Positions 1 through 64,000 of a stretch of DNA of 64,000 nt are shown here, one piece after another; position 1 is the first letter of the stretch, and each line of letters opens with the position of its first letter. This DNA comes from Mobula birostris. Its lineage: Eukaryota. Under the pieces are notes generated by a model. The model saw only the letters and a list, made by a program, of their open reading frames with translations, did not search any database and had not been told where the DNA came from. Both the position numbers and the translations under genes were made by a program. Where the stretch lies: contig NC_092374.1 in the NCBI RefSeq assembly GCF_030028105.1, positions 163,394,432 through 163,458,431 on the forward strand. Reading direction: 5' to 3'.

Positions 1-615
1 ACAGTCAGTGCAGTTTAGAAATAACACCTCCTGCTCCCTGACAATCACCACCGGCACATGTCAAGTATGTGTGATTATCCCACTGCTCTACTCCTTTGCA
101 TTCTTGACAGCATGGCTTGCACAGCTCAAATGGTATCTACAAATTCATTGATGACACAACAGTTGTTGGCATAATCTCAAATGGTAATAAGAAGGTGAGC
201 AAGAGGGAGTTTGATCAGCTGGTTGAGTGGTGTCACAACAACCTTACACTCAAAATCAGTAAAACAAGGAATTGATTGTGGACTTCAGGAAGAGGAAGAT
301 GAGAGAACACACACTACTCCTTATTGAGGGGTCTGCAGTGGAAAAAGTGGGCAGATTCAAATTATTGGTTGACAACATCTCAGAGAATCTCTTGAGGGCC
401 CAACATATTGATGCCATCAGATTTCTGAATGGCCCATGAACCCAAGTACATTACCTCACTATTTTGTTCTCTTTTTGCACTATTTATTTTTATGTATTTC
501 TTATTGCAACATACAAATGGTATGTCCTATGTGTTGCACTGTACTGCTGCCACTAAAAAGCAAACTTCACAACATATATCATCTATAATAAACCTGATTT
601 TGATTCTGATTCTGA
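1..615 (+). mobile_element. Rex1/Babar-type LINE fragment (decayed RT plus 3' end)
   Basis: Degenerate 'CVIIPLLYS...KFIDDTTVVGIISNG' RT motifs; ends AATAAA-CCT-(GATTCT)n at ~588-615, the same tail as the copy ending at ~24318. Confidence 0.8.
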
Positions 616-651
616 CTTTTGCGATGATCTAAAATGTATCTGCAAGTCTTA

Positions 652-740
652 CAGTCATGGAGCTCCACAGCACAGAAAGAGGCCTTTCGGCCTAGTCTGT
701 GCCAAACTGTTATTCTGCCTAGTCCCGTCAACCTACGCTT
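652..740 (-). mobile_element. CR1 LINE 3' tip
   Basis: 'cagcacagaaagaggcctttcggcc..tctgtgccaaac' resembles the reverse-complemented CR1 3' end at 42365-42412. Confidence 0.55.
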
Positions 741-749
741 GGATGATAG

Positions 750-970
750 TCTCTGCAATTTCTGCAGCCTTAGGCAGATCAGTTGCCATACCAAACTTTG
801 ATGCATCTGGTTAGGATTCTTTCTACGGTACATCAATAAAAACTGATGAGAGTTAATGGGAACGTGCACCATTTCATCAGCCTTCTGAGGAAATAGATGT
901 TTTGATGTGCTTTCTTGGCATTAACATCTTTGTGGTTGGATTATGACAATCTATGGTGATGCTTACACGT
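750..970 (-). mobile_element. Rex1/Babar LINE fragment
   Basis: 'agccttctgaggaaatagatg..tgtgctttcttggc' is similar to the Rex piece at 4675-4715. Confidence 0.6.
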
Positions 971-1084
971 AGCATAACTAGCTATCACAAAATAACATAA
1001 GGAAAAAAATCATATTTTACATACTGTTAGCATTCTGAAAATGTTGGGGCAGAGTGGAGGTGGATTCTATAGGTTTCGATATCA

Positions 1085-1445
1085 GTAGGTTTCAATAGGT
1101 ACATTTAATGTCAGAGAAATGTTTACAATATACATCCTGAAATTCCTTTTCTTCGCAAGCATCCACGAAAACAAAGGAGTGTCCCAAAGTATGAATGGCA
1201 GTTAAATGTAAGAACCACAAAGCATCCCCCCCCCAGCTCCCCTCTCCAATGCATAAGCAGCAGCAAAGCAACAACCCCACATCCCCCACCAGCAAAAAGC
1301 ATTGGCACCCCACACTGAGCACTCAAGGGTGCAGCAAAGCATCAGTAAAGACACAGACTTGCAGTACCCCAAAGACTGCTCATTCACCCGGTAATTCAAT
1401 GTACCACAGGCTCGCTCTCTCTCCCTAGTAAGGGAAGAAGAGGTG
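1085..1445 (-). mobile_element. Unclassified retroelement 3' end
   Basis: Begins 'ggtacatttaatgtcagagaaatgtttacaatatacatcctg', resembling reverse-complemented LINE/SINE 3' ends; family not resolved. Confidence 0.35.
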
Positions 1446-1484
1446 TCTCTGTTTTTGTCATCTTCCAAAGAGACAGAAACTTAC

Positions 1485-1556
1485 CTTGAAGTCTCTGCAG
1501 GGATATAATTTCCAATGCTGTTGGCAGATGATGCAGTATAAGACCCGCTGGATGCC
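1485..1556 (-). CDS. Candidate 72-bp host exon of an unknown gene (alternative acceptor would give 1485-1627)
   Basis: Minus strand: cctgctctgtgtcag|...72 nt...TTCAAG|gtaagt (consensus donor); no stop in any frame; non-repeat context; peptide not recognised. Confidence 0.3.
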
Positions 1557-3197
1557 CTGACACAGAGCAGGTATTAACTCAATAGGATGAATGGTATTCC
1601 TTCTTTTGCTATAAACATTCTCTAATTCTGTGAAATGAAATTAGTCAGAGCTTGCAGTAAGATCTCAATAGAGAGTTAACAGCATTTAAATAGGATTTTA
1701 AAAATAGAGATCTAAATATTGGAGAAAAGATGTATAGCTAAAATACCACTTTTAAACCATTTTATTTGAAAATTGCTGAATGTAGTATTTTAACAGCATG
1801 CAATTAATCTTCTAATGTTAGTGTTACTTTTGACAGAAAAGTGGAAGTATTAGTAAAATTAAGCATTTTTTAACATAATGCTATTTCTAAAACTGTACAG
1901 AGTGTCTTGGTCCAAGGTTTTCAGAAATTCCTGAATCTTAGGAGATCCTAAAGGAAATAGTTTCTCTAGTTACTAGAGGACCAACTTACTCAGATAAGCT
2001 GAAGATGGATTTTTAAGATTAAATTCCGTGTTAATCAGTCCCACCTCCTAAGCACGAGAGCATTATGAGCACATTGCTGATCAGCAATGTTACTTAATCC
2101 TTTTGTTTCAGTCGCAGCGACTTTGTAGTGTAAAGTCCACAGAAAAGACTGAAGGATCATTCCATTCAGAGAATTCACAGACCGTTATTCAGCACTGACA
2201 GAACCAAAGCATCCGTGTCAATAATGCCTTAGCAAAGATGTGCTCGGTGAAATACGAGATCAGATGCCTGCTGACTGGGCAGTAATATCCATTCCCTTTT
2301 TGATTCATAGTGCATAATCTACAGCCATGCACAAGGAGTTTATATGCTCACAGGCTCCTTCCAGGCCTGAGGGAGACATTAGGCGGGCATGACGTATTTC
2401 ATGAAGTCTAGTTGCATTCAGAAGACAGTTAATGAAAGCATTCTCATTCATCTGTCCCCATGAAACCAAAATGGAATAAATAGTTACAGAGCATCATTTT
2501 ATGTATTATCAGGATGTACACTGATTTATTTTCATGGTGGGTGCTCACCTGTAAAGATATGTAGACATACTGTGAAAAAGGGGTGTGATAATTGCAAGGG
2601 GCAGCACTTGCAAGTGCACTGTGTCTCGCTGCACACATTTCCTGCATCAGCTTGGAGTAATCACACTTTCAGGTTGAGGACTGCAGAAAATTTATAGTGA
2701 ATATGAAGGTTACTCAGCCCATTGCGCTTAGGTTAGTTGATAAAGAATTCACAGCCTGAATCCCTGGGTGAGAAATATCCCTTCTATTCTTTTCAATCCT
2801 TGTCCAAATTACTTTGAATCTTTCATCCCCCAAGCTGTATTTGACTCCACTACCAAAGGAAGAGAAGCAATTCCTTTCATTCTTTCTAAGAGCTTCATAA
2901 TTTCATACATCTCAATTAAATCACAACTCAGCCTTCTCCAGTACAAATGAAACAAAATGGTCCAGCCATGGCTTAAAATGTTTCAGTCCTGGTCGTTCTC
3001 TTGAAAGTGCGCTTACGTCTATATAATGTCAGCTGTGGTGGAATCGTTGCATATATCCTCTGCTTGTATTGTTATAACTTAACCATGTTCTGCACATGGA
3101 GATCTGGATTTAAGGAGCAGGGCTGTCCAATCTTGACATTAATTTATTGATATTGGTTTATTATTGACACATGTAGCAAGATACAGTGAAAAGCTTC

Positions 3198-3903
3198 TGT
3201 CACAACTACAGACTCTGCTGCGGGGTTTATGCACCTCCCCAAGCAGCTGTGCTACAGATTCGGCAATTGCGCCCATGAAAGTGCACATTCCAGATGACAC
3301 ACATCAAAGTTGCTGGTGAACGCAGCAGGCCAGGCAGCATCTCTAGGAAGGGGTACAGTCGACGTTTCGGGCTGAGACCCTTATTCCTGACAAAGGGTCT
3401 TGGTCCGAAATGTCGACTGTACCTCTTTCTAGAGATGTTGCCTGGCCTGCTGCGTTCACCAGCAGCTTTGATGTGTGTTGCTTGACTTTCCAGCATCTGC
3501 AGAATTCCTCGTGTTTACATTCCAGATGATGATGGTTTTGTGAAGGCAGTATTTAACTCCCTTCTTTTCATTGTAGTCTTGTTGAGACTTGACCAAAAGC
3601 ACAGCAACCTTACACTTCCTGCTTATCCACATCATTGTCCAGGAAAGAGGGCTACCACTTCAACTGGCACTGGAAAGGAGCGGTAATCATTATGTATTTA
3701 GTCATTGCTTTCAGCTGCGGTGTTGGCATTTCACTTTCTGTTTGAGAGTTTCAGTTAATGGCCCTGTTGGCCTAATGTTTATTGTTTCTCCTTTCCTTTA
3801 AATTCTGCATCAGTTCTCATTAAAGTCAGTGAACTGTTGACCTGTTTCAGTGTCTCTCTCTTTCTCTCTCTCCACTCTTGGGCTATATCCAAAAGTTCTT
3901 ACA
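3198..3903 (+). mobile_element. Gypsy solo LTR related to the LTR at 47530-47980, interrupted by a mini-PLE
   Basis: Starts TGTCACAAC like 47530; shares 'cttgttgag.cttgac', 'gtttgagagttt' and 'cagttct.att' blocks; ends ...TTACA. Confidence 0.7.
3297..3516 (+). mobile_element. Non-coding fold-back mini-Penelope (pLTR only)
   Basis: Arm 3297-3382 is the inverse of 3393-3478; TSD ACATTCCAGATG(A) at 3285-3297 and 3517-3529. Confidence 0.85.
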
Positions 3904-4346
3904 CATACTGTTTATACAGATCAAATAATTATATGGTGCATTGATCTAGCATAAATTAAATAATAATGGTGAATAAAGTGGAAAAACTACCAGAAGAATG
4001 CAGTGCAGATAAAGGATCAATCGTAACAAGATAGATTTTTGAGGCCAAGGGTCCATCTTATATAAGAGGTCCATTCAAGAGTCTGATAATAATGGTTTAG
4101 GAATATCCTTGAGCTTGGTAGCATGTGTTTTCTGGATTTTGTATCTTCTGTCTGATGGGAGAAGAGAGGGGCAAGAATGTGCAAGGTGGTGTGGTATTGG
4201 ATTATTCTGGCTGCTCTACTGATACAGCAAAAAGTATAGACAGTCCATAGAGAGGAGGCTGGTTCCAGTGATGTGTGAGCTGTGTCCACATGCAGCGCAG
4301 TTTCCATACCAAACCATTATTCATCCAGATAGAATGCTTTCTACGA

Positions 4347-4616
4347 CAGTGGTCCTCAACCTCCGGGATGCGGACTGATACATTGCAGCGAAGAATGCAG
4401 CGGTGCAGCGGTGGCCGGAATGCACCCAGCACACCTTTAACAAAAAAGCCGAAATAAACAAGCCAATTAATTAGGTACCGGGCGGCACCTAATTAATTAG
4501 CTTGTTTATTTCGGCTTTTTTCTTAAAGATGTTCTGGGTGCGTTCCGGCCACTGCTGCACCGCTGCATTCTTCGCTGCAATGTATCAGTCCGCATCCCGG
4601 AGGTTGGGGACCACTG
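4347..4616. mobile_element. Near-perfectly palindromic hAT-type MITE (270 bp)
   Basis: Ends CAGTGGTCCTCAACC / GGTTGGGGACCACTG; ~130-bp arms pair almost to the centre; 8-bp flanks TTCTACGA / TTCTATGG. Confidence 0.85.
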
Positions 4617-4959
4617 TTCTATGGTGTAATGATAAACATTGGAAAGAGTCGATGGAGGCATGTCAAATTTATTTAGCCTTCTGAGGAAGTAGAAGTGTTG
4701 GTGAGCATTTTTAGCCGTAATGTCAACATGTTTGTACCAGGACAGGCCATAGAAGATGTTCTCGCCTAGGAACTTGAATCTCTCAAACTTCTCACCAGTT
4801 ATGTAGACAGGAACATGTGCATTGTTCCCCCCCCCACCCCCCCCAACCCTCCTTTGTGAAGTCAGTGACCAGCTGCTTTGTTTTGTTCACATTGAGGGAA
4901 AGATTGTTGTCATTACACCAAGTCAATAAGTTCCCTATCACCTTCCTGCACACTGTCAG

Positions 4960-5600
4960 TCTTTGTCTGTTTATGTATAGTTTTTTTCTTAAGATTCTAT
5001 TGTATTTCTTTTCCTATAAATGCCTGAAAGAAAATAAATCTCAAAGTAGTATATGGTTACATATATAGTAGGTACTTTGATAATAAATTTACTTTGAACT
5101 TTGAACTATGGCGCTTACAGTGGTGACTCCTACCATATACTGTTGCTTGGTGTTGAGAGGCAGGCAGCGCAACAGTGATGCACATCAATTCTGCCCTTTG
5201 AGCTCAATGTTGCAGTGGAATCCTTTAGCTGTTGTACAAGAGCATGGTCTTCAGTTCTCGTAATTCAGCTACGACTGGGCAAGAGGCACAGAAGCCCAAA
5301 GTCCCAAACTGCCAGGTTCGAGGACAGCTTCTTCCCTACAACCATTTGGTTCCCGACCCAACCCGCACAATGCTAATTACTAGCTCAGCATTGTAACAAT
5401 ATAACCGCTTTGACCTACAATGAACTGTTTTTTTAAAAATATTCCTCTGGTTCTAATTGTGTTATTTCTTGAATGGTTCTTGTTTTATTTTGCTTTTGAA
5501 TGTTGAGTTTTTAATGCTATATGCCCTTAAGTTGCTGCAGTTTTGTTTTACATTGCATTGTGCATACATGATCCTGTTCATATGACATAAACTTGACCTG
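4960..5600 (+). mobile_element. Two Rex-like LINE 3' ends
   Basis: 'aataaatttactttgaactttgaac' tail at ~5082-5106; second 3'-UTR-like piece 'aggttcgaggacagcttcttccc' at ~5260-5600. Confidence 0.5.
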
Positions 5601-5621
5601 AAGAGATTCACTAATGTGTTA

Positions 5622-5649
5622 GGGTTTGGGGGTGGGGGGTGGGCGGGGG
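5622..5649 (+). other. G-quadruplex-forming motif
   Basis: GGG-TTT-GGGGG-T-GGGGGG-T-GGG-C-GGGGG. Confidence 0.6.
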
Positions 5650-6669
5650 AAGAATTAATGGGTGACTGTGACCTTCAGTGGATTGTTTTCTATTGCTTGA
5701 GCTGACCGTCTGAGGTAGTCAGTTCTTTTCTGTTCTTCCAGAGGGAGAACTGATACGTTCACAAGCTTTAAGACAGCAATTTAATTATAGACCCATCACT
5801 ATCACCTAGACCAACATACAAAACTTCTTCTCTTTGCATTGTACACATAAGAAGTTTTGATAGTTTCTCTTCAGCTGAGGTCAGAGGTCAAGAATTTCTC
5901 TCAAATACCTCAGTAAGAAACAAGAATACTGTCTTCTCCTCGGCAGTCTTGACATTATTGAACCTGTGTTCTGACACCTTGCCAGGTTATTCCTTTTATT
6001 GGGAGAGTTCACAGTGAGTGACTCAGCATCTTTCTCCCCTGCTACTTTATAAGATTTCGGTCTGGACGGAATTGATTTTAACTGTGATGTTCCTTCAGCA
6101 ACTCTTCCATGAGCAGTGATTTAGATGCTGGTACAAAATTCTCCATGGTGATCTCTTAGTGAATCATTGTACAGCAATTTATAGATGGCAATGAATTGAA
6201 TCTCACCTGATTTGGCAAGTTAAGTTAATTATTTAAAGAACCGTTTCACTCTGAGAGCTCGGCTTGAAAAAACTAATAAACTAACATGCAGCAATGTGAA
6301 AAATACCATGTCAGCATTTCAGAGGAAATATTTATTTCTTACAATGCAGAGATGTAATTAAAACCGAGTTGGCATGATCTGGTTGTGAGCTGGTCTCCCA
6401 AGAAGTATATTGCTATCATCTTTTAGTTCCAGCACACAGACTGATGAGTATATGAGGATATTGCTGTCATTATGTTGGGGCTTTTCACAAAGGGCAACTT
6501 TGATGAATCAAACTGAAACTGATCCAAAGTGGAAGAGAAAAGAGAAAGGATGAAGGTGATCAACAAAGATTTGAAAGGGGAAATGAGGGAGCGAAACTAA
6601 GGGTGAAAAAGAGGAAGGTTGTGGAAGTGTTGTAGAGAAGGAGAAAATGGAGCCAGAAGTGGTAATCTA

Positions 6670-7158
6670 AACGCAAACAAGAGAAAATCTGCAGATGCTG
6701 GGAACCCAAGAAACACACACAAAATGCTGAAGGAACTCGGCAGGCCAGGCAGCATCTATGGAAAAAGAGTACAGTCAATGTTTTGAGCTGAAACCCCTCG
6801 GCAGGACTGGAGAGAAAAAAAAGCTGGAGTAGATTTGAAAGATGGGAGGAGGGGAGAGAGAAACACAAAGTGATAAGAGAAACTTGAAGGAGGAGAGAAG
6901 AAGTAAAGAGCTAGGATGTTGAGTGGTGAAACAGACAGAAGGTCATGGAAGAAAGAAAAGAGAGGAGCACCAGAAGGGGGCAATCAGCAGGCAAGGAGAT
7001 AGGTTGAGAGAGGGAGAAGGGGATGGGAAATGGTGAAGGACTCGGGGTGGGGGCATTACCGGAAGTTTCAGAAATCGAACTTCATGCCTTCAGGTTGGAA
7101 GCCACCCAAATGGAATATAAGGTGTTGTTCCTCCAACCTAAGTGTGGCCTCATCATGA
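6670..7158 (-). mobile_element. 5'-truncated Penelope-like element (pLTR plus GIY-YIG C-terminus)
   Basis: Homologous to 11780-12271; degenerate hammerhead motif at ~6771-6809. Confidence 0.85.
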
Positions 7159-7217
7159 AGAGGTGTTATGTCTCTTCATGATGAGGAAGGAGAATAGGCC
7201 AAAAATCAAAGTTTTTT

Positions 7218-7281
7218 TAGATTTTAGATTATGAGGACACGCAGTCCTCTTTTATTGTCATTTAGTAATACATGCATTAAT
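7218..7281 (-). mobile_element. 3' tip of the non-autonomous element seen at 15291-15941
   Basis: Reverse complement matches 'taatgcatg..ttactaaatgacaataaaagaggactgcgtgtcc' at ~15884-15930. Confidence 0.75.
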
Positions 7282-7284
7282 TTT

Positions 7285-7995
7285 ATTGACAATACTCAGA
7301 GGATAAACGCAATGAAAATTAGCTTTTTGTAGCAGCGGAATAGTACATTACAAACATAAGCTAACATGAATTTAAAGCATCATGAATTACACATAATGTG
7401 CACAACAAAATAAACAAAGTAAACACAATGAATTTAGTGCAAATTGAAAAAGGGAAAAAAAACTTGAAACATTGTTTATTACTGCAGTCACCGTGGCTGC
7501 AGATTTCAGCTTTACAAGGTAGGAGCAGGAATATTTTATTGTTCTATTGAGAGCTGCCTGCAAAATGGTGCCAATTGCTGGCGCCATCATTTATGGAGAC
7601 AATGGAAACAAAGATGGAAAGAGGATGGAGGTGCAGAGCAAGAGGAAAGGTGGACTGAAGACAAAAATAAATTCACAGTAAATTTAATAACAAAGCATAT
7701 ATACAGTATGTCATCATATACAATTTTGGCGGCTTTCACAAAAGAACAAAGAAACCAAATAGAATCAGTGATAATCTACACGCAAGCAAAAACTGATAAA
7801 CAACCAATGTATAAAAACAAAGGACAAACTGTGTAATAAATAAATAAATAATGCTGAGAACATGAACTGTAATTGAGTCCATATGTTGTGGAATCAGTTC
7901 CATGTTGAAGGTATTCATGCAGGATCGGGAGGCTGATGTTTGAAGAGTATTATCTGTTCCTGAAGCTGGTGGTTTGGGACCTAAGGCCTCTGGAT
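7285..7995 (-). mobile_element. Rex-like LINE 3' fragments
   Basis: 'ctgttcctgaagctggtggtttgggacctaaggc' and A-rich reverse-complemented 3' UTRs. Confidence 0.5.
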
Positions 7996-8254
7996 ATTCT
8001 TAATCATATGTGACATCAGATGTGAGAGATAGGAAGCTAATTTTTGCAATGAATAGTGTTTAAATAGCTCCCAGCCTATTATTTCCATATTTGTGACGTG
8101 AAATGGAATCAAGTTTTTAGAGCAGGAGTCTGTGCCGAGCAACCAAAGATTTTTGAAAGCCCCGAAAGCTATTTGAAGAGATCTTTAAACGTAGTGTCAG
8201 GGTGAGGTGATATTTAATTAGCAGAGCATGGTTCAAACCCACCAGGACAATAAT

Positions 8255-8287
8255 ACAAAACTACAAAACTACAAAGCTACAAAACTA
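8255..8287. repeat. 8-bp tandem repeat (TACAAAAC) x4
   Basis: tacaaaac tacaaaac tacaaagc tacaaaac. Confidence 0.8.
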
Positions 8288-8489
8288 CTGGATGGCCATT
8301 AAGAACTCAAATGGTTTGCATCTGCCCTTTAGAATAGTGAATATATCATCTATACAGAGACAGGCTTACATGTGACTCTAGCCCCACTAATGATCTTAAA
8401 TTTAACAAGACACTAAGTTATACCATAACTCCTACACTGGACTAGAGGAAAGTAATGAAACTTATGGAAATCACTAATAGATGATAAAA

Positions 8490-8780
8490 TCTCTAGCTCC
8501 ACAGAGCCAATCTTACAATGTCTAAATGGTGAGAGCTGTTCTGGATAATAGTCAAGAAGCTATTTGTCATAGTTGTACTCATAGAATCATGCCTTATAGC
8601 TAATGTATCGCACTCTTCCATAACATCGCCTGTCCCATTTGCAAAGCAGACATAACAGATAGCCCTTTTCAATAGCAGGGGAAAGAAGTAGCTGTGGATG
8701 GCCTTAACATTAATTCTAGACTCTCGGCATCAGGCCAAACATGGACAAGGTAACACCAGTACTGTTTTCCTCCATCTTAA
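8490..8780 (+). mobile_element. Old CR1/L2-group LINE endonuclease remnant; related pieces at ~13040-13190 and ~13760-14030
   Basis: Degenerate 'IVVLIESCL' and 'HQAKHGQGN'; downstream 'QLAGEGASRIIPILSD' and a 3'-end-like block. Confidence 0.45.
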
Positions 8781-8919
8781 ACTAAATTTGGAAGATGAAT
8801 GGTAGTAAAAGAATATTCTTCATAGATCAATCATTGGCTGACACCTGAAGGATATAATGACAAATTGGGTCCATGTCAAATGAACCATCCCGTGGGATCA
8901 CCTCACTTTATTTTCTCCT

Positions 8920-9735
8920 CAAAGTAAAAGCCGAAGTCACCAATGAGTTTATCATCATCTGTACAAGTACATGCATGCACAGTTGCAATGAAAATCTTAT
9001 TTGCAGCAGCATCACAGACACATAATATCAGACTTGAAGCATTCACAAAAAGAAAAACACTAATTAAAAATATTACCCACTTTTATTACTAGAAAGAACA
9101 CATTTAGAACAAAAACTACCTTTTAATTTAGTGCAAAATGATCAAAATGTCCATGGTGGTGCTAAACTCAGGGGATTAGGATTGTGCCAATTGGTTTAAG
9201 AACCAAAACGGTTGAAGGGAGGTAGCCGATTTTGAACCTGGTGGTGTGGCACCTCAGGCTTCTGTCCCTCATGCTTAATGGTAGTTTGAGAATACGGCAT
9301 GGCCCAGGTGGTGGGGATCTTTCATGTTGGATGCTGCCTTCTTGAGGCAGTAGATCCAGCAGGTACGACTGATAAGGGGAGGAATGTGTTATTGTTGAAC
9401 TGGGCTGATTCCACTCCTCTTTTAAAACCCAAACAACAGGAAATCTGCAGATGCTGGAAATTCAAGCAACACACAGCAAAGTTGCTGGTGAACGCAGCAG
9501 GCCAGGCAGCATCTCTAGGAAGAGGTACAGTCGACGTTTCAGGCCGAGACCCTTCAAGCAACACACATCAAAGTTGCTGGTGAACGCAGCAGGCCAGGCA
9601 GCATCTCTAGGAAGAGGTACAGTCGACGTTTCAAGCCGAGACCCTGCTGCGTTCACCAGCAACTTTGATGTGTGTTGCTCCACTCCTCTTTGCAGCTTCT
9701 TATATTCCAGTGCATTTAAATTGCTGTACCAGACC
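8920..9735 (-). mobile_element. Rex1/Babar LINE 3' portion interrupted by a mini-PLE
   Basis: 'ttgaacctggtggtgtggcacctcaggcttctgt' and 'ccactcctctttgcagcttctt..ctgtaccagaccatgatgca'. Confidence 0.65.
9423..9678 (-). mobile_element. Non-coding mini-Penelope: pLTR tip, tandem partial copy and inverted stub
   Basis: Direct repeat ~9462-9553 / 9555-9644; inverted stub ~9644-9678; TSD TCCACTCCTCTTT at 9410-9422 and 9679-9691. Confidence 0.85.
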
Positions 9736-10473
9736 ATGATGCAATCTCAACAATCAATTTTTATATCTATCCATTACAGAAAGGATAAATGTTACTACCA
9801 CTCAACCTATGAGGAAAATTCTGCATTCACACTGAAATACCCTCCATCATGTTAAATAGGACGAACTCTGAGAATATCTGTCAGCTCAGACAGGCACAAT
9901 GTGCGGTTGACCATCAGCAACATCAGAAACATACACCATAAAACCATAACACCATCAGACAGAGGAGCAGCAGTAGGCCATTCAGCCCATCAAGTCTGCT
10001 CCGCCATTCCATCATGGCTAACCCTGGATCCCACTCAATCCCATACACCTACATTCGCACCATATCCTTTGATGCCCTGACCAATCAGGAAATGGTTAAC
10101 TTCCACCTTAAATATACCCACAGACTCGGCCTCACTGCAATCTGTGGCAGAGCATTCCAAAGAGTTATGACTCTCTGGCTAAAGAAAATTCCTCCTTACC
10201 TCTGTTCTAAAGGGTTGCCCCTCAATTTTGAGGTTGTCCCCTCTATTTCTGGTTACCACCACCACAGGAAACATCCTCTCCACATCCACCCTAACTAGTC
10301 CTTTCAACATTCAGTAAGTTTCAATGAAATCCCCCTACATTCTTCTAAATTCCAGTGAGTACAGGCCTAATGCTCCTCACATGTTAACCCCTTCATTCCC
10401 AGAATCATCCTTGTGAATACTCACAACACACTGGAGGAACTCAGCAGGTCAGGCAGCAACCGTGGAAACGATG

Positions 10474-10508
10474 AGTCGACGTTTCAGGCCAGAACCCTCG
10501 TCAGGACT
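10474..10508 (-). ncRNA. Minimal type-I hammerhead ribozyme, core intact
   Basis: Minus strand AGTC-CTGACGA-GGGT(TCTG)GCCT-GAAA-CGTC^GACT: stem I 4 bp, CUGANGA, stem II, GAAA, palindromic ACGU helix III, GUC cleavage triplet. Confidence 0.8.
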
Positions 10509-10771
10509 GAAGAGGGAAGGGGCAGAGGCCCTATAAAGAAGGTGGAGCAGGGTGGGAAGAAGAAGGCTGGTAGGTCCAGTTGAAAAACCAGTAATTTGAA
10601 AGAAAAAGGGGTGGGGGAGGGGAAGCAGGGAGGTGATAGGCAGGAAAGGTGAAGAAGGAATAGCGGAAAACACAATGGGTAGTAGAAGGAGGTGGAACCA
10701 TGAGGGAGGTGATAGGTAGCTGGGGGAGGGGGTAGAGTGAAATAGGGATAGAGGAAGGGAGGGGGAGGGAA

Positions 10772-11374
10772 TTACCAGAAGTTGGAGAATTCTATGTTCA
10801 TACCAAGGGGCTGGAGACTACCTAGACGGTATATGAGGTGTTGCTCCTCCAACCTGAGTTTAGCCTCATCATGGCAGTAGAGGAGGCCATGTATGGACAT
10901 ATCTGAATGGGAATGGGAAGCAGAGTTGAAGTGGGTGGCTACCGGGAGATCCTGCCTGTTGTGGCGAATGCAGTGGAGCTCGACGAAGCGGTCCCCTAAT
11001 CTGTGTTGTGCTTTACCGATGTAGAGGAGGCCACACCGGGAGCACCGGATGCAATAGATGACCCCAACAGACTCACAAGTGAAGTGTTGCCTCACCTGGA
11101 AGGACTGTTTGGGACCCTGAATGGTAGAAAGAGAGGAGGTGTAGGGACAGGTGTAGCACTTACGCTTACAGGGATAAGTGTCGGGTAGGAGATCCGTGGG
11201 GCTGGATGTGTGGATCAGGGAGTCACGGAGGGACCGATCCCTGCGGAAAGTGGAGAGGGGTGGAGAAGGAAATATGTGCTTAGTGGTGGGGCCCTGTTGA
11301 AGGTGGTGGAAGTTGCGGAGGATAATGTGCTGGATCCGGAGGTTGGTGGGGTGGTAGGTGAGGACAAGGGGAAC
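10772..11374 (-). pseudogene. Penelope ORF C-terminus: Cys-rich linker plus GIY-YIG endonuclease (open frame, RT absent)
   Basis: VPLVLTYHP...CYTC...FTCESVGVIYCIRCSRCGLLYIG...RF.E...HFN...EQHLI..LGSLQP.GMN. Confidence 0.85.
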
Positions 11375-12141
11375 TACAAGGGGTACCCCTCTCGTTTTCC
11401 GCAGGGATCGGTCCCTCCACGACTCCGTTATCCACACATCCCTCCCCACGGATCTCCCACCCGGCACTTATCCCTGTAAGCATAAGTGCTACACCTGTCC
11501 CTACACCTCCTCTCTTGCCACTATTCAGGGCCCCAAACAGTCCTTCCAGGTGAGGTAACACTTCACTTGTGAGTCTGTTGGGGTCATCTATTGCATCAGG
11601 TGCTCCTGGTGCGGCCTCCTCTACATCGGTGAAACCCGACGCATATTGGGGGACCGCTTCGTCAAGCACCCCCGCTCTGTCCACCACAACAGACAGGATC
11701 TCCCGGTACCCACCCACGTCAACTCTGCTTCCCATTCCCATTCAGATATGTCCATACATGGCCTCCTCTACTGCTATGATGAGGCTAAACTCAGGTTGGA
11801 GGAGCAACACCTCATATACCGTCTAGGTAGTCTCCAGCTCCTTGGTATGAACATAGAATTCTCCAACTTCTGGTAATTCCCTCCCCCTCCCTTCCCCTAT
11901 CTCTATGCCACTTTGCCCCCTCCCCCAGCTACCTACCACCTCCCTCATGGTTCCACCTCCTTCTACTACCCATTGTGTTTTCCCCTATTCCTTCTTCACC
12001 TTTCCTGCCTATCACCTCCCTGCTTCCCCTCCCCCACCCCTTTGTCTTTCAAAGTGCTGGTTTTTTTCAACTGGACCTACCAGCCTTCTTCTTCCCACCC
12101 TCCCCCACCTTCTTTATAGGGCCTCTGCCCCTTCCCTCTTC

Positions 12142-12177
12142 AGTCCTGATGAAGGGTTCCGGCCCAAAACGTCGACT
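12142..12177 (+). ncRNA. Hammerhead ribozyme motif with G12->A, likely inactive
   Basis: AGTC-CTGATGA-A-GGGT(TCCG)GCCC-AAAA-CGTC-GACT. Confidence 0.7.
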
Positions 12178-12399
12178 CATCGTTTCCACGGATGCTGCCC
12201 GACCTGCTGAGTTCCTCCAGCATGTTGTGAGTGTTGCTTTGATCCCAGCATCTGCAGATTATTTTGTGTTTATCATCCTTGTGAATCTCCTCTGGTCCCT
12301 CTCCAACAACAAAATCTCCTTTCTGAGATATGGGGCCCATAACTGTTGACAGTACTTCAGATGCAGCCTGACTAGTGTCTATAAAGGCGCAGCATTATC

Positions 12400-12950
12400 T
12401 CCATAATATGAGAGGTATAGATTGAGTGGATAGCCAGCACCTGTTCCCAGGACAAAAATGGCCAGTACCAGAGGATGTCATTTTAACGTGAGTGGAGGAA
12501 TGCTTAGGGGAAATGTCAGAAGTGTTTTTTTTTAAACACGGAGTGCCAAGTGCCTGGAAAGCACTGCCAGGAATAGTCATAGTCATAGTCATAGTCATAC
12601 TTTATTGATCCCGGGGGAAATTGGCTTTCGTTACAGTTGCACCATAAATAATAAATAGTAATAGAACCATAAATAGTTAAATAGTAATATGTAAATTATG
12701 CCAGTAAATTATGAAATAAGTCCAGGACCAGCCTATCGGCACAGGGTGTCTGACCCTCCAAGGGAGGAGTTGTGGCAGAGTTTGATTCATTTGGGGCATT
12801 TTAAAAAACTCTTAGATTGGCACATGTATGAAAAAAAATTGGAGTGCAATGGTCTGTGTAAGAGGGAAGAGTTAGACTTACCTGGAGTTCTTTATTGCTT
12901 GGCACAATATCATAGGCTGAAGTGTCTGTTCCATTTATGTTCTAGTTTCT
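12400..12950 (+). mobile_element. CR1 3' fragment interrupted at 12573-12771
   Basis: 'gagaggtatagattgagtggatagccagcacctgttccc' and a CR1-type 3' UTR. Confidence 0.7.
12573..12771 (-). mobile_element. Young non-LTR retroelement 3' end with (TATGAC)n tail
   Basis: Near-identical to 41364-41495; (ATAGTC)4 on the plus strand. Confidence 0.75.
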
Positions 12951-13379
12951 ATGCCCAGCACCTTCTTCTGCGGATCGACTGCTATTCCACCAGGAATGGA
13001 GAAGGGGGTGTGCAGCTATGGAAAAATCTCTATAGCCCTGTCTTGACTAAGAAGATTAATGGTGGATACTAAAACAGTTAGCAGGAGAAGGAGCCTCCAG
13101 AATCATCCCCATCCTCAGCGATAGTGTGTGCCCAATATGTGAATACGAAAGGCAATGCTGAAACACTCTCACCATGTTCAGCAGACACGTAAGAACTGAC
13201 GCTCAATGATAACACAGCAAGCAATTTACTCTCAGGTTGTACAGTACCGCAGTATACCTGTGTCTACTCTGACCAAGTGATAACTGTACTGATGTGGCAA
13301 CCCCGGGTTACGATCTTTGTAGATGTGAGTTTGTTATCAGGATGAATAGTGCCATTAAACAAAATATTTCACCATTGTT

Positions 13380-13625
13380 GGCAGCTTTCTCTCAGAGTTG
13401 AAATGTTTAATACTGAAGTGCGTGCATTTAAGGTGAGAGTCTGTAATGCATTGCCAGAGGTAGTAGTGGAGGTAAATACAATATAGGCTTTGAGATAGGC
13501 ACATGAATGTGGAGGGATTTGGTCATTGTGGAGGCAGAAAAGTGTATTGAGGCATTAAATCACTAGTTTCATGAGGTCAGCATGTAAGGCCTGCTCCCGT
13601 GCTACACAGTTCTGTGTTCTATGTT
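13380..13625 (+). mobile_element. CR1 3' fragment
   Basis: 'gcatttaaggtgagag..aatgcattgccagaggtagtagtggagg..ttctgtgttctatgttc'. Confidence 0.6.
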
Positions 13626-15104
13626 CTGCTGAGGCAGCTCTGAGAAAATTCAATATGCTTAACATACCTGTGCTCTTAATATACACCTCATGTTCCACAG
13701 AAGCAGTAATGCGTGTTATTTACGGAATGTACTACTACTGTTCACTTTGGCCATTCTGACAACACCTCCTCAACCTGAGACTCTTCCATTAAGAATGAAA
13801 AGGACAGCAGGTTGTTGGGGTCACCACCATTGTAGGTTCACCTCAAGTCACCATCATCCTGCCTTGGAAAGGCATTGCTGTTCTTTCTATTACTCCTAGG
13901 CCTAAATCCTGGAACACCCTCTGGCATCTTCACTAGGGACCTAAAATGAAGTTTGTCACCACATTTTCCTAGGTATTTGGTGATGACATTAAAAGTTGGC
14001 CTTTCCAGTGAAGCCTACATTCTAAAACCCATTGTTTTAGGACCCTGGTGACCTAGACAATATTTCAGGTATGGACTGATAAGTGAGAAGTAACATTTGA
14101 CCCATTTTGACTGTGTAACCACACTTCATTAACTCTTGTTTAAATACAATTATTGACTTGGCTTTCCTGGAAACATATTCCAAAACTATTACCCTTGCAA
14201 GAAATAAGGTCTTAAAAGCTGCTTAAAATTAAATTTGTGAGCAATTAATATCATCTTGACCAAGTAACTTTGTTTAATAATATTCAGACTTTTGCTTAGC
14301 TGCACCTTGAAAATTTAAACAAGTGACTGAAGTCCGTTTCTTGCGTTTGCTTCTGGTGATACTCTTGGGTACTCCTGATCCACAAAGGAGTTGTTCTGTG
14401 AGGGGAAACAGATTTGGATTAGTTTGGGACAATGGGAGCTCATCTCATCTTAAAATATGCAACATTCTTACAGAGATTTTCCAATAAGTTGTGGACAAGT
14501 TATTGCATTGAAATGAAGAGGCTAATATTTAGTTTTAAGTATAAATGGCTGTCCATGGAAGACTAAGATGAGGGAAATTCCTTTGTTTCAAGTTTGGAAT
14601 ATCTTTGCAATTCTTACCTCAGATTAGCGTTGTTCATTTATTATGTTCAAAGATTGATAGATCAACAACAAAGGAATCAGAACATTGAAGGATCAGCTGC
14701 GAAAGTTGCAGAAGTTCGTACTAATGTGATCTACAGAGGATGTGTGCTCAACTACTGCTTCTGTTTTTCTTATATCCCTGGCTGAATCTTGCTCAGAGTC
14801 TGTCTATCTGTTCCTTATAGTATGATGTCCAGGAGTGAATTCTTGATCTAATTGGTCCCTCACAAATCTCCAGCTTAATGTTTGTCACTGTGCCCCACAG
14901 TTCTGCAGTGTGACACTTTTTACTCGCCCATCACTATTCCACCTGATGTAAGGTTATCTAATAAAAGCAGAATCACCTCTGGGCAGTGCTACTCTAATGC
15001 ATTGTGAAACTTTAACTTTCTGGCTTATAGCAAAAAACAGTTAGATTAGAGGATCTCAGGGTAAATGCAATAGGTGAGCTTCATTTATCTAGCGGAAGGA
15101 GACT

Positions 15105-15280
15105 TACATACATAATTGGTCAGTCAACTGGCCACAATGTAGAAGTGAGTCTTTGATAGTGGTAGAATCTGCAGGGAGCTGATGGAAATCTGGCGATAAT
15201 AAAATAGGATTAGTGTAGGTTGATGTGGGTAATTGATTGATGGCCAGTGTGGACTCAATGGGTGGAGGCTCCCATTCTCT
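15105..15280 (+). mobile_element. HE1/V-SINE 3' half
   Basis: Similar to 49900-50100 ('agaatctg..ggagctgatggaaat..ggattag'). Confidence 0.55.
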
Positions 15281-15290
15281 AATTTAATTG

Positions 15291-15941
15291 AGAGGGGAGG
15301 AGAAGATGGCAGCGAGACGCAGTGCACGCAGCCCCTCCGAATGATATTGTATTTGTTAAAATAGGGGCCGTGCACAATCCTGATTTGATGGAGACAGACG
15401 TGAAGGAGCACGGAGGAACATCTGGAGAAACTTCTGAAATGCCTGCTTCGCTGCCGCTGCTACTGTGCGATCGAGAATCTCTGGAGGGGAAGGCCCCAAA
15501 TCCTTGGTTTTGCCTATTGCCTGTTGCTGGGGCTGGGGTCGAAGCGCTCTGCAGAGATGGTGCTCGGTGCTCAGTGTTGGAGAGCTGGTCGGAGGCTCAA
15601 AGGTTTCGGACGGACTCGGAGTCGGATTGTGGTCGGGTGCTTCCAGGATGCCGCATCGGCAAGTTTGCGGTGCTGGAAGCTCTGTCTGCATGAGATGATG
15701 GGACTTTCGAGAGACTTTGAGACTTTTTACCGTGCCCATGGTCTGTTCTTCTATCAAATTACGGTATTGCTCGCACTGTTGTAACTATATGTTATAATTA
15801 TGTGGTTTTTGTCAGTTTTTTTAGTCTTGGTTTGTCTTGTGTTTCTGTGATATCATTCTGGAGGAACAAAATGTATCATTTCTTAATGCATGCGTTACTA
15901 AATGACAATAAAAGAGGACTGCGTGTCCCCCTAATCTAATC
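15291..15941 (+). mobile_element. ~650-bp non-coding, CpG-rich non-autonomous retroelement with (CTAAT)n tail
   Basis: 5' 'AAGATGGCAGCG'; AATAAA followed by (CTAAT)3; candidate TSD TAATTG at 15285-15290 and 15942-15947; second 3' tip at 7218-7281. Confidence 0.7.
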
Positions 15942-16705
15942 TAATTGGCTTTGATGGTCCTGATCTGATATGTGAGGCATTGGTCCAGATTAAATTCTCA
16001 TTTATTATCAAGCATTTATTAATGACTTATGAACAAATCTTCAGAATTATTTGTGATCCATACATAAAACTAAATTGACCGTTGACTCTCAGGCCCAAAG
16101 GAGGTAAGGCTTGGGTCAGTGGAGATGTCACGTTGCAGAGAAGTCATATCCTACTCCAAGATACATTGGATTTCATGACATAGATTGCAAGTGATACGCA
16201 GAACACAGAACAGGACTACATAGAAACAAGCACTTCAGTCCACAATGTCTGTGCTGAGCATGATTCCAATTAAACTAATCTTATCTGCCTGTACATGATC
16301 CATTTCTCTAGACTCTTTGCATACTCATAAACCTGTTTAATGGTCTCCTGAACTCTGCTACTGTATATCTTCCCATTACCAACCCATTATAGGTATCCAC
16401 CTCCTTCTGTATAAAAAAACCTACTAGCATATCCCCTTTGAATGTTATTCCTCTCACTTTAAATGCATGCCCTCTAGTATTTGATATTTCTACACTCACC
16501 ATTTTATAAACTTCTACCTATTCTTTCCAAAGCCTATGGCACTCGAGAGAAAACAATCCACATGTGTCCAACCTCTCCTTATAGCAGCAATCCTATAATC
16601 AAGGCATCATCCTGGTGAAACCCTTTTGCACGTTTTCCAAAGCTTCCACATCCTTCCTCTAACGGGATGGCCAAAACTACACAGAATACTCCAAGTGCAG
16701 CCTAA

Positions 16706-17784
16706 GAGATAGGATCTATGGGCATTTAGAGAATTATGGTCTGATCAGGGACAGTCAGCATGGCTTTGTGAAGGGCAGATCGTGTCTAACAAGACTGATA
16801 GAGTTCTTTGAGGAGGTAACCAGACATATAGATGAGGGTAGTGTAGTGGATGTGATCTACATGGATTTTAGTAAGGTTCCACATGGTAGGCTTATTCAAA
16901 AAGTCAGAAGACATGGGATCCAGGGAAGTTTGGCCAGGTGGATTCAGAATTGGCTTGCCTGCAGAAAGCAGAGAGTCGTGGCGGAGGAAGTACAGTCGGA
17001 TTGGAGGGTTGTGACTAGTGGTGTCCCACAAGGATCTGTTCTGGAACCTCTGCTTTTGGTGATTTTTATTAATGACCTGGATATGAGGGTAGAAGGGTGG
17101 GTTGGCAAGTTTGCAGACGACACAAAGGTTGGTGGATTTGTGGATAGTGTGGAGGATTGTCGAAGATTGCAGAGAGGCATTGATAGGATGTAGAAGTGGC
17201 AGATGGAGTTCAACACGGAGAGGTGTGAGGTGGTACACCTTGGAAGGAAAAATTCCAAGGCGGAGTACAAAGTAAATGGCAGGATACTTGGTAGTGTGGA
17301 AGAGCAGAGGGATCTAGGGGTACATGTCCATAGATCCCTGAAAATTGCCTCACAGGTAGATAGGGTAGTTAAGAAAGCTTATGGGGTGTTAGCTTTCATA
17401 AGTCAAGGGATACAGTTTAAGAGTCGCGGGGTAATGATGCAGCTCTTTAAAACTCTGGTTAGGCCACACTTGGAGTACTGTGTCCAGTTCTGGTCGCCTC
17501 ACTATAGGAAGGATGTGGAAGCATTGGAAAGGGTACAGAGGAGATTTACCAAGATGCTGCCTGGTTTAGAGAGTATGGATTATGATCAGAGATTAAGGGA
17601 GCTAGGGCTTTACTCTTTGGAGAGAAGGAGGATGAGAGGAGACATGATAGAATTAAACAAGACATTAAGAGGAATAGATAGAGTGGATAGCCAGCGCCTC
17701 TTCCCCAGGGCACCACTGCTCAGTACAAGAGGACATGGCTTTAAGTTAAGGGGTGGGAAGTTTAAGGGGGATATTAGAGGAAGG
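16706..17784 (+). mobile_element. 5'-truncated CR1 LINE (RT domain); orphan 3' tail at ~18911-18943
   Basis: QHGFVKGRSCLT, SGVPQGSVL, KFADDTK, VRPHLEYCVQFWSP, YSLERRRMRGD; tail 'ctctatgttctatgttcta'. Confidence 0.95.
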
Positions 17785-18910
17785 GGCTGTTCCCCTGAAA
17801 TGATCCCCCTGGCACTGCAAGCAATTTAGCTGCCCTCCCAGCCAGAGAAGATACACTGAAAGCTTTCCCCAATCTCCTGACACAGGTATGGAAAGCCCCC
17901 CAGGCGCTGCATTTTACCTCCAGTCGAACCAGATGCATTTTCCCCCGCTTTCAGATAACTGGCAGCTGTCACTGCAGGGTAATTGAACCTGACAGTCCTA
18001 ACACCGTCAACAGCCCGCCTACTCAAACTTTCAACCAATCCCTGTCGCTCTTCCTCAGCCGAGCACTGCCACTCATCTAACAACTGAGAGATCCGCTCCG
18101 CCCACGTCTCGTACGCCTCCACCCCTCTAGGGGTGGACAATATCCCAAAAGCAAGGCAAAGCCTAACATAGCTGGAACGTTTATTTGTAGACACTACCTC
18201 CAACTCGTCAGCGCAAGTCTGAATTCGGACAAATACCCCACCCAACACGCATGCAGTAATAACCAGCAATCCCACAGAGACACACATTACTAACCGCAAT
18301 CCCACAGAGAGACAGCAGCACTGATTTAAACAGGGCAATCACACAGAAGACGACTGAATCCAATCCTGGACAAAGCCCCCACTGTAGCTCCTGGTAAGCC
18401 TCAGGCTCGCTCAACTCACTTTCGTCTAGGGGAAGCAGCCTTTGGCCCCACCAAACTGGGTAATCAAGTTTATGTGGATGCTGTGGGATGTACCCCACCC
18501 CGGCAAATAACAGACAATACACCACATGCGATTAAATGATAACAATTTATGGATATTACTGGAACTATGTAATTAATAGAGATAAGATATAAAAAGAAAG
18601 TAAAAGGCACCAAACTTATCAAAGTTCAACCACTTCATTCACAACAGTTGGAGCTCAAGTAACGGGGTCCTCTTTCCACCACTCGGTCCCCTCCGACCAC
18701 CTCGACCTGCCGCCTGGGACCAACCATGGTGATCGACCAGATGCTCCACATGAGTCTGTCTTCGCCTCCTCTCCTCGCCGAAGACCCTGGGCCTCGGACT
18801 CCCGCTCAGGGTCTGTCCCGTTGGCCGGCTTACAGCATCGTGTCCACTCTCTCTGTCCCCATCGCGCATTCTGCCCCAAAGCCTGCGCAACACAATAGCG
18901 TACAGACACA
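17785..18910 (-). mobile_element. Gypsy LTR retrotransposon fragment: partial 5' LTR (18383-~18910), PBS and PNMA-like gag
   Basis: gag '[38 protein letters not shown]'; LTR ends ...GCTACA, then PBS. Confidence 0.75.
18363..18381 (-). promoter_or_regulatory. tRNA-Pro primer-binding site (degenerate)
   Basis: TGGGGGCTTTGTCCAGGAT versus canonical TGGGGGCTCGTCCGGGAT, 1 nt after the LTR end. Confidence 0.75.
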
Positions 18911-19439
18911 CACTGTGCTGTACTACTCTATGTTCTATGTTCTAAGCAGAGCTTGATGCTGCTGTAACATGACTTTCTGATACTCCATGGCCCTAGCATG
19001 AAGGTAAGGATTCCAGATCTCTTTACCTTTCTGTCTACCTGTGTTGCTACTTTCAGGGTGCTATGGACTTGATCTGCCTATTCCTGGGAGATGGACTTCA
19101 TCTTTTAGATGTCTTAATGAGGTTGGATTTCTCGTAATTAATCAATCTTCCAGGTTTAATGTTGGCCTTGCGAAGATGACAGCTAATGAGAAGTGAGTAC
19201 TCCTGCACTGGAAGGGAATATACCCCCTGGTTAAGAAGGTAACCACCCTGACAGCCAAATGCACATTCGCACCACTCACTCTCTACATCTCAGCTGGCAT
19301 CTGATACTGAAATTTTCTCCGCACGGCAGAGAATTAGTCTCACAAGCTGTCATCTCTGGCAAGGAAACACAGCCAAATTATCTGCCTCTAAGGGCCTGTG
19401 GTTACATTCTGCAGACTCAGAGAAGTTCCTCCCTTTTCA

Positions 19440-19990
19440 GAGTCATGGAAACATGCCCTCTGGTGCACCTGGTCCATGCCAACAAAGATAACTATCTCAG
19501 CTATTCTCATTTCCTCCATTTGAACCATAGCACTCTAAACCTTCCCTATCCATATACCTGTCCAATTACCTTTTATATGCATCTACCACAACTACTTCCT
19601 TTGGCAGTTCGTTTCATACTCTAACCACCCTCTAGATCAAAAAGATGCTCCTTACATTTCTATTAAGTCTCTCCTCTCTCACATTCAGCCTATGTCCTCA
19701 AGTTCTTGACTGCCAATCATAGAAAAGTAATTTTGTGTGTTTACCCTATCTGCATTACTCATAATCTGCTACAGCTGCGTAAGGTTGCCCTTCATTCATC
19801 AACACTTCAATGAAAAACGTCACTAAACTGCAAAGAGTGCAAAAATTTATAAGGGTGCTGCTGGGACTCAGCCCTCGAGTGCCAGCAATACCCTTATACA
19901 TTCTGGCACTTGTTGTAGCTTAGTGACATTTTTCATATAACAGGGTGAATGAAAGGGAACACACTATGTGTTCATGTGGGCTGACCTGTG
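19440..19990 (-). mobile_element. Decayed CR1 3' fragment
   Basis: 'ggcagttcgtttcatactctaaccaccctctag..cctatgtcctcaagttcttga' is antisense CR1 C-terminus. Confidence 0.6.
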
Positions 19991-22044
19991 TAGTCTCATC
20001 TGGAGATCAATGGTCATTTCCGTAAGGGGCCAGAGGCCAAGCAATGAACATGAAATTGAAGCCAGCACATAGAAGAGGTTGAAGAATGTAAGTGTTAACT
20101 GAAAATAAATCCAAACATGGGGGTATCACAGTGCGATGGGCTGCAGGATTCTACTTTGTTCCTGACCTAGGATCAGCTGAAGATAACAAAAACGGAATAA
20201 CCCAGCCAGTCACGCAGCAATTGTGGAAAGAGAAATCATTTCATGTTTTGGATCAGCTACCCTTCCTTAAACAAACAGCTTAAAATAATCCCTCGAGAGA
20301 AGAACAAATGGTAGTTGGACCATTCTCAAGTCAGTGTTATTGGAAGTGAGGGGAAGGACACATCCTCTCGTTCCCGATCATATCCCATCAATACAAAGCT
20401 ATTTCCTTGAAGCAATTTAACTACATTCAGTGCCTTGATCAAACAAAAAGGTATAACTTGTGACATTCATGCTTTGTGCCTACAATGAGGTAGCTGCATT
20501 AGCTCCAGCCAAGAAACAGTGCCTAAATGATGCCTTGCAAGAATTTAACTTCACTGAATGGATTTTCACTCTTGGTTTACAAAGCATAGGCAGGGTAAGA
20601 AGTGTAGAGAAAAGATACACCCGGCACAAATGGCAGCTTTTATTTTGAATGAGTTGGCCAAAAAAGAAACTTGTTCTAAATTCCATGGTGGTTTTGGGGT
20701 TATTGATTGTCTTTCACAGAACTAAACAGAGATTGCTAATATCAGGGTTACTCGACATCTATTCCTTATCCATTTCTAAATAGTTCTTGACTGTTGTTCC
20801 TTAAGTTCAGTCTAATTTTCCATTTCTCGAATAGACCTATTAAAAAATAAATGGCTCGACACCACTGTCATACCATTTCAAACCTCTGCAGCAGTGAATG
20901 ATTTAGTTGAGTTTGGCAATTGATCTTAATTTTTTAAACAGTTTCCAATTTATTGTGAAACCAAAGCAATTCCCACATTTTAAAACATTAATGCATTTGG
21001 ATGGAGTTCCAAACCATGTAACAATGCAATCAAGGTTGTGTGGAATTCACTGGAGCCTTATGGAGGTAATAGCACCTAACAATCTAAGGTCAGCTGTGAA
21101 CCATATTAGTTGTGCTGATCTATTATAGTTTGTCAGATAAAATGTGTGTCGATTTAAGTGAAGGATATGGGTCTGGAAGCATTTTGGGGTAATTTTCACT
21201 CTGATAGCTTGATTTATATGTGCATAAAGTGATGACATAATACTCATGAGATATGCATGTAATTTATCAACACACAGCCAGATGAAACATGGAAATGCTA
21301 CATAACATGCAGTATAGATGGAAAAATAATGATAAACTGCATCTTTAACACTGGCTATCTAGTTGATCTACAACACAGCACTTGTTACCACGACTTTTTA
21401 GGTTGTGTGAGTATTATTTTGATATTATGAAAGAAAGTAGGAAATAAATACAATTCTTTGAAAAAGTGGTTATAATTTTATTCCCAGCATATTAAGTTTG
21501 GCTTCAGAAAAAGGAAGAGCATGGATTTGTGAAACAGAAAATAGAAGCAGTATTTTTTGGGATCCGAAGATTTAGCAAAGGAAGCAAGTGGATTAATTAG
21601 AAGTTCAAGAAAAGCACCACTGAGCTATCAATGTCAGATAGAGAATTCCATGCATTAAAGGCAATCACACTAGGAAAAAAAACAGCATTTGGATTTGAAT
21701 TAGATTTCTCTAGGGCTTGAACATAATACTGAAGGAAAGGAAACATGAAACAACTGGCTTTTGGGAATGTTTTGGCATTCAAGGCCTGAAGTACGATATC
21801 TGTAAAAGTGTTAAAGAAAGACGATGAAATCGAGATTGAGAGGAGCTTTAATTGAAAAATTCAAAGAATATTGAGCTGCTGTCTCTCAGCCACAGAGACT
21901 CAGGTCTGACCTGGACTTAAAACTACCAACTGCATGTTCTCCCTGTAATCACCTTGATTTCTCAAAAGCTTCTGGTTTCCTTTCTCTTCCAAAGACATGA
22001 GGGTTAATAGATTAATTGATCAATGTAAATTCCTCTAATGTATA

Positions 22045-24731
22045 TGGTACCTTGAAAAAGTATTCAGCCTCCAACCATTTGTTCATGTAAATGAGTATAC
22101 AACCAGGGATTTTGATCAATCCAACTGAGAATTCTTATTTGTGAATCACATGCTCCCTTTTTCACAGTGGAACACAAAAAAAAGGAAAATTGTAAAACAT
22201 GAAAAATTAAAAATCCAAAAACTGAAATGTCCGCAGTTCAAAAGTATTCATCCCCCTTTGCTTAGTACTAGGCAGTGGTCTTTTGAATAAGTCTCTATTA
22301 GCTTTGCACAACATGATACAGCAAGATTTGTCCATTCCCCCTTGCAAAATTACTGAAGCTATGCCAGGTGAGTTGAGGAACAGTGACATACAACAATCTA
22401 GATGTCTTGCCAGAGATGTTCAGCTGGTTAAGGACAGGACTCTGACTGGGTCACTCAAGGGCATCAACTTTCTTCATTTGAAGCCACTCCATGGTTACCC
22501 TGGTAGTGTGATTTGGGTTGTTGTCCTGCTGTAGGACAAACTTCCTCCCCAGTTTAAACTTTCTTCTAGAAGCTAGCAGGTTTTTATCCAGGATCTCTCT
22601 GTATTTAGCAGCATTCATCTTCCAATCAATCCTGATCAGATTTTCTGTCCCTGCTGCTGAAAAGCAACCCCATGGTATGAGGACTACCTCCACCATACTT
22701 TACAGTATTAATGATGTTATCTGGCTGATGCAATTATTTAAGCCACACCTACCACTTAATGTTGAGGCAAATAGTCTTATCTGACCACAAGACCTCCTTC
22801 CACATCTTTACAGTGCCTTCTTAGTGATTCTTTGCAAAGTCTTTAAAGACATGATTTTTTTAGCCAGCTCTTCTTCCTTGCCTCTCTTCCATAAATACAC
22901 TTGTTGTGCAAGGCCTTAGAGATTGTGAAGCCATGAACTTCATCTCCAGTTGCTGCCACTAACTTCTGCAGCTTGCTCACAGTAGCCTTGCTTTCAAGTG
23001 CTATTCTTCTCTGGCAACTATATTTAGTGGGGCAATTTGACATGGGCTGTGAGGTTTTGGTTTATTATTTTTTTTCCACTTCTCACCATGGATTGCACTG
23101 AGCTCTGAGGTATAATCAATGCTTTGAGATGGTCCTGTACCCTTTCCCAGTTGTGTGCTTCTCCATTACAAATACATATGTCAGGATGCTGCTGGTCAAT
23201 ATAAAAACCTACTGTGTGTCAGGATGTTGTCTATTGACTACAGATCAGCCATCATTCTTACAGTCCTGATTGAAATACTACCAAACCTGGGGCTTTGTAC
23301 CTCCCTCTCCAACTGGATCCTCAACTTCCTTAGTGAAAGATCACAATGTGTGTGGATTGGAAATAGCATCTCCACCTCACTAACAATCAACACCGGCTCT
23401 CCACAGGGATGCGTGCTCAGCCCATTGCTCTACTCTCTCTACACCCATGACTGTGTGGCTCGGCCCAGCTCAAATGCCATCTGTAAATTTACTGATGATA
23501 CAATCATTCTTGGCAGAATCTCAGATGGTTACAAGAGTACGTACAGGAGTGAGATATACCAGCTAGTTGAGCGGTGTCACAGCCACGACCTTGTATTCAA
23601 TGTCAGTAAGACCAAGTAACTGATTGTGAACTTCAGAAAGGGTAAGACAAGTGAACACACACACACCAGTCCTTATAGAGGGATCAGAAGTGGAGAGAGT
23701 GAGCAATTTCTAATTTCTCTGTAATACCACTGAGGACCTAACCTGGCCCCAAAATATTGATGCAGCTATAAAGAAGGCAAGACAGCAGCTATATTTCATT
23801 AGGAGTTTGCAGAGATTTGGTATATCACTTAAAACACTCAAAAATGTCTACAGATATACCATGGAGAGTATTCGGACTGGCAGCAACACTGTCTCATTAG
23901 GGTGGGGTGGTGGGCTACAGAACAGGATTGAAGAAAGCTGCAGAGAATGGTAAAATTAGTCAGCTTCACATGATGGATTCTAGCCTCCATAGTATCCAAG
24001 ACATCTTCAAGGAGCGGTACCTCAAAATGGTGGCGCCCATCATTAAGGACCCCCCACCACCCAGGACATGCCTTCTTCTCATTGTTACCATCAGGAGGGA
24101 GGTACAGAAACCTGAAGCCTCACACTCGGCGATTCAGGAACAGCTTCTTCTCCTCTGCTGTGCAATTTTTTGAATGGACATTGAAACCATGAACTCTACC
24201 TGACGACTCTTTTATTTTGCACTACTTATTTAATTTAACTATTTGATATTTATATGCTGCAAAGTTAAGAAATTTCACAATGTATGCTGGTGATATTAAA
24301 CCTGATTCTGCTTCTGATTATCATTTCCCTGACTTGTCTCGAATGTTCTTTAATCCTCATTTTGATTTGGTCTACCATATCATTGGGCCTTAAAGAGAAA
24401 GGGGGCATTTATTCTGATGAGTTCATTGAGGACATGTTATTGTGCAGTTTTCTGTATGAACAAATTGGGTAAGTTGGTAAAGTAATACTGTACCTGAGGA
24501 AGGTTAGCATCATAATTACAAAGGGGGTGAATACTTTTTCAGCCTCACATTTTGGCTTTTAATTTTTAGTAATTTTTTTTCAGACTTTTATTTTTTGATT
24601 TGATTTGACATGATGCATAGTGTTTTGTAGATTAGCTCAAAAATTCTGCTACAATATATTTTAAATTTAGAAAATGAGACAGTAAAAATGTGAAATTAGT
24701 TGTCAGGGCTGAATACTTTTTCAAGGCACTG
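22045..24731 (-). mobile_element. Tc1-family DNA transposon (IR/DR type), transposase pseudogene
   Basis: Ends (TGGTA)CCTTGAAAAAGTATTCAGCC and GGCTGAATACTTTTTCAAGGCACTG flanked by TA; inner DRs at ~22240 and ~24523; 'WGCFSAAG..MNAAKYREIL..QQDNNPNH'. Confidence 0.92.
23180..24318 (+). mobile_element. 5'-truncated Rex1/Babar LINE inserted in Tc1
   Basis: '[27 protein letters not shown]'; tail 'cctgattctgcttctga'. Confidence 0.9.
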
Positions 24732-24904
24732 TAGCTGAGTGACAAAACCTGAAGGGTTAAATGGAAAATAAAATGGGACTAGTGCAGGACTAGCATCAAT
24801 GGGTGCTCAGCAGCCAGTGTAGTCTGAAGGGTTTATTCCAGAATGTACAATTTTATAAATCTCTGAAAGTAATGGGAAAACAAATAGAGCATGGATTGGA
24901 GAGC

Positions 24905-25300
24905 ACGTCTAATTGAGTGAGCTAGGGATTTTCTCTTTGGAGTAAAGGGGGCTGAGAGATGACTTGATAGAGGTGTATAAGATGATAAGAGACATAGTCA
25001 GAGTGGACATCCAGCAACTTTTCCCAGGGGAAAATGGTATAACTTTAAGGTGATTGGAGAAAAGTATAGGAGGGATGTCAGAGTAGGGTTTTACACAAAG
25101 ATCAGTGGATGCATGGAGCATATTGTTAAGGGTGGTGGTAGAGGCAGATTCTTAGATAGGATCATGGATGATAGAAAAACAGAGGGCTCTGTGGCATGGA
25201 AGGATTAAATTGGTTTTATAGAAGGTTAAAATGTCAACACAACATCATGAGTGGAAAGGCCTGTATTGTGCTCTGTTCTCCTATGTTCTTTGTTCTACGT
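24905..25300 (+). mobile_element. CR1 3' fragment
   Basis: 'ELGIFSLE*RGLRDDLIEVYKMIR'; tail 'tgttctcctatgttct'. Confidence 0.8.
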
Positions 25301-28300
25301 TCTATGATTAATAGGAAAGTCTTATTTCCTATATCACAAGTACATTTGGAGAGCTTTGTAATAAGGTAAAACGTGAAAGGGTTAGAGGGGAGTTGAAGAA
25401 AAATAACTTCAACCAAACAGTGGAGGACTGTTCACAGTGAGGGAGGCAGCCTGAAACTGCAGAGAGATCATGATGTGTCAGTCAAATGGGTTGAAAACTT
25501 GCAGATGGAATTTAATCCAGACTAATGTCGTGATGAATATTCACTTTCCAGGGCCTGAGAGGCTTACTGCTAAACTCAGTTTTCTAACACAGCAACATGA
25601 CCTTTCCAAACGGCCAGAGTTGTTGTTAATAACGTCATTTTTTTTAGCAAATATTCTTTGCTCAGCTGTTTGTTGTAAATAAGAACCAGTCCCCAGTTCT
25701 TAATATAAATTGCAAGGAGCAAACAGTTTGTAGTTGCGGGGACAACTTTACAAAGCAAGGTGACAAAGATACAGGTCCCCATTAGCCAAATGCAAGACAA
25801 TGGAGTTATGTCACTTAGCACATCAAAGGTGGCTACAAGTTGGGATGCTTATGTACTCAGCCCTCACAGTAATAATTGTGGATGTTTCTGATCCCTGTCA
25901 CCAGAAGCTGTTAAGACCATTGGTATGAATTACTCTGTTCTAGGAAAGGTATCTGGAAAAATTCATATGTAGATGATGTCATCAAATAGAAAATAGCATA
26001 AATAACATCAGAATTTGGGGATTGTTAGGAATGACAAGAATAAAAAAGTGACAGGAAGATGGGGTTACAGAAAGAGATAGAATTCATTCCTCAACCTTCG
26101 ATTCCTATGACAGACAAGTCATTCATCTGCAACTCATTGGCATGTTCATAACAATTGTGTGTTGTGTAGTTTGTAAACCTTTTGTAATCTGGTAACCTTT
26201 CATAAATTAGAAATCCTCTGTGAGTGTTAAATGTGCTTTAAGAATTATTTGTCTGAATTTAAAGAATATCGTAACATTAAAAATAAAATATCTGTATTTA
26301 AACTACTTTGTTAATTGGAAGAATCTCCTACTTGGTAGGGAGGGAAGTATCTATGACTGAAGCAGTGAGTATTGGCAGCTAAATCTCATCACATAGACAT
26401 ATCATACATGGTTCCAATCACTGGAGGCACCAGTGTCCTCCAGGTGTCAATGATCCTCTTCCCCTGATTATTAGTTGGTTACTTTCACCTGTGTCCTGTT
26501 TTAGTTATCAGTGCACCTGTGCCATGTTTTGCTTCCCTATTTAAGTTCCCTCTATTTTGTTTGTCTTTCCTTAGTCTTGAGTTCATCTATCCTATGAGCA
26601 GTGATGTGTGAATCTTACAAATCAGCCCTCCAGTAAAATTCTTCATTCAACTCCATCCTCATCTCTGGTTTCCTCTGCATTTGGGTACACCTGATCTATT
26701 TCTGAACTTGCTGTCCATGGGTCAAAAACATGGGACTTCACCATAGCAACCATGGTTCAACCCAGCCTGGCAACCATCATTGTGACAGCAAGACTGAGTG
26801 ACAATGTGGATCCAGCAGAGTATAGGCATCTCTCATCAGTGCTGACTCGCCAGGAAGTCATGATAAGTGGTCATGAGCACGTACTCTGGCAGATTATGGC
26901 TGCCCTGCGGACGCTCAGCGAGATCAGCCCACAGAGTCAGCAACCCCTTTCTGCCATGTTGAGTCTCCCGAGTATCTGGACTTGATGGCAACTGAGCAAT
27001 TTAATGGCAACCCAGAGATCCGTAGTGGGTTTCTTATTCAGTGTTCTCTAGCTTATCAGCTGCATCCCAAGTTCCCTTCCAACTGCTACAATATAATCAA
27101 TGTTCTCTCTCTTTGCTCTTGCACAGCTCTCACCTGTGCTATGGTGTTCTAGGAAAAGAACTATCTGACAAATCTCTGTTTGGCAGGGAGAAGAGGAGGG
27201 GTTATGACCAACCAGTTAGTGGAAAAAAGGCAGCCAACAGACTCTTCCAACCTTGTCAGGTACCCATAGCATGGTAGACTATGCAATTTAGTTCGGCACG
27301 CTGGAGAAAGAGAATACTGAAGTCCTTATAGCCATGTTCCACCATAGACCATCAGGTGAAATTAAAGATGAATTGACACCCAGAATCACTGTTAAAGATC
27401 TTGAGACTCTCATCATTACGTCCATCCACGTTGACAATCATCTCCAGAAGAAAGTGCCACAGTGAGTCCATTAGGGTTGCCAGTCTTCAAGCCCCTCTGA
27501 CCTCATCAACCTTGGTACAGTCATCCACACAAAACCCCACCTCCATGGATCCCCTCAAATGGGACAGAGAATAAAGGGAAATTGCTTTCTCCACTGTTGT
27601 GGGCTGGGCCTTTTTTTTTGCCTGTCCTGAGCTGTTGGGAAAACATCCAGACCAGTCCATGGAAGGGAGGTCTGTGATGGGTTCCACAATTCCTCCGAGG
27701 CCTGTTACATCCAGTTTATGCTGACTACCTCCACCTCCTGGGGCAAACATTAACATGCTCTTGAAGTCTTGGAGGATTCTAGTGCAGCAGGCAATTTCAT
27801 GGACCTCAGGTTAACAACAATCTTCGAGTGCCCCCGGACCATGTCATGCAACTGGACATGGCTATGGCTCTGGATGGAAGACCTTTGGGCTCTGAGATGA
27901 TCCACCATCTCAATGGTCCCCTCTGAACAGCAGAAGAGCATACTAAGACTATCCAGTTTCACATTATCCATCCTCGTGAGTTCCATTTGATATTAGGACA
28001 CCCTGATTAGCCTCCACGACCCACAAATTGGCTGGTCCACTAGTGCACTCCACAGATGGAGTTCTCATGTTAGGCTGCCTGTCCACCTATCTCTTCCAAA
28101 CTGTTCCAACTTCCTCTGAGTTTATAAACCTGCTAGAGGTTTTTAGTAAGAAAAAAATCACAACACTTCCACCTCATTGTACCTATGAGTGCCCAATTGA
28201 ATTGCTGCCTGGAACCTGTCTGCCCTGAGGAAGACTATACTTCCTGTCAGCTCCAGAATGGATTGCCACAGAGGAGTACATCTGTGATGTCTTGGCATTG

Positions 28301-31300
28301 AGTTTCATTTGCCCCTCCACATCCCCTGTTGGTGCGGGCTTCTTCTTTATGGCAAAAAAGGATGGTGGACTTCAACTATGTACAGATTATCAAGGCTTCA
28401 GTAAGATCACAGTGAAGAACTGGTACCCCTTGCCACTGATGACCATGGCTTTGGAGTTGCTGCAATGGACAACCATCTTTATTAAACTGGATCTCAGAAA
28501 TGCATACAACCTGGTCTGCATTCAGGAGGGTGCTGCACAGAATACTGCTTTTAACATCCCCACTGCCCACTATGAATATCTCGTAACGCTGCTCGGTTTG
28601 CTCAACATCCCAATGGTCTTCCAGGTCCTTCTGAGAGATGCTAAATCACCTTGACTTCATTTATCTGGATAATATACTAATCTCTTACAAGAGTTGCCAT
28701 GAACACATCCAACATACTTGATGGGCCCTTCAATGTTCACTCGAGAACCAACTGGAAAAGAGTGAGTTCCACCTCCTGTCTCCTTCCTTGGGTTCACTGT
28801 CTTGAAGGGGATCTGCAGATGGACCATAGTAAGACCCAGGACTTCAGGGATAGGCCACAGCCCATTATGATCAAGCAGGTCCAGCCCATTCTGTGGTTTG
28901 CTAATTTTACCAGAGGTTTATCTGCAACTTCACTTCCATCACAGTACCTCTTGCTGCTCTGTCTGAGGAAACCTCCAGCCCATTTTGCTGGATCCCAAAA
29001 CCCAAGGTAGTTTTCCAAGAATTGAAATGTCACTTCACATCAGATTCTGTCCTTATTATCCCTGACCCAGAGCTGCTGTTCATTGTTGAAGTAGATGCCT
29101 CACATGGTGGGTTTGTGGCCATTCTCTCACAAAACCCCTGTCTGACCAGAAACTCCTTCCCTGTGTTTTCTTCTCCTGGCAACTCTCACATGCAGAGAGG
29201 AATTACGATATATGGAACAGAGAGCTGTTAGCAGTCAAATTATCCTTGGAGGAGAGAAGACGTTGGCTACAGGGGGCCAAACATCTATTTGTGGTCTGGA
29301 CCGACCTTAAGAGCCTAGCCTATTTTCAGGAGGCAAAGTGTTTAAATTCGCACCAAACTCAGCGGTCTCTCTTTTTTAACTGTTTTGAATTTTATCATCA
29401 CCTGAAAACCCCGAAACCAGATGAGTGCGCCAGTCAGTCTGAAAAACTAGACCTGGCCTATGTCCCAGAACCCACCCTCCCGAGTTCCAGGTGGGTGGCA
29501 CTGGTACAAATGGAGATTGAGACCATTGCCAGAACACAACAGTAGAAAGCAGACCCAGGGGACAGCCCACTTGGTTGCATTTTTATCCCTAACTCTGTCC
29601 ATTCAGATGTGTTACAGTGGGGGCATGCATCACGTAATGCAGGGCACCTGGAGACCGCTTGAATGGTGGAGTTCATAAAGAGGCGGTCCTGGTAGCCAGG
29701 CATTGAAGGGGATGTTAAATCACACATGGAAGCCTGTCACATCTTTACACAAAACAAGGAACCCAGATCATAGTCATCGGGCTGCTACACTCAGTGTCAT
29801 TCTTTCCTGTGCCTTGTTTCATAACTCCCCTATCTATGCCTCTCATAATCTTGTAGACCTCCATCAAGTCCCCTCTCATCCTTCTACGTTCCAAAGAGAA
29901 AAGTCCCAGCTCTGCTAACCTTGCCTCATAAGACTTGTTTTCCAATCCAGGCAACATCCTGGTAAATCTCCTCTGCACCCTCTCCATAGCTTCCACATCC
30001 TTCCCATAATAAGGTGTCCAGAACTGAACACAATACTCTAAGTGTGGTCTCACCAGAGATTTGTAGAGTTGCAACATGACCTCTCTAATCTTGAACTCAA
30101 TCCCCCTATTAATGAAGCCTAGTATTCCATAGACCTTCTTAACTATCCTATCAACCTCTGCAGCGACCTTGAGGGATGTATGGATTTTAGAACCCCTAGG
30201 TCCCTCTATTCATTCACACTCTTAAGTAACCAACCATTAACCCTGTACTCAGCCTTCTGGTTTGTCCTTCCAAAATGCATCACCTCACACTTATCCAGAT
30301 TGAACTCCATCTGCCACTTTTCTGCCCAACTCTGCATCCTGTCTATATCCTCTTGTAACCTTCGACAACCTACATCTCCATCCACAACTCCTCCAATCTT
30401 CGTGTCATCCGCAAACTTACTCTCCCGTCCTTCCGCCTCTTCATCCAGGTCATTTATAAAAATCACAAAGAGCAGGGGTCCCAGGACAGATCCTTGTGGT
30501 ACTCCACTAATCACCGACCTCCAGGAAGAAAACTTTCCTTCCACTACTACCCTCTGCTTTCTTCCTTTAAGCCAATTTTTATCCAAACAGCCAAGGTTCC
30601 ACTGATCCCATGCCTCATGACTTTCTGGATGAGTCTCTCGAGAGGGACCTTGTCAAATGCCTTGCTAAAATCCATGTAGACCACATCTACCACCCTACCC
30701 TCATCAGTTTATTTTGTTACCTCTTCAAATAACTCAATTAGGCTCGTGAGGCATGACCTTCCCTTCACAAAGCCATGTTGACTATCCTTGAGTAGACTGT
30801 CCTTCTCCAAGTGCTTGTAGATCCTATTCTTAAGAATCCTTTCCAATAGTTTGCAGACCACTGACGTAAAACTCACTGGTCTGCAGTTCCCAGGGTTCTC
30901 CCTATTACCGTTTTTTAACAAGGGAACTACATTTACCATTCTCCAATCCTCCAGCACCTCCCCTGCAGCGAAAGAGGATTCAAAGATCATAGCTACTGCT
31001 CCAGCGATCTCTTCTCTCACTTTCCACAGCAACCTGGGGTATATCACGTCTGGTCCTGGGGACTTATCAATCTTGATGTTTTTAAGAAGATCCGACACTT
31101 CTTCTTCCTTAATCTCCACATTGTCCAGCACACAGGCCTGTCCTATTTCGACCTCACCCTGATCAAGGTCCTTTTCACATATGAATACTGAAGCAAAGTA
31201 TTCATTTAGGACCTCCCCAACCTCCTCCGCCTCCAGGCACACGTTGTCTTCTTTATCCTTTAGCGGCCCCACATTCATTCTTGTCATCCTTCTGTTCTTC

Positions 31301-31570
31301 ACATACGCATAGAACGCCTTGGGGTTCTCCTTAATCCTACATGCCAAGACCTTCTCATGCCCCCTTCGAGCTCTCCTAAGTTCTTTCTTAAGCTCCTTCC
31401 TGGCTACCCTATATTTCTCATGAGCCTCTCCTGCTTCCTGCTTCTTATATCTAACATATGCTTCCTTCTTCCTCTTGACGAGTTGCCTCATGTGTTTTGT
31501 CAGCCACGGTTCCCTTTTCCTACCATTTTTTCTTGTCTCAGTGGGACAAACCTAACCTGACCCAGCACAA

Positions 31571-31729
31571 CAACAGGAATTCTGCAGATGCTGGAAATTC
31601 AAGCAACACACATCAAAGTTGCTGGTAAACGCAGCAGGCCAGGCAGCATCTGTAGGAAGAGGTGCAGTCGACGTTTCAGGCTGAGACCCTTCATCAGGAC
31701 ACGTTTACCAGCAACTTTGATGTGTGTTG
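31571..31729 (-). mobile_element. 159-bp non-coding mini-Penelope with inverted stub
   Basis: TSD CCTGACCCAGCACAA at 31556-31570 and 31730-31744; stub at 31702-31729. Confidence 0.9.
31667..31700 (-). ncRNA. Minimal type-I hammerhead ribozyme, core intact (stem I 3 bp)
   Basis: GTC-CTGATGA-A-GGGT(CTCA)GCCT-GAAA-CGTC^GAC. Confidence 0.75.
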
Positions 31730-32184
31730 CCTGACCCAGCACAAGTGGTCTCTAAACTTCCTCCACATTACTTCTGTGCTTTCACCCTTGAACATCTGTT
31801 TCCAATTTACTCTCGCTAGTTCCTGCCTCATCTCTTCATAGTTAGCCTTTCCCCAGTTAAGCACTTTCCAATTTTGTCTGTTTTTATCCTTTTTCATAGC
31901 TATGCTGAAGCTAAGGGAGTTGTGGTCACTCTCACCAAAATGCTCCCCCACCAAGAGGTCTGCCACCTGATCAGGTTCATTACCCAGAACTAGATCCAGT
32001 ATGGCCCCTTCTCTCGTCGGCCAGTCCATATACTGTATCAGAAATCCTTCTTGACCACACCTGACAAATTCAGCCCCATCTATCCCCCTTGCAGTCAGGA
32101 GGTGCCAGTCAATATGAGAGAAGTAGAAATCACCCATAACTACAACACTGTGTTTCCAGCACCATTCTAAAATCTGCTTATCAG

Positions 32185-32530
32185 CTGTACCGTCCTTGCC
32201 GGCAGAAGTGAAAGAAAGCTCAGACAGCCCTGCTGAAGGCCTCTCTTGCAGCAACAGTGGCATGCTGGCCAAGCTGGCCATTCGCTGGTCAAGGGCTCTG
32301 CTCGAGCTGACGGCCTGCACCTCTTCTGGGGCTACATCCATGCCAGGGTGATCTTAGAGGGAGCGTGCAATCATTATGGGTTCAGTGAGAGATTTCCAGG
32401 AACGGTGCCCCCCCACACCTTGAGTGAATTGAGTGCATTATAGACACTAATTACTGTATTTTAATTTGAATTCCTTTGTGTGTCTTTTGTATTTCAATGA
32501 AGTTTTGTACTTCCCTTTAAAAAAGAAACA
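32185..32530 (+). mobile_element. Tx1-like LINE 3' end
   Basis: 'LAKLAIRWSR..LHLFWGYIHARVILE..FQER' ORF2 C-terminus, then T-rich UTR and A-rich end. Confidence 0.6.
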
Positions 32531-33082
32531 CAGCAACATGCCTAACCTTCAAAGGCAGCTGGGGTCTTCATTTCATTCTGGTCAAAGGACCTGGCTATCC
32601 AGCAATGACCTTTCTCTGCGGGTTGAGCCTCAGGAAATGGCATCACACTACATCGGGCCATTCGAGGTTCTCCATCAGATCACCCGAGTCACTTATTGTC
32701 TTCAGTTGCCATACACAATGCGTATCAACTCCACCTTCCCTGACTCGCATCTAAAACCTCTTCTGTGTAGTCCACTCACGCCAGCCCCAAGACCTCTCCT
32801 GACCTTTGGCATAATCGACGGTCGGCCAGTATACACTGTCCATTGGCTTCTGGACTCCGGTCTGGTTGCAGTACCTGGTGGATTGGAAGGGTTATGACCC
32901 AGGATAGAGGTCATAGATTGCCTCCCGTGACATCCTAGACCCGAATCAGAGACTTTAACTGTCACCACCCGGATCATTCTAGGCCATCAAGTGCCAGCTG
33001 TACAGGGGTGGGGGAGGCTGCCATGCTTCAGTCTGATCACTGGGGCTCCCCTATTAGTAGCTGATTATTTTCAGCCGTGCTT

Positions 33083-34065
33083 TGCAACACACACAAACTG
33101 CTGGAGGAACTCAGCAGGCCAAACAGCATTTATGGAAAAGAGACGGTCAACATTTCAGGCCAAGATACTTCAGCAGGACTGGAGGAAAAAAAAAAGATGA
33201 GGACTAGAGTTAAAAGGTGGGAGGAGAGGAAGGAGAGCACCAAGGTGATAGGTAAAACCAGGTGGGGGGAGGGCAAAGTAAAGAGCTGGGAAGTTGATTT
33301 GTGAAAGGAATACAGGGCTGGAGAAGCGGGAGTTTGATAGGAGAGAACAGAAGGGTATGGAAGAAAGAAAAGGTGAGAGGAGCACCAGAGGGAGGCCATG
33401 GCCGACCAGGAGATAAGATAACAGAAGGAAAAAGGGATTGGGAATTGTGAAGGTGGGTGGGTGGGGGTGGGGGTGGAGGCATTACCGGAAGTTCGAGAAA
33501 ATGATGTTTATATCAACAGGTTGGAAGCTACCCAGACAGAATATAAGGTGTTGTTCCTCCAACCCGAGTGTGGCCTCATCGCAACAGTACAGGAGGCCAT
33601 GGATTGACATATCGGAATGGGAGTGGGAAGTGGAAATAAAATGGGTGACCACCGGGAGATCCCATTTCTTCTGGCGAACATAATATAGATATTCCGCTAA
33701 GCTGTCTCCCAATCTACGTCAGGTCACACTGATATACAGGAGACCACACCGGGAGCACTGAACACAGTCTATAACCCCAACAGACTCACAGGTGAAGTGT
33801 TACCTGACCTGGAAGGACAATTTGGGGTCCTGAATAGTAGTGAGGGAGAAGGTGTAGAGGCAGTTGTAGCACTTGTTCCGCCTGCAAGGATAAGTGCCAG
33901 GAAGGAGATCAGTGGGGAGGGATGAATCGACAAGGGAGTCGCATAGGCAGTGATCCCTGTGGAAAGCAGAGAGTTGGGGGGGGGGGGAAGGAAAAATGTG
34001 CTTGGTGTTGGTTGGGATACCATTGGAGATGGTGGAAGTTCCACAGAATTATGTACTGGACAGGA
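33083..34065 (-). mobile_element. Penelope-like element fragment (GIY-YIG plus pLTR lacking the terminal tail)
   Basis: 'DLPVVTHF..SDMSIHGLLYC..EEQHLIFCLGSFQP'; degenerate hammerhead motif at ~33143-33181. Confidence 0.88.
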
Positions 34066-34084
34066 AACCCAATACAATCACAAA

Positions 34085-34370
34085 GTGAGATGATGCATCT
34101 TTAAAGACGCTGTGATATACATCATGAATGGTTGGGTCTAAGGGAATAGTGAGAAATGGAGGGACATTGGAGTGTCAGTCCATAGAGCTGTGAAGGCAGC
34201 AACATAGGTAGATAATTGGTTAGGAAGGCATATGTGAATAATCAGACATTGAATACAGAAGTTGGGAGGTTATTTATATCATGTTAGTCAAACCTCAGCT
34301 GGGGTATTGTAAGCAATTCTTGGGAAAGATGTGATAGCAATGGAGAGGGTACACACAAAATTGTTTCCTC
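34085..34370 (+). mobile_element. Decayed CR1 RT fragment
   Basis: 'gagatgatgcatctt..gagggacattggagtgtcagtccatag..gggaaagatgtgatagcaatggagagggta'. Confidence 0.6.
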
Positions 34371-34489
34371 CCAGGATCTATTGAAAAACTATAGACATAA
34401 GCAATGAAAGGTAATGAAGGACAACCAATATGATACTTTTTTATATATATTTGACTTGCATTTTTCTCAAGTTTTTAAACATATTAAAA

Positions 34490-36045
34490 CATCACGGCGT
34501 ATTCACAGCAATCGGATCTCTGGGACTGAGTCTGCCTCTGTGACTCCGATGGGGACTGGGGAGAAAAGGCGGACTGTGGTGATTGGGGATTTGGTAGGTA
34601 GGAGAAAAGAAAGGTATTTCTGTGGACAAGAACGAGATTCCTGGATAGTACGTGGTCTCCTGGGTGCCGAGGTCCAGGATATCTTGGATCGAGTCCTCAG
34701 CATTCTTAAGTGGGAGGGTGAACAACCAGAAGTCATGGTCCATTTAGGTACCAATGACATGGGTAGGATGAGTGATGAGGTTTTTGCGTAGGGAGTTAGG
34801 TGCCAAGTTAAAGAACAGGACCTCCAGAGTTGTGATCTCTAGATTGCTAGCTGTCCACATGCTAGTGAGGCCAGAACCAGGAAGACTGTACAGTTTAGCA
34901 CATAGCTAAGGAGTTGGTGTAGGAGGGACGGCATAACACTTTAAGATCATTGGGCTCTCTACTAGGGAAGGTAAGACCTGTACAGGAGGGTTGGTTTGCA
35001 CTAGAACTGGAGGGGAACTAATATTTTAGTGGGAAGGTTTGTTAATACTGCACAGTGGGGTTTAAACAAGAGTTGCAGGGGGATGAGAGCCAGGCTGCCA
35101 GAACAGTTAGTGGAGAAGCTGTGGAGACAGATGTCAGTGAGACCCCAGACAAAGTCAGGAATGAAAAGTGGAGAATGATGAGACTAGTGTCCTGAGCTGC
35201 ATATATTTCAATGCAAGAAGTATCGTAGGAAAGGCAGATGAGCTCACGGCATTGATCAACACCTGGTATTATGACATTGTAGCTATTAGTGAGATGGTTG
35301 CAGGAGGGACAGGATTGGCAGTTCAGTATTCCGGGATTCTGTTGTTTTAGATGTGACAGAGAGGGAGGGTTTAAAGGAGGAGGAATGGTGTTACTAGTCA
35401 GGGAAAATATCGTGACAGTGCTCAGTCAAAAATCGCCGTGGCCCTAGCAGAGATATTTAAATCATCCTTAGTGACAGGGGAAGAACCAAAGGATTGGAGG
35501 ATGGCCAGTGTTGTTCCACTATTTAAAAAAGGCTCTAAACTTAAACCAAGAATTTATAAGCTGTTGTGTCTAACAGCATTTGTGGGGAAGTTATTGGAAG
35601 ATATTCTAAGTGAGCAGATATATCCAGTAAGTATTTTGCGAGATCTGGACTGATTAAGGATAGTTAGTATGGCTTCATGCATGGCAGTTCATGTCTAATT
35701 AATCTTACAGTTTTTCAAGGAAGTTACCACTTTTGTGTGTCTATATCAATGAACTGGATGATAATGTGGTTAACTGGATCAGCAAATTTGTGGATGACAC
35801 CAAGTTTAGGGGTGTAGTGGGCAGTAAGGAAGGCTAACATGGAATGCAGAGGGATCTGCATCAGCTGAAATAATGGGCTGCAAACTGGCAGATGGAATTT
35901 AACACAGACAAGTGCAAGGTTTTGCACTTTGGTAGGACTGACTAGGGTAGGTCTTACACAATGAATAGTAGGGCATTGAGAAGTCTGGTAGAACAAAGGG
36001 ATCTGAGAATACAGGTCCATAATTCATTGAAGGTTATGTCACCAT
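34490..36045 (+). mobile_element. Internally deleted CR1: ORF1 SGNH esterase, EN start and RT pieces
   Basis: 'VVIGD..GAEVQD..VHLGTND'; 'CIYFNARSI'; 'DWRMASVVPLFKKG'; 'KFVDDTK'. Confidence 0.88.
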
Positions 36046-37544
36046 AGACAAAACAAACAAAATGTACTGCTATGTTAGCATTATGTTCTTTTGAAATGAC
36101 TAAGAATACTCTCTATAAATTGTGAGCATGTGTAGTAACTAGTAGAATATAATGTTTTCCACCTTACTCAGCAATTTGCATGCTTAATCACTGAAACAGG
36201 AGCTAAATCCCAGGAGTTTGAACTACAGAGGTATGGATATGAGTAACTGTACACCTATTCAAAAAGGTGGGTTTGATCTTGGGTGCAAGGAGCAAATAGA
36301 AAAGAAGGGATGAGAAGGAAGAACTGTTCGCCGCTCTTCCTACCAACAATGTGCCCTTGAACAGCTCATTCATCTTCTGTTTGTAAAATTGTTGTTGTGA
36401 ATAGAACTGGCCATTCCATATAACAATGTATAAAAAGAAACTACATTTTAATTCAGAGGCTTATGTATGACGATATGAGTTCTGCAGGGAGTGGTATTTG
36501 ACCTTTGTTGTACAAGCTAAACATACATATATGTGAGAAATACCAGTCTCAAAATTCACTCGATTTTATTTCTGTGAGAATGAAGTTCAAAAACAGAGAT
36601 CAATGCACATTCATTATGACACGGGGCATTTAGCCGATACCACAGAGGACAAATTTCTACCCACATGATATTCTTTGACTATTAGATCAATTTGTTTAAA
36701 GGTCTTGCAACTGCCAATCATACAACTTGTAAAGCCATTGAAATAAAGTTCCTGAAGTCTACATAATTGCTGAAACAGCAAGGAATTATAAATTGCTTCT
36801 CTTCAGACTGTTTCTGGAACATTAAAGCACAGTAGTTCAATAACTAAAGTTTCCTAGGTTGTCTCTTTCACTTAAGGCCCATTGTGTTAATTCTGTAATT
36901 TACTGCCACGTATAAGCAGGCACCCTATGAATATCAATCAAATAACTCAAGAAATGTTTTCTCATTTATAACCTTGTTGTCACTTAGTTGTAATTGAATA
37001 TTTTTCCCCTGACTCTACTCTCCAAATACATTTAACTTTGGTTGTCTTTAACCTCCCTGTAATGTAATTCATAAGATCTCCAATTGCATTCAAAATAGGG
37101 AAGAAATGGACAACTAAAGTCAAATTCAGGCATGGTTATCTATGGTGAAAACATTTAAGACTTCATAAAGCATAAATCAAAAAGGACACAGGTAAACACA
37201 AGGGCACTGTTTAGGAAATTCCATTCCACTTAAATGATTGTTAAGTGAAATTTCATCAGTTTATCCTGGTAACCATGCGATCACATATGTCTCACAACCA
37301 TAAATTCTGCTGCAGCGACTGAGTGCTCTCGTAGGCGAAAAGCAAAATGGAGTCACAAATCATTGTTCATGAGTATGCAAGTTCCAGCCAATTAGTGTTT
37401 CCTTGTGGTTGTATTTAACCCCCTTCCTTTCATTTCAGTCTTGTGGAGTCTTGACTGAAGCATGGAGACAGCAATGGTCCCTGTTTCTGTATCTCACATT
37501 CCGGGAAAGAAGATTACAATACTGATTGATGCTGCAAAAGCTCA

Positions 37545-39815
37545 CGCGAACTGACAGAAGAGGCTGCACACAGGTAAGGGCAAGCATTTTAAAAAGTAGT
37601 ATTTGCAGATTTTCGGCTTTTTCCAGCAGCCCGATCGTATCATGATTCATTAGCAAGGGCAAATAAAAATAAGGCAGGGATAAATAGAATGGCCATTGTG
37701 TGAAACAGTGTTAGAATGGGGAGGCTTTGGCTCAACAGGCTAAGACATTTGCAAAGCACTGTATCAAAAAAAAAACTTTTGATATCCTCTTCAATGTTAT
37801 TGGCAGCTTAATTTCATATTTCATCTTTTCCATCCATATGGCTTTATAATATTTTGGAAAGCACAGGCAGTATGCTGGAAGGTCGAGAGTGTCAGAGGGC
37901 AGAAGTGAGTGCCATTGCTATTGCCAGAGAGAAGAATGCCTGAGAAGCTGAAAGGTATGAAGGTAGTTATGTCACCTGGACCAGATGGACTACACCTTAG
38001 GGTTCTGAAAGGGGTAGTTGACGAGATTGTCAGAATCAGAATCCGGTTTATTATCACCTGCATGTATCGTGAAACTTGTTAACTTAGCAGCAGCAGTTCA
38101 ATGCAATACATAATATAGAAGAAAGAAAAATAAATAAACAAGTAAATCAATTACAGTATACGTATATTGAATAGATTAAAAATTGGGCAAAAAACAAAAA
38201 TGATATTTATTTTAAAACTGGGGTAGCGTGGAATAGCACTGTAGGCATTCTTGATGATGGTGTAACAATGGTCCAGTGTGTTGTTTCCTCTAGTATTGCA
38301 AGTGATCTGTTGATGGTAATTGCTTAGTGACTTTTTCAGACTGGCCTGGTTAAAATCCCCTAAAACAATGGTGAAGGCATTAGTAATGATCTTTCCAGAA
38401 TCATTTGATTCTGGATTCACATGGTTCTGGAGGACTGGAAAACGGGAAATTGAAAAGGCAGAAGAAAGGAAATTATAGGCCAGTTAGCCTGACCTCAGTA
38501 GTTGAGAAGATGTTGGAGTCAATTGTGAAGGATGAGGTCTCAGAGTACTTGGAGACACAGGATAAAATAGGCCAAAGTCAGCATGGTTTTCTTAAGGGAA
38601 AGTCTAACCAAACAAATCTGTTAGAATTATTTGAGGAAACAGCAAGCAGGGTAGATAAAGGAACGTTGCTGGATGTTATTTACTAAGATTTTTCGGAAGG
38701 CCTTTGATAAAGTGCCTCACAAGATTAGAGCCCACAGTATTACAGGAAATAAATTAGCATGGATAAACTGATTGGCAAGAGGCAAAGAGTGCGAATGAAG
38801 GGAGTTTTTTGGTTGGCTGCCAGTGTCTAGTTGTTTTTTGCAGTGGTTGATGTTGGGATCGCCTCTTTTTAAGTTATATTTCAATGATTTTGTTGACCGA
38901 ATTGTTGGCTTTGTGGTCAAGTTTGTGGACGATGTGAAGATAGGTGGAGAAGTAGTAGCAAGGAGGCTGCAGAAGGAGTTAGACAGATTAGAAGAAGGAG
39001 CAAAGAAGTGACAGATGGAATACAGTGTTGGGAAATGTGTATTCATGCACTTTGGCAGAAGAAATAAAAGCATAATCTATGTTCTAAACAGTGAGAAAAA
39101 TTCAAAAATCTGAGGTGCAAAGGGACTTGGGAGTCCTCATGCAGGATTTCCGAAAGTTTAACTTGCAGGTTGAATTGGTGTTGGAGAAAGCAAATGCAGT
39201 GTTATCATTCATGTTGAAAGGACTAGAATATAAGTGTAATGCTGAAGCTTTATAATTCACTGGTGAGGCCTGACTTGGAGTATTGTGAGCAGTTTTGGGC
39301 CCCTTAACAAAGAAAGTTCAAAGTTCAAAGGAGATTCACAAGATTGATTCTGGGAATGAAAGGGTTATTGTATGAAGAGTGTTTGATGGCTGTGGACCTG
39401 TGCTTGCTTGAATTTAGAAGAATGAGGAGGGATCACATTGAAACCTATCGTATATTGAAAGGCCTAGATGGAAAGGCTGTGGAGAGGATATTTCCTAAGA
39501 TGGATGAGTGTAGTACCAGAAGGCACAGCCTCAGAATGGAGGGAAGTATATTTAGAATGGAGATGAGGAGGAACATCTTTAGCCAGATGGTGGGGAATCT
39601 GGAATTCATTGTCAGAGGCTGTTGTGGAGACCTGGTCACTGGGTGTATTTAAGGCAGAGGTTGGTAAGGTCTTGATTAGTCAGGGCATGAAAGAATACTG
39701 GGAGACGCAGGAGAATGGGGTTGAGATGGAAAATGGATCAGCCATGATGAAACACGGAGCAGACTCGATAGGCTGTATGGCCTAATTCTACCCCTTTGTC
39801 TTACAGTCTTATGGT
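37545..39815 (+). mobile_element. CR1 LINE (putative 5' UTR piece plus RT and 3' end) inserted in the 5' LTR of Gypsy B
   Basis: 'GNYRPVSLTSVV..SQHGFLKGKS', 'KFVDDVK', 'FRRMRRDHIETY'; tail 'tcttacagtcttatggt'. Confidence 0.88.
38030..38385 (-). mobile_element. Internally deleted Rex1-type LINE (EN stub fused to 3' UTR)
   Basis: 'IVLGDFNQASLKKSLSNYHQQITCNTRGNNTLDHCY' followed directly by 3' UTR and (GATTCT)n tail. Confidence 0.8.
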
Positions 39816-39914
39816 ATTAGTTTTGTATTAAATTATTGCTTCTGAGTTGCAATGACGACTTTAGAATTTAGTTTGAGAGTTTTAGCGAGCAGCCCTGTTG
39901 GTGTAGAATTTATT

Positions 39915-40980
39915 AACCACCGCTGCTGCCTTCAACCATATATCCTCAAACTTGGACATCTACACTCATCCCACCTTACCACTGCCTTAACAGGAATAGA
40001 GTTCCTCTTGTCTTCACCTACCACCCCATGAGGCTTTGCATCCAACAAATCCTTCTCTACAATTTTTGCTATCTTCAATGGGACCCTAGAAGCAAACACA
40101 TATTTACTTCACTCCTCTCTGCTTTCCACTGGGATCGTTCACTCCATGATTCCCTTGTCCATTTATCCAGCTGCACTAATCTCTCTCCTGGCACATATCA
40201 CTGCAAGCAACAGATATGCTATACTTGCCCATTTATCTCCTCCATTAATTCCATTCAGGGCCCCAATTCAGTCCTTCCAGATGATGCAGTACTTCACCTG
40301 TGAATCTGTTGGGGCTGTCTATTGTGTTCAGTACACCAGATGTGACCTCCTCTACTGGGATGAGACCTGACATAAATTGGAGACCGCTTTGTTGAGCACC
40401 TCTGCTCCATCCGCCAAAATGGAAATTCCCAGGGGCCAAAGATTTAGATTCCTATCCTCAATCCTATTTTGAAATGTTGGTCCATGACCACCTCTATTGC
40501 CAGAATGAGGCCACTGTCAGGTTGGATAAGCAACACCTAATACTATGTCTGGATAGCCTCCAACCTGATTGCGTGAACGTCGATTTCTCCTTACGGTAAA
40601 AAAAAATTACACCCCCTTCACTCATCCTCTATTCCCCACTCCAGCCTCTTACCTCTTCTCCTTATTTGCATATTACCTTCCCCTAGTGCTCCTCATTCTT
40701 CCCTTTCTCCCATGGTCCATTCTCCTTTCCTATCATATTCTTTCTCCTCCAGCCCTTTACCTTTCACCTGGCTTCATCTATCACCTTCTAACTATCTTCC
40801 TTACCCTCTTCACACCTTTTTATTCTGGCGTCTTATCACTTCCTTTCCAGTCCTGAAGGGTCTCAACACAAGATGTCAATTGCTTGTTAATTTCCGTGGA
40901 TGCTGCCTGACCTGCTAAGTTCCTATAGCATTTTGTGTCTGTTGTTTTAGATTCCCAACAACTACAGAATCTCCTGTGTT
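39915..40980 (+). mobile_element. 5'-truncated Penelope-like element
   Basis: 'RVPLVFTYHP', 'FTCESVGAVYC'; pLTR with degenerate hammerhead motif at ~40848-40880. Confidence 0.88.
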
Positions 40981-41341
40981 TAGTATTTACTATATTTTCT
41001 TTCATTCTGTACTGTGTTAAAACTTAGTGAACTGTTCATTCTGCTATTGTCTCTCTACCTCTGCATTTAGACCATCACTGAACACCCTGTCAGTGAAAAT
41101 CAATCACTAAAATGGACTCAGTGGAGTGAGGACAGCCAATCTCTGCCCTGAATTTCATTGGACAGTTAGAAGAGTCAATAGAGGCTGTGTTGGCAGAAAT
41201 GACTTGTGCAGTGCGACAGCTACATTCAGGGAGGCAAGCCCGGTCCATAGTAAAGTTTGTTGGTCAGATGGAGAAGAAGTTGAAGTCAATGGAGTCTGGG
41301 ATGGCAGAAATGGTTCAAGAATTGCTTTCGAAGTGGCAAAC

Positions 41342-41498
41342 AGTAGTAATAGTAGTAGTAGTAGTCATACTTTATTAATCCCGGGGGAAATTGGTTTTCG
41401 TTACAGTTGCTCCATAAATAATAACTAGTAATAGAACCATAAATAGTTAAATAGTAATATGTAAATTATGCCAGTAAATTATGAAATAAGTCCAGCCT
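41342..41498 (-). mobile_element. Young non-LTR retroelement 3' end with (TAC)n tail
   Basis: Near-identical to 12594-12725. Confidence 0.75.
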
Positions 41499-41841
41499 GA
41501 ACATGAGGAGAAGGTGTCAGCAATGGTGGTTCAGCAACTCTCCACAGACAGCAAGAATCAGTTGGCAGCCATTAATGCTCTCAGTGCTGCTATCAGCACC
41601 AGCAGCTTTCAGCAGTCCCACTCCCACATCTCCCTCTGTAACATGAGTATTACCAGCCATTGATACCTTTATTCCCTTAGTAATTTCTGGATCAGAATCA
41701 GTATTCCTCCACTAGGCAGATGGCTAGTGATTCAGATGGCTGCAAGAACTTTATTAATCAGTGTGAGGTGACTTCTCAAGCCCAGCCAGGTCAGATCAGT
41801 GTGATGGACAGAAACTGGCTTACATGGTGAGTCACTTCAGC

Positions 41842-41920
41842 CAGAGGTTCCCAAAGATTTTCATGCCATGGACCTCTACCATTAACCAAAGGGTCCATGG
41901 ACCCCAGATTGGGAACCCTA
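41842..41920. mobile_element. ~80-bp hAT-like MITE
   Basis: TIR-like CAGAGGTTCCCAA / TTGGGAACCCTA; inner hairpin ccatggacc..ggtccatgg; no clear TSD. Confidence 0.6.
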
Positions 41921-42344
41921 TCTGAGAGCATTGAATAGGCTGAGTGAGGATCTGTCTATGAGAATATGGTTCCCCTGCAGCCCCGTCCTTTTAGCAATTT
42001 GTGGTCGAGTTCAAAAGAAGGTTCAGTCTTTCAGTATATAGTCAGAAGGCAGCCCACTGATTTCTGGATTTGCGTCATGGAAAAGGGACAGTGAAGGTGT
42101 AGACAGTAAAGTTATGTAATCCTAAGGTTGAAACAGGGTGGAACGAGAGATCCGTCATCACTACTTTCCATCGTGGGCTGAGTGCAGGGACTCAGAATGA
42201 GATTGCAGTTCAAGACAGGCTGAATGACCTGATAAATCTGGTCATTCAAATTGACAACTGGGAAATGAAGTGGAGCAGAGAGAGAAGGCTCAAGAGACCT
42301 ACTGCTCAGATCATTATCTGTCTTCACCCTCTCCCTCATCACCC

Positions 42345-44850
42345 ATATATAACCATATAACAATTACAGCATGGAAACAGGCCATCTCGGCCCTTCTAGT
42401 CTGTGCCAAACTCTTACCCTATCCTAGTCCCACTGACCTGCACTCAGCCCATAACCCTCCATTCCTTTCCTGTCCATGTAGTTATCCAATTTAACTTTAA
42501 ATGGCTACATAGAACCTGCCTCAACAACTTCTGCTGGAAGCTCATTCCACACAGCTACCACTCTCTGAGTAAAGAAGTTCTCCCTCATGTTACCCCTAAA
42601 CTTTTGTCCTCTAACTCTCAACTCATGTCCTTTTGTTTGAATCTCCCCCACTCTCAATGGAAAAAGTCTAACCATGTCAACTCTATCAACCCCCCTCATA
42701 ATTTTAATCACCTCTATCAAGTCCCACTTCAACTTTCTACACTCCAAAGAATAAAGGCCTAACTTGTTCAACCTTTCTCTGTAATTTAGGAGATGAAACC
42801 CAGGCAACATTTTAGTAAACCTCCTCTGTACTCTCCCAATTTTATTGACATCTTTCCTATAATTCAGTGACTAGAACTGTACACAATACTGTACTCCAGA
42901 TTTGGCCTTACCAATGCCTTATACAAATTCAACATTACATCCCAGCTCCTATACCCAATGCTCTGATTAATAAAGGCCAGCAAACCAAAAGCTTTCTTCA
43001 CCACCCTATCCACATGAGATTCCATCTTCAGGGAACAATGCACCATTATTCCTAGATCCCTCTGTTCTATAGCATTCTTTAATGCCCTACCATTTACCAT
43101 GTATGTCCTATTTTGTTTAGTTCTACCAAAATGTAGCACCTCACATTTTTCAGCATTAAACTCCATCTGCCATCTTTCAGCCCACTCTTCTAACTGTCCT
43201 AAATCTCTCTGCAAGTTTTGAAAACCTATCTCATCATCCACAAGACCACTTATCTTAGTATCTTCTGCATACTTACTAATCCAATTTACCACCCCATCAT
43301 CCAGATCATTAATATATATTACAAACAACATTGGACCCAGTACAGATCCCTGAGGCACACTGCTACACACCGTCCCCCAATCTGACACACAGTTATCCAC
43401 CACTGCTCTCTAGCATCTTCCATCCAGCCACTGCTGAATCCATTTCACTACTTCGATATTAATGCCTAACAATTGAACCTTCCTAACTAACGTTCCGTGT
43501 GAAACCTTGTCAAAGGCCTTACTGAAGTCCATATAGACAACAACCCACCGCTTTACCCTCGTCAACTTTCTTAGTAACCTCTTCAAAAAATTCAATAAGA
43601 TTTGTCAAACATGACCTTCCACGCACAAATCCATGTTGACTGTTCCTAAACAGACCCTGTCTTTCCAGATAATATACCATCTCTAAGAATATTTTCCTTC
43701 AATTTACCCACCATTGACGTCAAACTCCCAGGCCGATAATTGCCAGGTTTACTCTTAGAACCCTTTTTAAACAATGGAACAACATGAGCAATACGCCAAT
43801 CCTCCGGCACCATCCCCATTTCTAATGACATTTGAAATATTTCTGTCAGAGCCCCTGCTATTTCTACACTAACTTCCCTCAAGGTCCTAGGGAATATCTT
43901 GTCCGGACCCGGAGACTTATCCACGTTTATATTCTGTAAAAGTGCCAGTACTTCCTCTTCTTTAATTGTCATACTTTCCATAACTACCCTACTTGTTTCC
44001 TTTACCTTACACAATTCAATATCCTTCTCCTTAGTGAATGTCGAAAAAAAGAAATTGTTCAAAATCTCCCCCGTCTCTTTTGGCTCAGCACATAGCCATC
44101 CACTCTGATTCTTCAAGGAACCAATTTTATCCCTCGCTATCCTTTTGCGACTAACATAACTGTAGAAACCCTTTGGATTTATTTTCACCTAACTTGCCAA
44201 AGCAGCCTCGTATCTTCCTTTAGCTTTTCTAATTTCTTTCTTAAGATTCTTTTTACATTCTTTATATTCCTTGAGTACCTCATTAACTCCAAGCTGCCTA
44301 TATTTATTGAAGATCCCCCTCTTTTTCTAAACCAAGTTTCTAATATCTCTTGAAAACCATGGCTCTGTCAAACTCCTAAACTTTCCTTTCAAACTAACAG
44401 GAACATAAAGATTCTGAACCCTCAAAATTTCACCTTTAAATGACCTCCATTTCTCTGTTACATCCTTCCCATAAAACAAATTTTCCCAATCCACTCCTTC
44501 TAAATCCTTTTGCATTTCCTCTAAGTTACCCTTTCTCCATTCAAAAATCTCAATCCTAGGTCCAGTCCTATCCTTCTCCGTGATTACAATGAAACTAATG
44601 GTATTGTGATCACTGGACCCAAAGTGCTCCCCAACAAATACCTCCGTCACCTGCCCTGACTCATTCCTTAAAAGGAGATCCAACACTGCCCTTCTGTAGT
44701 TGGTACCTCTATGTATCGCTGCAAAAAACTATCCTGCACACATTTTACAAATTCCAAACCAACCAGCCCTTTTACAGAATGGGCTTCCCAGTCTATGTGT
44801 GGAAAATTAAGATCTCCCACAATCACAACCTTGTGCTTACTACAAATAGT
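42345..44850 (-). mobile_element. 5'-truncated CR1 LINE (EN end to RT, with 3' tail) in Gypsy B gag
   Basis: ORFs 44327-44686, 43646-44188, 42864-43403 and 42505-42810; tail 'atataaccatataac'. Confidence 0.95.
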
Positions 44851-45157
44851 AATCCACCCAGTACACAGTCTGCAGAGGAGCAGAGGCAGGTGGGACACAT
44901 GCACCTATCTCAGGAGGAATGCAGTTTCCTGCCTCTACTGTCACTACCCAGGACACTTCCAGGCATCGTGTCCCAAGTGTCCAGTGAAAAAGGATACCAA
45001 CCAGCAGGAAGGTGAATTCTGAAGGGTGGATTCTCCCGGCAACCATCTTCCCCTAATCGGGCAAAGCTCCCAGCTTCCTTGTTGTGGGGATCTCAGACCC
45101 ATGAGTTTCAGGCATTTACTGACTCTGGGGCAACTCGGAATCTCACGGATATCTGAC

Positions 45158-46116
45158 TCAGCAGGTCAGGCAGCATCAGTGGAAAAGATCAGTCGACATT
45201 TTGGTCCGGAACCCTTCGTCAGGACTGTAGAGGGAAAGGGGCAAAGGCCCTATAAAGAAGGTGGGGGGGAGGGTGGGAAGGAGAAGGCTGGTAGGTACCA
45301 GGTGAAAAACCAGTAAGGGGAAAGATAAAGGGGTAGGGGAGGGGAGGCAGGGAAGTGATAGGCAGGAAAGGAGAAGAAGGAATAGGGGAAAGCACAATGG
45401 GTAGAAGAAGGAAGCGGAACCATAGGGAGGTGATAGGCAGCTGGGGGAGGGGGCAGAGTGACATAGGGATACAGGAAGGGAGGGGGAGGGAATTACCGGA
45501 AGTTGGAGAATTCTATGTTCATACCAACGGGCTGGAGACTACCTAGACAATATATGAGGTGTTGCAGACAGACAGGATCTCCCAGTAGCCACCCACTTCA
45601 GCTCTGCTTCCCACTCCCATTCAGATATGTCCATACATGACCTCCTTTACTGCCATGATGAGGCTAAACTCAGGATGGAGGAGCAACACCTCATATACTG
45701 TCTAGGTAGTCTCCAGCCCCTTGGTATGAACATAGAATTCTCCAACTTCCAGTAATTCTCTCCCCCTCCCTTCCTCTATCCCTATGTCAGTCTGCCCCCT
45801 CCCCCAGCTGCCTATCACCTCCCTCATGGTTCCGCCTCCTTCTACTACCCATTGTGTTTTCCCCTATTCCTTCTTCACCTTTCCTGCCTATTACCTCCCA
45901 GCTTCCCCTCCCCCACCCCTTTATCTTTCCCCTTACTGGTTTTTCACCTGGAACTGACCAGCCTTCTCCTTCCCACCCTCCCCCCACCTTCTTTATAGGG
46001 CCTCTGCCCCTCCCCCCTACAGTCCTGACGAAGGGTTCCGGCCCAAAACGTCGACTGATCTTTTCCACGGATGCTGCCCAACCTGCTGAGTTCCTCCAGC
46101 GTGTTGTGAGTGTTGC
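45158..46116. mobile_element. Fold-back Penelope (minus arm 45158-~45565, plus arm ~45569-46116)
   Basis: Arms are mutual reverse complements; hammerhead motifs at 45190-45227 (-) and 46020-46057 (+), both with G12->A; no TSD. Confidence 0.88.
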
Positions 46117-47987
46117 AGTAACCATATTCTCCAAGACTGATCTGTGCAATGCTTACAATGCAACCTGGTTCACATTCAAAAAGGAGACAAATGGAAGACG
46201 GCTTTCAACACCTTGACTTACCACTTGCCATGATACTATTCAGTCTGTAGAGAATCAGCTGAACCCCTCTACTTTTCTTTCCAATTGCTTGACACTGCCA
46301 GAGTGTAACTATGATATCAGGAACCAAGAATGTCTTGTTATTAGAGGCCCTGGAGGAATGGTGACACTAACTAGAGGGGGTAGAGCAACCCTTTTTGCAC
46401 AGATTACAAGAAGATCTTCTACATCCATGATGCTGAGAGACTCAATTCCCTTCAAGCCTGTTGGGCTTTCTTCTTCACCCGATTCAATTTCACCCTCTCC
46501 TACCACTGTGATGGTAAGAATACTAAGGCCGATGCTCTCTCCTGCCAGTTTGACATCACTGAGGGCAATGCCGCACCAGAGCCCATCCTTCCTTGCTCAT
46601 GCATAGCTGCCTCAGTGAATTTGGGAATAGAAGCAGAGGTGAGGGCCATACAACAGTCATTTCTAGGCCCAGGTGGAGAACCTCCCGACCGGCCATTTGT
46701 CCAGGTCACCGTGTGCCCCCAGTGTTGCAGTTGGGTCACTCTTCCCATTTGGTTGGCTATCCAGGAATTCAACAGACCTTGGAATTTATAAAGAGACTGG
46801 AATTTATTTTGATGTCTGACTTTGTCTCAGGATGTTCACGACTTTGTTACTGCCTGTTCCATGTGCCCAGAACATATCAGTGCCCTACAGGTCTGCTGTG
46901 CCTACTGTCTCTACCTCACTGCTCCTAGTTTCAGCTCTCAGTGGACTTCATCACCGGTCTGCCTCCATCAGATGGAAACACTACCATTCTGGTAATTGTG
47001 GAACAACTTTCCAAAGTTACCCACTTCAATGTTTTCCCCAACCTCGTGGGGAAGCTACCACCCTCGTGGTTCACAGGTGAGGCCTCTCAAGCTGAGGAGA
47101 AAGTCTGGCTGGCATCTAGAAATCTTCCTTTGGAAGTTGAGAACTGCAAATAGGCTCCACACTATGCAGAACTCTTCAAGGTAGAGAATGCTATCAACAG
47201 AGCCTCCTATAGATGGCTCCCAGCACTTCCCATGAACATTCACCCAGTGTTCCATGTTTTCCAACTCAAGCTGGTGATTTTCTCTCTGTCATGCACCAGC
47301 CACCCCCTCCCTGCCCCACCTTTCTTGGTGGGATGAGTCCCTAGTGTATTCTGTGTGGTATGTCACCAGGTGCGGGACAGGGTCCAGTATCTCGTAGACT
47401 GGGAGAGGTATGCCCCAAAGGAACATCTTTGGGTTCCAGTTCATGACATCCGGAGTAAGTGTCCCATTGGGGAAGTCTGCAGGCACATGTCTCTGGCACC
47501 TCGGGAGCTGTGCCTAGGGAGGGGAACCCTGTCACAACCACAGATTCTACCACAGAGTTCAGTACCCTCACAAGCAGACAGCTGAATGGAGTTAGCAATC
47601 ACACACGAGAGGATGCACGTTCAAGCTAATTAGTGTTTCATTGTGCTTGTATTCAACCTGCTTCCTTTTGTTTCAGCCTTGTTGAGTCTTGACTGAAGCT
47701 CCTTCAGTTCACATTTTGGGAAAGAAAATTACACTTTAGATTGACACTGCAAAGAAGCAGTATTTGTTTAATATTACGTTATTGCGGTGACAGCAGTAAG
47801 CTGCAGCAGCGGCTTTAGATTTTAGTTTGAGAGTTTTAGCTGTTGGCTTTGTTGGTCTATTGTTTATTATTTTCCCTTTGGTTCTGTACAGTTCTTATTG
47901 AAACTTAGTGATCTCTACACTCTGCCACTGAGTCTCTCCCTCCGCATTTGGCAATCACTGAAAACCACATCACTATGACACCATGGA

Positions 47988-48772
47988 ACTCAGCATGGCA
48001 GGCAGCATCTATGGAAAGAAATAAAGAGTTGACTTTGTAGTCCAAGACTCTTCATCAGAATAGTAATGAAGAGGGGTGGGGGAGCCAGAATAAGAAGATT
48101 GGGGTGGGGGGGGGGTGGATGGAAGGAAGCAAGTACAAGCTAAGCGGTGACAGGTAAAACTGTCCATCTGCAAAAAGCAGAATTTCCTAGCGGCCAGCCA
48201 TTTTAACTCCATTGTTCGTTCCCATTCTGATATTGTGGTCTATGCCCTCTTTTCTCAGGTTGGAGGAGCAACACCTCAATCCATCTGGTTAGCCTTCAAC
48301 CCAAAGCCATGAAAATTAACTTCTCTTACGACTGGTAATTTCTGCTTCCTCCACTTTCTCTCTTTTTCCATTACCAATTCTAGTTGCTCTCATACCCTTT
48401 CTCTTCCCCTCACCCACTTATCACCTCCCTCTGGTGTCACTCCTCCTTCCTTTCTCCCATGGTCCGTTCTCCTCTCCTATCAGATTCCTTCTTCAGCCCT
48501 CTACCTTTTCCATCTATCACCTCCAAGCTTCTCACTTCATCCCCATCCAACTTCACATGGTTTCACTCATCACTTTCTAACCTGTACTCTTTGCCCTCAA
48601 CCGCCTTCTTACTCTAGCTTCTTCCCCCTTCCTTTCCAGTCCTGAAGAAATACCTGGGCACAAAACATCAACTCTTTATTCCTTTTCATAGAGGATGGCT
48701 AACCTGTTGAGCCTCTCCAGCATTTTATGTGTGCTAATTTGGATTTCCAGTATCTGCAGAAACTCTTACCTT
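47988..48772. mobile_element. Older fold-back Penelope (minus arm ~47988-48160, plus arm ~48160-48772)
   Basis: TSD TATGACAC(CA/TG)TGGA at 47974-47987 and 48773-48786. Confidence 0.8.
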
Positions 48773-49774
48773 TATGACACTGTGGATATTTTATACAGCA
48801 TAACCATTCCTATTGAATAATAGACCATAAATAGAATTAACAGCTCTATTAATTTAGTTTTCTTGCTATCCATAATTCTAACTATTAAATATGTAATTTG
48901 CATTGGATTCTAGGGCTCATGATATTGAAAAGAAGGTTTTAAAAATTGCCTCCTCAATGTCCTTGATGCTCTCTATAGTTAACTCAAGCAGTTCTGTGTG
49001 ACATTCAAAAGGTGGAAGCTGAACCAACTGAAACAAACATTATGGATATTTGCCGGGAAGCTCAATAAGGAGTAGAATGTCAATGCTAACCAGTATGGAT
49101 AAAGCTGGATAGAGGCCTGTGTGAAACATAAACATTGACACAAACTGGGATGAATCACTTCTTCTGCCGTGTAAATCCTATGTAATTCTACAAAGGCAGG
49201 TTGATTCCATTAAAAAATGAGAGTCATTTTCTATGGGTCATCCAAATATTATCCATCATCCACAATGGTCACTCACTACTGCAAAGGACATTGTTTAAAA
49301 GTAGCTTTGTTGCACAGCATATTTTTATTTGCAATTCATCTCCCTTTCCTGGGTGACAGAAGCCACAAAATAGGATATTATTTTGTAAGATGTAAAAATA
49401 TTTTATGTGTTTATCAGTTTCAGACAGTGGTAGCGAGTTTGTGTTCAGTATTATCCTCCTTTACTATATGGATAAGATCAGATTCTGTAGCGTACCAAGA
49501 TTCTGACCGTTCTTTTTAGATATAGCGGATACAGCAGCAATCCTTGCATTAAGGCACAATTCCAATGTAATGTTAAGAAATCATGAGTGAAGAAATTGCA
49601 CTTAGATTGCAAAAGCTAAAACATATGCTAGAAAATGGGCTGCCAAACACAATCTTCTTACTTAGCTGAGATAGTGGGCAAAACATCTGCCAAGATCCTC
49701 AACAGTCTATTGCAAGATCTTTGAACCCCAAACATCACTGAACACAGTGACATAATTATCAGTGTTGGTTCCAC

Positions 49775-50100
49775 TGAACTAGAGACTTGGGTTTGTTCCT
49801 GACCTTTGGTGCCATCTATGTGGAGGTTGCATGTTTTCTCTTTGGTCATCTGGATTTTTATTGGGTTCTCAGTTACCTCTGTCACCCAAAGACATGTGGG
49901 TTCATAGGTCAATTGACCACTGTAAATTGCCAGTAATAAATTACAACCACGTTCTATTAACTATTACGAATGATAGAATCTGAGGGGAGTTGATGGAAAT
50001 GTGGGTAGAATATAATTGGGATTAGCGAGGGATCAATGTTAATGGGTGTTGCTGGTTAGCACTGATTTGATGGTCTGAAGATCCATTTTCCATACTATAT
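49775..50100 (+). mobile_element. HE1/V-SINE
   Basis: 'gtggaggttgcatgttttctc..cccaaagacatgtgggttcataggtcaattgaccactgtaaattgcc' plus CR1-like tail. Confidence 0.75.
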
Positions 50101-50353
50101 GGCCAGCATTTAGACAAAAAATATCATCCCCTGGAGTGCTGTTAGGCTCTTTGGTACAATGGATGTTGTGAAAGTCTGCAGGTATCCCAGGTTTCAAGCT
50201 GAAAATCCACCTGGTAAACCTGTGCCAAGGTAACTGGGTGCATGCACAATGAAACCAATGAACCACTGGCAAAAACACAATTCTTGGGGAAAGGTGAGTA
50301 TAAGCTTTTAATTGAGTTCATTAAGTGAGCTTAACTATCTTAACTGTTTCTAA

Positions 50354-50440
50354 GCATGCATGCATGTGTGTGTGTGTGTGTGTGGGGGGGGTAAATGAGT
50401 GTATATGTACATGCATGCCTGCGTGTGCACATGCATATGC
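50354..50440. repeat. (CATG)n/(TG)n microsatellite and alternating purine-pyrimidine tract
   Basis: gcatgcatgcat(gt)n, G-run, then gtgtatatgtacatgcatgcctgcgtgtgcacatgcatatgc. Confidence 0.8.
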
Positions 50441-50895
50441 GAAAATATGCATCTAGAGGCCAGTGATCTTAATAGTGACTCCCATTGTTCTATCAGCCAC
50501 AAACTGGGACTGGAAGATGTGTTGTTGTACAGCCACCTGTGTGCTGGCATCATGCTCCTAGAGGAAGTTTGTGTTGACATGAGAAGAAATAGTACAGTTC
50601 AAACTGCAGGCACCCAGTGAACTCAGAAGAACAGCAGAACTGCTTAATAAACCAAAGCCTCACTGTCATCTCAGAGGGGTATGGAAAAAAAACATAGCCC
50701 TGGGTCTGAAAAAGAGTACAGAAAGTATCCCTGCACCTTGTTCAATATTTATATCACCAATACCAAAAACATGTTTATTACCACACCGCTGTGTGCAGAA
50801 ACTGACTGCTGTGTTCCTTCATCTGCAACAATAATAACACTTTAACATGTATACCAGCGGCTAACACATGGCGTGTTATGTGAATCTAAAATATA

Positions 50896-52131
50896 CAGTG
50901 CCTTGTAAATGTATTCACCCTCCAATGCTTTATTCACAGGGATTTTGATCAGTTTAACTGAGAACTTTTGTTTGTGATCATCATGCTCTCCTTTTCACAG
51001 CAGATCCCAAAAAACAGGGAAAATCGTAAAGTATGAAAAACTAAAATGTTAGCAATTCAAAAGTATTCATTATCCTTTGCTCAGTAACTTAGTTGAACCA
51101 GCTCTCGCAACTATTACAGCCAGTAGTCTTTTTGGATAAGTCTCTATTCGCTTCGCACAACATGATGGAGCAAGATTTGTCCATCACTCCTTGCAAAATT
51201 GCTCAAGCTATACCATGTTAGTTGGGGAGTGGTGGCGGACAGCAATCTTGAGGTCTTGCCAGAAATATCTAATCAGGTAAGATCAGGACTCTGACAAGGC
51301 CTCTCAAGAACGTCAGTTTTCTTCATTTGAAGGCACTCTATGGCTGCTCTGGCAGTCTGTTTTGGGTTGTTGTCCTGCTAGAAGATAAACTTCCTCCCCA
51401 GTTTAATCTGTCTAGTAGAGCTAGCATGTTTTTATCCAGGATCTTTCTGTATTTAGCAGCATTCATCTTCCCATCAACACTGATCGGATTTCCAGACCCT
51501 GCTGCTGAAAAGCATCCCCAAAGCATGATGTTACCTCCACTATACTTGATTCTGTTGGCCGCTTTACTGAGTAGGGATGGTGTTACCTGGCCAACATGCA
51601 GCATTAGAATTACACCACACGTACCACTTAGTGCTCAGGCCAAAATGCTCCACTTCAGTCTCATCCAACCACAAGATTTTCTTCCACATCTTTACAGTGT
51701 CACCTAAGTGAGACTTTACAAAGTCTTTATAGGCAAGGGATATGCTTTTTTTTAGCGTTACATGTGTCCACTGCAGCTCCCCAACTAACCTGGAACAGCT
51801 TGAGCAACTTCGTAAGGAGGAATGGGCAAATCTTTCTCCATCATATTATGCAAAGTTAATAGAGACTTACACAAAAAGACTTCTAGCTGTAATATCTGCA
51901 AGAGCTGGTTCAACTAAGTACTGAGCAAAGGATAATGAATACTTTTCAACTGCTGACATTTCAGTTTTTGATTTTTTTAGTTTTTTATCCTTTACAATTT
52001 TCCCTATTTTATGGGCTCTACTGTGAAAAAAGGAGCATGTGATTCAAACATAAAAATTCTCAACTTCCTGAGTTGTAATACACATTTACGTTATCTAAAG
52101 ATCGTGGGCTGAATACTTTTACAAAGCTCTT
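50896..52131 (-). mobile_element. Tc1 derivative with two inverted copies of the transposase-3' end
   Basis: TA|CAGTGCCTTG start; minus-strand 'GGNIMLWGCFSAAGSG..MNAAKY'; plus-strand C-terminus 'SPTNLEQLEQLRKEEWANL..STKY*' at 51764-51924; degenerate TIR ending at 52131. Confidence 0.85.
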
Positions 52132-52142
52132 TAAATGTTTGC

Positions 52143-52245
52143 AACCAGTCCAGATTAAGGATTTCAACCCAAAATGTCGACTGTTGATTTCCCTCCATAG
52201 ATGCTGCCTGACCTGCTGAGTTCCTCCAGCATCCTGTGTGTTGTT
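52143..52245 (+). mobile_element. Penelope pLTR fragment
   Basis: 'cagtccagattaagg..aaaatgtcgactg..gatgctgcctgacctgctgagttcctccagca'. Confidence 0.8.
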
Positions 52246-52484
52246 GAGCTTTCACTTTCATTGTTTTGCACCAGAGGTTATGACTATTCCATCCACATTC
52301 AGAACATCATTGAAAGCTCCAACAGCTGGGAACGTGGCTTTACTGCCTTTGCTAGGGATCGTTTGAGAGTCTTTAAAAATCCTCAAAACTGCAGAGAGTC
52401 ACAGGAACAGCTCAGCACATCAAGGAATCCAACCTTATCTCTGTGGACTCAGTTTAAATATCAAATTCAATTAGTCCTGCAGTC

Positions 52485-52890
52485 TCCCGTCTATGGACTT
52501 GTCCATACTTCTTGCAGCCTCAGTAAAGCAGCCAGCAGAACCAAAGAACCCATGTACCTGGGACATTTTCTCTTTTCCCTCTCCTATTGCTCTGAAGGTA
52601 CAAAAGTCTGAAAACATATTTTGCCAAGCTCAAGGACAATTCTATCCCACTGCTGATAAGACTATTGAATAGTTTCCTAGTTTGATGAGATGGACTCTTG
52701 ACTTCACAACTTATACCTTATTGTCTACCTGAAATGCACTTTCTTGGTGACTGTAACGAATTCTGTTATTACTTTTCAATATGTTACCTTAGTGCAGTGT
52801 TGTAATGAAGTGATCTGTGTGAATGGCATATATAACAAAGCTTTTCACTCTACCTCAGAACATGTGGCAATAATAAACCAGTTTAACAAT
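52485..52890 (+). mobile_element. Rex1-like LINE 3' end
   Basis: 'cagcctcagtaaagcagccagc..agctcaaggacaattctatccc..caataataaacca'. Confidence 0.7.
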
Positions 52891-53529
52891 TTACTGCTAT
52901 TCCTTTCAAATTTACCATTTCAGGATGTCCTTGAATGCTATGACAACTTTCAAAGTAGCTTCACTACCTTTGCCAGGCATAACTTAATCAATACAACATT
53001 TCCTGATAGTCAGAATCAAAGGATCAGACAGCATAGAAGAACAACCTTCACCCTTTGTCTCCATCCTGCCTATTCAGGGATGCAAAGCCCATTATAGTCA
53101 ATTGTAAGAACGCACTACTTAAAGTATTAGCTAAAACCACCTAAAATATTTATAAGTACTTCAGAAGCAATAAGTTACACTAAAATAATTAATTTCAGGA
53201 AAATTTTTTTTTTGCTTTATGTCCACAAGCCAGCAAACGTCATTCAGATAAAAACCATTGTGTATCCCACACCATTCTAACCCAGCACAGGAACCTTTTG
53301 CATGGCATAGAATTTGGGGGAATCTGATGTAGAGTTGTGGAGGGGAGAGAATTGATAAATTTGCCTTTTTCTATTTTGTCAGCAGATTTAGGATGTCCAC
53401 AGTTATATAGACTGAAGGCCAAGGTGTGCTTCCATTTATAAAGGCTCCACTGACACTGAGCGGCAAGGTGTAGGCCATTGTTTTACCTGTAGTCATCTTT
53501 CCTCACATCATTTCTCTGTCGCAACTCAT

Positions 53530-53790
53530 GAGCACGGGAAGAACTCAGCAGGTCAAGCTGCATCTATGGAGGGGAATGAACATTTCAGGTTGAGTCCCTT
53601 CATCAGGACTGAAAAGAAAGAGGGAAGAAATCAGGTATGCAAAGGTGTGAGAGAGATGTAAAGAAGGATCTGACAGATGAGAGGTGGATTTACTTGAGGG
53701 GCTGCTAGTCAAGTGAAGGAGGGGTGAGTGGGAATCATGTAAGAAGCTGGGATCTGAGAAATGGAAGTGACAAAGGACTGAAGAGGACTG
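53530..53790 (-). mobile_element. Penelope pLTR fragment
   Basis: 'gaactcagcaggtcaagctgcatc..tttcaggttgagtcccttcatcaggactg'. Confidence 0.75.
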
Positions 53791-54654
53791 TTGTGAGGAT
53801 TATGTCTGAATCTGGAGCTGAGTTGGAAAATAAGCCACAATCTGAATTGCTTTGGAAGCCACTGGAGGAGCAGTTATGTCTTTACTGTATCGTTGTTTAT
53901 TTATCTCGTAAAAAGATGTTTGCAAGATCATAATAGGTAAGCTAATATTTTATCATTTTCTTGCATTTAAATAAAAGGCTACTGCTTGAATATCTAGAGA
54001 AGTATTATTATTTTATTGAAGAGATTTCATCAGTGGAACAGGATGAAAGTTAATTTTCCCTTACATTAGGTTACTCAGATATATTTTAGTGTCTCATGCG
54101 TAAACATCCTGTGAAGTGTGGTGTTATTAAATTCTAGTTTTGTTTCTGACATATGTCTTTATACGTCTAGTTTTGTGTAATGTGCAGAACAAGGGTTTAA
54201 TGTTCTAATATGCACATATTAATGTGGGGATTTGATGTCATAAACACCAAAAATTGAAATGCTTTCAAATTATTGATCAAAATATTGTGACTGCATAGTA
54301 TCATATCTTCAGTTAAACAGAGGCTTGCATGATTACATGCATTTCAATGTGTTCTCTTGTCCTTTCTTAACTGCAGATTGAGACACTCAACAATGCCCAT
54401 GAGATTTCTTCACACCCTTTGATTGACTTGTGTCATGTGAAATCTGTCTGTACTACTTCAGTTTATAAAATATTCCTCATCCATTGCAAATACTCCAATA
54501 ACCTATCAGCAGTAAATTAATGCTTGTATCCTGGAAATATGATGAGCCCCACTGTACCAGCAAATGTTCATCTTCTCTTTCCTTTCATCATTATACATCA
54601 CTCATCCCATCTCTCTTACATCCCTGATCATAATCAGATCAACTACAACCAATC

Positions 54655-55400
54655 TACCTGGTTGCTCCAGGTGCTCCTGATGCAGCCTCCTCTGCATTGA
54701 CAAGGCCCCAAACAATCCTTCCAGTTGAGGCAGCACTTCACCTGCAAATCTGCTGGAGTCATCTATTGTGTCTGGAGCTCACAATGCAGCCTCCTCTACG
54801 CTGGTGAGACCCGTTGTAAATTGGGAGACCACTTTGTCACACAGCTCTGCTCCATCTGCCAAAAGCAGAACTTCCCAGTGATCAAGCATTTTAATTCCAA
54901 TTCCCATTCCTGCTCTGACATGTTGGTCCATGGCCACCTCTTTTGCCAAGATTGGGCCACCCTCATATTTATATATTCCATCTGGATAGCCTCCAACCTG
55001 ATGGCATGAATATTGATTTCTGTTTCCAATAAAAAGAATGTCCTTCCCCCTTCCCTCTTCTATTCCCCACTCTGTCCTTTTGCATCTTCTGACCTGCCTG
55101 TCATTTCCCCCTGGGCTCCCCCCTCCTTCCTTTTCTCTTTTGGTCCACTCTCTTCTCCTATCAAATTCCTTCTTCTCTAGCTGTTTACCTTTCCCACCCA
55201 TCTGGCTTTACCTATCACCTTCTTGCTTGCCTCCTTCCCCTACCCCCATTTCTTTTATTCTGGTGTCTTCCCCCTTCCTTTTCAGTCCTGATGAGGGCCC
55301 TTGACTTGAAACGTCGACTGTTTGTTAATTTCCATGAATGCTGCCTGACCTGTTAAGTTCTTGCAGCATTTTGTGTGAGTTGCTTTGGATTTTTAGCATC
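54655..55400 (+). mobile_element. 5'-truncated Penelope-like element
   Basis: 'RQHFTCKSAGVIYC..LLYAGETR'; pLTR present. Confidence 0.88.
55283..55320 (+). ncRNA. Hammerhead ribozyme motif, core intact, stem II weakened
   Basis: CAGTC-CTGATGA-GGGCCCTTGACTT-GAAA-CGTC^GACTG. Confidence 0.65.
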
Positions 55401-57499
55401 CCTCCTAATTTCCCCAGCAGCATTTCTCTCCTCTGCTTCCATTGACTGCGATGTTCCTCCCCTCATCTCACAATGGAGGACAGGTCATAGTGCACAATAA
55501 GAACATAAGGCTAACTCTGTTGTGCATATAAATAGAAGTCAAACAAATAGAAGTTTGCAGTGGCTGATCGGAGTAAATAAACAGCAGACTGCAATGAAAG
55601 TCCTTGAGGGGCGGTTTGAGATGCTTGAAGGGGAGTACCTTCTTACTTTTTGTCGACAGTATTGTTTGAATTGCTTGAATGAGGGGTTTGAAAGTCTGCT
55701 GTGTTGGGAACCAAAGAGGAAAAGGGAGTGGGGAAGGAGCAGGAATTTCTAGTAGGGGGTCTCGCGGGTCAGGTAATGGCGGAAAAGGCGAGGGGGGGGT
55801 TGAGGGAAATAGAGTGGAGAAGGAGCAGGATAGGGATTTGGGATCAGAGGTAGGCAGTTGGAGAGAAATGGATTATTATGAAGGGAGAAATAAAGGGAAT
55901 GAGGAGATAGTGAGAGGATGGATGATTGAAAACCAAGACAAAGGGAATAAAAGAATAAGAAATGACAGTGGAGAGAGCTTTGAAAGTGAGGAAGATAAAC
56001 AAGTTCAGAGACGAGGTGTTGCCATAATTAGGTTTAATGAGAAGGCTCAAGGAAACATGAAGAAAATTAACCCATTTGTGCTAACAACAACTCTGGCAAA
56101 TAAGATAGGGGAAATAGTATTTGCAGAAGTCCTTAATGATGGCAAGCTATTGGTAAAATGTGCGAATGAGAAAGCACTCAAGCTAAAAGGGATAGGAAAA
56201 TGCAAGGTGTAATACTCAAGGAGGGAGGGGGTATGAAATGGCGGTGGATATAAAGGAGTGATCACAGGCGTACCAGTAAATACAAATATGGAGGATTTAA
56301 AGAGGAATATCAAAGGATGAGAAGTAATAAATGTTCAAAGACTGAAAACAACAAAGGAGGGAATGAAAAAGGAAAGTGAAACAGTATTAATTGCACTTGA
56401 AGAAAGAATGCCAAGGAAAGTGCTCCTGGTTTTCATGAGTTACCCAGTAAGGGAGTATGTGCCAAAGCCACTGAGGTGCTTTAATTGTCAAAGGTTTGGA
56501 CACGTGGCTAAAAACTGTAAAAGGCAGAAGAGATGTGCTAGATGTGGGGGTGATCATGAATATGGAAAGTGCGGAACAGGAGTGCAAGCAAAATGCTGCA
56601 ATTGTGGAGGAGCTCATAATAATGGCATATAGCGGGTGTGAGGTTATGAGATGGGAGAATAAAATTCAAGAAATAAGAGTGAAAAGAAAGATCACTTATG
56701 CAGAAGCTGTAAAAATGTCAAGAGAACAGAATAACGCTCCTAATGAACAGGGAGCAATAGGGATGCGAGAGTTGCAACAAAGAACAAATGACAGGATTTA
56801 TATAGACAAAAAGGCTCTAGTAACATTCATTGCAGGAATGATTAATAATAAAGCTGAGGTAAAGTCAAAAAGTGATAAAATTCAGCTGGTGGTCATAGCA
56901 GCAGTGAACCATTTAGGTTTAGTGGGACTGACATGGGAAGAAGTGAGGGAGAACCTCACTAATCAGTCAAGCCAGGAAGTGTCATGTGTTGGTTAATACT
57001 AATTATGGTGATTCTTTTGCAATGGAATGCAAGGAGCTTATTGGCCAATAGCCAGGAATTCAAGTACTTTATTAAAGAAATGGTTGTAAAACCGGATGTA
57101 GTATGTATTCAGGAAACTTGATTGAAACCAACTTTAGACTTTGTACTTAATTTATTTTTATTGAAGGAATGACACAATACAGAATATATAATGGATTACA
57201 TTTTCCTCCATTTTGCTTTAGTATTGAACCCCCAAAACAAACCTCCCCCCACCTGCCCTCCCCCAACATATCATGGCAGCTAATATATTTATAACACAAC
57301 AATTCACAAGTACAAGTACGGACATTTCACAAGCATACCCCCACACTACTTCAAGATGACGGCTCACACAAATCTGCAACATGTCAGATGATCCAAAATA
57401 TTTACAATTCATCAACCACCCTGTGAGGTAAATTATAAGCGTGTTAAATGGGAGGCAACTTCCCAAGTACAATCAAATGCCCTCAACTAGCAGGTAATT

Positions 57500-60400
57500 C
57501 CTTAAGACTCCCAAAATATGATAAAAAAGGTCCCCATTTCGAATAGAACTTTTGTACACCCCCTCAAAGTGAATTTAATCTTTTCTAATTTCAGAAAAAA
57601 ACATTACATCTTCTAACCAAGCAGCAGCAGTTGGGGGAGTGGCAGATTTCCAAACCAGCAAAATTCTCCTACGGGCCAATAGCGATGTAAATGCAATGAT
57701 ATCCGACTGGCTTGCATTTAAACCCAAATCATCATCTGCCACACCAAATACAGCTATCAGTGGGCAAGGTCTCAGTGTCACCCCCAAAACCTCACTGATA
57801 ATTTAAAAACCAGTGCCCAATAGTTACCAAGCCGAGGGCATGACCAAAATGCATGTACTAAACCAGCCGGAGAGAAGGAACACCTGTCACAGCCAGCGTC
57901 TGTCCCAGGGTATATGTCTGCCAGTCTGGCTTTACTTAAATGTACCCTGTGTAAAACTTTAAATTGTATGAGCCCCAGTCTAGCACATGATGATGAGAAA
58001 TGAACCCTATTCAAAACTTTTCCCCAACATTCCTCAGCCAGATCCATACTGAGGTCATCCTCCCACCTACTCTTAGTTTTGTTTAGATCTTGAACTCCCA
58101 AAGACATCAGCTGAGAGTATAGTTCAGAGATCAGCCCCTTATTGTTAAAGCTAAGAGTGAATTTTTCCCATAACATAGCAGGTGATAGATCAGGAAAAGA
58201 GGGAAATTTTTCCTTGACAAAGTGGCGAATCTGCAGGTATTTAAAAAAAATGATTATGCGGAAGGCCATACTTACCGCGCAGGTTATCGAAACTATCAAA
58301 TATGTTATCAGTATACAAATCCTTAATGCGCATAAGACCATTCAAACCCTATTGTCTGTAAGCTGAATCGAATGTGGAGGGAGGAAATAAATGTTTTTTA
58401 TGAATGGGGCCCAAAACTGAAGCTGATATGAACTTATAGTGGCAGCGAAATTGATTAAAAATTTTGAGGGTGGAGAGCACGACCTGGTTAAATGTGAATT
58501 GAGAGGATTTCAATGGCAAGGAAGAATACACCAAAGCTGAGAGAGACGAGGAGTGGCAAGACCGTGACTCAAGCAGGCACCAGATTATATCTGGCCGGTG
58601 AAGCCAAAATAATACTTTTTGAATGTTCGATGCCCAGTAATAATGAATAAAGCTGGGAAGACCCATTTCACCTACGTCACGACCTCTTTGGAGAGTGTGC
58701 TTATTAACCCTTGGGACCTTATTTTCCCAAATAAAGGAGGTTATAGCTTGGTCAACTGATTTAAAAAATAACCTAGATAAGAAAACTGGCAAACACTGAA
58801 ACAAATAGAGAAATCTAGGAAGTATAGTCATTTTCACTGACTGAATTCTCCCAGCTTTAGTAAGGGGTAAACTGTGCCATCTCTCGAAATCAGCCTTCAT
58901 TTGGCTAACCTGAGGCCTGTAGTTAGCGTCAAACAGAGATGTAAAAGAGTGAGTAATATGTATTCTTAGGTATACAAAACCATCTTGAGATAAAGGAAAA
59001 GGCAAGAATTCCTGTCGGATCTGTAGGGCCAAGTTATTAATGGGAAAGCATTTGCTTTTTTGAAAGTTCAGTTCAGTTTATAGCCAGAGAAGGCTCCAAA
59101 TTGACCTAATAATGACACAATAGCAGGACTACTACCTACAGGGTCGTTAACATAAAGTAAGAGGTCATCAGCATATAGGGAAACACGGTGTTCCATGTCC
59201 CCTCTTCTAACACCTTGAAATAATGTAGTTGACTTAAGTGCAATAGAAAGAGGCTCAGTTGCAATTGCAAAAAGAAGGGGGAACAGTGGGCAACCTTGGC
59301 GAGTGCCACGTGTTAATGGGAAATAGTCAGATCGAAAATAATTTGCCTGTATACATGCTAAAGGCGGGTGGTATAATAGCTTAACCCAAGCTATAAATAT
59401 TCTGCCAAATCCAAATTCTCCAAAACACTAAACAAGTATACCCACTCCACTCTATCAGACACCTTCTCCGCGTCCAAGGAGATAACAACCTCTGGACTTG
59501 GAGAATCACTGGGTGAATAAACCACATCAGCCAGTCGACGGATATTAAAAAAATAGCGATTTTTAATAAAACCTGTTTGATCATCTGAAATTATCTTGGG
59601 AAGGGGACGTTCTAAACGACATGCAAGCACTTTAGCCAAAACTTTCACATCTACCTTCAAAAGTGAGATGGGGCGATATGATCCACATTGAGTCGGGTCC
59701 TTGTCCTTCTTAAGAAGTAGTGAAATAGCTGCCTGTGAAAGAGAAGGGGGTAAGGAGCCATTCTCCAAAGATTCCTGAAACACTTCTAGAAGGACCGGTA
59801 TGAGCTTATCCTTAAATTTCTTATAAAATTCTATTGGATAACCATCAGGACCTGGGGACTTACCACTCTGGATAGCCATAATGGCATTATTAATCTCTTC
59901 CTGCCCAAGAGCCCGATCTAGGTTCTCCACCTCCTCTGGTTCAAGAGTTCGTATTTCCAAATTATCTAAAAGACGTTCCATATTTGTTTTATCTGAGGGG
60001 AACGCTGAGGCATACAAGGAGGAATAAAAAGTTGCAAAGATGTTATTAATTTCTTTTGGATTGCTTGTCAAGTTCTGGTGCGTGTCTCTTATCTGGGGAA
60101 TAAGTCGTGATGCAGTTTGACGTTTCAACTGATGAGCCATAAGCTGGCTCGCCTTGTCACCATATTCATAATAGAGGCCACGTGTCTTAAGAATTAATTG
60201 TTCTGATAGGTTTGTAGATAGAAGATTAAACTTCGCTTGCAAATCAAGCCGGCTTTTATATAATTCCGCAGTGGGTGCCTCAGAGTATTTTCTATCCAGG
60301 TCCAAAATAGATTGCAATAACACTTGCATTTCCTTCCTACGCTCTTTATTGGCATGTGAAGTATAAGATATTATTTGACCCCTCAAGTAAGCCTTTAAAG

Positions 60401-61274
60401 TTTCCCAAAGTAAGGAGTACGATATCGACTCAGTTTTGTTAGTCTCGAAAAATGTGTCAATGTTAGCCGATATATAACTACAAAATTTCTCATTAGAAAG
60501 CAAAAGGGGGTTAAGTCTCCACAGAGGCCGTTCTCTAACGTCTAAAGGAAAACATAGGTCCAGTTTCACGGGTGAGTGATCAGATATAACTATAGCAGTG
60601 TATTCAGTTTGTCTAATCATTGATATCAAGGAGTTATCTATAAAGAAATAGTCTAGCCTGGAATAGGAGTGGTGAACATGAGAGAAGAAAGAGAATTGCC
60701 TAACAGATGGATTCAAAAATTTCCAAGGATCCATATAACCATTTCATTGCATAAACATCGAGAAGGCCTTTGCCATACCAGAAAATGTTCCCCTAGGGCG
60801 AGACCTATCAAGCAGTGGGTGAACAGCACAGTTCAAATCTCTGGAAAAGATTAGTTTATGTGTATTCAGGTTAGGTATTAATGACAAAACCTTATTTGCA
60901 AATTGGACATCGTCCCAATTAGGAGCATAAACATTTACCAAAATAACAGGTATCTGAAAGAGAAAACCGGAGACTATAATAAAGCGACCATTAGGGTCAC
61001 TGATTACATCAGATGGTGTGAACTGCATTCTTTTGGGATTAATATTGCCACCCCCCTGGACCTACTATTAAATCTGGAATGAAAAACCTGACTAATTCAT
61101 GCTTTACGGTCTATTATGGTCCTCCACTCTTAAATGTGTCTCTTGTAGAAATAGTATATCTGCTTTTAATTGTTTCAGATGAGAGAAAACTTTAGCTCTT
61201 TTAACCAGACCATTGAGCCCCTTTACATTCCAAGAAATAAACCTCACAGGGTGGCCTCCATCAGCAGCACTCAT
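57500..61274 (-). pseudogene. L1 ORF2 (APE endonuclease, RT, Cys-rich C-terminus), several frameshifts
   Basis: SWNVKGLN, LQETHL, NVYAPN, SRLDY, SDHSP, KSPGPDG, YRPISLL, LDAEK, RQGCP, YADD, CDRC..HAFWSC. Confidence 0.92.
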
Positions 61275-61890
61275 GTCAACCATATCAAAAGACACACAGG
61301 GCCTACAATCCAAAACAGTGCGAGGGTATAAATTGCACACAATAACGCACAATGAAAAGAAAGTCTGATCACTCCATAACACAAAAGAATAAACTGCCAT
61401 GGTAATCCCCCAAAACACTCCCCCCACCCCTTTACACAAACAACAAAAAAACTCAATTAACCCCTGAAACCTAGATCTACCTCCCCGATTGAGGATGATC
61501 GCAGGCAGTACCCAACAAAAAACTTCCAAGGCGTTCCCCATACAGCCCAATCTTCAATCTAATCTCGGGTGGCTCCCCTCCTTAACATTTATCCAATCAC
61601 TTATACTACCTTTAATATAACATATAGGCTAAAGATGACACAGGTCAAGCTAAGCATTAAGAACAAAAAAAAACACTAGGCAACTTAAATGCCCGAGACA
61701 CAAATCTCAAATATTTACATTTTGCTGGTTGAAAGTTTTTGTTAATCAGTTTCGGCATCATAACAGTTCGACCCGATAGCGTTCCACAAATTAAACTGGA
61801 AAAAATGAACAAAGAAGTGGATTGTGAAAATTAACAGTTTGCCTCGGCACGAGGCCCCTTCCATGCTGCATGAATAACCTAAAAAAAAAG

Positions 61891-62792
61891 TCATTGCTCT
61901 TCTCGTTCTTCTTCTCCCCAGCGCGAATGGTAAGACTCTTTGGCCGCCTCTGGTGTATCGAAATAATGCTTTTTACCTTCATGCGTGACCCGGAGCTGGG
62001 CAGGATACAAGAGGCCGAACCTGACCCCTCTCCCGTAAAGCAGGGATTTCACCTCCTTGAAGGCTGCTCGTTTCTTACCCAGCTCCACACTAAAATCTTC
62101 ATAAAAAAACACGCGGTGTCCGCGGAAATACAGCTCCTGCTTCCGCCTATTGATGATGCGTTGCTTATCTTGAAAGGAGTGAACGCAAACCAGGAACGTT
62201 CTTGGTCTCGTTTGCTTGGCTCCAGAGACACCGGATGGTTTATGTCCGACTCGGTGAGCACGCGAAAGTATGAGAGGATTTGGGAAAAAATTTGTCCCCA
62301 GCACTTCGTCAGAAAACTTGGTCATAACTTTAACAGGGTCCGAACCTTCCAAATTTTCAGGAATGCCGACCACTCTCAAATTGGATTTCCGCGACCGATT
62401 TTCGAGGTCATCAAGCTTTCCCTTCAGAAACGCGTTTTCGCACTGTAACGCTGCAATGGCGGCTTCGGCGCTCACCAGTCGGTCACTGTAATCATTCAGG
62501 CCATCCTCAACCTCACGAATGCGTTCGTCGTGTAAGAAGACATAATTTGTTCTATGGTAGCATTCACTGGTGATAAAGCATCTTCAAGTTCTCTTTTTAG
62601 GGCAGAATGCCCTGCTTGCGTCATGTCAGAAATAAGTACTAAACGAAGCCTCTCCAAGTCATCGGGTAGCGCAGGTCCGGGTCCAGCTCCAGCAGCGTGC
62701 AACAGCGCCATTACTGTAACATCAGTCTTCTTACTCGAGGCTTCGCTACCTTTTTCCCCAGTTTTACTTCGAAGGTACATTCTATTTGCCAT
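61891..62792 (-). pseudogene. L1 ORF1 (coiled coil/RRM/CTD), one frameshift near 62530
   Basis: 'LDDLENRSRKSNLRVVGIPE..RAHRVG..PR..FYEDFS..GLLYPAQLRV'. Confidence 0.9.
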
Positions 62793-64000
62793 TTCAATGT
62801 CCCGCTATGTCCCGCGTTGTTCACAATGGTAAATATCCAGTTATCTCGAGCATACGGCAAAAATAAACAGGTAGATTTTCAATGAAAATCGGGAGCCACA
62901 CTCACACGCACCGACTCACTCCATACTCGACCCCGGAAGTCCCCAACTTTAGACTTTGTGGTGTATGGGTATACAATGATAAGGAAGGACAGAATTCTAG
63001 GGGGAGGAGGGGGTTCTGCAATGTTAATCAAACAAGGTGTATCATATAGGATATTGGAAAAAGGAGATGATCAGGAATACATAGTGGTGGAAGTGTGGGA
63101 GAGAGGGGAGGGAGTGGTTATAATTAACTACTACAATCCATGTAAAAGGTTGAATTTGGACAGCCTATTAAGGATAGAAGGACAAAACAGACATAAAGTA
63201 GTGTGGTGTGCAGCTTTCAATGCTCATAGCACAATATTGGGGGGGATATGATTACAGATTCAAATGGAAAGGTAATTGAAGATTTGATGGAAGAAAGGAA
63301 TTTGGTGTGTATGAATGATGGTAGAGGAACAAGGATAGATATAACAACAGGAATTGAGTCAGTGTTAGACATTACGTTAGTGTCTAATACCTTGGCTGGC
63401 AATAGTAACTGGGGAGTTTGGACAGCTTCAACAGTAGGCAGTGATCACTACCCAGTTTTATGTTCAGCGGGTGAAAGAGTTGAAGTAAGACCAGGTGGTG
63501 GAATCCCAAAGTGGGTGTTTGGAAAAGCAGATTGGGATAAGATCCAGAAGTTGATTGAAGAGGCATTGACAAAGATTGACATTTCTGGAAATATAGATGA
63601 ATTAAACAGTCAGGTGACTTCAGCAATTATCATGGCAGCAGAAGGATTTATACACAGGAGTAAAAATAGGATGAATAGGAAACTGGTACCATGGTGGACA
63701 GAGCAATGTTGTCAGGCTGTAAAAAACAGAAATAGAGCATTCAGGCTAGTTAATAGAACCCTTAATATGCAGCATTTGATTCAATATAAGAAGGTACAGG
63801 CAGTGGTGAAAAGAACTATATGTCAAGCTAAAAGGGAAAGTTGGAGGAGTTTTTGCAACAAAATAGGAAGAACAACACCTGTGGGAGAGGCATGGGGAAT
63901 GATTAAGAGGATGGGAGGAGATAGAAGGGAATAGGAATATCCAGTAAAGATACCTGAGGAGGAAACAGCAGTCTCCAGTAGGGATAAGGCTGAGATCATG

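Follow-up and report, generated by a model that had tools for sequence, protein, structure and literature searches.

We examined a fold-back insertion at positions 3285–3528 of a 64,000-nt stretch of Mobula birostris DNA, hereafter the window. Two arms of 86 nt each (3297–3382 and 3393–3478), 91% complementary and separated by a gap of 10 nt, are followed by a 38-nt tail, and the whole is enclosed by a direct repeat (3285–3297 and 3517–3529) made up of 12 bp plus one A common to the arm. This bears out the anatomy given in an earlier sequence-only reading of the locus, which described 86-bp arms, a 10-nt spacer, a 38-nt tail and a target-site duplication (TSD) of 12–13 bp. The fold-back folds far better than shuffled sequences (z-score -22.5; 0 of 200 shuffles as good), and the spacer between the arms, ATTCCTGACA, carries the CUGA half of a hammerhead core. 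Taking the cleavage-site C of that hammerhead (window position 3414) as element coordinate 0, the left arm corresponds to positions -21 to +64 of a Penelope-like element (PLE) on the minus strand and the right arm to positions -31 to +102:

3285–3296, plus strand: left TSD, 12 bp, a direct repeat (TSDs of 11–18 bp are usual in the family)
3297–3382, minus strand: inverted, untailed pLTR arm, element -21 to +64, without the CUGANG half of the core
3381–3384, no strand assigned: head-to-head junction, TT microhomology, then A(-31), with a likely G>T change
3383–3516, plus strand: tailed sense pLTR arm, element -31 to +102
3479–3516, plus strand: 38-nt PLE tail, on one arm only
3517–3528, plus strand: right TSD

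The two arms differ at 8 positions, all of them transitions, and the right arm is 93–95% identical to other copies in the source genome. Judging from the letters at the junction, the arms probably met at a TT microhomology of 2 nt, next to which come A(-31) and a G>T substitution at 3384; the native-G form of this junction has 65 exact matches in the genome, and the form with the focal G>T has one. The tail matches the description of PLE tails in the sections of PMC11167929 consulted, as the stretch between two reverse transcriptase (RT) start sites. Most of the 55 inverted arms in the first of the two samples described below end at +57 to +76, and 5 end at +101/102.

Using the description of minimal hammerheads in the relevant part of PMC4209133, the following ribozyme features were read from the sequence:

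3383–3418, plus strand: decayed minimal type I hammerhead
3383–3386 with 3415–3418, plus strand: helix I
3387–3393, plus strand: hammerhead core, with G8>A at 3392
3395–3406, plus strand: helix II, followed by GAAA at 3407–3410; helix III is palindromic, with a zero loop
after 3414, plus strand: cleavage site

The conserved core CUGANGA...GAAA...UH with helices I and II is present in the family, and the minimum free energy structure of an intact copy started at -31 contains both helices. In the focal insertion, the right arm carries G8>A (3392) and C15.2>T (3411), both CpG-type decay, and the left arm lacks most of CUGANGA. Thus, as far as can be read from the letters of the fold-back, neither arm holds an intact ribozyme, which corrects the sequence-only reading. 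An Rfam scan of the 64-kb window gave no hammerhead match at E<=1; the mir-2 matches that it returned at the sister fold-backs are weak, lie under the gathering score and reflect the hairpin, and were set aside.

Two sister insertions lie in the same window:

9431–9679, minus strand: tandem short units (-22 to +102 and -20 to +72) and an inverted piece (+32 to +68)
31569–31734, minus strand: element -30 to +101 and an inverted piece (+39 to +71)

With sister starts at -22/-20 and -30, and focal arms starting at -21 and -31, all three main copies begin in or at the hammerhead, in agreement with the sequence-only reading. Its assignment of all three to one subfamily stands at the level of the family only: the focal and 9423 copies have the sub-lineage alleles GTACC/TAGAG, whereas the 31571 copy has GCACC/TACAG. 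The window contains several other repeats. An unrelated second palindrome at 4346–4617 (272 bp, 93% self-complementary), with no PLE match, looks like a MITE-type DNA element. An inverted pair at 10416–12272, with arms of about 850 bp at 92% identity, comes from another PLE family, related fragments of which lie at 45156–46116, and older PLE fragments are found at 6675–7157, 33084–34061, 39953–40980 and 54701–55400.

A search of the source genome (4.0 Gb) showed that many copies run upstream, via a pyrimidine-rich UTR, into coding sequence, and that the focal sequence is collinear with this coding PLE, without a break, at 90–96% identity. The sequence-only reading had suggested looking for an autonomous parent. 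The parent family is a coding PLE with RT and GIY-YIG domains, and it is very abundant: the 53-base stretch adjoining the tail has 19,286 exact matches in the genome and a one-letter variant of it 743, so that tailed copies number at least 19,286, and in truth more, since exact matching already misses the 743 variants. Long copies have more than 2.1 kb in common. At locus L104, a 563-aa open frame matches RT (RVT_1, E 6e-6) and GIY-YIG (E 0.003), both below the Pfam cut-offs, and relatives carry both domains; no fully intact full-length PLE ORF was located among the copies examined. The nearest named relatives of the PLE ORF are ray proteins, at up to 94% identity. Two ray gene models that carry host-gene names (P0002 and P0004; divergent kinase, chitinase domain) show a 77–86% match to the PLE ORF, and this similarity suggests that they could be exonised or mis-annotated PLE sequence. 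Past the tail, the sequence reads on into the N-terminal part of the ORF and connects with the RT region, for a unit of about 3.5 kb with a likely start codon some 40 nt after the tail; in L130, L139 and L154 the pLTR is seen as a partial tandem overlapping the ORF start region. A short ATG-started frame at pLTR +21 to +71 (window 3435–3485) is in frame with the main ORF and stops at a TGA just within the tail, upstream of the likely main start codon.

Three features that characterize EN+ PLEs were found here: the partial-tandem pLTR just described, an inverted 5'-truncated copy with a 30–40 bp tail on one end, and, in the parent, a single ORF with RT followed by a C-terminal GIY-YIG (the domain hits being below curated cut-offs). 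The translations also contain the linker motif CxxxxCxxC (CKRNKCYTC) expected of Neptune, which, according to the passages seen of PMC8557442, is common to Neptune and Nematis; the motif points to a placement of the parent in one or the other. It is almost certain that the focal insertion consists of two truncated pLTR copies of this coding PLE, set head to head. The focal copy is an ordinary, dead by-product and not a mobile unit.

We mapped 5' breakpoints in two samples, namely, the first 100 listed of the 19,286 exact matches, all on contig C1 (6 with only about 500 nt of upstream sequence, which censored one of them), and 90 of the first 100 listed of the 743 variant matches, leaving out one already sampled and the last 9. 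The anchors lie at +43 to +95, such that only tailed arms and breaks 5' of +43 are visible, and the breakpoints were taken from the ends of BLAST alignments to two real copies and are accurate to a few nt. Comparison of breakpoints with the hammerhead, as the sequence-only reading had proposed, yielded a replicated, non-random peak: 33 of 100 breakpoints in the first sample and 31 of 90 in the second fall within -41 to -17. The smooth truncation named there as the contrary outcome did not occur, since the pooled 64 of 190 correspond to a hazard of 1.9% per base in this zone compared to 0.25% on the flanks (7.7-fold, p 2e-34), with a maximum of 1.1% per base in 300 constant-hazard simulations. 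The mode, at -31 (10 of 190), falls on the first base of helix I rather than on the cleavage site, and it stays at -31 when the 67 short inverted pairs are remapped exactly. The breakpoints of inverted arms also cluster in this zone, and because those of non-inverted copies do so too (25 of 67), annealing between arms is not the cause of the peak. Among bystander PLE families (858 kb), 18 of 54 breaks fall in this zone, a count to be read with the caveat that alignment ends of diverged families can be biased to this edge.

The peak is broad, spanning -17 to -41 with stragglers to -69, and it is accompanied by minor features, including about 8 breakpoints at -46 to -60, near a branch-like motif, and a second cluster near -157 (9 compared to 3.8 expected, p 0.015). 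Breakpoints at -142 to -165 (L049, L094, L131, L142, L146, L148, L266 and others) sit at an initiator-like TCATATC, and this cluster is possibly a second start site. There is also a small excess around the cleavage site, at -4 to +9 (13 compared to 5.1 expected, p 0.002), as might be anticipated if hammerhead self-cleavage gave the template its 5' end. As the source of the main peak, self-cleavage is extremely improbable: it would place the end at +1, and the peak is some 31 nt upstream of that site, with the whole core kept; several of the breaks at -2 reflect microhomology within the palindrome, and insertion by PAc (Anolis Poseidon) needs no cleavage, as reported in the consulted parts of PMC11167929. 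Self-cleavage may account for a minor breakpoint class.

Short fold-backs with a median length of 213 bp make up 67 of the 190 anchors, and two junction types recur in the genome, with 425 and 65 exact matches. Together with the existence of non-autonomous PLE derivatives, known from passages of PMC8557442 and bioRxiv 10.64898/2026.07.22.740005, these recurrences could point to a non-autonomous, retrozyme- or SINE-like mini-family of about 130–220 bp, copied as a unit by PLE proteins, as the sequence-only reading had envisaged. However, of 30 loci drawn from the 65 of the focal junction type, 12 have a right-arm tail and 17 a left-arm tail (1 unscored); they represent several sub-lineages, and their outer ends vary. 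For the other junction type, 20 of the 425 loci behave alike. Because the tail occurs on either arm, in several sub-lineages and with variable outer ends, the recurrent junctions are independent events, favored by microhomologies of 2–3 nt. Overall, junctions vary widely, there is no tandem array, and the copies run without interruption into the coding parent. A mini-family thus appears very improbable, and the proposal is largely refuted, with no amplification of a unit having a common junction, common ends and private variants. Far from the ribozyme, L087 and L093 have an identical inversion junction (-416/-441) although their TSDs differ, which marks a microhomology hot spot used more than once.

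The lengths of paired arms are strongly concordant, with 67 short/short, 30 long/long and only 5 mixed pairs among 102 (Fisher p 4e-20), although the lengths within long/long pairs are uncorrelated. Short-class arms also have lineage alleles in common, differing at 8 of 101 sites compared to 30% after shuffling; long-class arms are likewise more alike than shuffled ones (12 of 56 sites compared to 36%), and the contrast between the two classes is moderate (p 0.014). The joint occurrence of short with short and long with long arms, along with their common alleles, points either to a class of short templates or to some state of the particle as a whole. Several long inverted pairs of the first sample (L031, L073, L074, L082, L087, L093, L094 and L111) have arms with different bases at lineage-diagnostic sites, a sign that one insertion event may have used two RNAs. 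Consecutive segments with near-equal starts occur at L145 (-133/-133), L146 (-157/-157), L149 (-99/-99), L157 (-33/-31) and L133 (+24/+22), as if RT had run twice to one template end. Fold-back self-priming on one cDNA was rejected as a general route, the tailed arm being shorter in many pairs, and simultaneous, time-limited synthesis was rejected on the lack of correlation between long arms.

The sequence-only reading had offered RT termination at the ribozyme fold as its second inference. The non-random placement of breakpoints is borne out, but as worded, stalling at the fold is doubtful, because RT moves 3' to 5' and meets helix I at +5 to +1, whereas the peak, at -31, is on the RT exit side. 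Independent stalling of the two cDNAs is doubtful as well, because it would be expected to give many mixed short/long pairs.

We consider it probable that RT primes at the tail of an upstream pLTR and runs off the 5' end of a capped mRNA at -31, in a strong-stop-like manner. Under this model, PLE RNA would start, with a cap, at the first base of helix I; the element enzyme would nick both target strands, and reverse transcription would be primed at the two tail start sites. Priming in the upstream pLTR of the mRNA would then produce a strong-stop-like run-off cDNA of about 100–135 nt, and two such cDNAs, joined head to head by microhomology, would make the focal insertion. Nicking of both strands and internal RT start at the tail have been demonstrated in vitro for other PLEs (PMC11167929).

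Three lines of evidence favor a real RNA end at -31. First, among the first 100 listed of 10,394 matches starting at -31, the preceding base is G in 28 and A in 10, the other 62 having C, which is the native base in other families. The comparable ratio is 29 G to 71 A for starts at -27 (difference p 2.5e-6; against base composition p 2e-4), a control that may be A-biased by recurrent junctions, and the G excess for starts at -32 is not significant (23:19); 2 of 10 inspected G cases before -31 are microhomology. By analogy with L1, where an extra G marks capped full-length insertions (PMC11702581, in the part consulted), the extra G before -31 would argue for an RNA end. Second, templates jump from -31/-32 to ORF positions up to about +1270 in L052, L134, L144, L152 and L157; the jumping templates likely ran from about -31 into the ORF, and such jumps into its 5' part support the same conclusion. 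Third, TTAGTCC in the -31 region fits the initiator consensus YYANWYY, and in combination with this fit, the transcription start site of Penelope inside the pLTR (PMC2377424 and PMC6765202, as far as consulted) also favors a real end. On the more specific proposition that PLE mRNA starts capped at the first base of helix I and that strong-stop cDNAs account for about one-third of the sampled tailed insertions, having been primed in the upstream pLTR and integrated, in many cases with one RNA serving both target strands, our judgment is evenly balanced. Separately, in four putative RNA contig sets, 5 of 15 listed joints have an end at about -30/-31 by coordinate conversion, though these joints may be genomic copies.

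Several observations run counter to run-off at -31. Of 29 upstream pLTRs among the 30 loci whose sequence continues past the tail, only 1 has its start at the peak, and near-full-length copies start further upstream (-277 in L130, -116 in L139 and -127 in L154), so that long copies require either RNA starts further upstream or later formation of the tandem. The breadth of the peak, the -157 cluster, the excess at -4 to +9 and the weak G excess at -32 also weigh against the model. Near-full-length copies that begin upstream of -31 are compatible with another explanation, in which the RNA is longer and a stable state of the particle halts both cDNAs by blocking RT at about -31; the block could be a hammerhead, folded or dimerised, to which protein is bound, or splicing factors sitting on the pyrimidine tract. 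Such a shared state would also explain the concordance of the arms and the template jumps, and the breakpoint mode coincides with the 5' edge of helix I. Nevertheless, we regard this explanation as rather unlikely: a fold stall would be expected on the 3' side, at +5 to +1, where the excess is small (5 compared to 1.8), helix I has a pairing probability of only about 0.35, the region upstream folds no better than shuffles, and the extra G is left unexplained.

The sequence at the break also resembles a splice acceptor, with a branch-like TACT(A/C)AC, a pyrimidine tract and CAG/TTAG, and the breakpoints at -46 to -60 lie by the branch-like motif. The copies might accordingly derive from spliced or lariat RNA with a 3' splice site at the break, by comparison with D. 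virilis Penelope, in which an intron ends at the 5' end of helix I (PMC4209133, in the passage seen). This, however, is improbable given that no shared upstream exon precedes the peak breakpoints at the sampled loci, that TSDs directly adjoin many simple peak copies, and that peak copies without a TSD have no distant one either, except L052, which holds PLE ORF sequence. Furthermore, pairing within helix I likewise demands the AG, and sub-lineages differ in the branch motif. The splice consensus does not lead one to expect a G at exon position -3, which is a further argument against a splice site.

The inverted-pLTR form of insertion and paired opposite-strand minimal hammerheads are already known. 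In the openly accessible literature searched, no paper was found to describe breakpoints peaking at helix I, two classes of template or a PLE route resembling strong-stop synthesis. The peak is a real and testable feature of PLE integration, apparently undescribed, and it touches on questions stated to be open in passages of PMC8557442 and PMC11167929, namely, how tandem and inverted PLE structures form and what the hammerhead does. This family makes them accessible to measurement through its two template classes, its cap-like G and a breakpoint class that is sharp and replicated, and the -31 model predicts a specific start site and an in vitro product. Annotators should treat the many hammerhead palindromes of about 210 bp in such genomes as by-products of PLEs rather than as MITEs, miRNA hairpins or retrozymes. 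If the capped start at -31 is real, PLE start sites could be mapped in any genome from genomic 5' breakpoints, the ribozyme would serve as a 5' leader that can remove its own cap, and partial tandems as well as pLTR-only retrozyme seeds would have one source in run-off followed by template jumps.

The proposed route resembles the formation of retroviral minus-strand strong-stop DNA, a run-off product from a terminal repeat near the RNA 5' end. Strong-stop DNA, unlike the proposed PLE product, is tRNA-primed and transferred rather than integrated. Among PLEs, the published inverted-pLTR form of EN+ elements (PMC8557442, Fig. 2 legend; PMC3846280) is, like the focal insertion, truncated 5' and bears an inverted, truncated copy at that end, together with a TSD, a 30–40 bp tail on one end only, a pLTR hammerhead and RT followed by GIY-YIG. 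The focal insertion differs in consisting entirely of two pLTR ends, and the passages on this form in the two papers describe neither a helix I breakpoint peak nor short and long arm classes. Internal RT initiation in PAc, as given in the main text of PMC11167929, is similar in producing two 3' ends about 35 nt apart, here at +66 and +102, and priming on both strands in that system fits the head-to-head focal arms; the PAc ORF starts in stem II, as opposed to some distance after the tail here, and PAc 5' ends are unmapped in that text.

The metazoan minimal type I hammerheads of PLEs described in part of PMC4209133 have the same short helix I, extra base before helix II and palindromic zero-loop helix III, and motifs paired on opposite strands 100–700 bp apart, like the focal pair, were already noted there in 2014; the focal motif differs in its mutated core and in being buried in an 86-bp hairpin. 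Non-LTR retrozymes (bioRxiv 10.64898/2026.07.22.740005, in the sections consulted) are, like the focal insertion, non-coding and pLTR-related with a type I hammerhead, but they form head-to-tail arrays with a complete ribozyme in each unit. The focal insertion is not a retrozyme, because its layout is head to head and neither arm has a complete ribozyme, and it is not amplified as a unit. Finally, twin priming of L1 (PMC11702581) likewise involves two primed cDNAs, joining by microhomology, a retained TSD and an extra G at the complete 5' end; in L1 inversions the two pieces come from different, neighboring stretches of the RNA, while the focal arms represent one stretch twice.

Follow-up and report, generated by a model that had tools for sequence, protein, structure and literature searches.

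A hammerhead-like motif lies on the minus strand at positions 10474-10508 of the 64,000-nucleotide stretch of the Mobula birostris genome analysed here (the window). Is it a ribozyme, which element brought it there, and does it cut where it stands? With a probability of about 85%, we read the motif as a minimal type-I hammerhead from the pseudo-LTR (pLTR) of a Penelope-like element (PLE), likely of the Neptune type, and the copy itself as a passenger, likely inert, of an inverted insertion truncated at its 5' end.

The focal hammerhead and its copies in the window

The focal copy is composed of the 5' strand of helix I (AGUC), the box CUGACGA, the stem II strands GGGU and GCCU around the loop UCUG, the GAAA box, CGUC and GACU. 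Both core boxes are intact. Helix I has 4 bp (3-6 bp in other copies) and is open-ended, as in type I. Stem II has four pairs, one of them a G10.1·U11.1 wobble (U11.1 at 10486), and the palindrome ACGU is followed by C17 and GACU. The bulged A that typically follows A9 in this family is deleted. From hammerhead numbering, we take the predicted cut to fall between 10478 (C17) and 10477. A pyrimidine tract at 10505-10530(-), with AG at its end, runs into the 5' strand of helix I and resembles a splice acceptor; the same arrangement is found in all four subfamilies of the element. A scan of Rfam returned no hammerhead family among 13 matches at E<=10. The identification thus rests on the structural descriptor, its controls and the published consensus. 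Rfam matches to mir-2 correspond to inverted pLTR tails and were discarded as false.

An nhmmer profile built from 106 natural copies was searched in the window and in the reversed window. It found 18 hammerhead copies in the former (17 strong and a weak one at 20195-20267) and none in the latter. All 16 sites listed by an earlier reading of the sequence alone (the sequence-only reading) are among these 18. The core boxes CUGANGA and GAAA..UH are intact in four copies (10474, 31667, 55283 and 53580), and the full structural descriptor is passed by two of the 18, 10474 and 31667. The sequence-only reading had called the core intact at 10474, 31667 and 55283; this holds for the boxes of all three, but the full descriptor retains only the first two, stem II of the third having decayed. 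Its GCCC-GAAA form has to be given up for the window, where no intact-core copy has G10.1-C11.1 and 10474, 31667 and 55283 all carry U11.1 (GCCU-GAAA or ACUU-GAAA).

The second descriptor-passing copy, 31667-31700(-), belongs to the CTCG/TTAG subfamily. It carries U11.1, is 5'-truncated with a helix I of 3 bp, and has an inverted tail upstream. The copy at 55283-55320(+) is older. Its core boxes, palindrome and helix I are intact, and its decayed stem II keeps three consecutive pairs, one of them Watson-Crick. At 53533-53617(-), the core boxes are present in a decayed copy that has lost the palindrome and helix I. Other decayed copies recognised by the profile are located at 6714-6815(-), 33088-33186(-), 40843-40940(+), 47984-48064(-), 48632-48733(+) and 52142-52241(+).

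Some sites are small composites of pLTR tails. At 3297-3484, two tails form a tiny inverted pair whose junction lies inside the hammerhead, and site 3385 is made of two inverted copies. At 9463-9678(-), two tandem tail fragments truncated inside the hammerhead are accompanied by an inverted tail piece. Short inverted insertions of this kind, made of the pLTR tail only and with the junction inside the ribozyme, are found at both places, at 31600-31733 and at several loci sampled elsewhere (L002, L004/L005, L022, L029). They form long hairpins and could be ADAR or Dicer substrates if transcribed.

The inverted insertion and its parent element

The focal hammerhead is carried by the left arm (10416-11261(-)) of an inverted PLE insertion. 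This arm contains the 3' end of the ORF, a 269-nt pyrimidine-rich spacer, the hammerhead and a short tail. The right arm (11385-12271(+)) is 92% identical to it, the matching part being 11385-12235(+), and has a longer tail. Its hammerhead, at 12142-12177(+), carries G12->A, a CpG decay, and is predicted to be inactive. The insertion is bordered by 15-bp target-site duplications at 10404-10418(+) and 12272-12286(+). The pair with its clean duplication seems to sit in what we take to be an older LINE fragment. A stop-to-stop frame at 10772-11467(-) encodes a C-terminal PLE fragment with a CxxxCxxC linker, reading CKRKCYTC, and a GIY-YIG endonuclease (PF01541, E 0.021, below the curated cut-off). 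The same type of linker is found in a full-length copy, L048. The focal arm is about 90% identical to the full-length copies L158 and L145, the former a member of the focal subfamily. The arrangement of the insertion, with the longer tail confined to the right arm, fits the PLE anatomy given in PMC8557442. A second divergent inverted pair of the focal subfamily, at 45156-46116, is built like the focal insertion; its two hammerheads, 45190(-) and 46021(+), both carry G12->A. Predicted folding of the RNA of the focal insertion, read from either strand, gives 88-90% paired nucleotides, with the sense ribozyme buried in a duplex of about 850 bp. In this truncated inverted setting, the model suggests that the focal copy likely does not cut, and the locus likely has no function.

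Full-length relatives contain a pair of same-strand hammerheads, spaced about 3.5 kb, that flank an ORF of about 1,016 codons with reverse transcriptase (RT) and GIY-YIG domains. A hammerhead is present in both pLTRs of L048, L146, L147, L158, L159 and others. L146 has a single ORF of 1,016 aa (GIY-YIG E 8.7e-5, RVT_1 E 6e-4). Homologues of the ORF carry PF00078, PF26215 and PF01541, and the closest named protein is from Chiloscyllium punctatum (71%). The predicted cut site precedes the ATG by about 122-141 nt. Therefore, a cut in each pLTR would set free a unit that includes the whole ORF.

The element resembles the Poseidon element PAc of Anolis carolinensis (Frangieh et al. 2024, PMC11167929) in its pLTR hammerhead, its tail at one end and its RT with a C-terminal GIY-YIG domain. 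In contrast, the PAc cut is 26 nt inside the ORF, not upstream of the ATG as here. An ORF starting inside the ribozyme, as in PAc, was considered and rejected for this family, on account of the conserved ATG beyond the cut and of an upstream frame that is not kept between subfamilies. A further difference from Poseidon is the cysteine linker, absent there and present here. With Neptune-clade PLEs (Craig et al. 2021, PMC8557442), the family shares a CX2-5CxxC linker before GIY-YIG, partial tandems, inverted 5'-truncated copies, a one-sided tail and a pLTR hammerhead. The linker lies between the RT and endonuclease domains both in the window frame and in L048, and copies form partial tandem or inverted structures with a one-sided tail, divergent neighbours accounting for 37 of the 78 pairs within 2 kb. 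Nematis elements share a zinc-finger-like motif of the linker (PMC8557442), which leaves a Neptune assignment no more than likely, from the linker rather than from a tree. Since the linker fits, the protein sequence suggests that the element is likely of Neptune type rather than Penelope or Poseidon proper. The name Penelope given by the sequence-only reading is kept for membership of the PLEs and probably has to be dropped in its narrow sense.

Abundance and conservation of the ribozyme

Random stretches of the genome contain 191 copies in 910 kb, that is 210/Mb. Extrapolated to the 4.01-Gb genome, this gives about 0.84 million copies, mostly decayed. The 18 copies of the window compare with 13.2 expected from the random stretches (first 510 kb; Poisson P=0.12), and the suggestion that the motifs are very dense here gives way to a density at genome background. 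PLE-derived sequence accounts for about 6% of the random sample, against 10% in the window. The structural descriptor gave 26 matches in the 910 kb, versus 0 in the reversed and 0 in the complemented control. Across the genome, 43,073 exact copies have an intact core, the palindrome and paired helices: 31,083 with U11.1 and 11,990 with C11.1, with no match in the controls. G10.1-C11.1 is found in three subfamilies; the dominant lineage has instead G10.1·U11.1, as the focal copy. The bulged A permits an alternative A-U register of stem II in the U11.1 form, as in an older family. Passages of PMC6155905, PMC6765202, PMC2837043 and PMC544870 give no cleavage rate for G10.1·U11.1.

Minimal hammerheads (min-HHRs) have been described in the Neptune, Poseidon and Xena PLEs of fish (Cervera & De la Pena 2014, PMC4209133). 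The present motif has the same features as the metazoan PLE min-HHRs of that work: type I, no loop 3, a palindrome at 15.2-16.2, a bulged base between 9 and 10.1, a helix I of 4-5 bp, a location in pLTRs and mostly dispersed truncated copies, often in inverted pairs. It differs by a stem II of 4 bp, versus 7-8 in Schistosoma, and by its commonest intact form, which has G10.1·U11.1 rather than the conserved G-C pair. The proposal made from the sequence alone, that PLE pseudo-LTRs carry here a minimal type-I hammerhead whose helix III is a loop-less ACGU, is supported. The class is known from fish PLEs since 2014 (PMC4209133), and we describe here a further family of it. No cartilaginous fish is named in the text portion and the two supplementary files of PMC4209133 that were searched. 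Searches of publications on Penelope elements with hammerheads in sharks, and on Penelope elements in elasmobranchs, yielded no description of this family. PMC4209133 gives about 4,000 copies for coelacanth and 9,000 for Xenopus, against 43,073 exact intact copies here, the descriptors being different. With these copies and about 0.84 million relics, this genome has the largest hammerhead load among the counts that we have seen, with the same proviso that descriptors differ between studies.

Non-LTR retrozymes (Li et al., bioRxiv 10.64898/2026.07.22.740005) also contain type-I hammerheads derived from PLE pLTRs, and PLE-derived retrozymes are reported there in one chondrichthyan genome. They form head-to-tail tandem arrays, whereas the copies of the window are dispersed or are inverted truncated PLE ends. 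Head-to-tail repeats with complete hammerheads were not found in the window; its sole tandem pair, at 9463-9678, has no 5' core box.

Conservation was analysed with 89 copies chosen by protein match or at random. Seven unclassified copies were left out, leaving 82 in four subfamilies; in three copies no ribozyme was found. Between the most distant pairs of subfamilies, net divergence is 0.05-0.07 for the 34-nt ribozyme, versus 0.37-0.45 for the upstream spacer (shuffle baseline), 0.43-0.58 for the 12 nt that follow the ribozyme and 0.17-0.19 for the ORF (third codon positions 50% identical). With a ribozyme that diverged by 5-7% and neighbouring sequence by 37-58%, the alignments indicate that the ribozyme was under selection in active elements. 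The core, which the sequence-only reading expected to stand out from the flanking pLTR, is far more conserved between subfamilies. Majority states differ between subfamilies only at two positions of loop II and at 11.1, and the difference between CTCG and TCCG loops noticed earlier is confirmed. In each of the four subfamilies the core boxes form the majority state, G8 being tied 9:9 in one of them. The bulged A between 9 and 10.1 is present in 79 of the 82 copies, and helix III is the loop-less palindrome ACGU across subfamilies.

The decay of CpGs gives a second view of selection. One and the same CpG yields the 31,083 U11.1 copies and 3,042 copies with G12A, U11.1 being ten times commoner. 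This imbalance argues that active masters passed on U11.1 but not A12. The U11.1 change may nevertheless be a single event, hence weak evidence of selection taken alone. In 110 random copies, the other CpGs of dead copies decay symmetrically, with both C>T and G>A at 15.2/16.2 and at 17/1.1; position 7, which is free to vary among older copies, is U45/C43/A20 and position 8 is G102/A5. Genome-wide, 3,231 copies carry G8A. In the subfamily with a 195-nt spacer, G8A is present in 9 of 18 copies, mostly from contig C33, and these look like segmental duplicates. Near-identical full-length G8A copies (L065-L067, L075, L078-L083, L085, L086, L091) crowd that contig between 13 and 37 Mb, suggesting segmental amplification. 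In the focal subfamily (271-nt spacer), 11 of 26 copies have U17 but lack a G>A counterpart at 1.1; these may form a sub-lineage whose cleavage triplet is GUU.

Note that the block 15-50 nt beyond the cut shows conservation too, its net divergence being 0.23-0.25 over 55 nt; protein binding rather than catalysis could thus explain some of the constraint. A conserved structure 3' of the cut is not supported: the search gave one 8-bp helix with no compensatory changes, in an alignment with two of eight rows out of register. A family with a covariant AGCU/AGCU helix I, hinted at by two decayed copies, had no exact match and was abandoned.

Cleavage, insertion templates and competing readings

In a tandem transcript of an active element, two motifs would pair via ACGU:ACGU and swapped helix I strands, probably assisted by the element's protein. 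Cutting at GUC^ would free a unit-length RNA containing the whole ORF. Reverse transcription would begin in the tail 3' of the ribozyme and usually stop early, so that almost every insertion would deposit a hammerhead. Deposited copies would then be killed by CpG decay, because G8, G12 and the palindrome lie in CpGs, and inverted pairs would fold into long duplexes. A lone copy is predicted to form an inactive rod, with G5-A6-Y7-G8 paired with C15.2-G16.2-U16.1-C17. For the double hammerhead, the predicted stability falls 5.5-11.9 kcal/mol short of that of two locked monomers (5/5 copies; secondary structure only). This agrees in direction with the inactive monomers of published work (PMC4209133, PMC11167929). 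In PMC4209133, min-HHR monomers are inactive and dimers weakly active, and processing of tandem precursors was proposed; dimer cleavage is also reported by Lunse et al. (RNA Biol 14:1499, as cited in PMC6765202). The Anolis PLE hammerhead cuts only with the element's protein (PMC11167929). From the published work and the folding models we infer that the ribozyme is latent and likely protein-assisted, with active tandem elements making use of it and dispersed copies being inert.

Cleavage is dispensable for insertion in vitro and no RNA-seq ends were found at the cut site in the Anolis work (PMC11167929). Of 45 ORF-start copies in our sample, 32 continue across the cut site and none begins at it; the other 13 were not scored as continuing. 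Genome-wide, 321 matches have their 5' end at the cut (about 856 once degenerate letters are corrected for), whereas a +3 control gave 181 (about 322). Microhomology where inversions join confounds this 2.7-fold excess, which was measured against one control site: 25 of 30 inspected starts are inversion junctions, at least 12 of them, by eye, with 3-4 nt of microhomology. No start at the cut site was found among 161 local copies. The genome thus gives no clear sign of cleaved RNA as insertion template, and its record fits uncut templates and re-ligated circles alike. The 0/45 count and the dominance of the G10.1·U11.1 lineage are the small points that are new here.

Tentatively, and with more doubt than conviction, the ribozyme may be seen as a protein-gated switch tuned down during the expansion of the family. 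In the dominant lineage, G10.1·U11.1 would weaken or re-register stem II and C7 would lock the monomer rod, to be opened only by the element's protein. If so, the in vivo question of whether insertion is ever templated by cleaved RNA could be put to the copy record. The in vivo role of PLE hammerheads is an open question according to PMC8557442 and PMC11167929, to which this family can bring its young full-length members, its four subfamilies and insertion ends in the hundreds of thousands.

If the motif were maintained as a signal (for binding or folding) to the element's protein, or as a component of an internal promoter or splice acceptor, cleavage would be incidental. We consider this unlikely. 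It would account for insertion in vitro without cleavage (PMC11167929), for the lack of ORF-start copies beginning at the cut (0/45), for the non-canonical 10.1-11.1 pair of the dominant lineage and for the pyrimidine tract ending in AG over the helix I 5' strand in all four subfamilies, as at the intron end of D. virilis Penelope (PMC4209133); here, as has been noted for that element, splicing at such an AG would change helix I. However, lineage changes hit positions that hammerheads tolerate (N7, loop II, the 11.1 wobble, U17 in 11/26 copies of the focal subfamily) and no catalytic base. In an older family, stem II and helix I also carry compensatory changes of both partners (a few cases, among the first 100 matches listed). 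As to splicing, for an intron that begins at the ORF stop and ends at the AG ahead of helix I, the one spliced junction that we guessed had 0 genomic matches, a point against the splice-acceptor version; PLEs retain introns, however, so that such splicing may still take place. Contigs of three presumed-RNA runs and one unlabelled run cover the pLTR and carry no information on ends, strand or level; no GT..AG joint was seen among the 15 joints listed, out of 41.

It is much less probable still that dispersed same-strand copies pair up in long host transcripts and cut pre-mRNA, an effect on host transcripts of the kind that the sequence-only reading had suggested. The 43,073 intact copies and the shared minus strand of 10474 and 31667 would provide the material. 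However, these two stand 21 kb apart, most copies are dead, and the nearest partner of the focal copy is on the opposite strand and carries G12A. The predicted deficit of 5.5-11.9 kcal/mol for the double hammerhead and the burial of the focal copy in a duplex of about 850 bp also argue against such cutting, as does the symmetric CpG decay, which gives no sign of protection. No host exon was found among the 98 window frames scanned, which gave only transposon domains and one weak RING match, in a scan that short exons escape.

Chance resemblance to a hammerhead, for which only the silence of Rfam speaks, is refuted by the descriptor (26 matches versus 0 and 0 in controls), the conservation between subfamilies, the thousands of genome matches versus 0 for control patterns and the published pLTR position, and we give it virtually no weight.

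Other mobile elements share the window with the PLE copies. At 57778-62583(-), a broken LINE, which we take to be L1/Tx1-like, contains an RT domain (RVT_1 E 8.8e-11) and, separately, an ORF1-like frame. Decayed pieces of LTR retrotransposons, Gypsy-like by content, with RT, RNase H, SH3 and chromo domains, are found at 28229-29545(+), 46217-47582(+) and 32451-32897(+). LINE fragments (RT, endonuclease, zinc knuckle) and a Tc1-type transposase fragment occupy 16663-17829(+), 29745-32353(-), 42505-44728(-), 55679-56996(+), 62886-63934(+) and 22846-23061(-).
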